In this document: one piece after another, positions 1-64,000 of the stretch | Position numbering within the stretch: the stretch's first letter is position 1 | Layout of the letters: every line of letters starts with the position of its first letter | Assembly: GCA_973895155.1 (NCBI GenBank) | Contig: OZ316894.1 | Coordinates: 14,523,680 to 14,587,679 of the forward strand | Source of the DNA: Marsupella aquatica | Lineage: Eukaryota; Plantae; Marchantiophyta | Reading direction: 5' to 3' | Length of the DNA stretch: 64,000 nucleotides | Notes under the pieces: generated by a model | What the model was told of the DNA's origin: nothing | The model's database searches: none | The model's input: only the letters and a program-made list of their open reading frames with translations | Made by a program: the position numbers and the translations under genes

Positions 1-3000
1 CCTTTTGACACACCCATCTCAACAACTTACCCAACGACCAAAGGGCATCACGAAGATCCTCACTACCCAATCCAATAATAGCAATTGGAATAACATGTTG
101 CAATAAGCGATGATAATCATGGGTCTTCAAGAAAGCTGGCCATTTTGGAGAGTCAAGTCCACCAAATGCCTTGCGAAGATTGGCACCATACCCTGTAGGA
201 AATCGCATAGACCCTATGCGTTTGCGAAACTCGGTCCGCTCACCTCGTGTCAAAACCCAAGGAGGATGAATAGTAAGGGGGGCATTATCGGGATCCATAG
301 ATGGCCAAAAACCATGAGGGCCATGCATCCCCATCTCTTCACAACTCTCTCTCCAGTTGTTGTCTTTCTCTCCATGTAGGTGGCGAATCAAGGACCTCCC
401 AACATTTCCCTCAATGTGCATAGGGTCAAATAAATGGTTAAGTGGCATCTCAGCCCAATAAGGCAGTTGTGACAATGCAGACAAACAAGTCATGCCACAC
501 CGGGCATATTGCAATGGGTCATCTGGATTAGATACTCTCTCCCATACCTCTTTCCAATATGCAGGATCTTTTGGAATAGGTTGTGGTTGTCTGTCTGGTT
601 GGCCATCCTTAGTGTCATATAAAAAGGGGTCTCTCCTCCAATCATGGTCTGGAGGGAGGTACTTGGTGTGACCAATATACACTATCTTCCTCAAGGTCTT
701 TGACTTTGGCCGCGCTATTCCTTCCAAATCAGGTCCACAAGTTGGGCAAGCTCGATATCCTGATGTGGTCAGGCCAGAAATATATCCAAACCCTGCATAT
801 AAATATATATCCCATGCATAAGTAAATAAGTTTATTAAAAGATATATGTGCTTCTAGCTAACTCAATACATAACAAAGTATGCTAGGTACGGTTGCCTAG
901 CTATGGGAAGGGATAATTTAACAAAGATTCATACCTGGAAGATCATGTATGGTCCACATAAGAATGGCCTTCAACTTAAATTCTTGACGTAAGCCCCCCG
1001 TTTGCACTCGACCATCATAGCAATCCACACCACTCCAAAGCTTTTGTAGCTCCTCAATCAATGGTTGCAAGTACACATCAATTTTTTTCACTTGCTTAGG
1101 ACCAGGGATAATCATGGAAAGGAGCAAATGACCCTTCTTCATGGACATCCATGGAGGGATGTTGTAATTAGTAAGGACCACTGGCCATAGTGAATATGGT
1201 TGGGCCTTACCTGCTAGTGCAAATGGGCTGATGCCATCCGCTGCCAATCCTAGGCGAACATGACGTGGGTCAGTTCGGAACTCACCCCATCTCTCCTCCA
1301 CAAACTTGTTTGCAGGGGAGTCAACCATCATGCGCATGGTGGGTGGTTGTGAACTCATATCTGAGCGATTTTGGGAATGCCAAACCATATACTCAGCCAA
1401 CTCAGCACATCTATATTGGTGGCGCAAACGAGGTATAAGAGGAAAGTACCTCGTGACCTTCTGAGGAACTTTTCCCGTCAACATGTCCTCACGATACCTA
1501 GGCTTCTCACATGTAGGACATGACGTTGCATCTTTATAAGTACCTCTAAACAGAACGCAATCATTCACGCAAGCATGTATGACTTCGTACTGCAGACCTA
1601 TGGACTTCAACACCTTCTTTGCCTCTTTCCAAGAGTCTGGCAAGTTGTTTCCTTCTGGCAAGATACAATCATGCAATGTCCGAAAGAGATCATCAAGAAG
1701 TAGGTTGCTTGCTCCATGTCTTTGCTGCAAGTTCAACAACAACATTATTGCTGAAAGACGAGACAAGCGTGATCCATCAAATATCCGAGTTTGCGCATGT
1801 TGACGTGCTTCCTCCCACTGTTTGGAGGCTGAACTCCTTGAACCTTCTTGATGTGGAAGTGGGACCTCAATGTTCTCCCCATCAGCCATGTCATGATCAC
1901 CATCCTCTATGTCATAGAATTGGTGCATCAAGTCATCCATGGCCCTATCTTCATCAACTCTTGATTGGGAGGCATCTGGTTCCTGCTCTGGAACATCCGG
2001 ATCGTCATCTGGTGGTAGAGAGGCATGTCGCCAATCTTCCATGGCCTGCACAAGGTGTTGGCGCATAGCTCGTGGTAACACCCCAACATCCGGCTCAACA
2101 TATGCATTCTATCATACAACGCACAAAATAGATATATACGTTTGAGTTAGCCCATGGGTTCCTAAAAAAACTACAATATTCTTATATTACTTCAAAAATG
2201 GGGAATACACATATGTGCTAAGTGTGGCCAGATCGAATGCCCATCATGGGTGCGTTCCATTCATAGTCACAAAACAACTCATCACCCGCCCTAATGGTCC
2301 GTATGGCTACTGTCATAACATGATCATCCATATGTGTGACATAGTAAGGCGGAGTGGGTGGGCCAAAAATCTGAGCCCACTCTACATTAGGCTGGAGTCC
2401 ACTCCCTCTACCATGTGTACTATTGATGTACCCAGCTATGTTATCTGAACGGACAGGGTCCCCATCAATCATCCTACAATGCCAAGGCCTCCTTAGGACC
2501 TCATCTGGGTCTGAGTCCATCTGCAATGCATATACCCCCCAAGCTGGATGTTGGCGCAAGAGGATGTTCCAACTCTTGGATGTATACACAGGCCCAATGT
2601 AAGGGAAAAGGTGTTCCCCATCATAGCCACGACGCCAAGGCTTTGGAGGGACCTCAATGTCCTCCAAAGCAAATAAGCCTAACCCAACCTCCCCGCCAAG
2701 GGTCGATGCCTTCACTATCCATTGCCGACCCCATATATGTACAGGGATGTCAATGGCTAGGCCACGAGGAATCGCAAAACTCTCAGGGTCAAAATCCTTG
2801 AAGACACTGATTGCCTTTCCCGTCACATATGACAAGCCCAACCTCCCTTCAACTTCTATGTACTCCTCCCCTGGTGGAGGCATAACACTCCTTCTAAAGT
2901 GCTCATGGGATGGGTCTGTGTCTAGAACTACATGCTGTTGTCGATGTCTATGAGAATGTGGTCTTGTGCGTAGAACCCTAGTAGGGGGCGGTGCATCATC

Positions 3001-3521
3001 CCTACCATGCCCCAACTCTACCACTATGGGTTCATGAACAACATCTGCCAGAACATGTGCGGGGGTACATGATTGCTCGGGGTCTTCAACTGATGATGCA
3101 AGCAATTGTCTAGCACCAGCTAGGAATGCATCATGCCATAGTTGACTAGAGACCAATGGAGGACGGGCCCTACAACGCACCTATTCAATCATAAACAAAC
3201 AAAAATTAATACTTGTCTCCTAAAAGGTCTCAAACCAGCCAACTATTATGATAGTGTATCATATATAGCGGAGTTCATGTCAAGCAATACCTGGCGAGCT
3301 GAATATCCCGGTAAATCACCCTCATGTCGACCATAGTTTTCGATGTGTTCAATGGACTGCCACGCTTGACGAACCACCAGTCCTTTACATCTAAGACACC
3401 AGCATGGAATAGGGCCTAATGGAGGGGGTGCTCGAGGCTGTTGAGGGGGAGGAGGAATGTCCCCCTCAGAGGAAGACAAGTCAGAGTCGGAATCTGTATC
3501 CAAACTCTCAGAAGTCGACAT
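1..3521 (-). pseudogene. CACTA TnpD-like transposase (Transposase_21/DUF4218 type), multi-exon, decayed
   Basis: Exon 3521-3291 has the transposase-associated CWCLRC..H motif. The exon from 2108 has IHACVNDCVLF, RYFPLIPRL, RHVRLGLAADGISPF and LMWTIHDLP. Downstream fragments give LFDPMHIEGNV and KTHDYHRL. Confidence 0.88.
2218..3180 (-). CDS. SET-domain (lysine methyltransferase-like) ORF/exon nested in the CACTA transposase gene
   Basis: Open 320-codon frame with GLGLFALEDI, FPYIGPV, IDGD..NIAGYINST (NHS-like), PNVEW and AIRTIRAGDELFCDYEW (ELxxDY). Confidence 0.8.
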   Translation of the reverse strand: MRCRARPPLVSSQLWHDAFLAGARQLLASSVEDPEQSCTPAHVLADVVHEPIVVELGHGRDDAPPPTRVLRTRPHSHRHRQQHVVLDTDPSHEHFRRSVMPPPGEEYIEVEGRLGLSYVTGKAISVFKDFDPESFAIPRGLAIDIPVHIWGRQWIVKASTLGGEVGLGLFALEDIEVPPKPWRRGYDGEHLFPYIGPVYTSKSWNILLRQHPAWGVYALQMDSDPDEVLRRPWHCRMIDGDPVRSDNIAGYINSTHGRGSGLQPNVEWAQIFGPPTPPYYVTHMDDHVMTVAIRTIRAGDELFCDYEWNAPMMGIRSGHT

Positions 3522-4586
3522 TGTCTGCCAATTACACACAAACAAGTCTTTACCAAAATGCAAGATTGATTCATCACCCTAACTTGAGGTAAACCCAAAC
3601 AGGAAATATATAGTATGTTAATAATTTGCAGTGTTGGACTTAATTAGTACCTGAATGATATCCGCGCTCTACAGTGCCTACTAGGCTCTAAGCCTTAGAC
3701 TATATGCTAAGGCCAATCCAAAAAAACCTGCACATACAGGCTAGGTGGGGAAGTTGAAAGATGAGATGACATACATGCAAACCTAAGTAACAAACCAATA
3801 ATTAATGAAATTAATAAAAATCAATGATGAGTTGGATGTCCAATTATAAACTCCCACAAGTAACGCATATATCATGTCAAATATTTCCAATACATTTTGG
3901 AGGATCATATATGTCATACCTTTTGGATGCGCGTACTCTCGCTGTGCATAATGCATTGGCAAAAATAAACCCTACTAAGAAAACCAAGGAAAAGCAACGA
4001 CCCGACCCTCCAAAAACAAAAAATACAAAACGGCACAAAACGGCACTAGAGTGTTAATTTAATTTGTGACTTCTTATAGTCCCCAAAAGTTGCACCATGC
4101 ATATAGCATTGCCTCATGGTCAAAATGGGAATCATTTAAAATCAAACTGGAAATAGATCTGGGTACATACATTCAATGATCATCCATACCCACCAAAAAA
4201 TAGTGTGCTAGCTTTGTCACGGCAACTGTACGTTGATATGCCCGTTTTGCGCCGCACACCTAATAAGCCCACAATATAGCATAATTAACCCCCAACTAAC
4301 ATAAAGGGGGTCATTATAGTATACATGGGATCCAAATGCCAAAGTCCAAATGCCAAGGTCATGCAATTCACAAACCATCAGAAAATACATTGGGAGGGTT
4401 AAGTCCGATACTTTGGAGGAGGGGTCCGATACTAAGTCCGATTGACCTAGAATTGGAGTTTCCGATACAGAAAGTATCGGACGTTATGTATTTTGGGTTT
4501 TTAGGTCACCCGACTAAAGTGCGAAGGCACTCTAGTCGGGAAAAGCATCGGGAGCATTTCACGATACCTTTGCGGAGCTCGTAGCG

Positions 4587-7507
4587 ATGGAAGGGAATGC
4601 GGGAGGGATGGGAGATGGTGCCGGGCCATCAAGCAGCCATGGTGAAGTCATGGCTCAATTGTTTAGGGAGAAGGTGGGGCTCTCGCCGGAGGTTGCATTG
4701 CAGGTAGCCCAGCTCTTTCAAGGACTGATCGACAGCTCCCAGAAGGTAGCCATCACTGATGCAGAAAAAGCTTTCCAAGCCAGACTCGAGGAGGAGAGAT
4801 TGCAGAGGAAGAGGAAACGTAACACTAGGGAGGACGAGAGAGAGAGAGGCCAGTGGAAGCCCTATCACCAAGACAAAAGGAGAAGAGCCTAAGGAGGGAG
4901 GCTCGGGCTGCAGAACGACAGAGAATTCAGGAGGAACGAAAGAAGGCAGAGGATAGGGCCAAGAGGCCAAAATTGTTTCTGAATGAGGGAGGTGCTCCAC
5001 TCTCCAGGAGTTATCGTTTGTTTGGGAGTCAAGTTAGGCAGATTGTGAGGTCTCATTTTGGCCCGATGGACTACTGGGGGAAGAAGAAGCAGGATGAGAG
5101 ATTTCGAATTTGAGAGCAAATCAAAGAGAGATTTTCGAATGGGTCGTTTGTGGACGATCGATTCTTAAACAAAAAGATCTCAGTCTCACTTGCAGACATG
5201 CAAAATCATGTACGAGAGAAGATGCGAAAGTACCTGGCTGAATGCAAACTGGATGAGGAGGTGATCAGGAAAGGGGGAAGCCCAGCTGGTGAGATTCCTG
5301 AGAATGCTTGGTGTGCCTGGCTTGAAGAAGAGTTGCAGGTTCGAGCTTGGCAAGCCACACAACGCTAGGAAGCTGAAATTCAAGCAGCTCAGAAGAAGAT
5401 TGAACAAGGAGAGATGGTGAATACTGCACCCATGCATCAAGAACTTGAAGAATGGTCAGCAAAATCAGCCCTGCTTGGAGACCCACCATCCTGGCTAATG
5501 AAAGCTCTGCTGAGAGTAACAAAGAGGCCAAAGGTTACTCACAGAATGGGGCAAGGCGGATCACAGCGTCTCAAGGCCGATTTTGTAAGTGCTCCATTCC
5601 CCTCCTCTCCATGCATTCCTTCAGCAGCATTCCTCCTCCCTAATCACCTGAGGCCAATTGACGAATGCCTAACCCTTCCAAACCCGGGACAGGTCTTTGT
5701 ATGCCCGTAGGTCGCTCGATCATGCCTTAGTTTTTTTTGCTTTCGGCATGTAAGGTCCGATTCTAGTCCGATCCTCTAAGTATCGGATGCAGCATCGGAC
5801 AATAAAAAAGAATCGGAACTGTCGAGGGTACCGATTCTATTAGTATCGGACATATTCAAATTTTTGAATAGTTTGTGCATGAACGGCTAAGTGTTCTTAT
5901 GGGTCTTTGACGGTGAAGGGTTTATATAGGTGTTTAATTAGGCCAGGGTAGGGTTGCTATAATTGACCTTAGTATTGGGGGTGGCATATGGTTTGGGTGT
6001 GTAGGAGAAAGAGCACGGACGACCATTGTTGCCGGCAGAGAGAGCTGGCAAAGGAGCATGGTGCTCGGGCGCTAAAGATTCACATGGACGACATGTTGGC
6101 CTCGGTAAGTGCGGATATTAGAATGATTTGAAAGATGGCTTCATGCTGGTACGTATGTTGCGGAATGACATATGGATTGGAGATTGTTACTATGTGCAGG
6201 ATGAGTCAGGGGGTGAGGAGGACTTGGAGAGTGAGGAGGATGGTGAGGGGGAGGAGGATGAGGAGGATGCGGAGGATGATAGTGCTTCAGAGGGGAGTGT
6301 GGCCGAGGCTCCAGTACGAGGTTCTACTGGTGCACGTGGCCGGTCAGGACCCCGAGAGAGTGGACGTCACCAGTCTGGTTGGGGTGTAGGTGGCTCCACT
6401 CGCCGGATGGAGCATAGAGCAGGTGATATGCCTCCTTCTCGTCAGAGATTAGCCAGTAGGAGTGGACGGAGTGAGTCCCGGGTTCCAGCCACAGTAGGTC
6501 ACAACCGAGGGGTTCATAGTGAGTCTGGAGTTCTAGCCACAGCAGGTGGTCGAGTGAGGACTGGCCCTGGTGTTGTACCAGGTGGGTCTCGACAACGGGC
6601 TGGTGTTCATACTGGTCATGTCGTTGGCCAGTCAGGAGGTTCCGGCCGTAGTGGTGGAGGTGAGTCTCGCCCTGAGGGGGGTAGTGGTGGAGTTGTTGCA
6701 CCTCGTCAGTTTAGGGCTGGCCCTGGTAGTGTACCAGCTGGTTCACGACAGTCCGGGGGAGGCCTTGGTGGTCATGTGCCCACACCATCTCCTGTTCATA
6801 GTGGTGGTGTAGGCATCCAGTCTGGAGGTTCCGGCCGTAGTGGTGGAGGTGAGTCTCGTCCTGAGGGGGGTAGTGGTGGAGTTGCTGCACCTCGTCAGTT
6901 TAGGGCTGGCCCTGGTAGTGTACCAGCTGGTTCGCGACAGTCCGGGGGAGGCCTTGGTGGTCATGTGCCGACACCATCTCCTGTTCATAGTGGTGGTGTA
7001 GGCATCCAGTCTGGAGGTTCCGGCCATAGTGGTGGAGGTGAGTCTCGCCCTGAGGGGGGTAGTGGTGGAGTTGCTGCACCTCATCAGTTTAGGGCTAGCC
7101 CTGGTAGTGTACCAGCTGGTTTGCGACAGTCCGGGGGGGGCCTTGGTGGTCATTTGCCCACACCATATCCTATTCATAGTGGTGGTGTAGGCACCCAGTC
7201 GGGAGGTTCCCGTCATAGTGGTGGAGGTGAGACTCGGCCTGAGGGGGGTAGTGGTGGTGGTGCTGGAGGGGCTTCTTTCCACACTTGTGTCGGGGAAGGA
7301 GTGCCTTCCCATGGTTCAGGCGCATCTGGAGGTGGGGGAGTACCAGAGATTGCTTCTGCACCTCATCCACATGACGATGGAGGCAGATCAGGTAGCCACG
7401 ACCATGATGTGCTACCTAGTGTGTCAGCGGTAGAGACTCATAGAGCAGAGCAACCTAGTCATTCCCGTGTGAAGAAGAGGAAGACGCGACATAGCTTGTA
7501 TGGATAG
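4587..7507 (+). pseudogene. CACTA second ORF (TnpA/Ptta-like) with Gly/Ser-rich tail
   Basis: Frameshifted, charged helical fragments at 4587-5585 ending in HRMGQGG..L..DF, followed by a GTAAGT donor at 5586. Later exons are acidic and Gly-rich. Divergent from the transposase inside the element. Confidence 0.55.
6629..7262 (+). repeat. 189-bp (63-codon) tandem repeat, about 3.3 units
   Basis: Units begin at 6629, 6818, 7007 and 7196 (CAGTCnGGAGGTTCC...), encoding QSGGSGRSGGGESRPEGG... Confidence 0.92.
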
Positions 7508-8302
7508 TGGACTAGGTAGACATGTATAGATCTAGTACCAGGCTAGCGAGGTGGATAGTTGGAGGGCATTATGTCCATTTGATATGCCCAGCCTTTAGCA
7601 TAGCTAGCACTATGCATGGAGATGTTCTCCATTTTTTGTACTTTTGCCCTCGATATTTCATTTTTGTATATAAGATATAGTTATGCCGTGTCATGCCCGG
7701 GTTTCAAGGTACATAGTGTGCAATCAAAATTGATAGTCTCTCTTGACTAAATGACCTCTCTAAACCCTAGATAAAAACTCAGTTAAAGAATTAAATTGCA
7801 CCCCAATTAAACCCCCAATTAGCCCCCCATTTAAAATAGGCCCAATCAAGCTCGCCAAATAGTTTCCGGGTAGATACCGATCCATATCCGATGCCACAAT
7901 CATCGTACTTTTCCATCCCAAACGTATCGCAAAGTCCGATTCTACTATAATCGCAATTTCCGTTCCAAATAACATCGGACATTTCCGATGTTAAACCAAT
8001 CGGTCATTTCCATGTCCAGAATATCGGTCTAGAATCGGACGCCTCCACTAACAGAAAATGCGTGAAACAGACATCCGATTACGCGGGAATCGGACATAGT
8101 GTTTCCCGACAGTTTAGGCGACGGAACTCCCGAATGTTTTGGTATCGGTAGTTCCGATTAGTTTCCGATTGTCATTTTCCGATAAAATTTATATTGGAAA
8201 TTGCGATTCTTTTGGTATCGGACAGGTGAGATTTCCGCGTCGGATTTCCTGAAGGCGTCCGATCTAAATACAATCGGTAAAATGCCTCAAAATGTACTAG
8301 TG

Positions 8303-10063
8303 ACTTTCAAAAAGTGACCTAGGGTTGGTCAACAAACTCCTTAACAAACATGGAATTAACCTTAGGCCCTTCCTCTAGTAGAACCACCAAGTATAATCCA
8401 CAAACAACCCATTCCATCAATCGAAAATGCCTTCACTCTTTACTCTTGCAACTTCCCTCATGCATAATAACTACTTTCGAAAACACCTTCAAGCTCACAA
8501 CAACATTCGAAAATGGCATGAAGACATTCATTCTAACCATTCCATCACTCATAGCCAAAGCAAGGCATCAACACACATCTCAAAAACGAGGATACCTCTC
8601 CTCTAAATGCATAGCAAGAAGGCACTTGTAGCATCATGGCCTCCAAGTAAAAACATGGGTCACAAGCAAGACCCTCCTAGCAAAAATGAATCATCACCAA
8701 GTCTAATCATCAACCAAGCATTCAAAATCCCTCCATAGCCTATCCAAGCTTCAAAACCCTAGTCTCCTTCTCTCATACTTCCTTCTTTCAACCAAATTTA
8801 CTTTCGAAGCTTCAAGTCAAGGAGTTTACAAGAGAGTAGGCCTTCTTAGTGAGCCATCTCTAATGCAAGACTCCCAAGCTTCAACAAGATTAGGTCTCAT
8901 CTCCTCTAAGCTTTCGAAAATCTCCTACAAGTCCATTCTCCTCAAAACTTGAAGCAACAAACCTACATTCAAGTATGCCTTCTTGTGGGCAATCTCTCAT
9001 GCAAGCTCCTTATACTTCCTACTCACATCCTACCTCCTTCCTAAGGCTTCGAGTCAGCCTCTCCTACATTCGAAACCTCTCTCCAAATCCTTAGAAAAAC
9101 CGTCACAAAACTCAATCTCTTCACATTCAAAGCTTCTACTCCATCTATCTCTTCACAAAATTGCCTCTACATCTCCTACCCTCAAAATCCTAAGGCCATG
9201 GCCAAGGAGGAGGGCTCCCCCTTCACTCATGCCTCATGCTCGAGCTCCCCTCAAGAGGTTCGCTCCTACCTATTTAAAACTTACTCAAAGACTCAAAAAC
9301 TGCCAAAAGCGGCAGCACTTTAGCAGCATCACGGTGTGAGAGAGAGCCCACCCTTCGAACTCTCCTCTTTAGTACTCTGGTGGGAAGGCCTGGGGCAAGG
9401 CACAAGCCCTCCACTTATGGTTTAAGTCCTCGACAATTTTCAGCCCTTGATCATCCATCAAAAAGATCTAAGGGTCAAAAATGAGCCAAAATACCATCCT
9501 TTGTAACTTTGTAACCAAATGAGGCTTCGCACTTTCGAAAAAACCTCGACCTCCTCCAAACCCTAAGGCACGTCCTCATCCTCAATCCTATCCATTCATC
9601 CATTGACTCAACCAAGATCCACCGTTGATGTAGGTTCAATGAATCTAGTCCTTATTTCACAAAACTAGGAATCTGGCCCATATCTCACAAAACTGATGCA
9701 CTTGGACCAAACCCTCTTACATGCCTTGAACCTGGTCACCTCCTCCATGTATTCAATGAACCTGGTCACCATGTCGCCAAAACCCTAGATACCTTGCTTG
9801 TTGAGCAAGCAACCTCCATTCCGCCAATCCGCCAAATGATAACTTAATCGCTGGTCACAAATGAAAAACATACCCCACAATAGTAACAAGGGTGGGTAGG
9901 CTCGACCTCATCCCTACCTTGACCCTCATAACTCTACTTCCTCCTTCACATTGGTCAAGTTAGCTCAAGTCAAGTCAACTTGCCAAAGTTAGAAGCAAAA
10001 ATTGGTTTCAACTTCCTTCACAAAACATGAGGATTCCTCCTTTAGGATGGAAACCTCATGACA
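8303..10063. mobile_element. Probable LTR fragment of another retrotransposon, inserted in Copia-1 and itself hit by CACTA-1
   Basis: Non-coding and ends ...CCTCATGACA (rc TGTCATGAGG), directly abutting Copia pol sequence. No partner LTR in the window. Confidence 0.45.
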
Positions 10064-13000
10064 ACGGAGGCATAGAGATAAAGGAAACTCTAATAGCCTT
10101 CCGAATGGGCTTTTACGCCATTAAGATACAGACATTCCATGCAGATACCAATGCACTAAGCCATACCGAGATATGGCACCGCCGCCTGGGGCACCTAGGC
10201 ATACAGATGTTCCACAAGATCATTAAGGACACAAAAGGGATACTGACCACTGTACACCCAACCTCAATGAAAGCCCAATTCCTAGCCTGATCACAAGGCA
10301 AACTGACAATGAAGCCATCACCATCCACCACAGACAAGCAAATCCCACGTTTCCTAGAACGAATCCATGCAGATGTATGTGGCCCTATAGATCCCCCCAG
10401 TGGCCCTTTCCGTTTCTTCTTGGCAACTATCGATGCCTCATCCAAGACCCAAGTATCCCTCTCTCCACACGCAATTTGGTTTTCTCCTGACTATTAGCCC
10501 ACATCCTGCGATTAAAAGCACAATTTCCCGACCACCCCATCAAGACATTAAGAGTTGATAATGCTGGGGAATTCACATCCCATACATTTGACGACTTCTG
10601 CATAGCAACTGGGATAGAAGTTGAATACCCTGTAGCTTATGTTCATTTTCAAAATGGGATAGCCGAATCCCTGATTAAAAGGCTCCAAACCATAGCAAGA
10701 CCACTACTAATGCAGACAAGCTTACCATCATCAGCCTGGGGCCACGCCATCCTACATGTTGCGGCCCTATTAAGATATCGACCATCCGCTTTCAATGCTA
10801 GCTCACCTCACCACCTAGCATTGGACGCACCACCCAACTTGGCTCACCTCCGCACATTCGGCTGCCAAGTCCTGGTACCCATCATGGGACCCAAGAGAAC
10901 TAAACTTGGACCCCAAAGGCAAAAGGGTATCTACATTGGATTTGATTCTACATCAATCATACGCTATTTAGAACCCACCACTGCCGATGTATACAAGGCA
11001 AGATTTGCCGACTGCCACTTCTATGAGGAAATATTCCCAAAACTCAGTACAGAACTGATGAATACAGAAACAATAAACAAGGAGCTTGCATGGCAAATTA
11101 GCTCACAATTTTGGAACGACCCGAGGACAGCCCAAGCTGACACGGAGGTCCAACGGATACTACACCTTACCAGAGTAATTAGAGAGCTCCCCGATGCATT
11201 CGCGGATGTGGCGAAGGTGACCCAATCCCATGTTCCAGCCATGAACGCCCCATCCAGGATAGATATAGACACTCAACCAGCAGCAACAATCGAACCAAGG
11301 AGAAAAAGGGGACGTCCACCTGGAGCCGGGGACACAACCACGCCAAAGGAGGACACCAGCACATACCCCATCAGCACCCGGGCCCCAACAGCCCCTGGGA
11401 CCTGCACCGATGGAAAATGAGGAGATTGCCATCAATTACAACTACACCGGCCAAATCAGGGATAGAGCATCCACACCTATAGATAATGTATTTGCCCATC
11501 AGATTTCACAAGAAATAATGGACGACTTACCTGATCCAACAACGATAAAGGAAGCCCGAGAACAACCTGATTGGCCAGAATGGCAATTAAGCAACCATAA
11601 ACTCGGAGCTAGACTCACTAATATCACGCCAAGTATTCGGACCCATCAAGCCTGCCCAACCTGATACGCACCTGACCGGCTACAAATGGACATTCATTAA
11701 GAAGCAAAACGCCCAGGGAGAGATTGTGAGATACAAAGCCCGCCTAGTAGCCAAGGGATTTACCCAAATCCCAGGCAGAGACTACGATCTAACTTATTCT
11801 CCCGTTATGGATGTCATTACATATAGATACTTGATTGCATTCGCTATTCATTACAACTTAACGATGCATCAACTCGACATTGTCACCGCTTACTTATATG
11901 GCCACCTGGAAAATGTTATATACATGGAGGCCCCCCCTGAATTACTAACCAAAGTGGCCTACCATCTTCAAGGGGAGCAGAAACAACAAGAGAATACAAC
12001 AGACAGTGGAGGCCCTTTCGGCCATACAAACAAGGCAGTACTACGTACCACCGCCAAAGTGATTGGATGGAAAGCATCAGACCAGAAAGCACTCGCCGCA
12101 AGAACTCGATTTGCTGTCCAAGTCCTGAGATCTATGTATGGCTTGAAACAAAGCGGACATACCTGGTATAAGCACTTCAAAAACGAGATGCTGGAAATGG
12201 GATTTAAGACATCCAATCTTACCCCCTGCCTATTCATTAAACAAGAGGGAGATGAAATCATAATCGTAGCCATCTACGTGGATGATCTCAACCTATTCGG
12301 CACAACAAAGATCCTGCAGGATACAATCAGAAAACTGAACAGAGTATTCAAGACCAGGGATTTAGGCAGAACTGCTTTCTGCCTCGACCTACAGTTCAAA
12401 TATCTCCCTCAAGGAATACTCCACCAATCGACATAGACCCGCCGAATGCTGAAGCAATTCAACATGCACATGGCAAAATCAGTCAGATCTCCCATGGACC
12501 TTCGGTCACTGGACAGAGACAAAGATATATTTCGCAAAAGAACAGAAGGGGAGCCACTACTTGGCTCCAAAAAGCCCTACTTGTCAGCAATAGGCGCACT
12601 GCTCTTCCTGGCATCTCAAACTCGCCCGGACATTGCTTTCGCAATTAACCTATTGGCCCGCCATAGCTCATTACCCACCATCAGACATTGGAATGGGATC
12701 AAGCAAATCATGCGCTATCTGAACGACACCACGGACCTTGGACTTCTTTTCCTAACAAGACGGACTTCACACTATCCGGATACACGGATGCAGGATACTT
12801 ATCCGACCCCACCGATGCGAAGTCATAAACAGGATACATCTTTATGATAGGACCTACAGCAGTATCGTGGAGGAGCATGAAACAGACCTTGACTACAACC
12901 TCTTCAAACCACTCAGAGATTATAGCTCTCTATGAAGCAAGCCGCGAATGCCTCTGGCTACGTAACATAATCAATTACATCCACGAAACCACAGGTATAC

Positions 13001-13275
13001 CTAAACTAAGTTCTCCCACTATTATTTACAAAGATAATCGACCATGCATAGAGCAGATCTCAACTGGATTCATTAAAAGCGATAGAACGAAGCATATTGC
13101 ACCCAAGTTCTTCTTTGCACATGAACAGTAGGGAGATACAATCAACGTCCAATGGATCCCCAGCTCTGTGAACAACGCAGATCTCTTCACCAAATCTTTA
13201 CCCCCGGTTCTACACACCGCGCTCACTAAATCTATCGGGATGCGTAGTTTACTTGAATTAACACAGGAAACTTGA
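10064..13275 (+). pseudogene. Copia (Bianca-like) pol: GAG-pre-integrase, integrase, RT, RNase H; many stops and frameshifts
   Basis: WHRRLGH, FLERIHADVCGP, KRTKLGPQRQKGIYIG, DPRT..EVQRILHL..LPDAF, RYKARLVAKGF, YGLKQSG, IYVDDL, RTKHIAPKFF. Confidence 0.93.
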
Positions 13276-13793
13276 CAACGAAAGAACCAGCTGATTGAGG
13301 GGGAGCACGAACTTCACTGCAACCATGAACAGAAGCGAGTCAAAACCGATCGAGCAAGACTTCAATGCAAATAGAGTCACAATCATCAAGCGGATATCAA
13401 AACAACGACTTCCACCCCATGCTGCAATGAAAGTTGATCGATATCACACATATCGACCGCTCAAACACCGAGCGACTGAAACCGACAACCTAATCTACCA
13501 TACGACCTCGAACTGCCCAATTACTTTTACAGACAGCAACTTCAAAACACTTTAGAATACCATAGAACAACGCATAACGTACATATCCTTTTCTTACATA
13601 GTTTACATTTCTATAATGGAAAATAAGGGAAGGGGTGGTAATACTCTTTCCTCCCGCAAGAAAGGAGGGGAGGTTTTAATGAGGTTACACCCCACCTTTA
13701 CCACACAATAAGAGAGAATAGAACTTAACTTCCCATAGGTAGACTTTAAATGTCTGCACCTTTACCTCTATAAAAGCTGCATCCAAGGGGGAG

Positions 13794-13930
13794 TGTTATA
13801 ACCCCTAGGATAGGTCTACCTAAGTTTAGGACACATGAGGCAGCTATACTACCAACCGCCTGAACAACAACCCAATGTACATAAAGTATTGGATGAGTAA
13901 AGTGAGTAGGATGATTTATGATGTTGAACA
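13794..13930 (+). mobile_element. Short 3' LTR of Copia-1 preceded by a polypurine tract
   Basis: AAGGGGGAG PPT immediately before TGTTATAACCCC; ends ...TTGAACA at 13930, where Copia-2 coding sequence begins. Confidence 0.7.
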
Positions 13931-14268
13931 CCATGCTAGTTCTTTAGTTGGAGTATTAGCCGACTTCTCTCCTGTACTTAAGCTTGGGAATGTGTCCTTG
14001 TAAAAATGGCAGTCCACAAATCTTGCTTTGTATACATCTGCGGTAGTGGGTTCCAAGAATCATATAATTGATGATGAGTCATATCCAATGTAAATTCCCT
14101 TTTGTCTTGGAGGTCCTAGCTTGGTCCGCTTGGGTCCCATGATCCGAATGTTTGGAGGTGTATCTGGTTTGGTGTGGTGCCAAATGCTAGTTTATGTGGG
14201 GAACTCAAATTGAAAGCCGATGGTCGATATCTCAACAATGCTGCTACATGTAGGATTGCATGGACCCA
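13931..14268 (-). pseudogene. Copia-2 (Bianca-like) integrase C-terminal fragment
   Basis: Minus strand reads WVHAILHVAALLRYRPSAF...IMGPKRTKLGPPRQKGIYIG...EPTTADVYKARF, homologous to ~10737-11095. Confidence 0.85.
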
Positions 14269-15393
14269 TGTCGCGCCCATAACCCGGGCCTTAAATCCGA
14301 GTTAGTTCCCTGGGGCAACCACAACCACCAGTAGGGGTGAGGGTTTGGGCAAGGAGGTGTGTAGTTGTCCTAATTAGCCCCAAGTCAGGCTAAGTTGATA
14401 TACTTACTGGTATAATACTTACACAACTCGCACTGATCATAGGTATATTTGTTTTCCACCGCTGGAATATTCCCACAGTTAGTGACTCGGACTAACTCCC
14501 GGCTTGGGGCTTTCAAGCCATCGATGCAACAGAACCTTGTGACATGCAATTGGTGGCAATCCCTACCATTAGTCCGCACCCGGTACGTCCCTTGAAATGG
14601 CACCTTTGCCTAGACAAGGCATACACACAACACCAGTTACTCGCGGTAGAATCAGAGGGAAAAGACTACATTTACTCAGCAAAGAATCAGTTTACATAGT
14701 TGACTCGCCTTCTAAGGGGGTCAACACGCCTAACGGCAGTCGATGCCCAGTCTCTACGAGGCCCCGCCCCGCGCTTGCCCAGTAAGCTTGACTCTGGCTC
14801 TCACTACTTAGTGCACTCTGACCCTGCTCAGGCCGGGACTCCACGTGCCTTGCCTTTTCTTGTGCTAAGATAACTAAGCCTTCTCCCCCTCCCACAGTGG
14901 AAGGGGAAGCCTAAATACTACGTTTGCGGAAAGGAGCCAAAAGATACTACCTCTCGAGGTAATGTCTACTGACTAACTACCTTCTGACTAACCGGCCGCA
15001 CTCCTTCTGACCGGTTGACCGTCAATGGCAAGGGGCGCTGACCGGGGTGGCAATAGCTAAGTCTACTGACCAAAATTCTAGTCCGTTGATGGACTCTATC
15101 CTACGTCGGCTGATCCTAACTGGTCTCATCCTAATTCTTCCTATTGCACCGCTAATCGGTGCCTAATGACAGCTATTTTGTCGTTAAGCCTAATCAAAAA
15201 AATGCTACTGGCTCAACCGCCTCGCGCAGCGCCTGCTCCCACCCTCCGCTAATCACCTGTCGTGCGCATACACATCGCTACACAACATACATCGCTTGTC
15301 ACATACATCCAAACATAGTCACACTGCCACATCACAAACACAAGAGAATGGAATACAAGTGGAACTCATGTCCACACATGTCCAAAACCCACA
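14269..15393 (-). mobile_element. Gypsy 3' LTR (about 1.1 kb)
   Basis: TGT...ACA ends. A minus-strand PPT AGGGGGGCGAT lies immediately upstream at 15394-15404, downstream of the Gypsy integrase. Confidence 0.75.
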
Positions 15394-15568
15394 ATCGCCC
15401 CCCTAGCTGGGAGTAAGGTTCCCTAACTCTAGCTAGCCATGAGTTCTACAAGGTTGATATACACCTTATTAGGTGTGAAGATCAGGAGGCCGGGTGCAAG
15501 TGAGCCCCGTCGATCACCTACCTGCAATCCATATCTGCCAAGAGAACACAAATGATAACTAGTCGGCT

Positions 15569-17262
15569 TCACCAACACTGAGGACACAACCATGATCCAC
15601 TAGGAAGCACCTGCAATGATGGTGTCAAACATGACATGTGCCATCCTCTAGAACACTTATCACAAATCAACATAGTAGATGCTCCCTGAGCAGATCCACA
15701 CAACATACATTTCAAGCTAGCACGAACATGTGCCAAGCTTGGATCTACTATACCATCAATGTTGGGAAGGTGACATGGTGCACAGTTGTGCACATGATCC
15801 TTCCAAACCATACCATTGCGTCCCTCCAACATCAGGACACCAAAAGGCAACACTTCACGCACACGTAAGATTGTCCGGCCTACGGTCACATCAAGTGTTG
15901 TGGGTGTTGTCTGCTACAAATAAACATAATCACTAGGATGAAATTGTCGAATGCTTGCACGGTAACCTCCTCCACGAATAGTGGCATACCTCAAAGTATC
16001 ACGATGTTGGGCAATGGCAAGGTTGTCAAAAGCCATGGGCATCACTCTCTGAAATACCCGTGCTCTCTCTGAACACACCTTGACCCAAACATCAGGATCA
16101 TCCAAGTTCACAACTGGTGCAGCATCACGACAAATAGCTGCTGGCAAATCTGGCTCTCTACCATAGAGCAAAAAGTAAGGTGAGAAGGATGCAAGTGATG
16201 CTTGCCGACTTAAACGGTAGCCCATAGCTAACCAAGGTAGCTGGAGATCCCAATCTCTCAGATGACCAACCTGCAAGCCATACTTACGCAATCCTCTCTT
16301 CACAGTTTGCACAACTCTCTCAGCTAATCCATCTGCCTCAGGATGATCATGAGAGGTAGTACGATGATCAATCAGAGCTTGTTCACACAAACTCTCAAAC
16401 TCTCCATGGAGCTTAGTTCCCTGATCAGTCAACACCTCAGCTGGTGCTTCAAAATGACTGAGTACACGATCCAAAAATGTAGCAGCAACTCCTCCACTGG
16501 CTTTATCTAGCAACGCCACTTAGTCTAGCTCAATCCACTTAGAGAAGTGCTCCACCATGACCAAAACATACCGATTATGACGTTGGGTAAGAGGTAATGG
16601 ACCAGCAAAATCCAAACTCCAATGATATCCCAAACCCATGATTGGCAACGGGTGCAACTAGGGAGTGGGAGCATTAAATGATGCTCTCACTCTGTCACAT
16701 ACCACACACTTAGCTATCAACTGCTAGACATGAGTGTGCATACCATGCCACCAATACTGTGTCTGCAATAAGCTATAAGTGCGCTTCACACCAAAGTGAC
16801 CCAACTCCTCGTGTGCATGTCGCACCAAATGTACTCGTTGTGATGGTTTTGGTACCACTAACACCCTACCATCATGCAGTACTCTCAAAAGATGGTTTCC
16901 CTCCCATCGAAACCTCTTGGCTCTCTGTAGAACCCTGTCACGTTCTTTGGCATCGACACTGCCAACAATAGAACCACTGCGCAGATATTTCAACACTCTC
17001 ACATCATTGTAAATATCTTGTTGTCCAGAAGTTACCTCACCAACATCCACATCTGAAGACTCATCATCCACTCCATCCAATGAGGTAGAGTCCACAGATC
17101 CACTGTATGTTGGCACCCAACAAAGAAAGGCAGATGCATGCCATCTTGGCACCATCTCCTTATCTGACTCATCATGCCATCTGACTCCAGTCTCATCTGG
17201 CTGACTGGTACATGGATTGCGGCTTAATCCATCTGCATCCAAGTTCACTTTCCCAGGCCTAT
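15569..17262 (-). pseudogene. Gypsy pol 3' part: RNase H end, integrase, C-terminal PHD finger
   Basis: RPGKVNLDADGLSR, HEELGHFG, VLTDQG, HPEADGLAERVVQTVK, FSPYFLLYGREP; PHD CMLC..MLICDKCSRGWHMSCL..PSGSWLCPQC. Confidence 0.9.
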
Positions 17263-20200
17263 CACTAGTACATTTTTGGCACTTTTTCGATACTCAAAAC
17301 ACGCGTTTCTCAACACGCCCGATACTAAACACAACAGAAAACGTCTGATACTCCCAGCTACGGAACTTCTGATACTACTAACATCAAAAATTATTATCCG
17401 ATATGTTTTGTATCAAAAACTTTATCCAATACCCCGCATATCGGACAATGTCCAAAACATCCTGTATCGCAAATTGAGAGCCGACATGTTTTTCAGACGT
17501 CCGATGATAATAGTATCGAAAGCTAATTCCGATAGGTTTGGTTTTGGACATTTACCAATACAAGTATTATCGGACATATTTTTGCGATACTAGTTACAAC
17601 GGAAATCATTTGCGAAGGCTGAGTTATCGGTTACTATCCGTTGAAATTGCTATCAGACCCCTCCTCGACTGCGGGCTTAAGCGTCCGATTTGTGGAGTAT
17701 TGGATAGTGGCTTCCGATTGTTATAGTATCGGAAAATCCGATACTTTGAGGATGGGCTCAGGGGTCTCACTATATGGGGACCTCCCCATCGTCTGCGACG
17801 TTTTTAGGCCTTGGACCCCCTAAAATGTAAGAAAAAAAATTTATTTTTTAACCCCTATAAAGTTGGAATATTCTTGGAATATTCTAAATTTTGGATTAAA
17901 AAGACCCTAATGTTCTTTTAAGTCTCAAAATTGGATTTAAAAGACCCTATTGTTCTTCTACAAAAATTCTTAAGTCTTCCCTTAGAACCAATAAAATGAC
18001 CCTATCCTTCGTCGCACGTGATATGCCATTTTTGTGGAAGTGAAACCCCCGAGAGGATGGGAAGGGGTTTTTTGCTTTGGCAGTACTGATGTGTGTCCGA
18101 TATGTTTCCGATGTTATTTGAATGGGATATGGTATGGGACTTTAGTGTTTTACAATGTCTAGGTTGCATGGAATTAATGGATTCAGATATGGGGCATACT
18201 TTAAGCAATAGATATGTATACTGCATGAAATTGTGGACAATGAGAAAAATTGTAGAATGCCGATAAAAAGATAGTGCTGGTAAAAATATACATGAAGATG
18301 GTGGGGTCTACAATTTATACTAACTCGTGGGGGGTATGTCTCTATCTTCCACTACAACTACATTGGGTCTCTCTTGGACTATGGACCGTGATCTGGGAAT
18401 ATACGACATGACAATGGACCACTTGGGGTCATTGGGATAGGGTAGGTAAAAGCATTGCTCAAGGTGATGTGGGAAGGCAAAGGGATCTGAGGACCTCCAA
18501 TTGGAACTGATGACACTATTTGCGGATGTCTTCAAACGAGTAAAACCGCATGCATCATCTTCACAAGTACGATTGTGGCCTACAAGATTCATCTTGAACC
18601 ATTTGCACTTGAATACCACTTCCTCCAAAGTAGTATGTGCATGGTACTTCACTGTTAGGATCTCCTCAATCTTCCCATAATGGGCCACGATGGAGCGAAT
18701 GGGATTCATGTCTGACATGCTACTCTGGGAATCTTGGGTGAACCAACCCATCACCCCACAATCCTGTGTAGCTGCCCTCTTCTCATCAAGTTGTTCCACA
18801 CGAAAATGTCTCCCCTTTGACCACATGGCAGTCCGAGTCATGACTATAAGTAGTGGACCATGAACCAAGGTACAAAGTTTATCTGTCACGTTTGGGTAGT
18901 GTAATACACTCTCCCCGGTACCCACCAGGGCATCCACTTCTAACAACTTCTCCTTCGTGTATGGGTGAAACTTGGGAAATAACCGTGGGCGTCGACTGTT
19001 TTGCTTCTCCTCCTCATAAAATGTTGTCCACTCCCCGACAACCTCGGGTGATTTATACAACATAAATGTTGTGAGCTATAAACGCTCTGCTAAGCCTATG
19101 AGACGCTCTCCAGATGCCCCAGTGAGTCTATCATCCTCGTAGTCAGCCTCTCGTGCCGCCTCATCTATCCATCCCCTAGGAGCACTAGGATCTAGTGTGG
19201 CAACTATGTTTGTACATTAAAACATACTCTCTGCTCCAAGATGACGCTCCGCAATGCTACCTTCCACCCTAGTGCGATTAAAGACATATGACTTCATCAC
19301 CCCCATATAACGCTCTACCCAATACATCCATTGACAATGTACTGGGCCTGCAATTGCAACCTCGCGCACTAAATGTATGAGGAAATGAACCTGACCATCA
19401 AAGAATGAGGGAGGGAGTGCCTTCTCCAACTTGCAGACAACCTCTACTCCAAATATCTCCATAGCAACAATGTCATCCTCCTGTACCTCCTTTTGACATA
19501 CCCATCTTAAGAGCTTACCCAATGACCAAAGGGCATCACGAAGTTCCTCACTACCCAATCCAATAATAGCAATTGGAAGAACATGTTCAAGCAACCGATG
19601 ATAATCATGTGTCTTCAAGAAAGATGGCCATTTTGGAGAATCCTCCCCCCCAAATGCCTTCCGAAGATTGGTACCATAACCTATGGGAAACCTCATCAAC
19701 CCAATACGTCTGCGAAACTCAATGCGCTCTACCCTTGTCAAAACCCAAGGATGGATGCTAGGGGGAGCACCAGGGGGTCCAAAGATGGCCAAAAACCCAA
19801 AAGACCATGCATCCCCATCTCCTCACAACTTTCTCTCCAATTGTTATTTTTCTCCCCATATAGATGGCGAATCAATGATTTCCCCACATTCCCCTCAATG
19901 TGCATAGGGTCTAACAAGTGATTAATGGGCATATCTGACCAATATGGCAATTGTGACAATGCAGACAAACGGGTCATGCCACATCTGAATAATGGTAATG
20001 GATCACTCGGATCCTAAACTCTCCCCCATACCTCTCTCCAATATGCTGGATCCTTCCGCTGAGGTTGAGGACGAATATCAGGTTGGCCCTCATCAGTATC
20101 ATAAAGGAATGGATCACTCCTCCAAGGATGGTCTGGTGGAAGATATTTAGTATGACCAATGTAAACAATTTTTTGCAGAGTATATACTTGACTTGGGCCT

Positions 20201-21917
20201 GGCCACCCCCTCCAAATCGGGTCCACGTGTAGAGCAAGCTCGATAGCCTGATGTTTGCAATCCATAAACATATCCAAACCCTGCCCAGTGCATAGAAAAC
20301 ACATTCATAAAATAAGGTTCATCAAGGCAAAAATCTGCATAATTGCAATTAAATACAAGGTTTAGGTACTAGAGGAAATAAGGGTTTACCATACCTGGTA
20401 AATCATGCATGGTCCACATAAGGATGGCCTTTAGAGTAAATATGCGGGATAAACCTCGTGTGTTGTGACGTCCATCATAACAATCCACTCCTCTCCACAG
20501 TTGTATCAACTCATCAATCAATGGCTGCAAGTACACATCAATCTTTTTAACTTGCTTAGGACCCGGAATAATCATGGAGAGTAGTAGGTGACCTTTCTTC
20601 ATGGCCATCCAAGGAGGGATGTTGTAGTTTGTCAACACTATTGGCCACACCGAATATGGTTTGGCTTTTCCTGTCAATGCAAAAGGGCTGATACCGTCTG
20701 CTGCCAAGCCTAGTCGAACATGTCGTGGGTCAATTTTGAACTCTCCCCATCTATCCTCTACAAATTGATTGGCAGGAGAGTCAACCATCATCCGCATGGC
20801 ACTAGAGGGTACAGCCATATCAGAACAATTTTGTGAGTGCCATACCATCATCTCAGCCAACTATGCACATCGGAATTGATGTCGCAATCGAGAGATAAGA
20901 GGAAAGTACCTCATAACCTTTTGCGGTACCTTCCCCGTCAACATGTCATCACGGTACCGTGGCTTCTGACATTTAGGACATGTAGTGGCATTTTCATGCT
21001 CACCCCTAAAAAGAATGCAATCATCCACACATGCATGTATCACCTCATACTTCAGGCCAATGGACCTCAACACATGTTTAGCCTCTTTCCAAGAGGCTGG
21101 CAATGCGTTGCCTACTGGCAAAATACGATCATGCAAGGTACGGAAAACATCATCCAAAAGTAGATTGCTTGCCCCATGTCTTTGCTGCAAGTTGAGCAAC
21201 AACATTATTGATGAGAGCCGAGATAACCTACTCCCCTCGAATATGCGAGTACGGGCATGACGTTGCGCCTCCTCCCATTGCTTGTCTTGGGACCCCCTAG
21301 AAGGATGTGGATGACTAGTCCTTTCATGGGTTGAACCATTGTCCTCCAAACCAATGTCATTGTGATCATCATAGAATTGGTCCATGAGCTCATCCATGGC
21401 CCTCTCCTCATCAAGATGGTCTTGGATAGGATCATCACCATCATGTTGTACCCCATCCTCTTGCCTTTGCGGTTCATGCCCACGGTTGGCCACCATGGCC
21501 TCAACAAGGTGTTGTCGCTAGCTCGTGATATTACCCCAATATCAGGCGTTACATATTGATTCTATCATACAACATCAATTAATTAATCTCATCAACACAT
21601 GCACTGCTGAACAAAATCATTCTCATGTAAACATGTAAAATACTGACATATATATATATACATGTATGTAAGTCCAAGAAACTATCATGGACGACAATGC
21701 AAGGACAATTTTGGTGCATCCCACTCATACTCACACAATAACTCCTCACCAGCTCTAATGGTCCTAACAGCTACTGTCATGATATGGTCATCCATATGTT
21801 TCACAAAATATGGATGTCTAGGTGGACCAAACATTTGAATCCACTCTACATTAGCCTCCAAACCTCCATCTCTACCTGTGGTACTATTGATGTACCCTGC
21901 TAAATTACCGTTCCGAA
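17263..21917. mobile_element. CACTA element 2 (same family as element 1), truncated by Mutator-like copy A
   Basis: CACTAGTACATTTT terminus at 17263 interrupts Gypsy pol; TCCGAT/ATCGGA subterminal motifs run to ~17745. Confidence 0.9.
18320..21561 (-). pseudogene. CACTA TnpD-like transposase (DUF4216/DUF4218/Transposase_21), decayed
   Basis: IHACVDDCILF, RHVRLGLAADG, LMWTMHDLP, LDPMHIEGNV, PPSFFDGQVH, WMYWVERYM, VFKCKWF; clear paralogue of 1-2108. Confidence 0.9.
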
Positions 21918-21927
21918 GGGCATCACC
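21685..21927 (-). pseudogene. 3' remnant of the SET-domain exon in CACTA-2
   Basis: GDALRNGNLAGYINSTTGR...NVEW...DDHIMTVAVRTIRAGEELLCEYEW, homologous to the 3' part of 2218-3180. Confidence 0.82.
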
Positions 21928-22597
21928 ACCGAGATAGGAAACAGGAAAACAGGATTCCTGTTAACAGGAAAACAGGAACTGTTATCAGTAAAGATATGAA
22001 GTTTTTGGCCCATTTTTGATGGAAAGGTAAGACTTGATCGGGTTCCTTGCAACAACAAAATTCACATGCTGTCTCTGTAACTGAATTACTTGTCCACCAT
22101 ATATGCGTAAACCATAGAGTGGGTCCCCCCATACATAGGCTACTGAGGCGAGGCACACTCCAAAAATACCAATCTTAAAAATATCATCGGAATCGGTAAG
22201 GTACTATGTAATAGCGCTAGGCGCTAACAAAAAAACCAAGGGGTTTGAGATGAGACCAAATGGATTGAACGGTGTTCATAAATAAATAATTAAGTACACT
22301 TCAATGAAGTGTGACCTGGAAGGGGAAGATTTATATCCCACGAGAAGAACTCAAATATAGGAAAGTTCACAAACGGAGATTCCGATCGCAAAGATAAGTA
22401 CTGGAAAGCATTCGGACCATAATCAAACAAGATTCACTCAGAAAGGGACAAATTGAAGCTAGCGCCCGACGCTAGCCATATGTTATAACAAAATGTGTAA
22501 AGAAAATGAGTATCTGATTAGGTATCATTGAAAAGATGTGAAACGTTCCAATGCGACAAATCAGTTTGGAGCCGTTGAATGTTACTAAATGTCTAGT

Positions 22598-25500
22598 CTA
22601 TAAGTCCAGAGAATTCTGCCTAGCTAGAATGAGCCTCACCTCACCTACAGTCAGAATTGGCTGACTAGCCAAAGTTGAATCCACCACATCTAGTTTTAGG
22701 ACGTTGGTATACACCCAATAGAGATGCTTGCACGACATGAAGGGCCTACCATGAGAATGGCGATGATAGAAGTCCTCACAAGAACAACATGGGAAAATGC
22801 AAATATGTACCCAATAAGTGTTTGCCGTGCGAAGTCTCTCTTGGGTTTGGATCTGAAATTGTTTGCCCCAAGAGTTCCCGATAGAAACATCAAATTGTTG
22901 AACGAGGGTCATCGACTCCTTGTTTGCAGATTCAATTCTTTTGTTGTGCCCTTGCAAAAGATTTGAACGTGGGATTGTATTTTTACCATTCCTGCTCCAA
23001 AGGCGGATATTTGGCTCAAGGAGATTGATTTTCTCCGGGAAAAGGTTCACATTGATTCGCAAGTCAAAAGGAGATGGAGCAGCCTGACGTCCAGCCTCTG
23101 GATTGACAGCAATCCCTTGCTGAGTCAGGAATTGGACCTTAGCCTTAGAAAGATTAGTTCCTTTCAAAACGGGCAGGCTATGAGGAAATGGGGGAAGATT
23201 CACCACATTACGACGGGGCCGGCTCTTATAGCATGCACTATTGGGACAAAACCAAATCATCTCAGGGTGTGGTTCTCCCCTGAACACGCGATATCCTTTG
23301 ACAACAATGCCAACTACACCATCCATTGACGGGTAACCAACCTTTTTAAGACGATTGCGACAGTCATCTCGATCCAATTTTCCACCAAGAGATCCATTAC
23401 GCTGAGGCCCTGCACCATGTCTCGTCACTCTTCGTAGGTGCCACGCCCCTGGTCGCACATCTGTCTCCAACACAGCTGAGTCATGGACAACCTTTTGGAG
23501 GTTGGGAGGTGCAGACCTTTTTGGAGGTTGGGAGGTTGGGAGGCTGCAGACGACCTTGTTGACCTCCTCCAAGGCGGAGTACTCCAATGTCTGCCTTCTT
23601 CAATTTCACTTTCTGACAGGTCCACAACGCCAATGTCATGGTGAATAGGACCCGATGCAACGGGGGAGAATTCAGTCTTGTTTAAGTTTTTCCTTTTCAT
23701 GCCTCGAGTATTTGGTGATGTTACAAGAATAGTGTCATGCCAATGGGAGTCTTGTGCCGAGATGTTCCCAGAGGCTTGACCTTTCCTCTTCATAGACTTT
23801 GTGGTAACATCCCCATTGAGAGGGCCACTCCTTTCCAGGTCGAATTCAGCCGCACCGGAAAGAAGCATATTGGAAGCATCTTGGAAAAGTTTTGAAGAAC
23901 CTGCCTGGTCTGCCGAACGGAATGCCAATTCCCAAATTGTAGGTCCGGTTCCTCGATTAAGACCTCTCTTATACGCCGTATACACAACAACTTGTGAAAG
24001 AGCCCTATTTTGATCCATCTCACATGCTTCAAATAGACCAGCCTTTTTCTTAGTTTGCCAAGCCTTCATTATGGAATGTGCCGCCTCTGAAGTAGTACAG
24101 TTAGGAATCATAGCGCTTTCCTCTACGCTTTTGTTCTGCATAAAACATTTGGAGCACAGTTTAGGAAATATGGCTTAGTCACTGCATTCAATAAAGAAAC
24201 ATTTGAACCAAATCATTTGGTTAGATTTACGGGTTTAATCAATGCCAGCGCCTGGCGCTACCACCATTCACACTAGAATATGGACAAATACGAGTAACAA
24301 GTGGTTCATAAAACTAGCGCCGGGCGCTAGTATCAAAACTCAGGCAAATATTGGAGTGGAACTAGGACACGGAAGTCACTGGAAATAATGATAGCGCCAA
24401 GCGCTAGTATGACTTTGTTTGATTCCTTCTTTTAAAATGGTGATTCGTGTGTTTACTTGTTTATGGATGTTGAAACTCACCAAACAAATGAAATTTCCCC
24501 ATTGACGCCATCGGACCACCCACCACGCAAGCCAACCTTGGAGCATCCGAAGCTTTCCTGGAACACAATTCCCTGATCTCCACCACATGTCGATTTCCCT
24601 GGAAATTATGTAGACTCCAAGAAATGTTGACGCGTTCCTTAAAGAGTCCCACATCTTCCGGTGCTCTTCTCGTTTTTCTTCCAATACTCCTTTAATTGAA
24701 TGACGATGAAACGATTGATAGAAGTGAAACGCATCCGATCGCTCCTTTTCCGGGTTAGGATGTCCACCAAAAAACATGTTCCGAACAACATTCCATCCAG
24801 CTTGAGCATTGTCAGCCATGAATCCATGGATTACTACGTTGTCTAACCCATTTTCATGGCAAACCTCAATCATCGATTTCCAGGCTTTTTCTAACGACTC
24901 AGAATCTTCAGCTTTCAACTCACATGTGAAGATTGTGCAAAGAGCACGGTAATTGTGATCATAAACGTGAGTGCTAAAAGTTATCCAATCCTTGGTCATT
25001 CTCCTCATCACATCAAAACTAACCCACGCGCCTTCTAGTCAACCTCTAGGTTGCATTTGGCGCAACAAATCAACTCCAAATCCGTGCCCTTTTACTGTCA
25101 TTTTGAAAATATGCGGTCGCTCCTCCTTACAGCCTTGACCTGGCAGCATGTAACGTTGTAGAAATGGAAAGTTTATGCATTTCTGCATTTCCACAAGAAA
25201 CTCTAACTCACCTTTACCTTTTTGGTCTTGCCGAACACTCCAAAAAAGAGATGCAAACTTTTGAGGGGTCGAAACAACCATTAACGACTCCCAAATTTCT
25301 CTTTCCTCCGATTCTCTGATGTCATTGTTGGACACACAGAGAGCCTTCCTTAAAGATCCAGTTATGGCATTCTTCATACCTGATGGTGTGGCAGACGATG
25401 TAGCTTCATGTTGCTTCTTTATGAACTCATGAGCAATATTTTCCGCACCTCGAGAAAAAACTTTACGACTGGGATGCGCATGATTTCCGACATGCACAGC

Positions 25501-26399
25501 AAGACGCGACATATGTTTACATGTATCCGCATCGAGAAGTAATTGCGGGTACATATAAAAAGCATAATTGCTGAACAAGCTTCAGTACAAAAGGGCAATT
25601 GTTGGTAGTAGTGAAAAACTACTCCACCCTCCTCAATAATCTTTCCCACGGTATGTGGCCCCGCAAGTTTGGGTGTCCCATCCCAAGCTTTTGAATTTCT
25701 TCTTCTCTTCCGTAGCAGATAATCACATTTCTGATTTCGACATTCGAGTGCACCGGTACACGTCACTTTACCAAATTCCCAAAACTTTTTAGGTTGGACA
25801 TTCGTAGAAGTTGGAAATATCCGTGTCCAGAAGTAGCAGTCTTTAGGCCTGTCCATGTCACGGAGCCTCGAACCTTTTGATAGCAGACCTTCTGCGGGAG
25901 GCAATTCAAACACAACATTTCCATTGTATTTACTCGGTAGACAATTCACCTGCTCATGAAATCACTTGTTTGGATGAACCGCGACAGTTCACTATGGCCA
26001 GTTGATTTGAGAATGGCATCCATTGCGCTTCGATAGAAGGCCCTGGATTAGCCGATGTTTGCAAATCTACGGCTACCTCCTCCTCTTCACTCTCGGAAAG
26101 GTCAATGAATGGAACCGGATGTCTTTCATTCAGAACGGAATGTTGTCGGAGATTGATATGTATCTCTTTCCAGCGTTGAGGTGCCAAAATCTGACTCCAT
26201 CATCGATATCAAATAGTGTGTCATCTGTCTCCTCGCCAGATGCATGGTCTGGTTTGATGGAATGGATGTCATTGATGGCAACGTCAAATCTTCCACAAAG
26301 ATAGTTCTCACTAACCTGTTTGTACATGTCGGATGAACCTAAAGGGATGCTTACAATCTCCCCAGTATCAGGACGAAGAAGCACGACTGAATTAGACAT
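22598..26399 (-). pseudogene. GCM-like + MULE DDE + SWIM transposase (copy A); intron 24480-24136
   Basis: KVTCTGALECRNQKC...VHVGNHAHP (GCM/WRKY-like Zn module), WVSFDV, GFMADNAQAGWNVVRNMF..AFHFYQS, PNCTTSEAAHS, SWIM CSCEDF..CKHLYWV. Frameshifts present. Confidence 0.8.
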
Positions 26400-27294
26400 T
26401 GCGGGAGAATGATATTAATTTGATAAACAAAGGAACGGAGGAAATAGGAGAACATTACTCGACTTAAGTTAAGTAAACTCATTCTGAACCTCAGAAGATT
26501 ATTGTTTGTAAATGACAAAATGGGTACTAGTCGTTAGGTGCAGACACATAAATGTAGTTTGTCGTTTTGCCAACGACACTACTTACCGGTAACGTGCAAA
26601 AAATGCGATCAGATAATTATTAGCGCCCGACGCTACCATAAAGAAGTACCCGGGTTTCAACTTAGAAACCAGACTGAACATGCTAGCACCAGGCGCTATC
26701 ATTGGGGGACTGTCAAGTCAAAGAGAAATATTTTATTGATTTTGATGGAATTGCTGAAAAAATCAATAAACGTTTCATTTTGTTTTGGAATCGGTACTTC
26801 TTAGGAAAATACAAGGGGTATACATAGCTAGCGCCCAGCGCTGACATAATCTCCTCCCTGTCATCGTCATGTATGAGAGTATTTTTAGTGGTTTTTGATA
26901 CTAGCGTCGGGCGCTAGTATCGATGGAGATGACTTTGGTTTGCGCAACGGTTATATCTAACGGTAACATGTATGAACAAATTCCTTACTTTGTGTTGTTT
27001 TCTGTTAGATTGTTTAACAATACGTTCCCGTTCATTGCTGCATCCACAAATGACTTGAAAGTATACGTTAATTCTACTCATTTCAAACAGTCTCTGGCAC
27101 CTGTCTTTGTTTGGATTGGTCAGTGAGATTCTTTCAATCCTTCTTGTTCTACGTCACATGATGTCAACAGCACTATGATGGAAAAGTTTTAAAGGTTTTT
27201 TGTTGTTCTTTGTGTACGGTAATTTGTTTGGAGCGTGAGGGTAGAGACTGGCTCTGTGTCGTACAGAGACCTTCATGTATTGACATGCTCCACA

Positions 27295-30200
27295 ATGCAA
27301 CCTTCAAGCGCCCCAAGCTCTCCAAGAGGGTATACCACAGTTCCAGAGGAAGATCACGGTCATTGCGAGTCTACACAATCTTTGTTCTCTGGGGCATTTT
27401 ACTCGCGTCGAGTTACAAGGTCAAGCGGAGCAATCACTTCCATCAACGCAACACTACCACACCAGAAGTCCAGAAGGGTCCGAATGGACACGGATAGCAT
27501 GACCGATTACGCGCTGGGAGAGGGCAACAAGGTTGGATTAGGGATGGATGAAGTCATCTCGCGACACATAATGTCATTTGGAAAAGATTTCTGGGGAAAC
27601 GAGAAGGAACCGCCCAGGATTCCGCTTTGTCGGTTGATCCACATGGAGGTAGTGCGGACGCTTCAGAAGGAGAGTGCGTCAATTGAGAAATTGAAAGACT
27701 CGTTCCGAAGTAGTGGCTACAATCCAAGGATTGGAATGCGGTTTTTGTGCAACCGACCAATTCTGATGGTGTGGAGAAAATATGCACTGAGGAGATCAGG
27801 GAGACTTGGGATGCTATTTGGGTTGCTGAGAACGAGAAATTTGAGTTAGAATGCACGACAGATCCAACTTTTACGATCTTGAAAGACAAAATGTTCTTAG
27901 TGTTTGATGGGAATCACCGACTTTACTCGTGGACTATATATGGTCACAAAGGAAAATCCAGACAATGTCAAGTATCATCCCAAAGTTCTCTGCACCATTT
28001 TCAAGGGTGATAAAGCTTCGCAAATTCAGATTGAGGCGGCTATGCACACTGTCAACCAGTAAGTAATTCGGCACAAACTTGTAATTAAACATTTCCGCAA
28101 TCCGTTGCTGTTAAATAAATACTAAAGAGAGTGTTTTTTATGCTAGCGCGTGGCGCTACTAATTTCAAACATGGCCTATTGCAGGTTAGGGCAGGCCGTT
28201 GTTGAACCGTCTTGGATCCTTGACGCAGACAGAATCCGAAGCATTCTCTCTCACGATCTAGAGTACTATAAGTCAATAATTGACAGCGCCAATTATGCAA
28301 AGTTTGAGTATATCAAACAGAAGACTCGAAAACATTCTTGGTACACACGGAAAATGCCTTTGGAAGCTCTTGTTTATATTTTGTGCGAAAACAAAATCAA
28401 AGCTTACATAACCAGTTCAAGATGGACATGGCATTGGCAGCAAGTCAAGGCAGTCCTTGGTTGGCTGATGAGGTCGCAAAGCAACAGTCACTCATGTTGA
28501 AAGAGGCCACCAAAGACTGGTCTACGAAAACATCCAAAATCACTCCTCTTCTTAATCCTGAGTTTGAAGATTTTCTAGGTACTTGTGCAAAGATGTACGT
28601 ATTGATGGAGAAGAACAAGCGAGAGAAAAAAACCCGATTCGGTTGTTTGTACTATGGACCATGCTAGACTATTCACAGCCGTTTTTGCTCTCGATCCAAA
28701 ATTGAGATGCACTTTGCTTGTTGCTCATTGTACTCCAGAGTTGAGAAAACAATTCTTCCACCCTGCCAGTGTGAATGATGATCCAGTGAAGCAGTGGTGT
28801 CACACATGGCAGACCTGGAATACCGTCGAGGGAATCGCAATTGGGATGTTGCAATCTGCAATTTCTGTAGCCATTGAAACACTCCCAATTGATAGGCTTG
28901 CCCATTCAGGGTGTGACTCAGTAGAGGGTCTGATTGAATTATTTCAAGTGAGTTCAGAAGGTATGGGGATCTTGTGAAGGCAAAGTTCTTCAACACCATG
29001 TGGCCATCAAAATACCCTGATAAAGAGGTATATACAGAGAAAAATCAGAAGAGGGCCAAGAGGTATTTGTATTGTTTTTACATATGGATGGAAGTACATT
29101 CCCCGGATGCGCTTTGGGCGTATCCAGCCGCATTTCACAAGTGGATTGTTGCAAAGGAGGGAGATCATGTTGCTGACTTGTATTCGATGTATCCTGCTGA
29201 GGGTAAACTTCCACCACGGGAAATGTCTGAGTGGGAAAGAATTCACTGCCCGTGGTATCTTGACACAGACAAGTGGGATTCACCATTTGACGAAGTGGAG
29301 AAGGATTGGTTTCTTAAACTAGCCAAGTTGCAGATTCTACCCAACATAGTTTTTGAGATGAAGCAAGGGCTCCTGAGCGACGTCGACAAATCATCTACTG
29401 AGTTACAAACAATCTGCGAGACAGTAGTTGTACATGTAGACACGAGCCGCAAGCCGAGAGGGAAAGTGAAAGTAGACACAGCACTGCCAAGTGCATCAAC
29501 GAGATCCGGGAAGAAACATACGTTTCCATTCAAACCCAGTTTAGTTCTTTGCTAGCGCCTGGCGCTACTATTCCTGTACTTCAACCTTAATCCATTTTTT
29601 TTCTTTCTGACACTTATCCCACATTCTATGCAATGTGTGAATAGGTCAAAAGAAGTCGGATGCAGACGCCACTGATGATACAAAGGTTACCCCGGAAGCT
29701 TCAGAAGCAAATACTGGCGCTTTGCCAGATCCACTTAGACCAATTAATTCTGGAAAATCAATTGTACCAGTCGATGCAACGAGTACAAAGAAGAAAAGCA
29801 GGAGGACTCGCGATGTTGGGCAATCAGAAAGGGATTCTCTGGCGGCCACCGGGCTCCAACGTGATGTTGGGAATTTTAAATCCAAGGCATCTCGTCATTG
29901 TTTCGTTGAGACCAGTGTCAGTGAATTAGTGGACAGTGTGTTTAACAAGGAGGAGAAGCCAAAATGGGTTAATGATGCCGAAAAGTGGGGGAAGGACTTA
30001 ATCAAATCGGGATGCCGACTGAAAGGGGTGGTGAGGGGTGGGAAAGAGAGGCCTTTTGGTGTTGACGCTGGTTTTATTTATTTGCCAACTGGGCTAAAAC
30101 CAACTTTGCTTGATAGGAAGGTCCCTAAATGGAACGTTCCCGGCTGTACGCTAGCCCAGTGTTTTTTCCGGGCAATGGATCCCTTTTTGTTGGATGACGG

Positions 30201-31109
30201 AATTATTGCGATACTCCATACAGGGGAGTATGATCAGATTTCACAGGTCATCTCAACATGTCAAGAGTCTAAGAAATTCCAATGTTTGTGTACACATAAT
30301 GTTGTCATGGGGTTCCCCATGTACAAGGCCAAGTCTGATTTGCAGGTAAATCTATTCATCACACTTTCAAAGTTTTGCTAGCGCTAGGCGCTGCTCATTT
30401 TATGTAGTGCTCGATTAGAAATTTTAATCTTTTCCTAGGTACACTACTAATCATACTATTAATTCTTTGCTAGCGCCCGACGCTATTACAATTCTTTGGT
30501 CCTTACTTGTTCATGTTCCCTTTTCAGGTATTCACTTTACGTTTAGATATATTTTGTCGAGTATCATCCAAGGTGAAAGTCCCCAAGGATCCTAAGTTCA
30601 AACCTCTTTCAAGAGCAGAGGATCCCTCTATCACAAATCTGATCGGACTTCCATTTGCGAAGGTGGATACAACTCCAGAGCTTGAATTTGCCGAGAATGC
30701 CAGACTACATCCAGGGTTTATGCAGTATGTTTTGGAACTAATCACGTGTCCCAGAGATATTGTTCTGGATTGGGCTGTAGGTTCTGGGAGTACATTTGTG
30801 GCAGGTGATAATTGTGGTCGATTTGTAATTGGGCTTGAGAATAGGAAGGAGTTCGTTGAAACTACTTCAAAAATATTTCTGGACCTTCTAACTCCCAAAG
30901 TATCTGAGTCCAAAGCCCCTCCGAAGCCTGTGCTTGCAAAACGAAAGAGAGACAAACTTAAATCAATATTAAATTTTGACTCCGAAGATGAGAATGAAGC
31001 AGAAGAGGGGGATGAAGAAGAGGAGGATCCGAACATTCCTAGAGTGTCTTTAACCGGAGAAGATCCGGAATCTAATGGAGGGAGTGACAGCGAAGACTCT
31101 TCTGAGTAA
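27295..31109 (+). pseudogene. ParB/Sulfiredoxin-like domain + helical region + beta-class N6A/N4C DNA-methyltransferase-like domain (copy A)
   Basis: VRTL..IEKLKDSF...GY and MFLVFDGNHRLYSW (~27890-27932); VDAGFIYLPTG..W..FLLDDGIIAILH; HPGFMQYVLELITCPRDIVLDWAVGSGSTFVAGDNCGRFVIGLE. Predicted introns 28059-28184, ~29518-29644 (donor apparently mutated) and 30346-30527. Confidence 0.72.
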
Positions 31110-31723
31110 GAAACTACCGAGTAAGCTCATAAGCTAACCCGGTTTTTATTACGGTCGATTCCCTTCTTCTCTCTTTGATGTCACATTTTTTTTCCTTTTT
31201 TGCAAATATTTTGGCTGTTGACATCAAATCCAATATTCTCCTCCTCAGGTCAGACTGGAATCTTCGCTGGCGTTTCCAACTCAGACGGAAAGTAGCTAGG
31301 CGATATATTGAAACTCCCGAGAAACCATTTGTCTTACCTTCCTATGCTGAAAATGTTGCTAGAAAAGTTGACAGTGTGCCCTAAACTGGGAGAATAAAGG
31401 CTTGAGATTAAGGAGGGGGTCTGATAGAAAATTTATGCGGAACCGATTTGTGGATGATATGGCCAAGAGCGAATTTTTAGACATCGAGGCAGAATCTACC
31501 GATAGGTCCGAATCCCGTGAATCGGAGTGCTCGGATTAACTTGGATCTCTGTTGTTAATTTGGGTGTATTTTTAGTGCAACTATGCTAGCGCCGGGCGCT
31601 ACCCAAATGTATGCCAGAAATACTGTACAATAAAGATATTATATGTCAGTTGTAACCATGGAGTGTCCACTCAAAGTACTCTTTCTATTATAGTAGCGCC
31701 CGGCGCTACTATAATTGTATAAC

Positions 31724-34463
31724 ACACCAAAGCCCCTCTCTTTTCCACCACGCATTACTCCCTTCTCTCTGTCTCTTGACTTTACCAAATCCTTTCCCTA
31801 GGCCTCAACTTTAGTAACCCACATGGGCTTCAGCCCCTTGTTAAATACTGAATTGTAAAATTCATTTAAATTGGACTCCACAAAATAGTGTCGAGAAGAC
31901 CTTCGTTTAAAATGCCTGACATCTCTCTGGAGTCCATAGGAAATAACGTCTCGAGTAGATGATGCTGCTCTGTCCTCACCGGCGCCTCTTTTTTTCTTTT
32001 TCTTAGTGCTAGTTGCATCGATAGGGACAATGGACTTGCCAGCACCATCTAGGGTCACTTGATCCGGGGTTTCTTGAGCTCCAGTGTTTGCCTCCGATGC
32101 CTGAGGAGTTGCATCACTCTTCCCTTTGGCAGCCGGTACCTCCGTGTCAGACTTTTGCCCTCCTGTTAGGCACAAAAACTTGCATGAGTCCAACCTTTTA
32201 GACCAGCGCCAGGCGCTATTAATGAAAGGAATTTCCAATCCTGCATAACCAGCACCAACAAGTAACCAAAAAGTGCTTAGACAACTCACTTTTCTTGAAG
32301 GACCTTGTGGACTCACTTGGTGCAGCTGACTCATTCTTCGCCTTTGCTCTTGGCTTACGGCTTTTGTCAACGTGCATGACAAGAGACTCACAATTCTTTT
32401 GTAACTCAGATGCAGATTCATCAACATCAGACTGTAGACCTTGCTTCATTGCAGACACATAGTTGGCAGGGATTTGGGACTTCTGCAATTTCATGAAGGC
32501 ATCCTTCTCAGCTTTGTCGAACGGCAAATCCCATTTGTTTGTGTCGAGGTACCACGGATAGTGAAGTCTCTCCCACTCCGACAATGAACGTGGTGGAAAC
32601 TTTCCCTCCGATGGGTACATCAAATACAGGTCGGCAAGAGGGTCTCCCTCTTCAATAGATACCCATTTTTGAAATGCAGCAGGGTATACCCATAGAGTGT
32701 CAGGAGATCTAAGCTCCATCCACATGTAAAACCGGTATAGATATCGTTTGGCTCTTTTCCGGTTCCGCTCTGTGTAATCTTCCTTGTCCGCATATTTGGA
32801 AGGCCACAAATTGTTGAAGAATTTTGCCTTCACCAAATCCCCAAAGTTCTTGAATTCATCGAGAATGATCTTCAGCATGGCATCCATTGACTCACATCCA
32901 GACTTTGTGAGATGGTCAGCCGACATCCGGTCAGAAATCTGTTTGAAGGAAGTGTGAAGCATTCCAGTTGCAATTATCTCAACAGAATTCCAAGTATGCC
33001 ATGTATGGCACCACTGCTTCACAGGCTCGTCGTTGACACTTGCAGGATGGAAAAACTGTTTCCGAATCTTAGGAGTGCAGTGGGCTACTAGAAGGGTGCA
33101 CCTCAATTTTGGATCCAGGTATGACACTGCAGTAAACAACCGGGCTCGATCCATGGTGCATACGACTATCTCTGGCTTCTTCTCCCATTTGTTCTTCTCA
33201 GTAACGGGATACATCTCAGCACAGGTTCCCAAATAATCTCCAAAATCTGGATGAAGTAAAGGGGTGATGTTGGTCACTTTGATTGACCAATCTTTGGTCG
33301 CCTCCTTCATCATTGCCTCATGCCTCTTCGTGGTCTCCTCTTTTGATCAAGGCGCACCTTGAGCTTTGGCTAAAGCCATATCAGACTTAAATTGATTTGA
33401 GTAAGACTTGATTTTGTCCACACACAGAATATAGATGAGAGCGTCCTGTGGCATTTTGTGTGTGAACCAAGACCCCTTTCTCGTCTTCTTTCAGATCGCC
33501 TCAAACTTTACCATGTTTGCGCTGTCGATCAGTGGTTTGTAGTGATCAAGATCACGCGACAGAATTTGGGAAATTCTGTCCGCGTCAAGAATCCAGGAAG
33601 GTTCGACGACTGCTTGTCCAAGCCTGGATGAAATGAGAAGGAATTAGTAGCGTCGGACGCTAGCAAAGATTGGGGAATGAACACTTTCGTAAAGCATGTT
33701 TGGTCCAAAATGAATGACAAGGGTAAAAACACTTAACAAATATAACTTACTAGTTCACGGTGTGCATTGCCGCCTCGAGCTCAACTAGCGAACCTCTGTC
33801 ACCATTGAAAATGACGCAAATCACACAAGGATGATACTTCAAGTTGTCCGGATTCTCCCTCGTGACAATTGACCAGGAGTACAATCGATGATTTCCGTCA
33901 AACACACAGAACATTTTATCTTTTAGAATATGGAATGTTGGATCTGCATCACACTCTTCCTCAAACTTCTTGTTCTCTGCAACCTAGATTGGATCCCAAG
34001 AGTCCCGGATCTCGCTGGTGCATATCTGAGGAACTCCATTAGCATTTGCAGGCTGAACGTAGAAAGGCATCCCAATGCGCGAGTTGTACCCTATGACCCA
34101 GAATGATTCTTTCAACTTCTCGATTGACGCACTTTCTTTCTGTAAGGTTTGAACAAGCTCCATGGGGAGCAATCTACAAAGAGGAATTCGAGGTGGCTCC
34201 TTATCAAATCCTCATAAATCCTTCTCGAACGGCAACGCATGCTTTGATATTACCTCGTCCATCGATAAGCCAATGTCACTGACTTCACCCATGGAGACCT
34301 CCTTAGGGTCCATTCTTCCTCTTCTCGACCTTGGGAAGGGCTGTGTAGATTCAGCTTTGGAAGTTGACAGGGACGCAGTCGATCGAGTGACGTGACGGGT
34401 GTATACAGAACCAGCTAACGAAGACTGAGAGGACTCAGAATGACCACCATCAGCCTCCCCCAT
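31724..34463 (-). pseudogene. ParB-like gene (copy B), truncated before the MTase domain
   Basis: PPRIPL, GYNSRIGMPFYVQP, VFDGNHRLYSW, MDRARLFTAV, WPSKY..KRAKRYLY. Introns 33750-33624 and 32289-32163 at the same positions as in copy A. Homology stops at GGKERGFGV. Confidence 0.8.
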
Positions 34464-35504
34464 TCTGATATCACCCAGCCAAAAGATGTTGTGGAGAGGG
34501 ACTCGACCATCTGACAGTGTCGTACGCGCCGTGTAGTTCTTGTGACGATCACCGAGCAGGCTGTACGGGACCAATAAAGGACCCACATACACACTTGACA
34601 AACTTGTACAGTCCGAGGTCTGAGCGCTTAAATGGACTAAATTATCTACAACAGCAATCCCCACCTCGTATTAAGTCACCAATACGATGGACCCAACCAA
34701 TCGATTACAACGGTCAAAAGTACAGATGGCATTCTCCGATTGGACTTTCATCCGAGACAAAAAGAAAAAGGGTTTTGTGAACCTCAATCTATTCTAATAT
34801 TACCGTTGGAAAGTGTCCGTTGGAACCAGAACAATGTCGGTAATTAAAGATAGCGCCAAGCGCTATTATAAAACATACACTCAACTGAATTTGAAAATAC
34901 CGTCTTCCAATAGCGCTCGACACTAGTATCGATAATAATATCTATAAATTTTCAAATTTTGCGTAGATGTCAACCCGCCAACGTTAATAGCGCTCGACGC
35001 TAGTATAGATGTGACGCCAATGACATGGTCCTTATTTTGTAATCTGATTAAGTAGGTTGCTGTATGCAAGGAGTAGCTATTGATATTGCATAACAATTAG
35101 CAAGATGGCAAGAATAAGGGCAATCATGGCGTTAAGAGTAGGGAAATAAAAGCTATGTCGCGGGTGGTCGATGACCATATCTCTTTCAATATGTCACCAA
35201 ATCCGGATATGTAAAGAGCATTGGAAAGATCTGGTCAAGGCGAGTAAAATCGATATAAAATGCTTGGGAAACGGAGGTGTATTAAGGAAGATACGGCCTG
35301 ATTAGTGTGACGGGTTAACTTGTGGCCGGAATTAGCGGATTCGGCTTCAGTTTCGGGTTAACCCAAGCTCGGCCACGGTTTAGCTTAGGTAAACACGGCT
35401 TCAGCTTAGCTCAGGTAAGCACGGCTTCAGCTTAGGCTTAACCCGGGTTCAGATTAGATTGATCTCGGGTTAGACTCGAGTATAATGCTCATCGAGAAAA
35501 GATC

Positions 35505-38500
35505 GTGCCTTTGGCTGTGTATCGGCAGAGTGCAATGGATACAATCTTGAAATCCAAAGGTCATAGTGAATTGTCTCGGTTTATAAGGGGGAGTGATTTT
35601 GTTCATCACGTAGTGCCTAGTCTTCCCACATCTTACAATGGGAATGTGGTTTTTGAGTTACCCCCGGTAGACTGTGTGAACGCGAAAGGTGAACGTTTGA
35701 AAGATATGGGTCGCGGTAAGGATTGTTATTACTGGACTTGGATTGTGAAAAGTCTTCAAATGTTCTTCCGAAGAAAATGTGGGATTTTGGGAAAGTTCAG
35801 TGTACGGGATCGCTGCAATGTCAAAATAATGCTTGTTTGTGGTGGAAAGACAACAAGTTTTGGAAATAATGAGATGTGGGCAAGAACCCCAAAACTTTCG
35901 GGCCCGTTCCGAGTTAGGGAATTGATCTCCAAAGGTGGAGTTGTTTGTCACCATTGCTCCAAACCTCCAATGTGCGTTGAGGCCTGCCCTGCTCTAATGT
36001 TCTACATGTATCCATCTGCGAAAGTTGACGTAAAGTCTTTGGCCCACATGTTGTGACTTGCTGTTCATATGGGATTTCACAATCATCCCAGTCGACGGGT
36101 CTGGTTGAGGGAGGCAAAAAAGGTAGCAAGGTCTCATCTGGAGAAGGGATTCAGTGCAAACCCCATGGCAACCCCAACAGGGATAAAAAACTCTGCCACT
36201 GAGACATTGACAAATACATTTTGCGAGGCCTCTGTTGAAGAAATCTCTCTTGAAGAAGAGAAGGAAATCTGGGAGTCCCTGATGGTCGTCGCATCTCCTT
36301 AGAAGTTTGCATCCGTGTTAAGGAGTGTCCGTCAAGATCAAAAGGGGAAAGGGGAACTGGAATTTCTTGTGAGGATGCAAAAGTGTATCCAACTGCCTTT
36401 GCTTCAGAGGTTCTTGCTCCCTGGTCAAGGCTGCCGAGACGAGAGTGCTCATATCTTTAAAATGACTGTAAAAGGTGACGGTTGTGGTCTGGACCCGCTC
36501 CAAAGAATGAAACCTAGGGGGTCGTTAGAGGGTTCATGGGTAAGTTTTGATGTGATGCATCAAAGCACGACAAATTGGCTTACTTTCAGTGCCCACGTAT
36601 ATGATCATCATTACCGGGAACTTTGCACCATATTCACTTGTGAGCTAAAGGCCGAAGATGCAAAATCTCTGGAGAGAGCCTAGCGTTTGATGCTAGAGGT
36701 TTCCGATGAAAATGGTTTATAGGATGTTACAATTCGGGGATTCATGATGGACAATGCTCAAGCTGGCTGGAATGCTATTCGAAGCATGTTCTTTGACGGC
36801 GTACCCGACCTAGAGGAAGAAAGATCAGATGCCTTTCATTTTTTCCAATCTTTTCATCGTCATTCCCGAGAAGGTGTGAAAGATGGAAAGCACGTAGAGC
36901 ACAAGGAGATGTGGGATCGTCTTTGGAACGCATCAGCTTTCTTGAAAGCGTATCGAATCTCTAGGGAAATTGATGACTGGTGGAGGTCTAGCAATTGTCA
37001 CTCAGGCAAACTTTGGATGCTCCAAGGGTGGTTGTCTTGGTGGGTTGTTCGATGGAGACAATGGGGGAACTTCATAAGACTGGTGAGTTCTAGTCTTTTC
37101 TAGTATGCATTTGCCCATTAATAGCGCTCGACGCTACTAAAACATGCGTGAGACAGCATAGTTCCTTATCTGCAAGAGTAGCGCCAAGTGCTAGTAATCC
37201 ATTTGGCCTATGAGTGATATAAGGACTACCTTTATTTTGTGTTCAACTGTACTTTACATGGAAACATCATCATCAAGTATGGTATACTAGCGCCTGGCGC
37301 TACTATTATTTCCATTGTGTTGCCACTTGTGAGTGCAATTTCTTATATGTACTAAACACTTGCGTGCAATGTTTCAGAGCAAGAGTGCCGAAGAAGCTGG
37401 GATGATTCCAAATTGTACTGGATCGGAATCTAGGCATGTTGGAATGAAAGCATGGCAACAGAAAAAGAAGGTTGGTCTCTTTGAAGGATGCAAAACGGAC
37501 CAAAGTAGAGTTGTTGCTCAAATTGCTGCTTATACGACATACAAAAGGGGATTGAACAGAGGAACTGGCCCAACTATTTTTGAGCTTGCCTTCAGATCGG
37601 CAGACCTGGCGGGGTCACTGCGTCTCTTTGAGGAAGCCACCAATCTTCTCCTGTCAAACGCTGCTGAGTTTGATTTGGAAAGAAGCGTTCCATTGAATGG
37701 GGATGTTGTAACTCAATCTATGAAACAAAAAGGACATGCAACTGGGAACGTCTCGGCAGAAGACTTGCACAGGCATGATACCATCCTTGTTACTTCACCA
37801 AATACAAAAGGTTTGAAAAGGAGAAACCTGCATTCCATTGATTTTGAGAAAATGCCTTCTATGCCTTCAGCCGGTGGAATTGATGGGGTCCATAATTTGT
37901 CCAAAAGCAATACTTCTGAGGAAGTTGTAGTCATTGACACACCTTCGCGACAAGCAACGAGATCCTCTGTCCCACCAGTGACCCCTGCAAGAACTGTCGA
38001 GACTGCATATTGTTTTTCAGTTTTCCCAATGGAAAGTGAAGTACCTCCCGGTGCCTGGCAATTGCGTTGGACCTCAAAACGGGGTGCAGGTCCAGTGTGT
38101 AACGGAACCCTTGGACGGGGAGGGAGTCATGATGAATGTTGAAATCGAGTAAAGAAGGTAGGCCTTCCGAATCCAGATGGTGTTGTTGCAATTTCTGTGA
38201 GGGGATGTAGAATGTTCAGGGGGCAACCTTATAACGATCAGATATGGTTTTGCCCCAACAACCACTATCACCAAAGCACAACAAGGAGATGAGTCTCGAA
38301 CATTCCCAATGTTCCTTCCCATCTTCCAATTGCCAGAGGAACGAATCTATTTGGAGCAGAGATTCAATTTTTGAAAGAACAAGGACTTATTCTCTCTGAA
38401 GGCCGTGGAGATGAAATCGAAGCACCGTTGTCATCTGCGTTACGGATTGATGTCAATCTTTTCCCAGAGAGGATCAACCTAACTGACCCATGTGTGAGAT

Positions 38501-38904
38501 GCGCTTCAAGGAACGAGAAGAAATGCTTGCAAAGAGTGCATCTTACCCACACCCATTTGAAGAGAATTGAAGCCTCTAAAAAAGAAGTCATGAGCGTCAT
38601 TGGAGAGAGAGAGATCACGAGTGGAAATGCATCGGGGAAACAGTTTTGTATCCGGACCCATGAACATGAGAGATCAGTCACCTCTTACTGGGTTCAGATA
38701 TGTTGTTTCCCATGTTGCTCCTACGAGGATTTCTACCGTCGGCATACTTATCGGAAGCCTTACATGCCTTGCAAACATGTGTATTGGGTGTTCAAGAATG
38801 TGTTCAAACTGGATGTGCACGATTCGACATTATGTAGCCAGCCAATTCTAACGTTGGGAGACGTCCGTTACATACTTGATAGGCAGTTGGGAACAAGAAT
38901 TTAG
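35505..38904 (+). pseudogene. GCM-like + MULE + SWIM transposase (copy B); intron 37083-37377
   Basis: SYNGNVVFELPP, CHHC..C..CPALMFY, GFHNHP, WVSFDV, FMMDNAQAGWNAIRSMF..FHFFQS, PNCTGSESRH, PCCSYEDF..CKHVYW. Confidence 0.8.
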
Positions 38905-39192
38905 ATTGTTGCTTTAACGTTGAACAACTAGAATTGTAGTTTGTCTTTTCTAACGGGCAGAAGTGAGTTGTTTAAGTGCTGTTTTTTTAGTATAATACAA
39001 TACTAGCGTCGGGCGCTAGTATTGTATGACTTGTGTTTTGACTTCATAATTTGTTGCAATATATTGGAGTCCTTGTGTGAAATCGTCAAAAATATTCCTC
39101 TGATGTCGTATAGTGGTGGGCCCCACCACAATGTTGTCCGCACAATTATTGCATATATGGACGCTAAATACCCTGAAGAGAAGAAACTAAAA

Positions 39193-39346
39193 TGCATACA
39201 AGAAAAGAAATACTTGTACGAGAAAACAAAAACTCATACAAGAAAACAGAAACTCGTACGAGTAAATAGATATGCTCATACAAGTAACTTGTTTACTCGT
39301 ACGAGACAAAATTTTGCTTGTACGAGGCAAAATTTTCTCGTATGAG
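39193..39346. repeat. Subterminal array of the 10-bp palindrome CTCGTACGAG (8 units, 20-22 bp period)
   Basis: Units at 39193 (degenerate), 39213, 39233, 39253, 39275, 39296, 39317 and 39337; variants are mostly C>T/G>A. Confidence 0.85.
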
Positions 39347-39385
39347 CATATCTATTTACTATTTGCTATCACGGTGGTTATACCC

Positions 39386-39513
39386 CATCGATTGTTGCTA
39401 AGAAGAATCGGAAGGGGCCATTGGGAGGGTCTACGGGGCCACAAACGTCCACATGGATACGCTCAAGGAATTGGGGTATTTGCTTGTCAGTTGTGGAGGG
39501 TGATGGTCTGATT
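39386..39513 (-). pseudogene. Copia-2 integrase N-terminal fragment
   Basis: Minus strand reads IRPSPSTTDKQIPQFLERIHVDVCGPVDPPNGPFRFFLATID. Confidence 0.88.
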
Positions 39514-40339
39514 CACTAGTAGAAACCGGGGGGTATTTAGACCCCATTAAACGACTATTCAGTACCGTATAGGACTTGGAAACCACTGGGAAGGACTCTA
39601 GTCCTTTATAGGACTGCGAGTCGTATGTTTTGTTACTATAATCAACTGAGTCCTTTATAGAACTGGTTTATAAGTCGTTTAATAGACTGGATTTTCAGTC
39701 TATTTTAGTCTTTGTGTGGGTAGCTTTGGTGAGTCGTTTTTAGTCTTTTATGGGCTGCGATGATGAGTCGTTGGGAACGACTAAAAAGGTTATGGAGGGT
39801 AGTCTTTAAATATACTTTGTGGGGTATGTATAAGTCTTTTATGTCAACTGGATATGAGTGATGAAGACCCCACTATACTACTTGGAATGAACCCACTCTT
39901 GTGCACAAATAACATATTGCATTCATATTTTATTGTGTACTTGGAATGAACTCACTCTATAAGTTCACCATTCATCATGTTAACATTAGAATACATAGTT
40001 TCAGAAAGCCATCTTCTATACCATGTACACTAATATGAATTCACAGATTCAAACTTCATAGACTGCAAAGAAGGTCACAAAGTATTCCTCTATACCATAC
40101 ACACTAATACTGAAATGATAAAATAGATTCAAGTATCATAGACAATCACCATAGAGCCATAGTTTGACATCAATCACTTGTTTCATACATACAGAATTCA
40201 GAAATATCAATGTCACACACAACGTCTCCTTCATCCTCTTTACCAAATGGAAAAATTGGTACAGATATTTCTTGGATCTTTCCAAGGCAATGTCAAAATG
40301 TGACACAATTCACATGATGCTATCTACACTTGCATTCAG

Positions 40340-43300
40340 TCACTGCAGACTAACACACTCTGATGGCCAGAGCACAAGAGATCCTACTGCATCTGCAATT
40401 ATTTCCTGAGGTGGATCATCGTCTCTATTCGGAAATGGCAAATTACAATCAGATACAATCACTGTAGTCAACAACACTACTACATGGTCATCCGGGACCA
40501 CTTTGCCATGGAATTTTGCATGATCCGGTCGCAAAATGCCTGTACCCACACATACCTGCGAGTCATCCTCCCATGATAGAAGATTATGGACTGGCTCTGC
40601 TGTGGCTATCACCTCCACCTTACCCTGGCTGTTTTTCTTGGCTTTCCTGGGTGGCTTATACATGACATTATTCATACCTTGGTTGCGAGTCATGACTTTG
40701 GCATGAGTGTTTTGTGCTGGTGATCGAGAATTGGCTACACTCTTCTTCAAAGAATCTGCATCCATATTTGACACTTCTGATTGTGTAGCAGGATTTCCCT
40801 GCGACATCATCTCAGTATCTGCCAACATTGTACTTGCTTCAATTGAAGCATCTACAATCTTACTTGCATCCAATGTTGCTCCCAAGTTTCGACGTCGCTT
40901 CACCCTACTCCCACTTGGTTGAGAGTCTGTCAACTCTGCATCAACTACAATTCAGTGTCATGTCCAACATAAGTCAATCACTCATCACATGTGCTAAATG
41001 TACATGTCACCAACCACAAAGTTGTCACTATCTCCTTACCATTATGAACAGCCTTCTTCCCCTTCTTTGCCATTGCCATATGCTCCATGTCTGCTTCTGT
41101 TGATCAATAAACACACCACAATATTCAGGTTGAATCTATTAACCACTGAATTGTTGCTCAACATTCATATAGAGGAATTTAAAGCATCAGCTTACCTGAT
41201 ACCTCCTTGGCTATGGTCACTGAGGCACTGGGCACATCTTCTTCATTATTGCTCTTTGAATCACCTGATACATCAATCATGATGTCACTTCAGATCCCAG
41301 TTCATCCAACCAGTTCTTACAGAAAAGATTACCTCCAACCGGCTTAAGCTTCACAAAACTCCATGCACTTTTCAAATGTAATGTATTGGATCATAGCAGG
41401 TTACCTGTCTCAGCAACCTTCTTGCCCTTCTGCTTACTGATTACAGGGTCCTTCTCTGCCTCCACTCTTCCTGCATTCAAACCATTCACTCAATTCATGA
41501 AAACTTACTTCTAACATTTGAACATAGGACACAATGAACAATGGGCCGGTGTCATTTCCATACCTGTGTCAGATTTGCCAATTCCCTTTTTTGTTAACAA
41601 GGGCACACTTTGTACAATGTTGCCCTCATTGTTTGGTTGGGAACCACCCAATTTTTCAATCACAAGCTTGAAATTAGATTCCACTGATGCAAGAAGGTTC
41701 GCTACAGATGCCTCCACAATATCCAAACGATCAGCCAATTTACTTTCCACTCGAGGGAGTCCACACTCTAATGACTTCAACCGTTCACACATCTCTGTGA
41801 GAGTTGTAACAGTTCCCTGTCATAACACAGCTTACATATCTCAGATAACTGTCCCCAAGAACTGGTTGCTTACTTCCTACTACATTTCTTTCTGATGCTC
41901 AAGGCCAAATAGTCACAAAACATACAGAATTACAACATAATCACCTGTTTGGAAGTTACACTTGTCACCTCACTCCTTTGTTTCATGAACTCCTCTCTCA
42001 CTTCTTGTGCTGATGGTTCTTCACCTGTCAATTTCTTCTGCAGTCCACATCAACATACATATGAATGAAACCAAGTGTTGATTGTCAATGAAAATGTAAT
42101 AATGGTAGCAAGATGATAAGTTTGAGGCTTACTATCAGGCATGTCACTGCCTTACCAATTGTTCTTTCACTGGAGCATAACTTCCTCTCCCAGCCTGTGA
42201 AAGGTGTTTCACTTTGCCTCGAGCATTTGACATCAGTTCACTCTTGCTCTGTCCAGCCTCCGACATGAACCCTTTGATTAACCGTGTCCATTGATCCAGT
42301 TCCAATGATGGGGGTGGTGGCATTCTCCTGTTAGAACCATTGTCTATCCACATCCTTTTCAACCTATGCCTCTCTTGTTTCAAAATCCTCATTGCATAAT
42401 CTGATATGCAATCTTCAACTGGGCCCTTACCATCATTACCAACATACTCCCACCGTTCAAGAATGTCCTTGCAGATAGCAGCCCAATCAGCTTTGTTCTG
42501 ACTCCTAAACTCTGTAATGCTCAAATCTAACCAACGCAATACTTCTCCTCTTAGGTCAGAATGCCAACGGTTCTTACCATCACATGTGGGAGTTATCCAA
42601 CCTTCGGAATTCACTTCTACTTTACCAAATTTGTTACTGTTTCCTGCCTTGGTACTCCCTGAAGCGCTACTAGGTGTCCCTCCACGGCCTGGTGTCCCCC
42701 CACGGCCTGGTGTCCCCCCACGGCCTGGGGTCCCTCCACGGCCTGATCTCCCCCCACGGCCTGGATTGCATTGTCCAAACCTCCCTGGAGTCCCTGCACA
42801 TTTACAGGATCCATTTATAGTCACTTACATTAGGTAAGTATGAATCATAAATCCCGCTGCCAAATATACAGTGGACTTCAGAGCAATTCTGCAATGACCA
42901 AGTTACCTCTCCCTTGGCGCATAGATGGTTCTGGACCACCTGTCCTATTGCTTTGTCTTGATGAATTAGGGGCGTTTCTCCCGCCTGTGAATGATTGCCT
43001 CCTATCTGAACGTGGATGGCCTTTGTTGTTTTCGTGATTGTCCCAATCAGAGTCTGCATACCAACAGGTACATGCCACACTCATGGACCTGTAAGATAAA
43101 CTCTTTGCCCTAGCTACACATCAGATAAGTGCATATTGAGCTAAATCTCTACTACCATCACAAAATCACTAGCACAAGGCACTTACTTGTCCAATCATCC
43201 TCCTCACCTTTCCATTGCCCTCTGTACCCGTCTCTACCACGCTCTGGGTGTTCATATTCATCCCATCCATCTTCTGCTCCATCATAGTCATCATCATAAT

Positions 43301-43529
43301 CATCAGGCGTCCCTTGCCAATAACTCTGGCTCCTTCTAGGGTATGGATTATGTGATTTCTCTCTAGCTGCCCACCTACCTGGGACTTGATGAGGGCCCTG
43401 TGCATCTTGCACAGGTGCATTTTTCTGTGAGCCCCCTGCATCTGGGTCTCCATCCATATCCAATCTTTCCTCTTCACCCCACTCTCCAAGCCCCATGTCT
43501 GTCTCCATGTCATCACCCTCTTCCCCCAT
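40340..43529 (-). CDS. CACTA TnpA/Ptta-like second gene, multi-exon, exon structure approximate
   Basis: LKQERHRLK..W..PPP....QWTRLI..F.S...KSELMSNARGKV...GRGSY (Transposase_24-like). C-terminal G..FHGKVVPDDHVVV..V..LPFP..IADAVGSLVLWP. 18-bp GTPGRG repeat at ~42670-42765. Confidence 0.7.
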
Positions 43530-43706
43530 AGCTTCTGCACAGCACCCACAACCAAACAGGGAGAATCAGCACACTAAATTCAAAGTATCAATCAATTTCA
43601 TGCATATCCAACTATCCTAAACATCATTCCAGGCAGCAATTCCCGTTATGTGACTCTGTGCAGGTAGTCATCCTCAACCTCATACTTGCCAATCGCCAGC
43701 TGTTGC

Positions 43707-46700
43707 CTATTGCAAATCATCAACCTCATCATATTCCATTTGCCCAGGTTCATCATATGTCTCTCTCAATGTTAAGGGGATGTAGTCAGTCCCTGCCCGA
43801 GTTGGAAGTACAGTCTCATGACTAGGATGCTCGAATGCAGCATGGTCATCCAAACTGAACTCTACTTTACTTCCATCCATCCGCCTGTTCCGTGCTTGGC
43901 TATGGCATACCACCCTCCAGCCATGTGACTCCTCCACATCTGCAAAGAAAGCCTGTTCAACTTGGCTAGGGAAAACAAAAGGCTCAGACCATTCTGGTAC
44001 TCTGGACCTAAAATTGGCCAACAAGAACCCATCATGATCACGCTTCATGGTGGCCCTTGGTCTCTGCCACTCTGATTTCACCCATGATCCCTTCATCAAT
44101 ATCACTGGGACACTTGTGTTACCATAATTCAACACCCAAATGTCGGTCAACTCCCCCACGTAACCCATCTTCATCCACCCCCTCTGTTCTTCAGAGGTTC
44201 TCTGCTCAAACACAGAAATCAAACCACAATCATATGATACACAATGGTCACCCTGCTCATCCCTCACTCGATAATGATTTCCATAAGCTCTCATCCGTTT
44301 GTAGGTCAGAATAGACAATCGTGGTGGCACAGATAGAAGATACAAATCCTTCTCCATATCTGGGTGATGTCTACTATGCTCTCGAATTGTCACCCGAATC
44401 CACTGCTCGAACTGTGGGAAGGGATCCTGCTGCCCAGAGTGTGCAACTTTTTGCATATCATATTCCCTGCATTATGAGGTACAGGCATAGTTAGGTCTAA
44501 ACAACACATGACAACCTAAGATCACCCTTGGAACAGACAAGAAGCATCACAACAAAGGCAAGTCAATTCAATCACTCACCTCCACCATGGTTGCATAGGC
44601 TCTGTGTTTGCCAGCACATATGAATGAGCCTTGTCTCGAATCGCAACAGGCAGCTGAACAGCATGTCCCACACCTTCAACAACCTCGCCACTCACTCCAT
44701 CATCTTCACCAGATTTCCAAACTCTTGTCATAGCTTCACCAGACCCAGCCATGTACTCTGTTAGGAATCCCAACGTCTCATCCTTAATGTACCCCAATGC
44801 CATGGAAGCCTCTGGCCTGTAGTATGTTCTCACATGACCTTTCAACAACTTCATGTATCGCTCCATAGGGTACATCCATCTGGTACTGACTGGCCCATAC
44901 TGCCCTAGCTCTTCTACCACATGGATTAGGAGATGAGTCATAACATCAAAGAAAGCAGGGGGGAAGTATATCTCCAAGTCACAGAGGACATAAGCAGCAT
45001 CCTGCTTCAACTGCTCCAATCCTTGGGGATCCCACACTTTCACACATATACGGCGAAATACATTGCACAGTCGAAGAATGACATTACGGACTGGTTTCTG
45101 CATGAGACCTCTGAGGCATAGGGGCAGAATGTGCTGCATCAACACATGGTAGTCATGTGTTTTCATACTGCCAAGTTTATTCTTTGTAATATGCTTCTTG
45201 AAGGCACCAGCATAGCCAGAGGGCACTTTCAGACAGCTCAATCTATACAAGAATGTCTTCCATTCATCCTGTGTGCACACATAGGGAGCTTGGAACTTGA
45301 GAAGTACATTGGGATTGCTTGCATGGGGCTTCAACCAAAGGTGAGGGCGAATCCCCTTCTGTTGCATATCAGCTCGAACTGCTCCTGTATCTTTCTCACC
45401 CGACAAGAACTTCAGCAAGCTCTCACAAATATTTTTCTCAATGTGCATGACGTCCACATTGTGTTTGCTGGGCTCGAATTCCTGCACTCCACAAAGCAAA
45501 GAATTCAACAACAGAAACACTAATTAACCACATAGGAGGATTGTAACCAACATCAATCCACCATTGCTCCAATCTAAAATTGCAATCATACAGGGGCTGG
45601 AGGCTAAGTACATTACCCTCCAGTACTCCAACTCCAAGTCCATCAAGGTCTGTCTTTTCACACCGTGTTTCACCACTGGATCCTCAGGTTCTCGATCAGT
45701 GACACTTCTCTTGTCCCAATCAGCCTTCCTGGCTGCCCACCTCAGGACTTGCTCTCTGGTGACCCTCTGTGGTGGGCCACGAAGCTCTGTTTTGTTGTTG
45801 AAGTGTGCAATTTGAGACCGTGTGTGCCTGTAAGGATGATCAACAGGCAGATACCTTCTATGCCCCTGAAATTTCATACTGTGCAGGGCATGCGACCACT
45901 CACTTGTCACATTTTTCCCACATGGTGTGCACCCCACATAGCCCTTTGTCACTCGTCCAGATATGATGCCATGGCCTGGGTAATCTGCTATATCCAGCAA
46001 ACAAATTGCATGCAGTCTAAAGGGGCTGGGTCGAAGAAGCCCCTTCAGAACATCATGGGTTAACACCCCTTCTATCCACAAAGTCTTCCACTCTTCCACT
46101 GCTGGAGCCAACATGATATCTATGAATTGCTCGGTCACAGAAGCTGGTCCAGGGATTAACAGCACCATCATGACAAAAAACCTCTTTGTAGTCATCCATG
46201 GGGGAAGGTTGTAATTTAGCAGCGTAACCGGCCAACATGAATAACGGTTGTTTTTGTCTCCAAATGGGTTTACTCCATCCAGTGATAGACCAAATCGAAA
46301 GTTCCGCTTCTCTGCAGCAAACTGTGGCCACCTCTCATCAACAAATTTCCAATGGTTGGAATCTCCAATGTGACGCTGCAGGCCATCACTGCTCTTGTTA
46401 TCAGGAGTCCATGTCATCAGCTTGGAAATGGCAGGGCATCTAAACAGACGTTGTAGTCTAGGAATGAGAGGAAAATGACGAAGAACCTTGGCAGGGTGTG
46501 TACATTTCCCTACATTCTTGTACCTGTCCTTACCACAATGAGGGCATGTCAATTTATCTGCATGCTCTTTGCGAAAGAGAACACACCCATCAGGGCATGC
46601 GTCAATAGACACATAGTTCAGCCCAAGGTTAGACATCAATTTCCTAGCCTCGTACATATTTTTTGGAATTGAATTACCATCTGGTAACACATTTCGGCGC

Positions 46701-47406
46701 AGGAAGGTCAACAACTCTGTCACAAATATATTGGGAACATTGTGATTGCCACAGATGTTCAACAACAACACGACAAAACCCAGCTTGGAGCAGTTCGACC
46801 CCTCGTAGATAGGATGCAAGCTTCTTTGATGTGTTTTGGGCCCCCAAACACCCACTCCCTCTCTGCTGCACCTTCCCCAATGTCAAAGTCAGGTTGAGCT
46901 TGGCCGTCGCCAATGTGTGGCTGCGGTTCATTGTCCTCTTCTGATTCCACTGTGTCGTAAAAAGCATCAAGGTCTTCAAAAATCTCTTGAACCATTCTTG
47001 GGACATCCATCCCACCGTCCTCAGTGACTGCCTCTGCATCTCCATCTTGGTCATCCACGTTCTCATGTTGGACCCCAGGACCATCCTCTGCACAGTCTAT
47101 GTCCTGCTCTACGTAGTCTCTACGCCTAGCTGTATTAGAATCCACAAAGTCAGCTCTCCACTCTTCATCAGAGGAGTCTTCTTCTACTGGTACATTCCAA
47201 ACCCTCCACCGAGGGTGCCTTTCATGCCGCAGCAGGTGAAGGTGCACAGTGTTCAAACTCAACGACTTGAATCCTTGGCACTGTGTGCATGGGCATCTCA
47301 TCCTCCTACTCCTACCTTGGGCGGCCCGGGCTTGTTCACGCATCCACAATTTAGAATCATGATGCCTAATCCTAAATGGGTTGTGAAGAGGCAACCTTGG
47401 AGCCAT
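43707..47406 (-). pseudogene. CACTA TnpD-like transposase with one apparent frameshift near 46850
   Basis: MRCPCTQC..HL, IDACPDGCVLF, LRHFPLIPRL, FGLSLDGVNPF, IADYPG, DVMHIEKNI, KTHDYH, FPPAFFDVMTH, RWMYPMERYM, EPFVFPSQVEQAFF. Confidence 0.92.
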
Positions 47407-47732
47407 CACTATACACACGCACTCAGCACCCTGTCATTTTATTATGCAAGTGAAAAATACACTTCCTGTTAAGGATTTCACCCCCGACTGTACTTGCCAA
47501 AATACGTAACGTTCCAAAAAAACAAAAAAACAAAAAATATAGGTGCCTGAGTCATGTACCTATTCTCAAGTGAATGAGACAAAATTCCTAAATGTTTGAG
47601 GGTGTCAACTCCTCCGCTGTCCTCACATGTACTGCCTCTGCACGTACATCCATGACCATATCAGAGTCCAATCATGTATAGTCATAGACACAGGTGCCAG
47701 GTGCGAGACCGGTGTGAGATGTCCTCATCTTA

Positions 47733-48302
47733 CTACCACATCAAATACGGATACCAATCCTGTTGTCGATGCCACTCAGCCCTGAGGTACTCAGGCATGT
47801 ACATTAAGTCATCAAGGTCTAAACCCTGCTCATGCCATGGTGGTCTTCGATCCGTGCCTACAAGCAGTGGCAGTAGTGCCCTCCATGGTGCACATGTTGC
47901 TACCAAGTCCCTCCACTGGGTACTAATTAGTCTATATTTGCAGATATCTTGTGCGCCAGACACCACAAGAACCCTCGGCCAGACATGTGTAAGAACTATA
48001 TCATCTGCCAAATCAGGCAACAAGGAACCACCTACAGCATCGTGCTTGTCTAACTCATCTGCTGAAAAGTAAATGTCCTCTTCCGACTGTGCATCCTCAT
48101 TCACCACAGCATTCACAACACATCCAAGGTCTGCAGGCATTATCTCGGATGGAGCTACACTCTGTCTGGTTACCAATCCACACAAGTAAGCCCAAGCAGT
48201 AGCCATGCACGATGCAACCCGTAGGAGGACCCTACATAGGGCCTGACGGTCTGGAAGAGGCAGCATACCCACCAAAGTCTTCAGCCAAACAGAGCCCAGC
48301 AA
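47733..48302 (-). CDS. F-box-like protein (CACTA cargo)
   Basis: SLLPDLADDIVLTHVWPRV.....YRLISTQWRDLV fits the F-box pattern LP.L..DI.....V...W..L. Confidence 0.55.
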   Translation of the reverse strand: MLGSVWLKTLVGMLPLPDRQALCRVLLRVASCMATAWAYLCGLVTRQSVAPSEIMPADLGCVVNAVVNEDAQSEEDIYFSADELDKHDAVGGSLLPDLADDIVLTHVWPRVLVVSGAQDICKYRLISTQWRDLVATCAPWRALLPLLVGTDRRPPWHEQGLDLDDLMYMPEYLRAEWHRQQDWYPYLMW

Positions 48303-48442
48303 GTAGATTCACAGTCACACCCCACGCAGCAGGAAACAACAATCACTTCAACTGCGACCAACCATGACAAGATGAGTTAGTTCAAGGATCACATTTATTA
48401 CAAAATTGTGTTTTATACAAAAATATGAGGGACTCCTACTCC

Positions 48443-49306
48443 TCACTCTCTCCCACCTTTGCTAAGCATACATCTCCGCTGAATCTTGGAGGGCCAGGCC
48501 TCAAAAATATCAAAGTCCCAAGCATTCTGTCGCTTCCCTCTAGCTGCTGATTCCAGAAGCCAATCAGGGGAAAGCACCCAAAGATTGTTGTTCATGACAA
48601 AATCACGCACTGTTGTCTTAAAGAATTTTCTGCATATTTTCATGTATGACAGACCTACAACATGAGTGGAGGTTTCTGTTAGACTCTCCTCCATTGTCCC
48701 ACCTAGCTCAACAACTATAGACTTGTACAGTCTGCACTTAGTCTCCCCAATTCCTTCTTCTGCAAATACCACACTGAACCCCTTCATAATGGTATTTCTC
48801 TCCTTGCCATGCTCATTCAATATAGCATCTGCACGCATAGGATGGTGTCCTATGTTGACAACAGGTCCATATTGGACAGAAGCAAAGTTGGGTTTCTCTG
48901 CCGCTGCTTCATAGGCTTCCTTTTCAGCCAAAGCCTCTGCAGTGGCCTCCTCACTCTCCCACAACTCATATTGCTCAGTACTCTGTACACACCTATGTTT
49001 AACAGAATCGGTCAGCCAAGAGACTTCAACTACTTTTAGACCTTGGTTGGTAATGGCAGAATCAATGAAGGACCATGACCACTTGTTCATCACATCCAGC
49101 CATGTCCCCGCAACAACATGTGTAGTCTGTGGAGTGATGTCCTTGACTTCAGTCCCATGGAACTCTGAGAATCGTTTTTGTACGATTGGCCAACTCACTT
49201 GGGTGAACCCATAGTGGCCAGGAATCAAAATGGCTTTGATTCCAGCCAACAGAGGCGGGTGGTCAACCTTTGTACGTTTCCTAGAGGCCATGTACACACG
49301 GGCCAC
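48443..49306 (-). CDS. Tandem BRCT-domain protein (CACTA cargo)
   Basis: Two repeats: LAGI..FHGTEVKDITPQTTHVV..KVVEVSWLTDSV..EQY and MKGF..LGGTMEESLTETSTHVV..VLSPDWLLES..DF. Confidence 0.8.
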   Translation of the reverse strand: MARVYMASRKRTKVDHPPLLAGIKAILIPGHYGFTQVSWPIVQKRFSEFHGTEVKDITPQTTHVVAGTWLDVMNKWSWSFIDSAITNQGLKVVEVSWLTDSVKHRCVQSTEQYELWESEEATAEALAEKEAYEAAAEKPNFASVQYGPVVNIGHHPMRADAILNEHGKERNTIMKGFSVVFAEEGIGETKCRLYKSIVVELGGTMEESLTETSTHVVGLSYMKICRKFFKTTVRDFVMNNNLWVLSPDWLLESAARGKRQNAWDFDIFEAWPSKIQRRCMLSKGGRE

Positions 49307-49889
49307 CTAATCACTGCAGACCGGAAGATAATGCGTTCACCTGATAATCGGAGGGCCCTTAAAATGCTGCGTTTATAACTTGGTCCAGTCCAGTCGTCTG
49401 GTGAGTCTCTACTCCGATTCCAAACGGGAGAAATATTGGGACAAACGTACTAGACACCTGCAAGCATGCACCTCATAGTTTGAATATGTGCCTTCACAAT
49501 ATTGAAGGTGACAAGTGCAATTGTTTTGTGATGCCACATACAGATGTTGTAAATGGGCAGACATTCAATGAGAATACAAAATGTTGGTACACTTTAAGGG
49601 AATTCTCGCAAATTAAATAGCCTTGTAACTTATATGCTCATAATGAGAAGTCCTGATTTAATTTAAGCAGTGTCATGTAAGTCGTGATCAAAATGATTGC
49701 AGAGTTAAAAAAGTTCCTAGAAGGCTTAAGGGCAGTTTTTGAAGGCATGTACCCAGGAACAAGTAATGAACTTAGGGTACTTGTTGCCTAAGCATCCTCT
49801 CCTACAGAGGTCCTTCTTCTCAAAATTGGAATGTCTGCAATCTCCAAGGTATCCACATCAGGTGCACTATGCATGTATATTATTCAGGT

Positions 49890-50570
49890 TCAAAGCCAAG
49901 AAATGTGATCTCTCATGGGAGTGTGCAAAGTAGGATCTATGGCATGGCGATGACAATAGAAGATCCATCGATCAACACCATGTGCAGAGTGATCATAGAT
50001 GTGTCTGTCACAAGCATAGCCTTCTGCTTGACGCTCCTTCAAACAATGAAAGTGCCACATGGTGGGACACCTAACACAGTGGACTATGTCCACCCAGAAA
50101 TCTTCATCGTGCTGACCACATGCCTTGCACTTATGAAGTGGGCAAGCTGTGGCAAGATCGGGCAAACATGAAAAACAAAAGAACCTCACACAATATCTGT
50201 CAGGGCATTTCCTAACAAGTGGTGGAGCATCAACAGAGCCCTCATAAGACCCCAACTTCCCACACTGTGCACACTTAGCCTGCTTCTCCAAACAATCAGT
50301 GCACATCCAGCCTCCCTGGTGTGCTGACGGGAGGCCCACCCCTGGACAGTTGTTTTCTGCAGCAAGGTCAGACTCCGGGTTGAGGTGGAAATGCCTCATG
50401 CAAGGGCCCTCACATATGGCTAAGCCACCACCATCGTCACAAATGGCACAACAATGAGCTGCCTTCTGGAAAATCTGACTTGCGGAGAAGTTACTACCAT
50501 CTGGCCCAACTACACCTGTGTTGCTCACCTCTGTCCCCCGCTTCTTGGCTCGGATTTTAGGGCGTGCCAT
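49890..50570 (-). CDS. EDM2/NSD-type multi-PHD finger protein (CACTA cargo)
   Basis: CAICDDGGGLAICEGPCMRHFH, WMCTDC..KCAQCGKLGS, C..RFFC..C, ACPLHKCKACG, VHCVRCPTMWHFHCL, FYCHRH. Confidence 0.8.
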   Translation of the reverse strand: MARPKIRAKKRGTEVSNTGVVGPDGSNFSASQIFQKAAHCCAICDDGGGLAICEGPCMRHFHLNPESDLAAENNCPGVGLPSAHQGGWMCTDCLEKQAKCAQCGKLGSYEGSVDAPPLVRKCPDRYCVRFFCFSCLPDLATACPLHKCKACGQHDEDFWVDIVHCVRCPTMWHFHCLKERQAEGYACDRHIYDHSAHGVDRWIFYCHRHAIDPTLHTPMRDHISWL

Positions 50571-53500
50571 GCCTACGCATGAGACAGATAGTACAATTTA
50601 GCAGAGTGCACGGACAATACAATTTAGTGCAGTGTACAAAAAGTACAGTGTAGCATATAGACTAGAGTGGCAATTGCTACTGCAATGAAATGTTCACACA
50701 CATGTGCAGAGTAGACATACTTTTTGGTTTGTTGAGCCCACACTAAAAACTGATCCCCTCGTACAATAGCTCCACCTACACCTCAATTTTGTGGCTATGA
50801 TTCACCAAAGGAGATCTGCAACAAGATTTAATGCATTTGAATCACATATAACAGTCGTGACATGTAAAACAGGCATTTTTTGAACAGGATTGGTATCAAG
50901 CACTGTGATCAGGGTTGTAATTTATACATCCTAAATAGGCTATGATAGTGAATGAGACAAATAAGTTAGGCAGAAATCACTTTTTCCAGGTTATCACATG
51001 GCCCATTAATTCCAGTCTTTGAAAGGAGACTTTTAAGTGAGCTTGCTAGCCTCTTAAATTAGGATATTGTACTTAGTGTAGCCATAATAGGATAAGTTAT
51101 GTACTGTTGACCCTAAACCCTGGACCCAAAATTGGTCATAATTCAAAATCTTAAGTAAATATCCTCTATGTTCAAGTCAAAGTGTTAAGTTATAGGTCAA
51201 TGGTCTCTGGGTTGTGCATGCGGTGTGACAAGTGGTCCTCTAGAGCGTGTGATCCAAACATGTGTAGACACCAAAGTGACCGGTGGTGGGGTCTGGGAGG
51301 GCAGGACAAGTGACATCGCCAGGCACACTGCAGGATGGCGAGTGGTTCCAGATGATACATTGTGCTCTATGAAAAAACCGACATCCAAGAGAACGGTCAT
51401 CCAACTCTAGGCCAGAAGCCCTACAGGCAGGACAGTCATATTGGCAACTGTGCACACACCCTTGGGCCCTAATTTGTGGCGGGTCATGTATGAGAGACAG
51501 AAATACCAAGGATGTTGGGAAGGGTGGAGAAGCAGGTACAGGCCGGCTGTAGTTGTTCCTGGCAACAACTGGGTACTCAAAGTACCATGCAGACTGGGCT
51601 GGAAGGATCCCAAGTCTGACATACTCAAGGCGCAACATCTCTGCCTTGCGTGCAAGCCGCACATGTTCAGCGTTGCAGGTCCTCACCATAAGTGTTGCTT
51701 TTGTGGAGATGTCGTGTGTTCACGTCCTCTGATAAGCACCTTCGATCAGCAAGGTGAGCAGGAGCTGTACTTGCCTCACCAACAGCAACCAACCTTAAAT
51801 TATCAGTTCCCACTCACTGTGTCATTCCATTGGTTCCAGCTAGGGGTCACAGTGTAAACATAGCATGAAACACTCCTAATCAACTTGCTTACAAACTACA
51901 ATATCCAGAAAGAGTGAAAGTCTCACCCTCCAGTGAGCAGCAGAGAGGTAGTTCACTAGATGTGTTGATGTGCAGTTAAACCTCCACTATTGCTTACTTC
52001 TGGTGTATGCTGCTCAGAAGAAGACATATTAGTAGCAGCAAATTGCAAATAATGGCCATAAGCAAACCGTGAGAGTTTGCAGAATGCTACGACAAATCCA
52101 TCACAGCAGTGCTCCACAGGAATGAAACCAAGCAAAATTTGGTGACCTCGGCCAATGACAAGGCCAATGTAGTGAACAATCCTTGACCGATCAGGATATG
52201 GATTGGAATTACAATTAGTCAGCTCTTCTTCTTTGTTTTCTAACTCTGGGGGAAATGAGCATGACCAGGGAATTCTTTGAGAAATAGAAGTGCACAGGGA
52301 AAATGAAATTGGCTCATTCAGCTGCGCAAGACCGGCCATTGCAGCAAACTTGGACAGTTGTTCCGCAATACATAAAATACCCTGACTTACATGCAATCGA
52401 TACAATCTGCTTCTGTTGGCTGTCCTATAGCTCACGGTAGTGCCGTTGGGATAGGGTAAGTGAATATTGCCATAGCTGAAGCACATTGAGCTTGCAGCAA
52501 GAAGTGAAGGAGCATGGCCAAAAGCAGAAAAGACAGACAGGTTTTACAAGAAGAAACTAACAACCGCCAATCTGCTCAAATCCGCTGCATAGATCAAACC
52601 CTCCAAACTACACAGCCCTCCTTTGAAAACAATCCAATGTGCTTTGGCTGGTGGATGACAAGGACTGGGAGAAGAGGAAACGTCTACACAATCAATCCCA
52701 ATGACGGGACACAGAGACCAGGCACAGAGAGGATTTGTGCTTAGACAAAAACCACAAATTGTAGCATGGGCGCCATAGCATTGGGCGGCAATGGGAAGAA
52801 TTACATCAAATGAGTGGACAGAGAATGAACAGTCCGGTTATAGGCAAACAGCGACTGATGCCCTGATGCAATGAAACACGCATTGACATAGCGGAGGGAC
52901 ATAAAAACTACATAAGCCAACTTACTGACCTTTTAAGGCCCACAATTTCAAGGGGAGGGACAAAGACAGCAATAACAGACGCAGAGACAAAGCTGTACTC
53001 TGTCAATTGAGTAGGCAAGTGGGTGGGTGAAGATCAACAACCAATGTAGCAGCGCAACCAGAGTAGCAACAAAGAAGCAGGTTGCCCTCAGTCTCCTATT
53101 TTTCAAGCAGCTCGTGCTCGCGGTCAATCTCCTATTCTGCAAGCAGCTCACGCTCGTCCCTCTTGTTCTGCAAGCAGGTCATTCTTGTCGGCGATGGTGC
53201 AAGCTGTCCTCCTAAACTCTGACACTCAAAATGAAAAGACCAAGCACCTCCAATCTGTTTGATCCCTTCCGCAAGCAGCCGAGCGGCAGACGATAATGTA
53301 GGGATCAAGAACCAAGTGCCAGGCGGACATTGCACAAAATGAGGACCGGGGGCAGAGACAAAATCTACCGAAATCTACCGAAATCTACTTCTTGGGGTCC
53401 AGCCCACGGATGGACATCATGCAAGGTGGTCAAAAATGGTAAGTGCAATTGTTGGAGAGCTGTACTCGCGATTACTAACGGTGCATCCACAAAACGCGTC

Positions 53501-55225
53501 ATCAAGTTGTCAGTGCGGCCACAACAATTTTGACAGTCTCAGGATCACAGGTCCACAAACAAGTTGCAAATGAAGACACACAACGTCCAAGAGGGAAAGT
53601 CCGCAACACTAACCCTTTGTAAAGCCCCCGAGCTTACCTTCTAGCTGCCGACGCAAAGAGAAAACCTACTCGGACACTGAAGCAACCCTAAACTCAAAGT
53701 CTCACCTTAGCGCAACAACTCCTGGATTGGATTCAGCTAGCTCAGGCTCAATGAAGCATGTCGCCTCGGGCTCTCCGGATCCTCCCAAGGCAGCAAACAA
53801 GTTAGGGTCCACGGTCCTTGTACCTTCACCGCACCGTTGTGTCCTTCCCAATGCCTCCTCTGTAGTTGCGTCTTGTCTGCAACTCTACAGCTCCCCGTGT
53901 TGCTCTGCCGCACTTAGTTATATTCCAACGCCCGATCGTGACCAAAAAGAGTTTTCTCCTGCTGGACAGCACTAGGCATTTGTTCAATCTCTTGATCACG
54001 CGTAAGCAGCTACAGGTATGAATCACTCAGTTGGCAGCTCAATACGCTTACAGCAAGAGGGCGCAATAGGTAGAAGCTCGCGCTACCTAGACCAGCACAA
54101 GGACAAAGCATTAACATTGAAACTGTACCATGGAGCTGGAGAAAACCACAGAGTAATTGAAGCCTAACAATACCCTTCTTAGCTCCCGACTCCAAACTCT
54201 CGGCTCCCAGTTTGCAAGAACAAGCACTATGAAAATATGGATTCCCACATTGACTGTGTCCGCAGAACAGATGCAACCCGCATGCAACTTCACCAGCTCA
54301 ACGACAGCTTGACAACTGAAGGACCTCCCAATGAGCCTCACGGCCTCCCGATGCTCGTTATGGGTGCAGCAAAAGGGTCTATACCACAACTGTGACCGAG
54401 ATTGTCACCCAAAACCTTGAAGAAACCCCAACCTCCGACTCCTCAAACTCCGACAAGCTCCTCACGAACGTTGCAGCAGCCACAACCTTCTTCGCCCTAC
54501 CAGCCAAAAACTAAATGTCCCTAAAGGAGATCGAGCAGGAATGCAGGTCTATGAGTAGACTGCAAGCGCAAGGTTAGATCACTGCAACTGCCTGAACACT
54601 GCTCCTCGAGAGCATAAACAAGCACATAACGTGCGGGAAGTTCACTCCGCAATGGTCGCAAAAAGTGGGCAACACTGAAAGGAAAACCCTACGTAAAACC
54701 CCGAACACTCCACCCCTCACGTTCTAAGTTCAATGACAATGGCGAAAACTCCAAAGAGACTCCCAAAGTGAAGTTTAGTGCCTGAAACCGAATTAGGGGA
54801 AGCCACTCAGCCTTACCGTTTGAGTGAGCCGTTGAGTGTCACCCAAAGTGGGACAAAGCTACAAAGTGTTACTGCATGGCCAACTTAGGCAATGAATGGT
54901 CATATTTGCACATACATGGTCGGTAGTGACATTTTATTGCACGCCGTAATCAGGATTAAGGTTGCCCAACATTATATCCGGTCCTAAAATGCAATATTCC
55001 CGGTGCAAGAATGTGACCTAGCTCTAATGTATGAAAAAGGACCGGTACAAATCTACCTTTGTGCATCTTGACCTTTTATAGATGGATTTAGTAATGGCCA
55101 AGAATCTTGACCATCCCTCCATGGTCCAACCTCCATGAACCCCACTTCATTAAACCCAAAACCTTTTTGGTCACAAATAAGGACATTTAATGAGTTATGC
55201 CCCTTGCTATCACCCTCTTTATAGA

Positions 55226-55830
55226 TTTATTTTTTTGTTTGAAATTTTACATTTATTCCGCGTGAACCCCACGGATGGGGGAACCAGTAGGCCAAATGGC
55301 ATCATAAAACCTCAACACCCAAAGGAGGCAATAACAAAGAGTTACTCAACCAGGGTCATCAGATCAGGCAAAGATTGCGAAGCCGTTCTTCTAGTGGTCC
55401 ATGCAACAAGTAACAACTAGGGAATAAGCACTAGAAGGCGCAGTAGGGGTCAGCATAGTGTAAGTGTAAAGTGTCAAAGCATTGTCTAGTACTAAATTAA
55501 TCCACCTGATTAGTAAGAAGGGGGTGTATACTGTAATGGGAAAAAGAAAAAAAAACCAAGGCATGAGCAAGGGCCACCAAGAGTGGTGCAGCTATAAGCT
55601 ATAGGGATTGAACACAATGCGGGGGGGCAGTGGCACTATGTATGAGGAAATCACGGGAGTATCGGTGTCAAATGAGTCGACAAAACTCCCAGATAGCCAC
55701 ACAGTATAAATCAATCTCACAGAAGGCTGCCATCAATGGAGGAAACAATTTGACACGACCCACATCTGAGAGTGTGAATTCGCTCGATCTCCAGCAGTTC
55801 TTTGGCACTCGATAGACGTCGGTGCTTTCG
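55226..55830 (-). mobile_element. 5'-truncated L1-like LINE inside CACTA-3
   Basis: T-rich tail, then 22 bp identical to the 3' end of the LINE at 58409 (CATTTATTCCGCGTGAACCCCA). Minus-strand LSSAKELLEIER resembles that LINE's ORF2 end LVSAVSLLEGER. 5' boundary approximate. Confidence 0.65.
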
Positions 55831-56087
55831 GCTCAAAGATGAAGGAGAATTACCCCTCCTCAACATAGAGTGAACATTACCCATGATGTGCTAGACTATT
55901 CACCCTTCACAAAGTAGCAAGGTTACTTCTCATAGTCTTTTAGTGAACCATAAAACTCTCATAGTCTTTTCTAGTCTTCAACAAAACCGGTGCAATGGGT
56001 GCGAGTCGTTTTAAGTATGGAAAAAGGACTTAGTGGGCATAGTCCTATAAGGTATGGTCTAAATTGCCCCGGTTTCTACTAGTGATT

Positions 56088-57666
56088 GTAAGTTTGCCTT
56101 GTGAGCAAGCTAAATAGGGGGATTTCGTTGAAGTTGGGTGCACAGTATTTGGGATGCCCTGTGTATCTTTAATAATTTTGTGGAAAGTATGTGTGCCAGG
56201 GTGACCCAATTGACGGTGCCAGATCTTGGTGAGGGTCTGTCAGGAGCTGTTTGTGTAAAAGGTATGTATTTTGACAACATAAAATCCCAGTGGGAAAGCT
56301 ATGAGGGTTTCTTTGATCTCCATGCTTGTCTGGGTTTGGGCTAGGATGTGTAGCACCTCTTGAGTTTCATGTATACTTGTGTGAATGTGCAGGCCATTCT
56401 CGCGAATGTCCTTGAAACTCAAGAGATTTTGTGTGGCCCTCGGAGCATAAATGGTGGACTGAATGTGGATAATTGTGCCTTTGGGCAGCATTAGTTTTGC
56501 TGGCCGGGCCGTTCCCTTCTTCCAACTGGTGGTGTCCCATAATTGTTGTCACTCTTCTTTGGGATGGGATTATGTATTTAAAGTAAGCTTTGATCCTTAA
56601 TATTGAATGAGAAGTTCCGCTATCTAGTATGCAGCAGTTTGGGTCATCCAAAGCTTTAGACATCTCTGATTGAAAAGCAAGGTGCAATTCAGGTAATATT
56701 TCTGGGGTTTCTAAAAATGCTCCATGTGTTTCATATTCTAAGTTGTTTGGATTTTTCTGGTATAATGCAACAAGATGTGTTGGGGCTCAGCATGCTTTCT
56801 TAATATGTCCTTTAGTCCCACACCTGTGACAAATTGGCGGTTTCTCGGACTTATCTGGATTATTGTTGTTTCTGGTCCAGTTATTCTGGAACCTGCCTGG
56901 TTGTGATCTCCCTCGGCCTCTTCCTCCCCGGTATGAGCTTCTTCCTCCATGTTGGAAGGAGTTTCCACGTCCATGATAGATTTGTTGTCCTCTATTGTTC
57001 CCTCTCCCTCTGAATGAGTTGTTAAATCCTCGTCTTGATGTGTTGAAATGGGTTTCAGGATTTTCTTGTGGAGGTAGAGTGCCAGGTGGTCGTTGTTTCG
57101 TATTTTGCAGCAGCTATATTTGGTATTTTTCTGCTAACAACATATGTGCGATTAACTCTGAATATGTTGTGAATCTCATATTTTGGTATTGGGTGGAGAT
57201 TACCAGGTTCGTTGAGTGAAAGGTCGAGAGGGTCTTCTCAATTTGTTCTTCTTCATTAACCGGGTGGCCGCATATTGCTAATTGCAAAACAATGCAAAAC
57301 AGTTCACTATTATATTCTGCAATCGTCTTGTAATCCTGTACACGGAGGTTAATCCAATCGTGTCGCGCTGCAGGGAGGAAAATGGTGCGGGTATGGTCAA
57401 ATCTAGCGTGGAGCTCGTCCCAAAGTACTCTAGGATTATATGCATTCATATACTGGCGTTTCAAAGAATCGGCGAGGTGGTGGTGGATCAGGATTAGAGC
57501 CTTAGCCTTAGTTTTCCTGTAGCGTGGGGCCATTGCCTGTCAAAATTGTGTCCTCGAGGTTCTTAGATGCGAGGTGGGCCTCGACATCTAGTGTCCAAGA
57601 CAAGAAATTAGAGCCGTCAATGCATAGTGCTTGGAAATAGAGCTTCTCAATAGTGTTAGTGGTCAT
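56088..57666 (-). pseudogene. Copia-2 (Bianca-like) gag, protease and GAG-pre-integrase
   Basis: FQALCIDGSNFLSWTLDVEAHL, KALILIHHHL..LWDELHARFDH..WINLRVQDYK, CILDSGTSHSIL, NLLSFKDIRENG, WHRQLGHPG. Confidence 0.9.
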
Positions 57667-58702
57667 TGTGCCCAAGTGGAGTTTGCGTTGGGAAGTTGTA
57701 ATTTGAAGCGGGCCTACATTGCTCAGTTATGTCTAGTGATGTTTAACTATTGGCAGTGTTTTCTGTCTGGAATCAATGTAGGAAATTTATCCTTAAAGGT
57801 TTTGAAACTGCTATATGGTGAATCCACCTTTCAGATTTTGTCTTATTCAGATTTTTCATGTCATATATTTTTATTTCAATGTGCCTTATCAAGGGGCGCC
57901 TGTGTATCATATACATTTTTAATTAATTTATGAACCCCTCTAATTTTTAGTATCTAAAGTATTTTGAACTTATTTTGGCAGCCCCCTTATAAATTTTAAT
58001 GTTTGTGATTTATTAGAGATGAAATGAACGGCTCCCACCACTTGAACATTCTCATGAATGAGAGACATGATTCTGACTGTGTCTTAAGTTCCCCTCATGT
58101 CTTTCTTTCCTAAGTTTATGGTTTTTATTGAAATGTGTGTCATTCATGAGGACATTGAATTTAAGTGCACGCATCCTTGATTGTACTTTTCATTGGTCAT
58201 TGTGCACCAATCCTTCTAGTTATGTTTTCATATTTTATTTACTTCCAAATCACTACAAGACAAAAACTCCAAGCATGTTCCAGGATGAGCATGCTATATA
58301 GGAAATTTATCCTTACAGGTTTTGAAGGATCAATGTAAGAATCACAGCAATGGAATGATGCAAGAATTGATGAGGATTGATTATTTTTAAATTATTATTT
58401 TTAATGTTCATTTATTCCGCGTGAACCCCATGGATGGGGGGACCAAGCAGGCCAAAGAGGCAACAACACCTCAAAGAGGGCAAAAAGGACATACAAGAAA
58501 CCAGTTCCTTGAGTTGTAAGTGAGGTCGAAAGACCAAACAAGGTAGGCAACTCAATCCATAACTGTCAAACACATCAACATGCTACTATTGAACTATTCT
58601 CTGCCCTGTCAATCACATTTAGGCAGGGTCAACACAAAGAGGTGGTAGAGTTATGAACAGACCAGGATCTAACAGAGTTTTGCTACAATGAATGTTCATT
58701 GG

Positions 58703-61700
58703 TCATCCAGATTCTACCTGTCTAACACCAGTCCTAAAAATTCTATCTCTTTCACCCTCCAAGAGTGAAACCGCACTAACCAGTCGGGTATGCTTCCGGC
58801 TAGAGCTTGCTGTAGCAGCAACGACAGACAAATGATCTAGAGTCTCACAGATAGCTGAAATCGGGTTGAAAATATGCTTCTGGGATAGATCAAAGGTTTG
58901 TCCATTCCGTGCTAGCCATATGCTACGAAGAATCTCATAGATCAGATAAACACGTAGCGTGCACAGAGGTGATCTCCGTCTACAGGACAAGAGGAGGCCA
59001 ATAATAGTCACAAGTCGGTCAGTAAGCTCACCATTGAGCCATCCGCTAACCTCATTCCAATAGTTAAGTGCATGCCGATAGTGAAAGAAAATGTGTGGAA
59101 TATTCTTCACCACTCCACATCTGAGCGCACAGAGTCCAACAGACTTAGCAATTTGCAATGCTCTAGATCCTGGAAAGAGGCCTTGGGCGATAATCCTCCA
59201 TAGAAAGGTTTTAGCCTTGGAGGAGAGGTCAAAGATCCAGAGTATCTGCCAGGCATCACTCCATTCAGAAATAGATAATGAAACTTCCCAGATCCTGTTG
59301 AGTCTGAGGTAGTCTGATCCCTTAGTGCGCAGTAATTTGTAGATTCTATGGTTCGGTAAGGCAAAAGATTTAATTTGAGAATCCACATCATTCCAGCGCC
59401 ACTTCCTAGCAGATGAATCCAAATTGTTCCCATGAAATACAGTTCTCTGAATTGCAGCAAAAAAGGCCAGGCAACAGGTCCTATTAACCTCGGTTAATCC
59501 ACGTAGCCTTTGCATCCTGTCAGTGAGGCACTTCCAATCGTTATGGGGTGCAAACCAGAAATCTTGGACCGTCCTCATCCCTAACCTGCCATAGACCATA
59601 ACAACATCTGCCCTTGTCCTTTCAGAAAGATCATAGAATCCATGTAGACACCGGAGTAAGTCTTCAACTCCCCAGTGCCTCGGGATAGCACTGGTATTTG
59701 GATAGAAAACCAAATGTCACCGCACCTGCTCCCAGGCACTCCAGATCTGTCCAGTATAGGTAAGCTTACCAAAAGAGCGTGGAGTGCTCAAAAGTAGTTT
59801 ATCCTACAATGAGTAGCAATTCGTGCGCACTGTCTTGAAGTTATGCCATTTTGTCAGTAGTAAGTTCGCTGCATACATCTGCGACCACTCAGCCTCCGGA
59901 CGATCCAAGGCCCCATTGAACCACTTGCTCAATAAGGCATCGGAATGACTGCAAAATTCCTTAAGTCTGAGGCCCCCATCTACCTTGGGTCGGCAGAGCT
60001 TGTGCCATGCAACCAGTGGTATCCGCTTCCCGCCCTGCTTGTTAATCCCCCACAGGAAGACCCGACTCAAAGCAATCAGTTTCTTGGCTAAGGCAGTAGG
60101 GGATTTAAGAAACATCATATGATAAACAAGGATAGCCTGTAGAACATGTTTAACCAGCAAGACACGGCCCGTGAATGAAAGGAGTCGGGTTGTCCAGGAT
60201 GAGAGTCTAGCACTGATGCAATCCAGACAAAAGTAGTGCAGCTGTGCTTCTGAAAGACCAAATCCAAAAGGTGCCCCAAGATATTTTTTTATCTCCCCTT
60301 CATTGCTAATCACACAACCAGTGCTCTGCAGCCACACAGGAATCTCCTCCAGAGCTAGAGGCACAACCACCAACTTTCTCAGATTGAGCTTAGCACATGT
60401 TGCACATCGTAACAGTGGATAGCACATCTTGCCTGTTCAAAGGCCATTGCAGTGGCTAGGATAAAGAGGCCTAAATCATCAGCAAATAGCCTATAGCAAA
60501 TGTTCAGTGTCTGGGAGATTTGTATCCCTTGTAGTCGACTAGCAGTAATCTCAGCCTTAAGGAAGTCCATAAGAGCCTATGTAGAAATAGCAAAGAGCAG
60601 AGGAGAGAGAGGGCAGCCTTGCCGTACCCCTCTGCGCATCTGAATGTCAGCAGTCCATAATCCATTCACCAAGGCCTTAGAGCAAGCATTACTGAGTAGA
60701 GATTTAACAAGGAAGATAAAATGAGGTTCGATCCCTAACAAATACATGGTTTCCCAAATATACGAGTGATCTACCCTATCAAAAGCCTTTTCAAAATCCA
60801 ATTTGAGAGAAACCAAAGGAGTTCGAGTACAGTTGATCCAGTCGTGGGTGAGCCATGTGAGGGAGATGTTTTCCAGAATGTGTCTACCAGGTATGAACCC
60901 AGTTTGTTGAGGGCTAATCAGCTTGGGCAGGAGTAATCTCAGACGTAGGGCCACCAATTTGGCAAGGATCTTGTAGGTGGTGGTCAACATTGTTAGTGCT
61001 CTCCAATCGCCCAGGCGGCGTTTGTCAGTTTTCTTCGGTATAAATCGAATTACCTCTTCCTTGATGCAAAAGGCCAGATTCCCAGTTCACCAGAAATCAC
61101 AGATCATAGCATGAAAGTCTTATTGTAGAAAATGCCAACAAGCTCTGAATACCTCTGCCATCATCCCATCTATGCCAGGAGCCTTGTCATTAGGGAGTAG
61201 CATAAGAGTCTCCTATAATTTGCGTGCAGAAGGAAGTTCCTCTAGCATTTTGATCTCTGCAACCGATGGGGCAAAGTGAGTTGCTCGGGTCAGCACTCTC
61301 CGTGCAGAGTGCATCTTCCTAAGGGTCTCAGTATCCCGGTCTGGGGGTGAATACAGGTCTTTGCAGAAAGTTTGTACCTCTCGTACAATAAGATTCTCAT
61401 CACGAATTTCTCTCCCTCCTTCAGCTAATAGGTATTCCATTTTTTCTCTCTTTCTTTTGGCTTTCACCGTTGAGAAATAAAATTTAGAAGGTCCGTCTCC
61501 TTGCCCCAGCCATTTGATTCTGGAAAGTCTACGGTAGTGATGGGCTTCCTCCAGCTCGAAGGCCCTAACACTATCCTCTATGCAAGTAAAATCCTTGATA
61601 TTGTCAGGCGAATAATCATCCATGATGGTGATCTTAAAAAATCGGAGCCTGTCGCGCAGTATTCGCAGCTCCTCTTCACGGGGAAGGGGGGAAGCTTGCA

Positions 61701-62927
61701 GTGTCATGTAGCATTGTCGGAACCTCTATGAAGCTTGAGTAAGGTGCAAATGGGGTCAGCAAGGGGAGGTTCAGTTCCCGACCAAGCAGCAGCCAACAAT
61801 TCAAGATTCTCATTCTTCCGAAGCACCGCAGGGTTGGCCTTAAAGTACGTAACTCTACGTTGGTTCGACTCAATCAGAAGAATAGGTGTTAGACAAAAAG
61901 AGATAAGTATTGGATCATGATCAGAAAGTGCTGAAGATCCATCATGTGTGAGTTCAACCAGCTCTTCAGTCCATCTTCCTTTCTCTGAGAAGTAAAAGTG
62001 GTCCAGGCGAGATTGGACCAGTACACCATTCCGTACCCTTCGCCAAGTAAATCGTGAGCCAGTCACCTGGCCAAGAACAGAATAAGCATCTTGCAGATCC
62101 AAACGGAGCTTTAGGAAGCGCCAGAACTCAAGCTCCCGTCCATGAATCAGTGGGGAGGGGCCACTGGAGTCCGCCCGTAGCTCAGTCATATTGAAATCTC
62201 CACATAGTACCCATCTATCTTGCGGAAGTTCACTTCTCAGGTCATTCCACAGCAAAGCTCTCTCACCATTGGAATTAGGCGCATACACGATGATCAGCCC
62301 AAAATTCCCTTCTGGATGCTCCAGTTGGACCCAAACAGCACGACCACGGTCTAATTTACCAGATGCCAAAACTTTATAAGAAGGGTTGAGGAGAATGGTT
62401 GTACCCCCTCTGCCTTCCTCAGGGGCAGAGTAGAAATGTTGATATTGAGGTAAAATAGTATGTAGGGCCAGATCTAAACAAAAACTGTCAGCCTTGACTT
62501 CTTGCGGGGTATTTACAAACGACAGGAAACAGCAAACAGTAACAGAAAACAGAAACTGGTAACAGGAAAATGAGTGGTAATTTTTTTTGGGGAAAAAAAA
62601 TTTCAAAATTTAATTTTTTTTGCTGGCGCCCAAAGCTAGCCAAAAAATGTTGTAACTTAGATTTTTTTGGAAAATGAAACTTTTTAGAAAATATTTTGAT
62701 ATGGTTATTTTTCCTGGTAACAGTAACTTTTTGCTGGTAACAGGAAAAATTTTCCTGGTACTAGTAAACTTGTTTCCTATTTACTGTCACGCGTGCCATA
62801 CCCCTTCTTGCAAGGCAAGGGCGTCCAGTGGCGGTCTCAAGGAAGAGGTCCATTTCATGACAACATTTTTCCGGTCTGGGTCACATAAACCACAGACATT
62901 CCAAGAAGCAAAATTAAAAAGTGCCAT
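58703..62927 (-). pseudogene. LINE ORF2 (APE endonuclease, RT, zf-RVT), disrupted
   Basis: ASWNVCGL, LQE, VYAPN, GDFNM, SRLDHF, LSDHDP; KLDFEKAFDRV, GVRQGCPLSPLLF, LFADD, YLGAP; KTFLWR..C..C..HIFF. Confidence 0.92.
62506..62803. mobile_element. About 300-bp MITE related to the Mutator-like family, inserted in the LINE endonuclease
   Basis: Ends GGGGTATTTAC... / ...GCGTGCCATACCC, flanked by duplicated CTTCTTGC (62498-62505, 62804-62811). Removal restores LALQE|VKAD. Internal CTGGTAACAG repeats. Confidence 0.85.
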
Positions 62928-63164
62928 TTCACCTGGCTCCCACTCATCAATGAATGTACCGCTGCTGATGCAGCCCGCCTTCGCAAGCTCAGCATACAAT
63001 CTAAATGAAGGTGGTAGAACTTGCATTCACCACCGGCAAGTCACCAGGGGAATCAGGTACCATGTCGAGGGGAGCTTCACGGGCGATAGTCCCAGCATCA
63101 ATCTCCTTCAGAGGGGAGCTCCCAGATTTCTTCTTGTGTTCACGACTCTGCTTCCGTCCAGGTC

Positions 63165-64000
63165 TCACCCATCCTTCAACATCCTACAGGTTGGAATCAG
63201 GGGAAAATTGTAAGGATTTCTGATTTTTGCTTTCTTCTTTTCCTTTTCCTTTTTCTTATCTTCTGGAGGTGATCTTCTGGCTAGCTTTTGAGCTCTCTCC
63301 TTCTTCTGTGAGGTACGAGTAATGAAGCCCTCATACTCAGACACCTCCATGTCAGAGGGAATTTCAGGGTTAGAAAGATCTTCCTCCACCTCATCCATGT
63401 CATCAGAAGCCCCCATAGTCAGCAGCAAGATTACTGGCGTTTCAGCAGGTTGTGTTGAGTGATGCAAAATCTCAGAATGCTCGATAAGGGTCTCCGGTTC
63501 AGCGGCAGTGTCAAGAACAGCTTCACTCCTGTTTATGACTTGCAGGTCCTGGATAACCTTTGGGATGGCACTTGAATCTGATAGAAGATGTACAGAAGTC
63601 ACTCTCAGGTCCATAGCTTCTGTGGATTCATCAATGGCCCTGCCAATTACAACTAAACGAGAATCTCCAACAAGATCCAGGGGGTTCCCAAAAAGAGCAA
63701 AGTCCCCTTCGGCCAGCGCAGGTTGTTTCTGAACCAAGGGTAGGACACTCCTCATGGCTGCTGAGGGCAATGAAGAACTAGCCAGAGGTTGGTCCTGCGG
63801 AACAGAAGCAGAAGCAATACCGTCCCTCTCCAGAGTTGCAGCAGCCAACGGCTCGGTAGTTTCAGGCACCAATGGAGTTGGCAGCACGTTTGCCGTAGTA
63901 TTGGCAGTTGACTCCTCATGAAGGCGACAGTCCCTGGCGAGATGGCCCTTCTTGTTACAGTTAAAGCAATGAAAGGGGATGTTCTTAAATATTACCGGTT
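63165..64000 (-). pseudogene. LINE ORF1 C-terminal part with zinc knuckle
   Basis: Minus strand at ~63930-63985 reads IPFHCFNCNKKGHLARDC (CX2CX4HX4C), followed by a low-complexity acidic/basic tail. Confidence 0.75.

Follow-up and report, generated by a model that had tools for sequence, protein, structure and literature searches.

A CACTA transposon of the liverwort Marsupella aquatica carries, within its transposase gene, an exon with a SET fold that lies between an N-terminal coding exon and the transposase body. Both frames that the N-terminal exon can enter are open, the SET exon is under purifying selection, and the arrangement recurs in distant elements. From the sequence we predict a CACTA element with a conserved SET exon in which a single exon encoding a Zn-like motif is spliced to two alternative acceptors, a model that we regard as moderately probable. 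The window referred to below is the whole stretch of 64,000 nucleotides that was analysed (contig OZ316894.1, positions 14,523,680 to 14,587,679, forward strand).

Element layout and the two acceptors

Two exons match the Tnp2-family transposase (Pfam PF02992, 140.8 and 39.5 bits), DUF4216 is present in copy 2, and a CACTA terminal inverted repeat with subterminal repeats is found, one end per copy lying within the window (Table 1); the element thus belongs to the CACTA/EnSpm superfamily. Copy 1 has a CACTAG terminus at 8302 and extends past the window edge, copy 2 is without its other end, and 14 bases are identical between the right end of copy 1 and the left end of copy 2 (17263). Outside the clusters, CCGAT/ATCGG words occur at about 1 per kb. 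The Gly/Ser-rich ORF is likely a second gene of the element; it has no Pfam match and no credible TnpA similarity, and among the plus-strand ORFs at 4536-7507 likewise none reached the Pfam cut-off or was credibly matched in tblastn by any of 15 TnpA-like queries. A third CACTA element in the window (47433-43707) is without SET and serves as a control: its Zn motif is continuous with an acidic linker in a single ORF.

Table 1. Positions of the features of the SET-bearing element (copy 1) and its sister (copy 2) in the window
Feature	Position	Strand	Details
Transposase exon 3	1..792	-	open to window edge; PF02992 39.5 bits, open frame
Transposase exon 2 (Tnp2)	937..2108	-	acceptor B to donor near 937; PF02992 140.8 bits
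AT-rich tail	2109..2217	-	109 nt; 31% GC
Nested SET exon	2218..3180	-	conserved helix, variable linker, SET domain (about residues 127-308), TAG
Intron to acceptor A	3181..3290	-	110 nt; GT...AG, 32% GC; same phase in L001
Coding exon 1	3291..3521	-	ATG, acidic/Pro stretch, CxCxxC...H...G Zn-like motif, phase-0 donor
Leader exon (predicted)	3651..3727	-	77 nt; non-coding, ATG-free; AG/GT ends
Internal subterminal-motif cluster	4400..4500	.	5 words/101 bases; leader exon about 700 bases downstream
Internal subterminal-motif cluster	5750..5860	.	7 words/111 bases
Gly/Ser-rich ORF	6122..7507	+	189-bp tandem repeats; ORF list, self-BLAST
Subterminal motif cluster enclosing terminal repeat	7861-8302		17 CCGAT/ATCGG words per 442 bases
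Terminal inverted repeat	8261..8302	-	CACTAGTACATTTT (minus-strand reading); 14 bases also at copy 2 end
Copy 2, broken sister element with far terminal repeat	17263..21927	-	73% identical over aligned part

The exon, donor and acceptor positions given in the original prediction are all correct. Exon 1 (3521-3291; 231 nt, 77 codons, ATG first) ends at a phase-0 donor, CAG/GTATTG, and joins in frame and with no stop codon either to acceptor A (AG 3182-3181), which starts a 320-codon ORF ending in TAG at 2220-2218, or to acceptor B (AG 2110-2109), which starts a 396-codon ORF with Transposase_21 (140.8 bits). GC content is 31-32% in the two intron-like stretches versus 47-52% in the three exons, and the tail ahead of acceptor B would hold both the SET 3' end and the branch region of that acceptor. 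Another exon probably precedes exon 1, as suggested by an AG ahead of base 3524 and by the predicted leader; a leader-like stretch with a donor also occurs in L001, a related locus, its similarity being equalled by 3 of 500 shuffles.

The label "transposase-associated Zn" for exon 1 needs qualification. This exon has no match at E<=1 to the Pfam transposase-associated family PF13963, nor does its counterpart in L001 match that family, a domain present in most canonical CACTA transposases and found below cut-off in P0104 (14.9 bits) and in a plain transposase, P0135 (17.3 bits). The label, which is weak, is instead based on the CxCxxC...H...G pattern and on a match to a profile that we built from the N-termini of 42 canonical transposases (E 0.0024 in a set of 139 proteins). 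Exon 1 as a query for longer proteins gave 0 of 43 candidates at E<=10, and an Atlas search with its residues 25-77 was uninformative (best 0.77, every match <0.8).

Both junctions are supported indirectly, because codons before the first ATG are conserved in each downstream exon. The SET exon has no ATG before codon 100 and the leader exon contains no ATG at all, yet SET-exon residues 2-29 show identity at 15, 14, 15 and 20 of 28 positions in P0001, P0002, P0006 and P0012, respectively, versus 17-25 of 70 in the linker. In transposase exon 2, the 14 codons that lie upstream of its first ATG are conserved in copy 2 (9/14 identical). The Zn-SET fusion first proposed from this sequence thus gains indirect support from all four close homologues and from the phase-0 intron of L001, and the last 30 residues of exon 1 are identical at 24 positions to P0001, a Calypogeia fissa gene model (itself a prediction) that joins the equivalent Zn and SET exons. 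The junctions 3291>3180 and 3291>2108 are absent from the best 15 of 24 contig joints (five runs of unrecorded kind), which are silent on expression; contig pieces X1 (2435-3371) and X4 (3118-3326) cross intron 1 unspliced and have no bearing on it either. Taken together, the layout with both of its products, Zn-SET and transposase, appears likely.

A read-through protein joining SET to transposase, of the kind that the Riccia model P0082 predicts, is disfavoured: the SET ORF ends at its own stop, the best internal donor scores 6.1 versus 7.4 for the exon 1 donor (rough matrix), and use of a phase-0 donor at 2535 would cut through the SET domain.

The SET domain, its relatives and its conservation

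The nested exon belongs to the SET-domain superfamily, as had been proposed: it matches PF00856 at 30.2 bits (cut-off 22.4), the best 41 of 159 Foldseek matches in PDB at E<=0.001 are SET proteins throughout, and VIA aligns the predicted fold, a model of middling quality (mean pLDDT 63), to SET8 (Z 10.1, rmsd 3.2, 132 aligned). The fold matches to SET8, SET7/9, ASH1L and MLL1 lie within 1 Z of one another, and with the scores so tied no substrate can be inferred from the fold. On this model the domain appears assignable to no substrate and to no subfamily among SET8, SET7/9, MLL/TRX, ASH1/NSD, SUV39/G9a and E(z). A PDB profile search gave a best E of 0.24. Pre-SET and post-SET cysteine clusters are absent from the protein. 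In the Atlas, the closest clusters consist of small SET proteins from viruses and haptophytes; a viral origin is not claimed, the Atlas/BFVD matches being 12-23% identical or unaligned.

We take the GxG, the Asn of the NH motif and the catalytic Tyr of ELxxDY to be the motifs of active SET lysine methyltransferases, and the His of the NH motif is presumably the consensus among them. G166, G168, N253, E301 and Y306 are all present in the SET exon and are 83-95% conserved among the 88 relatives (66/71, 70/74, 64/77, 60/63 and 56/59 covering rows, respectively); Tyr217 is retained in most. The NH-motif His is replaced by Ser in 71 of 76 relatives, which is not decisive, and the Asn is substituted in 13 of 77.

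The SET exon is a family trait, as originally suggested, being found in copy 2, in L001 and in further relatives. L001, a 51% identical element, shares with copy 1 the Zn exon, the intron in phase 0 and the SET exon; it is the one further genomic locus recovered, and its contig stops 226 nt past the SET stop, before any transposase. A Zn-like motif precedes a SET-family region in a single chain in P0057, P0060, P0078 and P0104 (by profile) and P0086 (by pattern). SET also runs into transposase in three predicted gene models of Riccia sorocarpa type; the match is strong for P0082 and lies at E 0.002-0.004 for P0088 and P0111. In a tree of 31 rows, a branch (99/94) separates the SET-linked transposases from the other rows; there are only three of them, and two of the three are near-copies. 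With alignment A2, the metagenome scan gave at least 4 loci among the 597 pattern matches listed, of which L001 is the only member of this SET family and L002-L004 resemble ordinary bacterial SET genes; the viral-contig scan gave 1 of 92 (27% identical), and the prokaryote-genome scan 0 of 74.

Copy 2 retains the final 80 codons of SET (21927-21685) and an identical acceptor B, TGTATGATAG/AAT, with the exon starting at 21561, both as first reported; upstream of about 21927 its similarity to copy 1 is lost, and its transposase is interrupted by stops. Between the copies, SET has dS 1.19, dN 0.232 and dN/dS 0.195 (76 codons) and the transposase dS 1.12, dN 0.211 and dN/dS 0.189 (375 codons); these near-equal ratios indicate that the two diverged jointly under equal constraint. 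Among the best-supported 40 of 113 variants from four runs, 34 fall within the SET exon and 30 within the SET core, where 23 of 30 are synonymous (p<1e-6; expectation 22%, or 32% were all transitions). The SET exon is therefore conserved cargo under purifying selection and is not decaying neutrally; neutral decay had been named as an outcome that would count against the original prediction.

Predicted products and competing explanations

Under the proposed mechanism, the near acceptor (3180) would give Zn-SET, a protein of 397 residues whose transcript ends in the 109-nt tail, and the far acceptor (2108) would excise 1,182 nt including the SET exon and restore the usual Zn-Tnp2 transposase. 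As the acceptors are alternatives, the two products would compete for one pre-mRNA. In the weakest steps of the model, the common Zn motif would carry SET to the element's own copies or to the transpososome, and SET would there methylate a lysine in favour of the element's expression or movement. Weighing against the model, the tail offers scant space for the SET 3' end. A stop upstream of later introns generally marks a transcript for degradation by NMD; without cleavage in the tail, the SET stop would precede later introns and the transcript may be degraded.

Zn-SET is probably an active enzyme, a predicted lysine methyltransferase, and a histone as its substrate is a tentative prediction that we place somewhat below even. 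A larger reading, which we find doubtful, is that an old bryophyte CACTA clade has its own chromatin writer and a splice switch between transposase and Zn-SET: the transposase's N-terminal finger would guide Zn-SET to the copies, where a histone methyl mark would be written. If true, the histone state of a transposon would be set by an enzyme that the transposon itself encodes, one belonging to a SET subfamily without a host counterpart.

Just as doubtful is the possibility that Zn-SET is made and active on a non-histone substrate, which might be a host silencing factor or one of the element's own proteins (the transposase or the second protein). This would fit the missing cysteine clusters, the viral and haptophyte Atlas neighbours and the tie of SET7/9 for best fold, PDB titles naming TAF10 and ER peptides as its substrates. 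However, the histone enzymes SET8 and MLL1 match equally well, and published transposon SET cargo is, by description, called histone-methyltransferase-like.

The near-fixed His-to-Ser replacement could instead mark a catalytically inactive SET fold whose role is to bind a lysine or some partner, with the exon doubling as a splice sink that curbs transposase output, the near acceptor competing with that of the transposase. We judge this unlikely: most relatives retain the glycines that bind SAM, Asn253, Tyr217 and Tyr306, the catalytic residue; PR-type SET domains are active though likewise without the NH-motif His, and a dN/dS of 0.2 is needless for a pure splice sink.

Slightly less probable still is a separate nested SET gene that has a promoter and a start codon to itself, exon 1 serving the transposase only. 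Spm families of Arabidopsis have changed from spliced to split-gene layouts or back, as described in PMC13547354. The start would be the in-frame ATG at codon 100, which precedes the folded core, or an unseen short first exon; but Met100 is absent from P0001, P0002 and P0006, residues 2-29 upstream of it are conserved, and the exon 1 donor lies just 110 nt from acceptor A across a phase-0 intron also present in L001.

Lastly, CACTA elements frequently capture gene fragments, but a recent host transduplicate drifting neutrally in an intron is largely refuted and very improbable, given the SET dN/dS equal to that of the transposase, the mostly synonymous variants among the best 40 of 113, the lack of any PDB sequence match for the single SET protein at E<=10, and 87 clusters of relatives at 50% identity in which none of 20 representatives checked, nor P0002, P0009, P0013 or P0014, is a named host methyltransferase.

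Comparison with known systems

SET cargo in transposons is already published, in HarbingerS, MuDR, Helentrons and the red-algal Plavaka (EnSpm). PAG2, an accessory gene of the EnSpm-superfamily DNA transposon Plavaka in the red alga Bostrychia, encodes a SET domain (PF00856) and is proposed to modulate transcription (bioRxiv 10.1101/2025.02.11.637652); by description it differs in being a gene of its own, encoding a DNA methylase-SET fusion, and in lineage and host, and an exon common with the transposase is not part of that description. SET genes are also borne by HarbingerS and MuDR of Phytophthora (cited in PMC12730594) and by proto-Helentron-Pi, where SET is a free intronless, Clr4-like ORF (PMC4067079), but these are other superfamilies in oomycete hosts. 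Our literature search, which extended to sources other than Repbase Reports, found no publication of the shared-exon Zn-SET/transposase layout in land-plant (bryophyte) CACTAs. As a protein, the nested SET resembles SET8, SET7/9 and viral SETs in its compact fold without cysteine clusters; however, identity is 16-29% over aligned residues with tied scores, and, with an N-terminal extension particular to its family and an NH motif that reads NS, it is assignable to none of them.

The SET-CACTA family offers a case from land plants that is compact, conserved and multi-copy and has a predicted built-in switch; with it, one can test directly whether the histone marks on a transposon are written by the transposon itself. 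The cited passages on transposon-borne SET genes from oomycetes and red algae contain no enzyme assays. In the bryophyte lineage, H3K27me3-marked elements are described as enriched in DNA transposons (PMC11982613). The family also explains a set of orphan "SET domain-containing" gene models of liverwort genomes as transposon products.

The transposon anti-silencing factors described as tested, VANC and TnpA, are sequence-specific regulators, and TnpA needs host demethylases. As in VANDAL elements, an element-encoded accessory protein would here act on the element's own chromatin, the proposed target; VANC, however, belongs to a Mutator-like element and has tested activity, whereas the Zn-SET activity is predicted from sequence. 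In maize Spm and Arabidopsis EN/SPM3 and EN/SPM7, TnpA and TnpD arise by alternative splicing, and TnpA binds clustered motifs and counters silencing (PMC13547354; bioRxiv 10.64898/2026.08.24.746577); the main text of both sources makes no mention of a SET domain. The present element would likewise yield a transposase and an accessory protein from a single transcription unit by alternative splicing, but its accessory product is a predicted enzyme instead of the DNA-binding TnpA, and the accessory exon is nested before the transposase body, with the N-terminal Zn exon in common.

Exon layout and host element

The SET exon sits within a CACTA element that extends past the left edge of the window (copy 1), because this copy and a broken sister element (copy 2) have in common a terminal repeat, of which 14 bases are shared between the sequence read inward from 8302 and the copy 2 end at 17263, and the CCGAT word clusters that surround both repeats. 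Re-reading of the minus strand confirmed the coordinates originally predicted for exon 1, the SET ORF and both acceptors. The two spacers have a GC content of 31–32%, and the exons 47–52%. An AG precedes base 3524 and a predicted ATG-free exon lies at 3727-3651, which suggests a putative spliced leader ahead of exon 1. A stretch similar to the leader exon occurs in L001, a distant related element from a metagenome locus scan, with a likeness equalled in 3 of 500 shuffles; upstream of it, at L001 40-90, lie three copies of the word TCGCAAA, counting both strands, that are similar to CCVTCGCAAA, the TnpA-Spm1 motif of Arabidopsis.

Features of the window, with positions in the order given for each strand
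Feature	Position	Strand	Content
Exon 1	3521-3291	-	77 codons, ATG start, ends in CAG before GTATTG, phase 0
SET acceptor (AG)	3182-3181	-	opens 320-codon ORF, stop TAG at 2220-2218
Transposase acceptor (AG)	2110-2109	-	opens 396-codon ORF with Transposase_21, 140.8 bits (Pfam)
Broken ORFs	4536-5710	+	within element, oriented away from transposase
Gly/Ser-rich ORF	6122-7507	+	189-bp repeats; within element, oriented away from transposase
Copia-, Gypsy-, LINE-like ORF fragments	10491-12436, 15914-17293, 58703-63998		by eye
Copy 2	17263-21927	-	broken sister element
DNA methylase ORF (within 22600-38900)	30474-31109	+	PF01555, 32.2 bits, cut-off 26.7
Imperfect palindrome, 100 bases	39261-39360		84% self-complementary
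CACTAG word	39514		may be far end of third CACTA
Third CACTA	40340-47433	-	a single ORF with Zn motif plus acidic linker, followed by Tnp2, DUF4218, DUF4216, weak Transposase_24
ORFs upstream of third CACTA	47733-50597	-	NSD-like PHD fingers below cut-off, BRCT 51 bits, weak F-box

A Pfam scan and sequence comparison found no family for the plus-strand ORFs within the element. The methylase ORF lies between two inverted units, 67–71% identical, with SWIM-like Cys/His ORFs (by eye) for which Pfam gave no match; the region possibly represents another type of transposon, one with a methylase as cargo. The ORFs directly upstream of the third CACTA, on its strand, are possible chromatin-reader cargo.

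The two predicted splice junctions

The most likely reading of the layout is a single pre-mRNA with two fates, either Zn-SET (exon 1 joined to the SET exon) or transposase. The near acceptor would yield a 397-residue Zn-SET protein from a transcript ending in a 109-nt tail, and the far acceptor would remove 1,182 nt and restore an ordinary transposase. Indirect backing for the predicted SET junction comes from the conservation of SET-exon residues 2–29 (four close homologues match 14–20 of these 28 positions; linker, 17–25 of 70), which precede the first ATG at codon 100. It also comes from L001, which at 51% identity repeats the arrangement of Zn exon, phase-0 donor, phase-0 acceptor and SET exon, and from the predicted Calypogeia model P0001, which makes the same join. 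In five further predicted proteins, one chain holds a Zn-like motif followed by the SET-family region. A less likely alternative is that the SET exon is an independent nested gene.

The putative transposase junction is likewise backed indirectly, by 14 codons ahead of the first ATG (9 identical in copy 2) and by the Cys/His motif of the exon 1 kind with which canonical transposases start. Exon 1 had been called a transposase-associated Zn exon; it scored E 0.0024 (among 139 proteins) against a profile built from 42 transposase N-termini, but neither Pfam nor Atlas gave a family call, and the label is weak. Six homologous ORFs picked by eye (P0010, P0013, P0067, P0070, P0071 and P0080) open with a hydrophobic stretch whose last residue, ahead of the conserved helix, is Gln; read-through of a phase-0 CAG acceptor would give such a start.

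Conservation and identity of the SET domain

Copies 1 and 2 give dN/dS of 0.195 for SET (dS 1.19, 76 codons) and 0.189 for the transposase (dS 1.12, 375 codons), so that neutral decay, and with it neutral capture of the exon, is rejected. Against L001, the SET ratio is 0.195 for copy 1 over 204 codons, with dS close to saturation, and 0.395 for copy 2 over 70 codons. The exon is, as predicted from sequence, a conserved, family-wide cargo.

Contigs from five sequencing runs, representing three organisms, contain portions of this stretch in numerous variants. Among the 40 variants listed of 113, from four of the runs, 34 fall within the SET exon and 30 of these in the core, where 23 are synonymous (22% expected); a stop is listed at tail codon 316, in a single run. 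For the exon further upstream six variants are listed, and 4 of them change a residue. The closest named protein, from Calypogeia fissa, is 58% identical over 98% of the exon, which suggests a liverwort host. Related clusters number 87 at E<=0.001 in a search of 1.84 billion representatives; 10 representatives looked up include 7 Riccia sorocarpa models and 1 Calypogeia. In the protein models P0082, P0088 and P0111, SET runs on into transposase sequence. A 31-row tree places three SET-linked transposases on one side of a branch (support 99/94) and the SET-less third CACTA, our control, outside it, evidence that is thin because two of the three are near-copies. The C. fissa models P0100 and P0134 are distant SET-family members with a different Cys-rich N-terminus, from which the family may ride in other settings too.

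The nested ORF matches PF00856 at 30.2 bits (cut-off 22.4), bearing out its predicted SET identity. An AlphaFold model of the SET-exon protein (18 sequences, mean pLDDT 63, linker 35-96 unresolved) has 159 matches in the PDB at E<=0.001; the 41 that were listed are SET proteins without exception. In VIA, a structure-comparison resource, SET8 matches best (Z 10.1, rmsd 3.2, 132 aligned), but SET7/9, ASH1L and MLL1 score no more than 1 Z lower, so no single subfamily stands out. Across 88 aligned relatives the GxG glycines are kept in 66/71 and 70/74, Asn253 in 64/77, Glu301 in 60/63 and Tyr306 in 56/59, while Ser replaces the usual His in 71/76; the roles of these residues are predicted from those in other SET domains. 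Two positions ahead of Tyr306, copy 1 has Cys and its relatives mostly a small or aliphatic residue, which by the Phe/Tyr-switch rule would presumably permit more than one methyl group.

We infer from this conservation that Zn-SET is probably an active enzyme. A hypothesis of rather low probability is that the enzyme places histone marks on copies of its own element; since TnpA is described as binding clustered motifs (10.64898/2026.08.24.746577), the motif clusters at 4400-4500 and 5750-5860 would, by analogy, be candidates for docking. Alternatively, the enzyme may act on a non-histone substrate, or the SET fold may be catalytically dead and also damp transposase splicing.

Relation to known systems

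Maize Spm is described as producing both TnpD and TnpA by alternative splicing, as are the Arabidopsis elements EN/SPM3 and 7 (PMC13547354). In the plants examined in another study, DNA transposons are over-represented among elements that carry H3K27me3 (PMC11982613). No description of the shared-exon SET layout was found in the accessible bryophyte literature, with Repbase outside the search; the layout offers a directly testable case. SET-carrying transposons are already known, as described for Phytophthora HarbingerS and MuDR (PMC12730594, citing Repbase Reports), proto-Helentron-Pi (PMC4067079) and Plavaka accessory gene 2 (PAG2) of the EnSpm superfamily, which encodes a DNA methylase domain as well as a SET domain (10.1101/2025.02.11.637652), but the exon layout of copy 1 is unusual. 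PAG2 joins SET with PF01555, the same Pfam family as the methylase ORF found here.

Follow-up and report, generated by a model that had tools for sequence, protein, structure and literature searches.

The locus at 21918–39385 of the window (the whole 64,000-nucleotide stretch of DNA analysed here) raises the question of which of its proteins reads the palindromes repeated through it, and in what role.

Both copies of the Mutator-like element are decayed

The locus is a Mutator-like element in two copies, A and B, which are inverted relative to each other, both decayed, and alike in layout, with a transposase gene paired with a divergent, spliced cargo gene (Table 1). Coding blocks of copy A align with inverted copy B at 67–71% identity (blastn), in agreement with the preliminary description of two diverged copies sharing one layout, and no non-coding block of at least 40 bases aligns. 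Stops and frameshifts break both copies, and the right ends of both are gone. No target-site duplication was found around the copies, as is expected if A and B inserted separately; a composite of A and B that was mobile as a single unit was rejected, as this duplication is absent. The copies were joined after the loss of the right end in each. The stops and frameshifts, the missing right ends, the absent target-site duplication and an altered methylase motif (see below) go beyond what had been described before.

Between A and B, pS is 0.74–0.86 and dN is 0.19–0.35 (two wrong-frame rows were left out). Synonymous sites are saturated, so dN/dS is not computable in 4 of the 5 exon comparisons. 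As judged from these substitutions, both genes are shown to have been under purifying selection. CpG observed/expected is 0.62–0.70 in the element genes versus 0.52 and 0.40 in the flanks, a modest excess.

The transposase is of the MULE type according to Atlas (0.91), with 22 of 30 matches to the MULE family set and a cluster that is 75% PF10551, and the D, D and E motifs of MULE transposases were located by eye in both copies. Pfam assigned no transposase family to the six transposase pieces searched. Of the earlier label of a GCM-like/MULE/SWIM transposase, the MULE part stands, while “GCM-like” and “SWIM” are tentative labels for Cys/His patterns seen by eye. The termini that survive are left ends only, similar in the two copies and starting GGG. 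Each is followed by short subterminal repeats of its own, of one kind in A and another in B, whereas the internal palindrome is common to both. We infer that these repeats are candidate transposase sites and that, rather than the palindromes, the transposase likely acts on them and on the termini.

Table 1 Features of the two element copies, with positions in the window.
Feature	Position	Strand	Details
Copy A left terminus	21918..21939	+	22 bp, 18/22 identical to copy B terminus
Copy A subterminal repeats AACAGGAA	21940..21978		4 exact copies, one inverted
Palindromes 3′ of copy A transposase	22212, 22460
Copy A Mutator-like transposase pseudogene	22598..26399	-	Exons 26399-24481, 24135-22598; frameshifts, stops
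Copy A transposase intron	24136..24480	-	Palindromes 24246, 24315, 24392
Copy A divergent intergenic region	26400..27294		Palindromes 26621, 26684, 26829, 26902
Copy A cargo pseudogene	27295..31109	+	Exons ~27295-28058, 28185-29490, 29645-30345, 30528-31109
Copy A ParB/Srx-like domain (predicted)	27538..28058	+	DGNHR at 27906; frameshifted; fold from relative P0009
Copy A cargo intron 1	28059..28184	+	1 palindrome, 28144
Copy A cargo intron 2	29491..29644	+	1 palindrome, 29553
Copy A methylase domain	29875..30962	+	Split by intron 3
Copy A cargo intron 3	30346..30527	+	2 palindromes, 30379 and 30471
Copy A 3′ non-coding region	31110..31715		Up to A/B junction; palindromes 31587, 31694
Copy B cargo pseudogene	31716..34463	-	Exons 34463-33751, 33623-32290, 32162 to ~31716
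Copy B cargo introns		-	One palindrome each: 33648, 32204
Copy B intergenic region	34464..35459		Palindromes 34851, 34911, 34988
Copy B Mutator-like transposase pseudogene	35460..38904	+	Intron 37083-37377
Copy B transposase candidate catalytic D/D/E	Near 36549, 36750, 37426	+	By eye
Copy B transposase intron	37083-37377	+	Palindromes 37122, 37179, 37288
Palindrome 3′ of copy B transposase	39004..39018		Homologous to 22460 of copy A
Copy B subterminal repeats, CTCGTACGAG type	39213..39346		7 copies at <=2 mismatches
Copy B left terminus	39364..39385	-

A 15-bp palindrome confined to the element’s non-coding DNA

The motif is a 15-bp palindrome, TAGCGCC-N-GGCGCTA, with 24 matches at up to 3 mismatches, all inside 22212–39018. 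At up to 2 mismatches there are 23 matches versus 0.02 expected, a number that 0/100 shuffles reach, and the remaining 46.5 kb of the window, a transposon-rich flank, contains none. No palindrome centre (0/24) falls in a coding interval, as drawn by hand for this count, and coding sequence makes up 72% of the 17,468 bases; all 12 non-coding segments of the two copies hold at least one palindrome. The earlier claim that the 24 palindromes are confined to the element’s non-coding DNA is thereby borne out. By placement, 7/24 lie between the divergent genes, about 11/24 are intronic and about 6/24 are 3′ of genes, with the nearest to an element end at ~295 bases (A) and ~370 bases (B). They stand singly with diverged flanks, and most are imperfect near the centre; the palindrome at 31694 extends to perfect 14-bp arms. 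Their CpG is retained in 45 of 48 half-sites, a figure inflated by choosing the sites by consensus. The palindrome is common to A and B despite saturated synonymous divergence.

The cargo protein

In copy A, whose gene model has an uncertain start codon and intron-2 donor, the cargo comprises a predicted ParB/Srx-fold domain, a helical middle domain, a linker and a beta-class methylase domain, in that order; in copy B it ends just before methylase motif IV. VFDGNHRL, which had been noticed at the start of the spliced gene, is present in both copies, as is the GxxR nucleotide-binding motif. Bacterial ParB clamps have GERR where the cargo has GNHR. For the fold, we used a model of P0009, a relative 46% identical to the cargo N-terminus (pLDDT 87.9). 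Its top 8 VIA rows all belong to the ParB/Srx superfamily (Z 4.6–7.0), in which we take SerK, SbnI and Atu1540 to be included, so this modelled relative behaves as the preliminary description had expected of a structure search. PadC is the best row (Z 7.0, rmsd 3.2, 96 aligned), KorB is the other of the top two, and the next unrelated row has 3.7. Foldseek gave a ParB probability of 0.96 but an E of 0.06 (best E 0.05), with nothing at E 0.001, and VIA Z values were all below 8. Searches of Pfam, PHROGs and NCBIfam with the cargo N-terminus did not find a ParB family and gave just weak matches, below cut-off, to DndB, DUF1015 and DGQHR, and the N-terminal profile had no meaningful match among PDB sequences. 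Across 78 aligned relatives, GxxRxxA keeps its G in 73, its R in 66 and its A in 55, and an upstream R is found in 69. The cargo N-terminus is thus predicted, chiefly from the model of a relative, to be a ParB/Srx fold with a nucleotide pocket.

The middle domain (model pLDDT 66.9) has no clear structural match, which does not make its fold new, and Pfam found no HTH family in it; as it matches no known fold, no DNA-binding domain was identified in the cargo. A by-eye likeness of this domain to the helices after ParB’s HTH was rejected as unsupported, and there were no longer homologues of the cargo middle exon among 2,005 candidates.

The proposed amino-methyltransferase-like C-terminus of copy A was recovered by Pfam, where the C-terminal exon scores 32.4 bits with N6_N4_Mtase (cut-off 26.7), the single Pfam family that was hit. 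The domain also matches CcrM (E 8.7e-6) and aligns with phage DLPY enzymes in hhalign (probability 88.9, E 2.4e-6, 203 columns). Its motif order is permuted, with IV before I as in the beta class, and the SAM-binding motif is retained. By sequence homology, it is a beta-class amino-methyltransferase domain, kin of the phage DLPY enzymes. Copy A has YLPTG in the motif IV region (near 30079) and DWAVGSG as motif I (at 30768). Motif IV is DLPY in all 3 phage enzymes compared; among relatives of the cargo, 30 of 36 regex matches have D[LM]P[ST]G, 1 has DVPF (a fern protein) and 0 have PY. The catalytic (D/N/S)-x-P-(Y/F/W) is absent from copy A, which has Y at the catalytic D position, and the aromatic is replaced by T or S in both the Riccia relatives and copy A. 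Considering this replacement, methyl transfer by the domain is doubtful, and we would put the chances against it; we file it as methylase-derived rather than as a proven enzyme. Of the suggestion that the element marks itself by methylation, the methylase domain is therefore kept, while the methylating activity is questionable. Three phage methylase loci had no annotated ParB neighbour, so a ParB–methylase donor cassette is not supported.

Relatives and their motifs

Relatives of the cargo occur in liverwort and fern genomes. The ParB-like–methylase fusion is common to Riccia and fern proteins, and apparently full-length gene models are found in the liverwort Riccia sorocarpa (e.g. R1sor_027256). 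No algal names were among 30 relatives looked up, scans of viral and prokaryote contigs found no relative of the cargo (0/7 in each of two scans) or of the transposase, and the N-terminal domain had no match in phage. Three plant-like loci (L001, L002 and L003) are too short (1.2–1.9 kb) to show a transposase, so it is in this window alone that the cargo is shown to be paired with a Mutator.

Copy B, L001 and L002 all have the intron that is cargo intron 1 in copy A. In the tree, L002 is the row closest to copy B, with a cargo 54–60% identical. The window’s palindrome is absent from L002, and its intron 1 has 16 GAAGCYC half-sites in 815 bases versus 0 in 1,116 exon bases; this motif, which sits in a 20-base tandem array, was defined post hoc after inspection of the sequence. 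Intron 1 of L001 has another imperfect palindrome in 2 copies and L003 has T-rich tandem repeats, so intronic palindromes are seen in 2/3 of these relatives. A fourth locus, L004, was rejected as unrelated (27 residues matched), and L005, the sole locus from a paired-palindrome scan of viral contigs, is a phage satellite without homology to the element.

Which protein reads the palindromes?

We consider the locus to be dead copies of a Mutator-like element whose cargo protein would bind the palindromes, single out the element that carries it and likely protect that element from host silencing, at slightly better than even odds (about 0.55). The element layout, the confinement of the palindromes, the methylase homology and the other palindrome that L002 has in the matching intron are observed directly. 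Motif switching in relatives, together with the separate subterminal repeats, favours the cargo as the candidate palindrome reader. A cargo dimer would read the two-fold symmetric site, and nucleotide binding might then close a clamp able to move out from the dispersed sites and cover the element, a step we propose only tentatively. The methylase domain may still bind SAM and DNA, and probably no longer writes canonical 4mC or 6mA. With canonical methylation probably lost, occupancy or base-flipping could protect the element no less than a written mark would.

The transposase might instead bind the palindromes via its GCM-like zinc domain, for end synapsis or self-activation, leaving another role to the cargo. 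The palindromes flank the transposase gene and sit within it, the A and B transposases are 60–65% identical and so close enough for a common site, and a Mutator transposase can itself be a sequence-specific activator, according to one report (10.64898/2026.08.24.746577). However, that report places the AtMu1 transposase peaks at TIRs, the nearest palindromes lie hundreds of bases from the ends, each end has its own repeats, and bacterial members of the cargo’s predicted fold read palindromes, which makes this reading unlikely. It is likewise improbable that palindrome binding by the cargo serves a KorB-like regulatory or scaffolding function (self-repression of the divergent promoters, looping or holding the excised element) rather than anti-silencing. 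The rank of KorB and PadC among the structural matches, the sites between the divergent genes and the altered catalytic motif would all suit such a role, but the even spread over introns and 3′ regions fits coverage of the whole element, and both the retained SAM-binding motif and the fusion common to Riccia and fern proteins argue against it.

Finally, the palindromes could be sites for a host transcription factor, could form RNA hairpins, or could be neutral repeats multiplied by slippage. The tandem array of L002 and similar 15-mers in the unrelated L005 speak for an explanation of this kind; L001 and L002 may also come from other hosts, in which case a host-factor model would fit their different motifs as well. 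This explanation is nevertheless very unlikely, considering the zero palindromes in the transposon-rich remainder of the window and the single sites with diverged flanks retained across saturated divergence. Most sites are imperfect near the centre, a one-base spacer makes a poor hairpin, and palindromes also lie outside transcribed genes.

Extending the cargo-binding reading, land-plant Mutators would encode a sliding clamp of the ParB type, gated by nucleotide, whose loading sites are the palindromes of its own subfamily in each intron and gap; from there it would spread element-wide, with a methylase-derived base-flipping domain shielding the element from host 5mC. Changes in protein and palindrome would be matched, like lock and key, and the module would have passed among unrelated transposon superfamilies across eukaryotes. 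We regard this wider scheme as speculative and, on balance, unlikely.

To our knowledge, there are few transposons for which an accessory gene product has been shown to bind the element’s sequence and change it epigenetically (VANDAL/VANC and Spm TnpA), and VANC is not known to have a ParB or a methylase domain. A ParB-type clamp would offer a concrete mechanism, in a eukaryotic nucleus, for the spread of the VANC effect along a whole element. In the algal papers, self-binding is proposed without a tested site, and here there is a defined 15-bp site, with a second and third from relatives usable for swap tests. Considering these sites and the apparently full-length liverwort models, the self-binding hypothesis is directly testable; if true, a retargetable DNA-spreading loader could serve as an epigenome-editing tool.

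Comparison with known systems

The cargo resembles bacterial ParB–parS, KorB–OB and Noc in its predicted fold, GxxRxxA and palindromic sites of 15–16 bp, and differs in that no HTH was found, ParA is absent, and a methylase fusion is encoded by a spliced gene. With the beta-class amino-methylases of phages and plasmids (DLPY type; CcrM fold), it shares the permuted IV...I order over the aligned columns, and differs from the phage enzymes in the T/S at the motif IV aromatic. Marchantia DN4MT1 (TSPPY) and bdelloid N4CMT (SPPY) belong to the host and keep the motif intact, whereas the cargo’s is altered. According to Atlas, the N-terminal domain most resembles DUF3723 of fungal Starships (0.96, without an alignment, hence a lead), which is also conserved transposon cargo, but in fungal, tyrosine-recombinase elements. 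Literature searches covering few subscription journals found no paper on the cargo gene in land-plant Mutators and none with both DUF3723 and ParB.

VANDAL21 is likewise a Mutator-like element with an accessory gene, VANC21, and has motifs in its introns, intergenic DNA and terminal DNA that are specific to the family and differ from one family to the next (PMC5735166). The non-coding motif here also changes, between the window and two relatives (L001 and L002), and the palindromes, in non-coding DNA only and in every segment, are distributed as reported for VANC21 binding. The VANC motifs, however, are 9-bp, non-palindromic and tandem while the palindromes are 15-bp and dispersed, and VANC anti-silencing was shown experimentally while the role of the cargo here is inferred (PMC5735166).

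Closer in domain content are algal elements described in two papers. PAG3 and PAG2 are cargo of red-algal Plavaka, Mutator and Zisupton elements, with homologous accessory genes reported in Chondrus Mutators (10.1101/2025.02.11.637652). PAG3 likewise has a transposon-borne ParB-like domain, inverted repeats nearby and a self-binding hypothesis, but is fused to a 2OG oxygenase, the methylase being in the separate gene PAG2 with a SET domain, and its repeats are tandem arrays adjoining the gene, whereas here single sites occupy every intron and gap (10.1101/2025.02.11.637652). Like the cargo gene here, the accessory gene of Sola1-1_Ec32 from Ectocarpus lies on the other strand from its transposase and encodes a ParB-like domain together with an N4/N6 methylase, in a protein of ~1,100 aa; its authors propose that it binds and modifies its own transposon (PMC12477816). 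That element belongs to the Sola superfamily in a brown alga rather than being Mutator-like in a land plant, and the passage and supplement rows on it note no palindromic sites, compared with 24 here (PMC12477816). As in these algal elements, a predicted ParB-like domain is fused to a domain of a DNA-modifying type on a DNA transposon, and inverted repeats are associated with the gene, here dispersed rather than tandem. Because an algal transposon with this pair of domains, and the hypothesis of self-binding, have already been published (PMC12477816; 10.1101/2025.02.11.637652), the locus is not the new system that had been suggested. What is new here is the land-plant Mutator carrier, the element-wide intronic sites, the motif switching and the altered active site.

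Element architecture and transposase

The feature at 21918–39385 is real and well built. As the preliminary description had claimed, two diverged copies share one layout: A and B are mutually inverted, their coding blocks are 67–71% identical, and copy B mirrors copy A, each pairing a transposase with a divergent cargo gene (Table). Stops and frameshifts disrupt both copies, the element genes have GT-AG introns, and CpG depletion is seen in the sequence; together with the named relatives of the cargo, these traits point to a non-seed land plant as host. The 22-bp outer ends are homologous (18/22), and no target-site duplication was found at the outer ends of the combined A+B unit. At about 31716, copy A's 3' region abuts B coding sequence just before methylase motif IV, so the right ends of both copies are missing. 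We read A and B as independent insertions fused through a deletion. The longest palindrome, with perfect 14-bp arms, lies at 31687–31715, a few bases from this junction; perhaps it favoured the break, or perhaps the break extended it.

Table. Coordinates of the element and its flanks
Feature	Position	Strand	Remarks
Flanking CACTA elements	918–3180, 18320–21900, 43707–50597	minus	chromatin-related cargo
Copy A left end	21918		start of element region
Copy A transposase	26399–22598	minus	one intron
Copy A cargo gene	about 27295–31109	plus	four exons, divergent from transposase
Copy B cargo gene	34463 to about 31716	minus
Copy B transposase	about 35460–38904	plus
Copy B terminus	39385
Window flanks of element			CACTA, copia-type and LINE fragments

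For the transposase, described earlier as GCM-like/MULE/SWIM, the MULE assignment held up: the catalytic region groups with MULE clusters in the Atlas (0.91), and both copies show D, D and E motifs, while a Pfam search returned no transposase family. Judged by eye only, a Cys/His pattern at the N-terminus and CxCx(n)CKH at the C-terminus agree with GCM-like and SWIM domains, an arrangement known from MULE transposases (PMC1702500, in excerpt). A second repeat class adjoins the termini and is unlike between the copies (AACAGGAA in A, CTCGTACGAG-type in B). Three to four short CGGCTTCAG repeats occupy 35340–35450, immediately upstream of the copy B transposase, at a place where the N-terminal coding region of copy A is left unmatched, perhaps through an insertion or replacement.

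Elsewhere in the window, a SET domain adjoins a CACTA transposase (2218–3180) and BRCT and PHD-like domains occur in another CACTA element (48443–50597); this chromatin-related cargo recalls the SET-bearing accessory genes of algal elements. A 189-bp tandem repeat (6604–7265) lies within a 461-aa Gly/Ser-rich ORF without a match in a Pfam search.

Palindromes in the non-coding DNA

An unguided scan of the window for recurrent spaced palindromes ranked the TAGCGCC-N-GGCGCTA family first. With ≤2 mismatches allowed it matches 23 times (0.02 expected) and with ≤3, 24 times, always inside the element and never in the remaining 46.5 kb. Their restriction to non-coding DNA, noted from the start, was borne out: 0/24 centres fall in coding intervals (simple binomial, 6e-14), which were drawn by hand and span 72% of the element. 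Each of the 12 non-coding segments holds at least one; introns account for 11 palindromes, the DNA separating the divergent genes for 7 and sequence downstream of genes for 6. The lengthened half-site is about T(A/G)(C/G)TAGCGCC; its CpG is retained in 45/48 half-sites, a figure inflated because sites were chosen by consensus. With codons filtered for local identity and two wrong-frame rows left out, synonymous sites are saturated between A and B (pS 0.74–0.86) and dN is 0.19–0.35 in 5/5 exon comparisons, indicating that purifying selection acted on transposase and cargo. As both copies share the motif, the palindrome outlived the surrounding neutral sequence.

The cargo protein

Both the ParB-like N-terminus and the methylase-like C-terminus proposed for the cargo gained support. 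The N-terminal exon of copy B has 177 relatives at E≤0.001. Among 30 whose source was looked up, 14 are from Riccia sorocarpa and 4 from Adiantum; in two further searches all matches (22/22 and 26/26) were from Riccia, spread over 8 contigs that differ in length, as expected for a mobile gene. P0161, a 1,207-aa Riccia protein, aligns to every part of the cargo gene in the same order. We modelled P0009, a relative 46% identical to the cargo N-terminus (pLDDT 87.9). Foldseek ranked ParB, Noc, KorB and PadC top with no match at E≤0.001; in a wide VIA search, ParB/Srx proteins fill the top 8 rows (PadC, Z 7.0, rmsd 3.2, 96 aligned; KorB, 6.7; sulfiredoxin, 6.2), and unrelated rows begin at 3.7. 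Relatives keep GxxRxxA, one upstream arginine and one C-terminal asparagine. In the Atlas, the P0009 domain most resembled DUF3723 clusters of fungi (0.96), followed by a cluster in which ParB_N makes up 11% (0.91). DUF3723 is a conserved cargo of fungal Starships and may be a ParB/Srx-fold protein; our literature search found no publication joining it with ParB.

The helical middle domain (426 aa, model pLDDT 66.9) gave no clear match in a fold search. The C-terminus belongs by search to the beta-class amino-methylases and retains the SAM-binding motif. Its closest phage matches have DLPYG, which falls on DLP[ST]G of the cargo family in a profile alignment; of 36 regex matches among the collected proteins, 30 carry D[LM]P[ST]G, whereas DVPF occurs once, in a fern protein, and PY never. 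The corresponding stretch of copy A is YLPTG; in copy B it is missing. Stacking against the flipped-out base normally falls to the aromatic residue of motif IV, and replacement of this residue makes canonical catalysis doubtful in this branch. UniRef labels several Riccia members (P0161, P0159, P0168 and others) 'Trimethylguanosine synthase'; as they align with DNA amino-methylases, this looks like an error of automatic naming.

Motif change among relatives

A metagenome scan yielded 4 loci from 15 candidates, three of them spliced, plant-like relatives too short to show a transposase; the window motif is absent from all three. In a tree of 52 rows, made with 6 rows left out, L002 is the nearest neighbour of copy B (93/88, not starred), and it shares intron 1 of the cargo gene. 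There it has 16 GAAGCYC half-sites in 815 bases, against none in 1,116 exon bases; the half-sites build GAAGCCC-NN-GGGCTTC-type palindromes in a 20-base array. L001 has another imperfect palindrome, in two copies, in intron 1, and the more distant L003 only T-rich tandem repeats. Separately, a phage satellite without homology to the element (L005:5001–5134) carries four near-identical 15-bp palindromes like the window motif just 3' of a probable replication gene; these are likely origin iterons.

Proposed function and alternatives

Most likely (probability roughly 0.55), the cargo protein is a putative palindrome reader that would protect its own element. We favour this because the palindrome distribution matches that of VANC21 sites (PMC5735166, in excerpt), the predicted fold belongs to palindrome-reading proteins, the motif differs from one cargo subfamily to another, and candidate sites for the transposase itself lie at the ends, the place bound by the AtMu1 transposase (10.64898/2026.08.24.746577, in excerpt). 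This last point also counts against the transposase as palindrome reader, which we consider unlikely. That the cargo binds the palindromes but serves as a KorB-like regulator or scaffold would accommodate the same fold and is likewise improbable, and host-factor sites or neutral repeats are less likely still. Within the protective reading, clamp-like spreading is a tentative addition, and true methyl transfer by the cargo is a similarly speculative one.

Comparison with known systems

The preliminary description had proposed a new system, which does not stand: the available text of two reports already proposes the same kind, with the self-binding idea, for algal elements (PMC12477816; 10.1101/2025.02.11.637652), and the window system belongs to that kind, with a candidate function only. 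In the Ectocarpus element Sola1-1_Ec32, as in the window, a ParB-like and N4/N6-methylase gene (1,104 aa) lies opposite the transposase, and its authors propose self-binding and self-modification by the accessory gene (PMC12477816). Bostrychia PAG3 instead joins the ParB-like domain to a 2OG oxygenase, and its inverted repeats are tandem and adjacent to the gene, whereas the window palindromes occur in every intron and gap; Chondrus Mutators bear homologous accessory genes (10.1101/2025.02.11.637652; for related literature, likewise in excerpt, see PMC4738411, 10.1101/2021.02.12.428880, PMC8885841, 10.1101/2021.12.13.472469, PMC6446971 and PMC13547354). Our literature search found no account of a ParB/methylase cargo gene in land-plant Mutators. 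What is new relative to the algal elements is the land-plant Mutator as carrier, the sites in every intron and gap, the motif swap within a homologous intron and the altered methylase active site.

Follow-up and report, generated by a model that had tools for sequence, protein, structure and literature searches.

A palindrome repeated in the non-coding DNA of a two-gene Mutator-like transposon of Marsupella aquatica, a candidate site for the accessory protein of the element

A short palindrome was found to recur throughout two inverted, decayed copies (A and B) of a two-gene Mutator-like transposon. In the window (the whole stretch of DNA analysed, 64 kb), 25 matches to TAGCGC-N3-GCGCTA with at most two mismatches were counted against 0.47 expected, none of 100 shuffles reached 25, and all 25 fall inside 22212-39018. 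Judged from the sequence, the palindrome has about an even chance of being the DNA site for the element's own accessory protein (the product of gene 2), serving self-recognition or anti-silencing.

Results

Distribution of the palindrome

The remaining ~47 kb of the window, occupied by CACTA, copia, gypsy and LINE sequences, contained no match with up to two mismatches. Enrichment was seen only at a spacer of 3 nt when spacer lengths were compared, and a scan of the window for palindromes with a 2-nt spacer returned none. The match at 24111 (two mismatches, TTT spacer, within the transposase exon) was set aside; the other 24 sites are all non-coding, non-coding DNA making up 26% of the region. 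Their consensus is symmetric over 21 bp (TRN-TAGCGYC-N-GRCGCTA-NYA). The sites were located in introns (12/24) and outside them (12/24), in the promoter shared by both genes and in the 3' flanks, and every base of the region has a palindrome within about 1.1 kb (maximum distance 1,114 nt). All 14 motif coordinates quoted in the original prediction hold the palindrome or its extended arm, and its promoter-region counts (four in A, three in B) were reproduced, as were further sites downstream of the genes (two beyond the transposase of A, one beyond that of B). Site spacings of 57-145 nt showed no helical phasing on inspection, and none of the nine tandem-repeat rows in 21500-40500 overlaps a palindrome site. 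The 21-bp pattern was matched once in viral DNA (L002), within apparent coding sequence, and this match was treated as chance.

Of two extended arms claimed beforehand, the one at 31687-31715 is perfect over 14 bp, and the one at 38995-39027 is real and longer, 16 bp including a single T-G mismatch. At least five extra paired bases were found at 3/24 sites (P about 0.008); summed outer-arm complementarity was 97 versus 90 under random pairing (P 0.17), so that the three long arms alone stand out. Flanks were shared between sites in 7/1,128 pairs versus 2.4 expected (P about 0.02), a small excess. Foldback copying of one arm may create new sites, which would explain the over-long arms.

Structure of the two copies

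A and B were identified by self-BLAST as inverted copies with 64-71% identity (Table 1). CACTA similarity stops near 21917-21930, beside A. Mutator-like elements have terminal inverted repeats and target duplications of 8-11 bp. Clear terminal inverted repeats were not found in A or B, the transposase-side ends having only a 10-mer in common, and those on the gene-2 side have been lost or have fused. The repeat that replaces the start of the B transposase has, in X1-X3, a summed contig depth far over that of adjacent bins and contains a tandem array at 35374-35457. Each copy holds two genes only, and a ParA-like gene was sought in both and not found. With the motifs removed, CpG observed/expected was 0.65-0.68 in A and B versus 0.30-0.58 in nine other measured segments, which may reflect age; by distance from the sites it was 0.65, 0.70, 0.70 and 0.60, without a gradient. 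The AACGG pair upstream of gene 2 is taken by us to be MSA/MYB-like. MSA-like motifs are linked to mitotic expression.

Table 1. Features of the two element copies and their palindromes (positions in the window)
Feature	Position	Strand	Remarks
Copy A	22097..31720		Two-gene Mutator-like element; both ends uncertain; self-BLAST
Two palindromes 3' of A transposase	22212..22474		22212, 22460
A transposase exon 2	22598..24135	-	Putative catalytic glutamate, SWIM-like end
A transposase intron	24136..24480	-	GT-AG, 345 nt; palindromes 24246, 24315, 24392
A transposase exon 1	24481..26399	-	Cysteine-rich N-terminal part, first two catalytic aspartates; frameshifts, stops
Four palindromes between head-to-head genes of A	26621..26916		26621, 26684, 26829, 26902
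AACGG motif pair upstream of gene 2	26943..26966	+	B counterpart about 34805-34826, minus strand
A gene 2 exon 1	27295..28058	+	ParB-like region with DGNHR; uncertain start, frameshifts
A gene 2 intron 1	28059..28184	+	126 nt; palindrome 28144
A gene 2 exon 2	28185..29517	+	All-helical domain, about 420 residues; frameshifted
A gene 2 intron 2	29518..29644	+	127 nt, donor AT instead of GT; palindrome 29553
A gene 2 exon 3	29645..30345	+	Linker and first methylase-like half; YLPT at catalytic motif position
A gene 2 intron 3	30346..30527	+	182 nt; palindromes 30379, 30471
A gene 2 exon 4	30528..31109	+	SAM-binding half of N6/N4 DNA methylase-like domain, then acidic tail
Gene 2 candidate intron 4	31106..31248	+	GTAAGA donor, pyrimidine tract, CAG acceptor; no palindrome
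Two palindromes at A/B junction	31587..31715		31587, 31694; end 9 nt before B truncation point
Copy B	31724..39160		Inverted versus A; gene 2 cut off at 31724; other repeat in place of transposase 5' part
B gene 2	31724..34600	-	Exon 1 about 34600-33751, exon 2, exon 3 truncated
B gene 2 introns	33624-33750; 32163-32289	-	Palindromes 33648; 32204
Three palindromes, promoter region of B	34851..35002		34851, 34911, 34988
Unrelated higher-copy repeat replacing start of B transposase	35074..35480		26-nt tandem unit; approximate limits
B transposase	35480..38904	+	Intron 37083-37377 (palindromes 37122, 37179, 37288); stops, frameshifts
Palindrome 3' of B transposase	38995..39027		39004, 16-bp arms
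Candidate terminus	39151..39160	-	10-mer common to 22097-22106 (matching end of A)

The transposase and a distant relative

The best Atlas matches of the transposase were MULE clusters (0.95; family common to the best 10/10), and the Pfam HMM search of the transposase gave no MULE match. The DxFH motif and both aspartates were aligned in 8/8 sequences, the glutamate being assigned by position only, and the cysteine-rich N-terminal region is conserved among homologues. A SWIM-like CxC...CKH pattern was read by eye at the end of the protein in A and B, without a Pfam match. The intron junction in A agrees with 7/7 homologous open reading frames, which stop 8-39 residues beyond it. No transposase relatives were found in the viral contigs searched, and PDB sequence searches with the transposase, exon-1 and middle-domain profiles returned nothing meaningful.

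A 2-kb contig (L001), whose transposase DNA shows about 60% identity to that of A and B and which is without gene 2, has three palindromes in the corresponding transposase intron. Each of them has the same half-site and a 2-nt spacer, and one has perfect arms of 29 bp. Its intron is unalignable to those of A and B (z 0.3 and 0.6). The palindromes might be bound by the transposase through its conserved cysteine-rich region, for autoregulation or transposition assembly, gene 2 then not encoding the binder. The AtMu1c (MULE) transposase does bind and activate cognate copies without an accessory protein, and in L001 the sites adjoin a transposase alone; however, AtMu1c binding peaks at terminal repeats whereas the palindromes here are internal and evenly spread, and published ParB-like accessory genes with unrelated transposases likewise adjoin inverted repeats, and this explanation is rated as quite unlikely.

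Gene 2

Gene 2 has about 1,125 codons, and by sequence its product resembles a ParB-like part followed by a helical domain and a beta-class methylase-like part. The junction of intron 1 in A lies where the homologous frames stop, and in P0054, an annotated protein of Riccia, the frame continues through it. DGNHR is present in B exon 1 and in 5/7 examined homologues. The 'ParB' label of the original prediction stands as a sequence resemblance (weak matches of the exon-1 part to ParB-like, DGQHR and DUF1015 models, E 0.001-0.3) but gained no structural confirmation, the model of this part having a pLDDT of 39.5 and the fold search returning single-helix matches only. The nearest Atlas clusters of an exon-1 homologue were DUF3723, not ParB (0.95; 179/256 features; below the recognition threshold), and the Pfam DUF3723 HMM gave no match in the exon-1 part. 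Prokaryote genomes, phages and plasmids yielded no exon-1 relatives. A viral search with exon 1 reported one candidate, without a locus.

For the middle helical domain (exon 2), 77 homologues were found, and a homologue was modelled with a pLDDT of 89. This confident model gave no Foldseek match at E ≤ 0.001 and none at Z ≥ 8 in a wide search, which is not proof of a new fold; its best structural match had Z 6.2 over 57 residues (rmsd 4.5), and no helix-turn-helix was recognised in it. With exon 3 as the query, no longer homologue was found.

Pfam N6_N4_Mtase (PF01555) was matched in gene 2 with E 1.4e-7 (32.2 bits, cut-off 26.7; model positions 170-219), and DpnA, MboIIA and CcrM were matched as well. 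The order is of the beta type, with motif I, for SAM binding, following the position of the catalytic motif. The catalytic (D/N/S)PP(Y/F) motif (DPPY) is absent in all four sequences that reach that region, which read YLPT in A, DLPT and DMPS in the Riccia homologues P0051 and P0080, and nothing recognisable in P0060. The domain is thus probably inactive, as read from its residues, and self-methylation of the kind proposed for algae is doubtful because the catalytic motif is degenerate.

The gene-2 protein could also be a mechanical ParB-like clamp that condenses the element, joins its ends or holds excised copies through division, with silencing unaffected. The lack of clear terminal inverted repeats, the degenerate methylase motif and the MSA-like AACGG pair that A and B both retain upstream of gene 2 are in keeping with such a clamp, but the element is without a ParA-like gene and its CpG content is above that of neighbouring elements, and a purely mechanical role is considered rather improbable.

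Introns and retention of the sites

The claim that every intron carries the palindrome was borne out for 7/7 predicted introns, including the two palindromes of gene 2 intron 3 (A only), but not for the candidate intron 31106-31248, which has none within three mismatches. Counts in A and B agree in the introns (3/3, 1/1 and 1/1), as had been claimed, but differ outside them. An action of the motif as an RNA hairpin on splicing or small-RNA production would suit its presence in all predicted introns, and 10/12 intronic copies pair all six stem positions in the sense strand (four via G-U). Half of the 24 sites, however, lie in the promoter region or the 3' flanks, the donor-to-site distance varies widely (about 33-220 nt), the hairpins are weak (-4 to -7 kcal/mol) and what stays constant is the sequence of the motif, a double change occurring at just one of the 24 sites. 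Of the two readings offered originally, a dimeric binder or a hairpin, a dimeric DNA binder therefore fits better, because 12/24 sites are non-intronic and 2/12 intronic copies have a sense-strand C-A mismatch; the hairpin is held to be very improbable.

The similarity of the intron flanks between A and B is marginal or absent, in agreement with the original prediction: motif-free alignments gave z = 1.7, 0.06 and 1.5 (24, 229 and 33 of 500 shuffles reached the score). Corresponding sites occupy non-corresponding positions (offsets 34 versus 71 in intron 2). With flanks near-random and positions differing between copies, the sites therefore turn over while their counts persist: what is kept is that sites exist and how many there are, and not where they lie. 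Fourfold-degenerate sites are identical between A and B at 13/42 positions, near saturation, and CpGs are intact at 45/48 motif positions, exon CpGs being common to A and B at 17/154 positions. Since neutral sites are near saturation, motif CpGs are intact and the distant relative has three palindromes too, the proposed selective retention is supported over the long term; no constraint was seen over the short term, as among close copies the motif core varies about as often as the flanks (4/12 core versus 24/93 flank positions at the one testable site).

Stable counts with site turnover are typical of enhancers. This pattern would also be expected if a host transcription or chromatin factor bound the palindrome and the element had accumulated its sites, but the absence of sites from the other 47 kb of the window and the joint change of spacer at all three L001 sites, which fits an element-specific binder (although L001 may be from another host), make a host factor decidedly unlikely. 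Neutral foldback or conversion by-products, surviving only where reading frames stay unbroken, would account for the over-long arms, the small excess of shared flanks and the lack of constraint among close copies; the persistence of a single CpG-rich sequence across copies with saturated neutral sites, and of a trio of palindromes in the transposase intron of each of A, B and L001, makes them very improbable.

Deviations from the motif had been described as mostly C>T/G>A, which is correct for 13/17, but they are concentrated, ten falling at one position (CCG). Half-sites in CCG context were converted in 9/12 cases and other half-sites in 1/36. At position 24320 the T form is the majority allele among related copies, and the T form at CCG is therefore probably tolerated and not simple decay. 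This position may be a hot spot of methylation and deamination.

Discussion

Under the preferred explanation, a dimer of the gene-2 protein would bind the palindrome as double-stranded DNA, possibly spread from site to site, and mark the entire element as self, by which silencing would be prevented; the introns would be landing pads within long coding regions. A more specific form of it is unlikely, namely that a Mutator lineage of land plants operates a parS/ParB-like clamp on itself, in which introns would be kept as loading pads, the element would be coated and shielded from 5mC by a sliding clamp of the CTP type whose methylase domain is dead, and subfamilies would distinguish themselves from their relatives through a change of one base in the spacing of the palindrome.

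Sequence-specific anti-silencing by transposons has been shown mainly in Arabidopsis, and for algal ParB-like accessory proteins it is a proposal. The present family offers a precise candidate site and a natural specificity variant (3-nt versus 2-nt spacer), and homologues are found in liverworts, which include a transformable model, so that the proposal is directly testable. If it is true, the introns within a DNA transposon would be explained, and a short tag that can be transplanted, together with a single protein, could be used to keep transgenes from being silenced.

Literature searches returned nothing linking ParB to a MULE plus methylase and transposase, and no ParB/CTP sliding clamp in a plant transposon, and the papers listed included none on a bryophyte element of this kind. 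ParB proteins are characterised by an N-terminal ParB/Srx fold with a GxxR motif, CTP-dependent loading and sliding, an HTH domain and a ParA ATPase partner. As in bacterial ParB/parS, a palindromic site is repeated in cis here and DGNHR stands where ParB has its GxxR motif; unlike it, the element has no ParA partner and no recognised HTH, and for its ParB-like part no close homologue was found in prokaryotes or phages. The beta-type methylase order is that of phage ParB-methylase loci (PMC4738411).

Accessory genes of the ParB-plus-methylase type, and also inverted repeats close to accessory genes, are already published for algal transposons, as far as the available parts of the sources go. 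According to the accessible text on Ectocarpus Sola1-1_Ec32 (PMC12477816), its accessory gene (1,104 residues, ParB-like and N4/N6 DNA methylase domains) lies on the strand opposite the transposase, and the protein is suggested to act on its own element by binding and modifying it; no binding motif is reported in that text. Gene 2, compared by description, is alike in domain order, length and strand opposite the transposase (ParB being a resemblance), and differs in the Mutator-like transposase, the land-plant host, the degenerate catalytic motif and the defined palindrome in introns. In the available part of a report on red-algal Plavaka elements (bioRxiv 10.1101/2025.02.11.637652), inverted repeats adjoining the gene for the ParB-like accessory protein PAG3 are proposed as its binding sites, the PAG2/PAG3 cassette includes a PF01555 methylase, and homologues are noted in Chondrus Mutator elements. 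A ParB-like protein, nearby inverted repeats and a PF01555 methylase are thus common to both systems, whereas, as described there, PAG3 carries a fused 2OG oxygenase, the methylase comes from a gene of its own together with a SET domain, and the repeats are tandem arrays beside PAG3, in contrast to single sites spread through introns here.

DUF3723 is described in the text seen as a conserved cargo gene, of unknown function, of the large mobile fungal elements named Starships (PMC9156397); both are accessory genes and the Atlas clusters are the nearest, but the element type differs and the Pfam DUF3723 match is lacking. Marchantia MpDN4MT1a/b are active host N4 methylases with TSPPY, according to the part available (bioRxiv 10.1101/2021.02.12.428880); they have in common with gene 2 a prokaryote-type N4 methylase fold in a liverwort setting, the element's domain being without a TSPPY-like motif.

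VANDAL MULEs carry subfamily-specific VANC motifs in introns, intergenic and terminal non-coding regions, with an effect that spreads over the element, as stated in the accessible portions of the sources (PMC5735166, PMC10398659). VANC motifs are described there as 8-9 nt long, non-palindromic and in tandem repeats, whereas the palindromes here lie outside any tandem array, and no VANC-type Pfam family was shared by the gene-2 pieces or 66 homologues. As far as those portions go, both systems join a Mutator-like element and an accessory gene to motifs that are specific to the element, differ between subfamilies and lie in intronic, intergenic and terminal non-coding sequence.

Results

The palindrome TAGCGC-N3-GCGCTA was found at every position named in the original prediction. 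In the window, 25 matches with at most two mismatches were detected against 0.47 expected, all of them inside the region of the two transposon copies A and B (see table), and other spacer lengths gave at most one weak match apiece. The match at 24111 (two mismatches, TTT spacer, exonic) was excluded, and all 24 remaining sites lie in non-coding DNA, which makes up 26% of the region. Sites or clusters are spaced at intervals of 0.5-2.2 kb, and the farthest base is 1,114 nt from the nearest site. The palindrome set is a real and strongly non-random feature. With both halves folded together, half-site position -2 was a purine in 48/48 and position -3 was T in 38/48, and the first spacer base was C in 38 of the 48 half-sites; the folded halves gave the symmetric longer consensus TRN-TAGCGYC-N-GRCGCTA-NYA.

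By self-comparison, A and B are inverted and 64-71% identical in coding parts; each contains two head-to-head genes interrupted by stops and frameshifts, amid CACTA, copia, gypsy and LINE fragments named by inspection. Judging by its sequence, gene 1 is a Mutator-type transposase: the closest Atlas clusters of its homologue are MULE, and both aspartates and the DxFH motif are present in 8/8 transposase sequences, while a comparison of gene 1 with Pfam HMMs gave no match. Every one of the region's 30 bins was covered by contigs of four public runs; these contigs come in many variants, which fits a repeated family.

Features and side observations by position in the window or in L001
Feature	Position	Remark
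Region holding all 25 matches	22212-39018	
Gene-2 intron 1, A; B	28059-28184; 33624-33750	
Gene-2 intron 2, A; B	29518-29644; 32163-32289	
Candidate further intron	31106-31248	
Possible extra gene-2 coding sequence	31249-31545	acidic, protein-like stretch near 31430-31545; motif-like remnant with 2-nt gap near 31293
AACGG motif pair upstream of gene 2, A; B	26943-26966; ~34805-34826	promoters otherwise diverged
Long-armed palindrome and break-off point of B's gene 2	31687-31724	9 nt between the two
Hairpin in L001	L001:1172-1231	29-bp perfect arms
Short G+C hairpin	39110-39127	near B's end
20-nt tandem array inside inverted repeat	39184-39360	MITE-like
Three CACTA-like transposase copies	1-2438; 19489-21902; 43700-47400	two 73% identical; CpG strongly depleted
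Open frames adjoining CACTA-like copies	2218-3180; 48443-49306; 49890-50597	SET-, BRCT-, PHD-type look by eye; possible accessory genes
~189-nt tandem array	6604-7265	within 461-codon glycine-rich frame

Seven introns are predicted, six of them with GT-AG ends and A's intron 2 with an AT donor. Their support is indirect: 7/7 transposase homologues and 4/4 exon-1 homologues stop shortly beyond the matching junctions, and an annotated protein of Riccia is continuous across the position of gene-2 intron 1. Introns 1 and 2 of gene 2 are 126-127 nt long in both copies despite their unalignable sequence. The claim that every intron carries the palindrome held for these seven; the candidate further intron is without the motif.

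The data support selective keeping of the motif over long times. Only 13/42 fourfold-degenerate sites are identical between A and B and 17/154 exon CpG positions are common to both, whereas 45/48 motif CpGs are intact. As predicted, the intron flanks show marginal similarity or none between the copies (z of 1.7, 0.06 and 1.5 for motif-free intron alignments). When cores (the 12 fixed bases) were paired in order, 54/60 bases matched against 64/200 in the flanks, a comparison that is partly circular because the sites were picked by pattern. Site offsets within introns differ between the copies, so sites were gained and lost while their counts persisted. An independent test of retention came from L001, a metagenome contig of 2 kb whose transposase is related (~60% DNA identity). 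Its intron cannot be aligned with that of A or B (z 0.3 and 0.6) and contains three palindromes with the same half-site and a 2-nt spacer in 3/3. Neutral spread of palindromes is at odds with this retention and agrees with the close copies, among which selective keeping was not borne out: at site 24315, on which this comparison rests, 4/12 core positions vary vs 24/93 flank positions (no variants were listed for the two outer sites, which is probably explained by contigs ending at them). Such similar variation is the expectation for neutrally decaying copies and is not support for selection.

Most deviations from the motif (13/17) are C>T or G>A, as had been stated. Ten fall at position 6, where 9/10 convert CCG to TCG, and half-sites in CCG context are converted in 9/12 cases vs 1/36 of the others, a pattern that fits deamination of methylated CCG. 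At 24320, most of the contig depth belongs to the T form in all four runs (some contigs derive from a look-alike promoter site), so that the T form at position 6 is probably tolerated. The central CpG is almost unchanged in the motif, though it is the more mutable site in exons. The CpG observed/expected ratio is 0.65-0.68 in the element with motifs removed vs 0.30-0.58 in nine other segments, for which age is a confounder, and no CpG gradient was found around the sites in the element.

The original prediction left open a dimeric binder or a hairpin. An RNA hairpin would suit the intronic sites; however, 12/24 sites lie outside introns, and the sense strand of the 12 intronic copies has a C-A mismatch in two, G-U dependence in four and a double change in one. 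A putative dimer reading double-stranded DNA is the better fit to three features: a sequence that stays fixed, an outer consensus that is symmetric, and a spacer that changes in concert. At least five extra paired bases occur at 3/24 sites (P about 0.008) and likewise at all three L001 sites; these over-long arms suggest foldback copying as the way in which sites arise or are repaired. The extended intronic hairpin of L001 is possibly a recently born site, and A and B may have become fused at a palindrome.

Gene 2 of A comprises ~1,125 codons, as calculated from exon lengths. Exon 1 has a DGNHR motif and weak matches to ParB-like, DGQHR and DUF1015 models; 'ParB-like' denotes a resemblance only. 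A homologue of exon 1 adjoins DUF3723 in Atlas. Exon 2 is predicted to form a helical domain (77 homologues, confident fold in the model), for which no clear match was found among solved structures. Exons 3-4 resemble a beta-type N4/N6 methylase, the SAM-binding half scoring above the Pfam cut-off. Since the catalytic position is degenerate (YLPT in A; in two homologues from Riccia, DLPT or DMPS), binding or shielding of DNA is a more probable role of this domain than methylation. Homologues are only ~22-30% identical; of 20 proteins looked up, 8 could be named, and these belong to the liverworts Riccia sorocarpa and Calypogeia fissa, which makes a bryophyte the probable host. The AACGG pair upstream, which we take to be MSA/MYB-like, could indicate cell-cycle-linked expression.

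Discussion

By holding sites inside long coding regions, introns would allow a bound protein to cover the element. The gene-2 product is judged the likeliest binder and self-marking of the element against silencing the likeliest purpose. The transposase is a rival binder, and a MULE transposase binding its own copies is described in 10.64898/2026.08.24.746577; a host factor as binder and a mechanical clamp role are further, less likely readings.

Comparable components described elsewhere are phage ParB-methylase loci (PMC4738411), the Marchantia N4 methylases MpDN4MT1a/b (10.1101/2021.02.12.428880) and DUF3723 cargo genes of fungal Starships (PMC9156397). In the literature searched, from which subscription journals were mostly absent, neither a land-plant Mutator element of such a kind, nor a site in each intron, nor a subfamily spacer change was found. 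The layout of the palindromes is like that of VANDAL MULEs, whose introns and intergenic regions carry motifs bound by VANC (PMC5735166, PMC10398659), and their symmetry is like that of bacterial parS; in both cases the relation is one of likeness only. In red algae, PAG3 carries a ParB-like domain, with adjoining inverted repeats proposed as its binding sites (10.1101/2025.02.11.637652). With such ParB-like accessory genes published, the architecture and the hypothesis are already in print, and the palindrome system described here is a variant of this recently proposed, so far hypothetical kind.

Follow-up and report, generated by a model that had tools for sequence, protein, structure and literature searches.

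A beta-class methyltransferase-fold protein with a non-catalytic motif IV in a likely MULE-like element of a liverwort, and a palindrome that it may bind

The window, that is the whole 64-kb stretch of DNA analyzed here, contains a pair of genes, A and B, present twice, tail to tail, with both copies broken. In both units the accessory gene B lies on the strand opposite to the transposase-like gene A and diverges from it, and the A–B linkage is known from these two units alone. In the first unit, gene A1 (22598–26414, minus strand) is a broken, putatively MULE-like transposase gene with a C-terminal SWIM-like finger that was read by eye. Divergently adjoining it on the plus strand is B1, a gene estimated at ~1,200 aa, with the methyltransferase fold towards its 3′ end. 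The second unit comprises B2 (31724–34670, minus strand), a paralog of B1 with ~64–67% DNA identity and in-frame stops, and A2 (35463–38904, plus strand), a broken paralog of A1 with 60–71% DNA identity that diverges from B2. B2 is truncated, as its likeness to B1 stops just ahead of motif IV.

All parts of B1 are encoded on the plus strand. Exon 1 (27223–28060) contains two frame changes and carries the pentapeptide DGNHR at 27906–27920, which may be a ParB/Srx-like signature and which is found in both paralogs, B1 and B2. Exon 2 (28188–29520, boundaries approximate) encodes a middle region with no assigned fold. Single-base breaks interrupt its frame at three places, near 28408, 28626 and 28938, and the exon's differences from B2 fall on the first, second and third codon positions 39, 32 and 97 times, respectively, over 178 codons. 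Exon 3 (29646–30345, 5′ boundary approximate) encodes a low-complexity linker and, from ~29890, the N-terminal half of a methyltransferase fold. It is followed by a predicted 182-nt GT–AG intron of phase 0 (30346–30527), with palindrome copies at 30379 and 30471, and by exon 4 (30528–31107, 3′ boundary approximate), which encodes ARLHPG, motif I, GLE and an acidic linker. The last exon (31250–31539) has one frame break and encodes a conserved tail with an RFVDD-acidic motif, showing 49–51% identity to residues 520–617 of the Calypogeia protein P0040.

Searches for a ParB-like domain with frame-broken ORF pieces gave no match in Pfam, PHROGs, NCBIfam, PADLOC or the PDB, and tblastn against phages and plasmids likewise returned nothing. 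The single-sequence fold of the middle region reached a pLDDT of 37.8. Word-based searches found no full-length relatives, either with the middle region among proteins of 658–2000 aa or with the P0010 domain at 794–2265 aa, both of them weak negatives.

The sequence-only reading had described the methyltransferase-fold gene as borne by a transposable element, and its position beside a MULE-like transposase gene in two units agrees with this. The carrier is likely a MULE-like element, judging from the features of its A gene. The transposase identity is a lead from the ESM Atlas, in which the features of A1 matched MULE clusters at 0.90–0.92, but with fewer than 170 shared features. The Pfam search of the window ORFs gave no transposase or MULE match for the A genes, and neither terminal inverted repeats nor an 8–11-bp target duplication was found at the candidate ends, which are nested or decayed.

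The two halves of the methyltransferase fold sit in separate ORFs with the GT–AG intron between them. The intron prediction is based on the open spliced frame and on collinearity with P0040, P0010 and P0016, and it bears out the suggestion that the gene is spliced; the spliced domain of 276 aa is free of stops, and Calypogeia protein records, which are intron-free, align with it over its full length. VDAGFIYLPTG lies at 30061–30093, with YLPT at 30079–30090. Downstream, ARLHPG occupies the HPTQKP site (30699–30716), followed by motif I, DIVLDWAVGSGST, at 30756–30794 and by GRFVIGLE at 30816–30839, in which GLE is at 30831–30839; all are on the plus strand. Motif IV is thus placed ahead of motif I, and this order is collinear in P0010, P0016 and P0040.

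Several comparisons point to the beta class. The motif I exon matched Pfam N6_N4_Mtase with 33.5 bits (E 5.3e-8; curated cut-off 26.7), and its best PDB sequence matches were M1.HpyAVI, M.MboIIA and CcrM. The motif IV exon by itself had no Pfam match, tblastn of the P0002 motif IV exon against phages found nothing, and a PDB search with the profile of alignment A4 matched no sequence. The register of motif IV was set by profile–profile alignment (HHalign) of the family against six phage beta-class enzymes. The probability was 96.5–98.3% (97.7–98.3% global, 96.5% local), and YLPT was placed on phage DLPY, DIPY and DPPY. In a Foldseek search, the model of the Calypogeia relative P0016 had CcrM as its best match (E 7.7e-4), and PF01555 appeared in all ten rows of the Atlas structure neighbors, while VIA Z to beta enzymes was just 5.4–6.2. 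The AlphaFold model is confident for residues 1–150 alone, and its SAM-pocket region is unreliable. On these alignments, the domain at 30061–30860 is confirmed as a beta-class amino-methyltransferase fold with motif IV before motif I, as the sequence-only reading had proposed from motif order.

The same reading had called motif IV non-canonical, and the family alignment, from which P0035 (repetitive, spurious) and P0028 (ending before motif IV) were removed before counting, confirms this. Among 35 aligned rows, position 1 is A in 11, Y in 10, F in 8, C in 3, S in 2 and R in 1, and never D or N; position 3 is P throughout (35/35); and position 4 is T in 24 and N in 6, with five singletons and no Y, F or W. 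The family consensus is therefore x-L-P-T/N, in the D-P/L-P-Y register, and is non-catalytic. The leucine at position 2 is probably ancestral, because two of the three phage alignments displayed show DLPY or DIPY; the lost residues are those at positions 1 and 4. The HPTQKP site is also substituted, in all four rows that cover it. Without a D, N or S side chain and a stacking aromatic residue, N4 or N6 methyl transfer is not expected. In beta-class enzymes the D/S and Y residues contact the target base (PMC10406627), and in N4CMT a change of SPPY to APPA is reported to abolish activity (PMC8885841). D-W-x-x-G-x-G (motif I) and GLE (the acidic motif II) are retained in five to six rows. Overall, the methyltransferase-fold domain is likely to be catalytically dead across the whole family, and the SAM pocket may persist in a structural or sensing role.

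The degenerate motif is shared by relatives at 26–70% identity, the named ones being from the liverwort Calypogeia fissa; the family tree omits 9 of the 35 rows, shorter than 110 aa, and its outgroups are six phage sequences only. A metagenome scan yielded a single locus, one of 41 pattern matches. The gene is called many-copied because 115–380 diverged contigs were found per run, contig depths being unused. Sister copies in 113 contigs from four runs of two studies, leaving out runs X5 and X6 (shares 0.05 and 0.03), have no variant listed in the codons for Y, P or T of YLPT. Within 30020–30130, 11 of 15 variants are synonymous (p 1e-4 to 2e-3); among 40 of the 228 listed rows, 24 of the 36 exonic variants are synonymous too (p 1e-5 or lower). 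Variants in contigs are non-independent events, and the exonic list is a best-supported subset. The motif IV region is, on this pattern of variation, under purifying selection. Private decay of the B1 copy is ruled out, since the degenerate motif is family-wide and sister-copy variation is mostly synonymous. The sequence-only reading had also pointed out that YLPT is one base from DLPT. This is correct at the codon level (TAT versus GAT), but no sister copy shows the change, and with no restoring variant listed in the 113 contigs, we reject it as a way back to activity.

The second feature of the locus is a palindrome, TAGCG-N5-CGCTA (consensus TAGCGCCNGGCGCTA), with 26 dispersed copies between 22212 and 39018, in introns, A–B spacers and 3′ flanks, where 0.31 are expected. 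Outside the approximate coding segments lie 24 of the 26 copies, and none was found elsewhere in the window, beyond the A–B elements, at up to one mismatch. No tandem array appeared in 22212–39018 among 20 of the 28 repeat families listed. Two copies of the core AGCG-N5-CGCT lie upstream of the corresponding exon in L001, a relative with 34% identity (0/200 shuffles), and a scan of viral contigs for the palindrome returned 85 stretches, almost all with single matches. With the motifs masked, the CpG observed/expected ratio of the elements is 0.66, against 0.31–0.54 in six neighboring transposon segments. Within 100 bases of the palindromes it is 0.64, no higher than that of the whole element, and a signal of local protection is therefore absent.

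The explanation that we favor, with middling confidence, is that B is a catalytically dead accessory protein conserved by selection, which likely binds the palindromes of its own element and would thereby shield the element from host silencing. Binding rather than methylation is likely because the catalytic residues are missing in every relative examined while the domain is still conserved. Of the two options left by the sequence-only reading, an inactive reader or shield and an enzyme of altered chemistry, the selected non-catalytic consensus favors the former. The protein would dimerize and recognize the two-fold symmetric palindrome, with contacts made by either the middle region or the putative ParB-like one, by the methyltransferase fold, or by both. 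Once bound at CG/CHG-rich sites in promoters and introns, it would bar access to the methylation machinery of the host or bring in activators, in the manner of VANC on VANDAL elements.

The strongest competitor, which we nonetheless regard as rather unlikely, agrees that the enzyme is dead but assigns the palindromes to the transposase as its binding sites, or to intronic RNA hairpins, and has the accessory protein act otherwise, for instance by guiding insertion or by docking on chromatin through its acidic tail. The palindromes also flank and interrupt the transposase-like genes, CpG is not in excess beside the motifs, and the ParB-like domain of the B protein is putative only, all of which is compatible with transposase binding; moreover, a Mutator transposase is reported to be capable of sequence-specific activation of cognate copies (10.64898/2026.08.24.746577). 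However, the sites are internal, in introns and spacers, rather than terminal, no terminal inverted repeat was found, and in algae it is the ParB-bearing accessory genes that are described as adjoining inverted repeats (bioRxiv 2025.02.11.637652). A purely RNA role is disfavored, because copies of the palindrome are present not just in introns but also in the spacers between genes.

The dead domain could instead be the non-catalytic half of a dimer that steers or blocks an active amino-methyltransferase of the host or of another element, or that acts as a sink or sensor for SAM. Beta-class enzymes are dimeric (PMC10406627; PMC6787082), motifs I and II are retained, and precedents exist in the idle subunit of beta-class dimers and in METTL14, whose active site is described as disrupted (PMC4738411); an active N4C enzyme is also known from a liverwort (bioRxiv 2021.02.12.428880). 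We consider this proposal improbable; a partner that keeps motif IV intact was found neither in sets of 34 and 7 matches nor in the window ORFs scanned. Slightly more doubtful is an active enzyme of altered chemistry, in which the invariant proline together with T or N at position 4 would allow a different base, RNA or protein to be methylated. Some room for chemistry does remain, because motif I and the acidic residue of motif II in the SAM pocket are kept; position 4 is T or N in 30 of 35 rows beside the invariant proline, selection acts on motif IV itself, and unusual strand-4 motifs are known in other permuted clades (PMC4738411). On the other hand, position 1 varies over six chemically unlike, mostly hydrophobic residues, which is unlike a catalytic position, there is no aromatic residue to stack a flipped base, and the HPTQKP site is substituted too. 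Mere decay of a formerly active transposon-borne methyltransferase with no present function, to which the frameshifts or stops in both window copies and the truncation of B2 might point, is very improbable and largely refuted by the motif shared at 26–70% identity and by the mostly synonymous sister-copy variation.

The B family resembles prokaryotic beta-class enzymes (CcrM, M.MboIIA, M1.HpyAVI, M.PvuII and the phage DLPY/DPPY orphans) in its fold, the order of motifs IV and I, the motif I/II region and a W-D element after motif IV. It differs from them in the replacement of motif IV positions 1 and 4 and of the HPTQKP site, and in being spliced and embedded in a large eukaryotic protein. Like N4CMT of bdelloids and MpDN4MT1a/b of Marchantia, it is a eukaryotic protein with a beta-class fold derived from bacteria. 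However, those proteins are described as active host enzymes with the motif SPPY or TSPPY (PMC8885841; bioRxiv 2021.02.12.428880), which occurs in none of the 35 rows of the transposon-borne B family. The idea that such elements were a vehicle for the rotifer and Marchantia N4C enzymes thus finds no support here.

Closer parallels are found among algal transposons. Sola1-1_Ec32 of Ectocarpus is reported to encode, on the strand opposite to its transposase, an accessory protein of 1104 aa (~1,200 aa estimated here) with ParB-like and N4C/N6A methyltransferase domains (PMC12477816). Shared with our locus are the DNA-transposon accessory gene opposite the transposase, the prokaryote-type amino-methyltransferase domain and the proposed binding to the own element. 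In contrast, our locus likely belongs to a land plant and to a MULE-like carrier, its ParB domain is putative, with a likeness to the algal proteins drawn from their description, and the family as a whole has a non-catalytic motif IV, where that paper predicts methyl transfer. The red-algal Plavaka elements are described as carrying PAG2 (PF01555 and SET) and PAG3 (ParB-like and 2OG oxygenase), PAG genes also being present on Chondrus Mutator elements, with inverted-repeat arrays adjoining the ParB-bearing PAG3 (bioRxiv 2025.02.11.637652). Here too PF01555 is transposon cargo, and inverted repeats within the element are proposed as self-binding sites. In Plavaka, however, the domains are split across two genes with other partners, and the repeats form tandem arrays beside PAG3 rather than single palindromes dispersed over introns and spacers. 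As with VANDAL and VANC (PMC5735166), a transposon with an extra gene has an element-specific short motif enriched in non-coding parts, such as introns and upstream regions. The VANC motifs are described there as asymmetric, 8–9 bases long, fast-changing and repeated in tandem in the same orientation, unlike the dispersed 15-base palindrome, the core of which is shared with the distant relative L001. The anti-silencing likeness is an analogy, and no sequence evidence links the B protein to VANC, which is described as unique among transposon proteins in that it is known to bind its own element and modify it (bioRxiv 2025.02.11.637652).

In conclusion, ParB-plus-methyltransferase transposon proteins have already been reported from algae, and our work describes a variant with a non-catalytic motif IV; no land-plant or catalytically dead version was found in the literature, most subscription journals lying outside the search. 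The algal accessory proteins are predictions so far. The present locus pairs a selected non-catalytic domain with a sharply defined candidate site, which makes the self-binding idea directly testable; should binding fail, what remains would be a conserved family of pseudo-enzymes carried by plant transposons, of modest interest. A broader reading, less likely than not, is that liverwort Mutator-like elements have a self-recognition system made of prokaryotic parts, in which a dimer of a ParB-like/pseudo-methyltransferase protein would read a conserved parS-like palindrome in promoters and introns and block host silencing. Such a system would be independent of VANC, and would represent a non-catalytic land-plant descendant of the algal self-methylating proteins. 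Our findings suggest that land plants may have kept the binding, and not the methyl transfer.

The beta-class amino-methyltransferase fold proposed by the sequence-only reading lies in the 3′ part of B1, a five-exon gene (about 27223–31539; roughly 1,200 aa, an estimate from the exon sum). On the + strand, YLPT at the catalytic motif IV position (30079–30090) precedes the motif I region, DIVLDWAVGSGST (30756–30794), and GRFVIGLE (30816–30839), and a GT-AG intron (30346–30527, +) parts the motif IV exon from the motif I exon, so that the motifs and the intron are all as had been described. Three Calypogeia fissa protein records, ungapped at the exon junction, align collinearly with the spliced domain, an open frame of 276 aa with 0 stops. 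The motif I exon matches Pfam N6_N4_Mtase above the cut-off (33.5 bits, E 5.3e-8) and 10 PDB sequences, including M1.HpyAVI, M.MboIIA, CcrM and M.PvuII (E up to 1). HHalign matched a 35-row family profile to one built from 6 beta-class phage enzymes at 96.5–98.3%, placing YLPT on their DLPY, DIPY or DPPY. The predicted model of the Calypogeia relative P0016, confident for the first 150 residues only, ranked CcrM top in Foldseek (E 7.7e-4); its VIA-align Z-scores against beta enzymes are middling (5.4–6.2), some RNA methyltransferases scoring higher. The ESM Atlas's own model gave PF01555 clusters in 10/10 structure rows. Pfam, HHalign and Foldseek thus bear out the fold.

This B1 copy is broken, with five frame changes ahead of the domain and a sixth in the tail; a long homopolymer holds just one of the three breaks in exon 2. 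The six named relatives are all from Calypogeia fissa, which makes a liverwort-type host likely. One of them, P0040, matches the end of exon 2, the domain and the last exon, with 51% for the last exon (31381–31536) versus 33–44% for the domain. The last exon ends in RFVDD and an acidic stretch, which may resemble the short acidic motifs used for docking by chromatin and replication factors. DGNHR, present in exon 1 of both B1 and its paralog B2, presumably fits a ParB/Srx signature; a ParB/Srx-like domain in exon 1 was unconfirmed by any profile or sequence library searched.

B2 lies tail to tail with B1, is 64–67% identical to it and contains in-frame stops; its likeness to B1 ends shortly before motif IV. 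A1 and A2, 60–71% identical to each other, are the divergent partners of B1 and B2, respectively. The claim that the domain is transposon-borne is supported by the pairing with a transposase-like gene in two units; A1 has no Pfam transposase match, and its placement among MULE transposase clusters (0.90–0.92, Atlas feature search) is a lead. Terminal repeats and a target duplication were looked for at the candidate ends of the A–B block and not found. The block is surrounded by CACTA, LTR and LINE pieces. One CACTA element (39514–56084; 18 identical terminal bases, ATT target duplication), strongly CpG-depleted (0.31 over 39514–52000), carries BRCT (48446–49306; E 1.8e-13) and NSD-like PHD finger (49893–50597) ORFs upstream of its transposase, and interrupts a stretch resembling the LTR element at 10070–10435. 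Two related CACTA elements (1–3180 and 18000–21933; 73% DNA identity) each have a SET-domain ORF beside the transposase, the second being cut off near 21933, close to the start of the MULE-like block; chromatin-domain cargo is common in the window. A 461-aa ORF with no Pfam match (6122–7507), upstream of Copia-like pol ORFs, contains about 3.5 copies of a 189-bp tandem unit (6604–7265).

The palindrome TAGCG-N5-CGCTA occurs 26 times in the window with at most one mismatch, versus 0.31 expected, and every copy lies between 22212 and 39018. Twenty-four are outside the approximate coding segments, and the other two are one-mismatch copies with atypical centres. The sites occupy introns of all four genes, both A–B spacers and the 3′ flanks; the domain-splitting intron of B1 holds two and its last intron none. 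At the junction of the inverted units (31700–31730), the end of B2 similarity, just before motif IV, leads into the most perfect copy (31694), whose symmetry extends at least 11 bases to either side; this palindrome may have been a rearrangement point. Just right of the last copy, a run of 20-bp tandem repeats and then a 30-bp inverted repeat (39181–39360) may be part either of the adjacent LTR element or of the end of the palindrome-bearing element. In the sole related locus examined (L001; 34% protein identity), two copies of AGCG-N5-CGCT, at 131–143 and 373–385, lie upstream of the equivalent exon (0/200 shuffles). There the arms are kept and a T-run spacer replaces CCNGG, suggesting that the arms rather than the centre carry the information.

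With motifs masked, CpG observed/expected is 0.66 over the block versus 0.31–0.54 in six neighbouring transposon segments, and 0.86 and 1.07 in the two A–B spacers (23 and 44 CpGs). The ratio within 100 bases of the motifs is 0.64, so there is no local peak at the palindromes, and the pattern is suggestive at most. We propose, at about even probability, that the B protein would dimerise, that the dimer would recognise the two-fold symmetric palindrome, and that its occupancy of promoters and introns would keep the element expressed or unmethylated. That the transposase or RNA structure instead explains the palindromes has a low but appreciable probability.

The state of the catalytic motif across the family bears on what such a B protein could do. 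A HMMER search of 1.84 billion representatives gave 34 matches; one repetitive false match and one ending before the motif were dropped, and two from a further search and the window's row were added, giving 35 rows. Counted along (D/N/S)-P-P-(Y/F/W), position 1 is A11, Y10, F8, C3, S2, R1; position 2 is L in 31/35, position 3 P in 35/35, and position 4 T24, N6 and five singles, with Y/F/W in 0/35. The family consensus is thus non-catalytic. In N4CMT, the target amine is held by the S and the carbonyl of the first proline, and the base is stacked by the Y (PMC10406627); changing SPPY to APPA eliminates activity (PMC8885841). Ordinary amino-methyltransferase activity has therefore quite likely been lost in this family. 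A dead domain that partners with or blocks an active enzyme is improbable. Altered chemistry is rather unlikely. The HPTQKP loop of phage enzymes is replaced in all 4 family rows covering that site, while D-W-x-x-G-x-G and GLE are retained in 5–6 rows.

Among the variants listed, from 113 near-copy contigs in 4 runs of 2 studies, none changes the Y, P or T codons. Within 30020–30130, 11/15 variants are synonymous versus 25–33% expected, as are 24/36 exonic variants across the wider domain (among the best 40 of 228 variants), counts that among near copies are not independent events. Variant counts and family rows agree in indicating that the degenerate motif is a family state under purifying selection. 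A neutral relic is highly improbable.

In a tree using 26/35 family rows, a branch with 100/100 support separates the family from 6 phage rows, an outgroup too small for the donor to be named. The closest phage beta-class methyltransferases by tblastn (loci L002 and L003) include DIPY and DLPY at motif IV, and enzymes of this type may offer a clue to the donor clade. The family belongs neither to the active beta-class enzymes, whose catalytic motif IV residues it lacks, nor to the N4C enzymes with SPPY described from rotifers and Marchantia (PMC8885841; bioRxiv 2021.02.12.428880). The suggested vehicle for transfer of N4C enzymes is unsupported here, although the family's ancestor may have been active.

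The kind of system is already known. In Ectocarpus Sola1-1_Ec32, a gene for a 1104-aa ParB-like and N4C/N6A methyltransferase protein lies opposite the transposase, and green and red algae are reported to have similar proteins (PMC12477816). In red-algal Plavaka and Chondrus Mutator elements, accessory genes with PF01555 and ParB-like domains adjoin arrays of inverted repeats (bioRxiv 2025.02.11.637652). In VANDAL, VANC binds short motifs located in non-coding sequence (PMC5735166). Inactive amino-methyltransferase domains also have a transposon precedent, in DIRS1 (PMC4738411). In the literature searched, we did not find a form that is borne by a MULE in a land plant, non-catalytic across its family and accompanied by a conserved, dispersed palindrome. 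The B1 family resembles transposon self-binding accessory proteins, self-binding here being putative. It may, tentatively, represent an anti-silencing system independent of VANC and built from prokaryotic parts.
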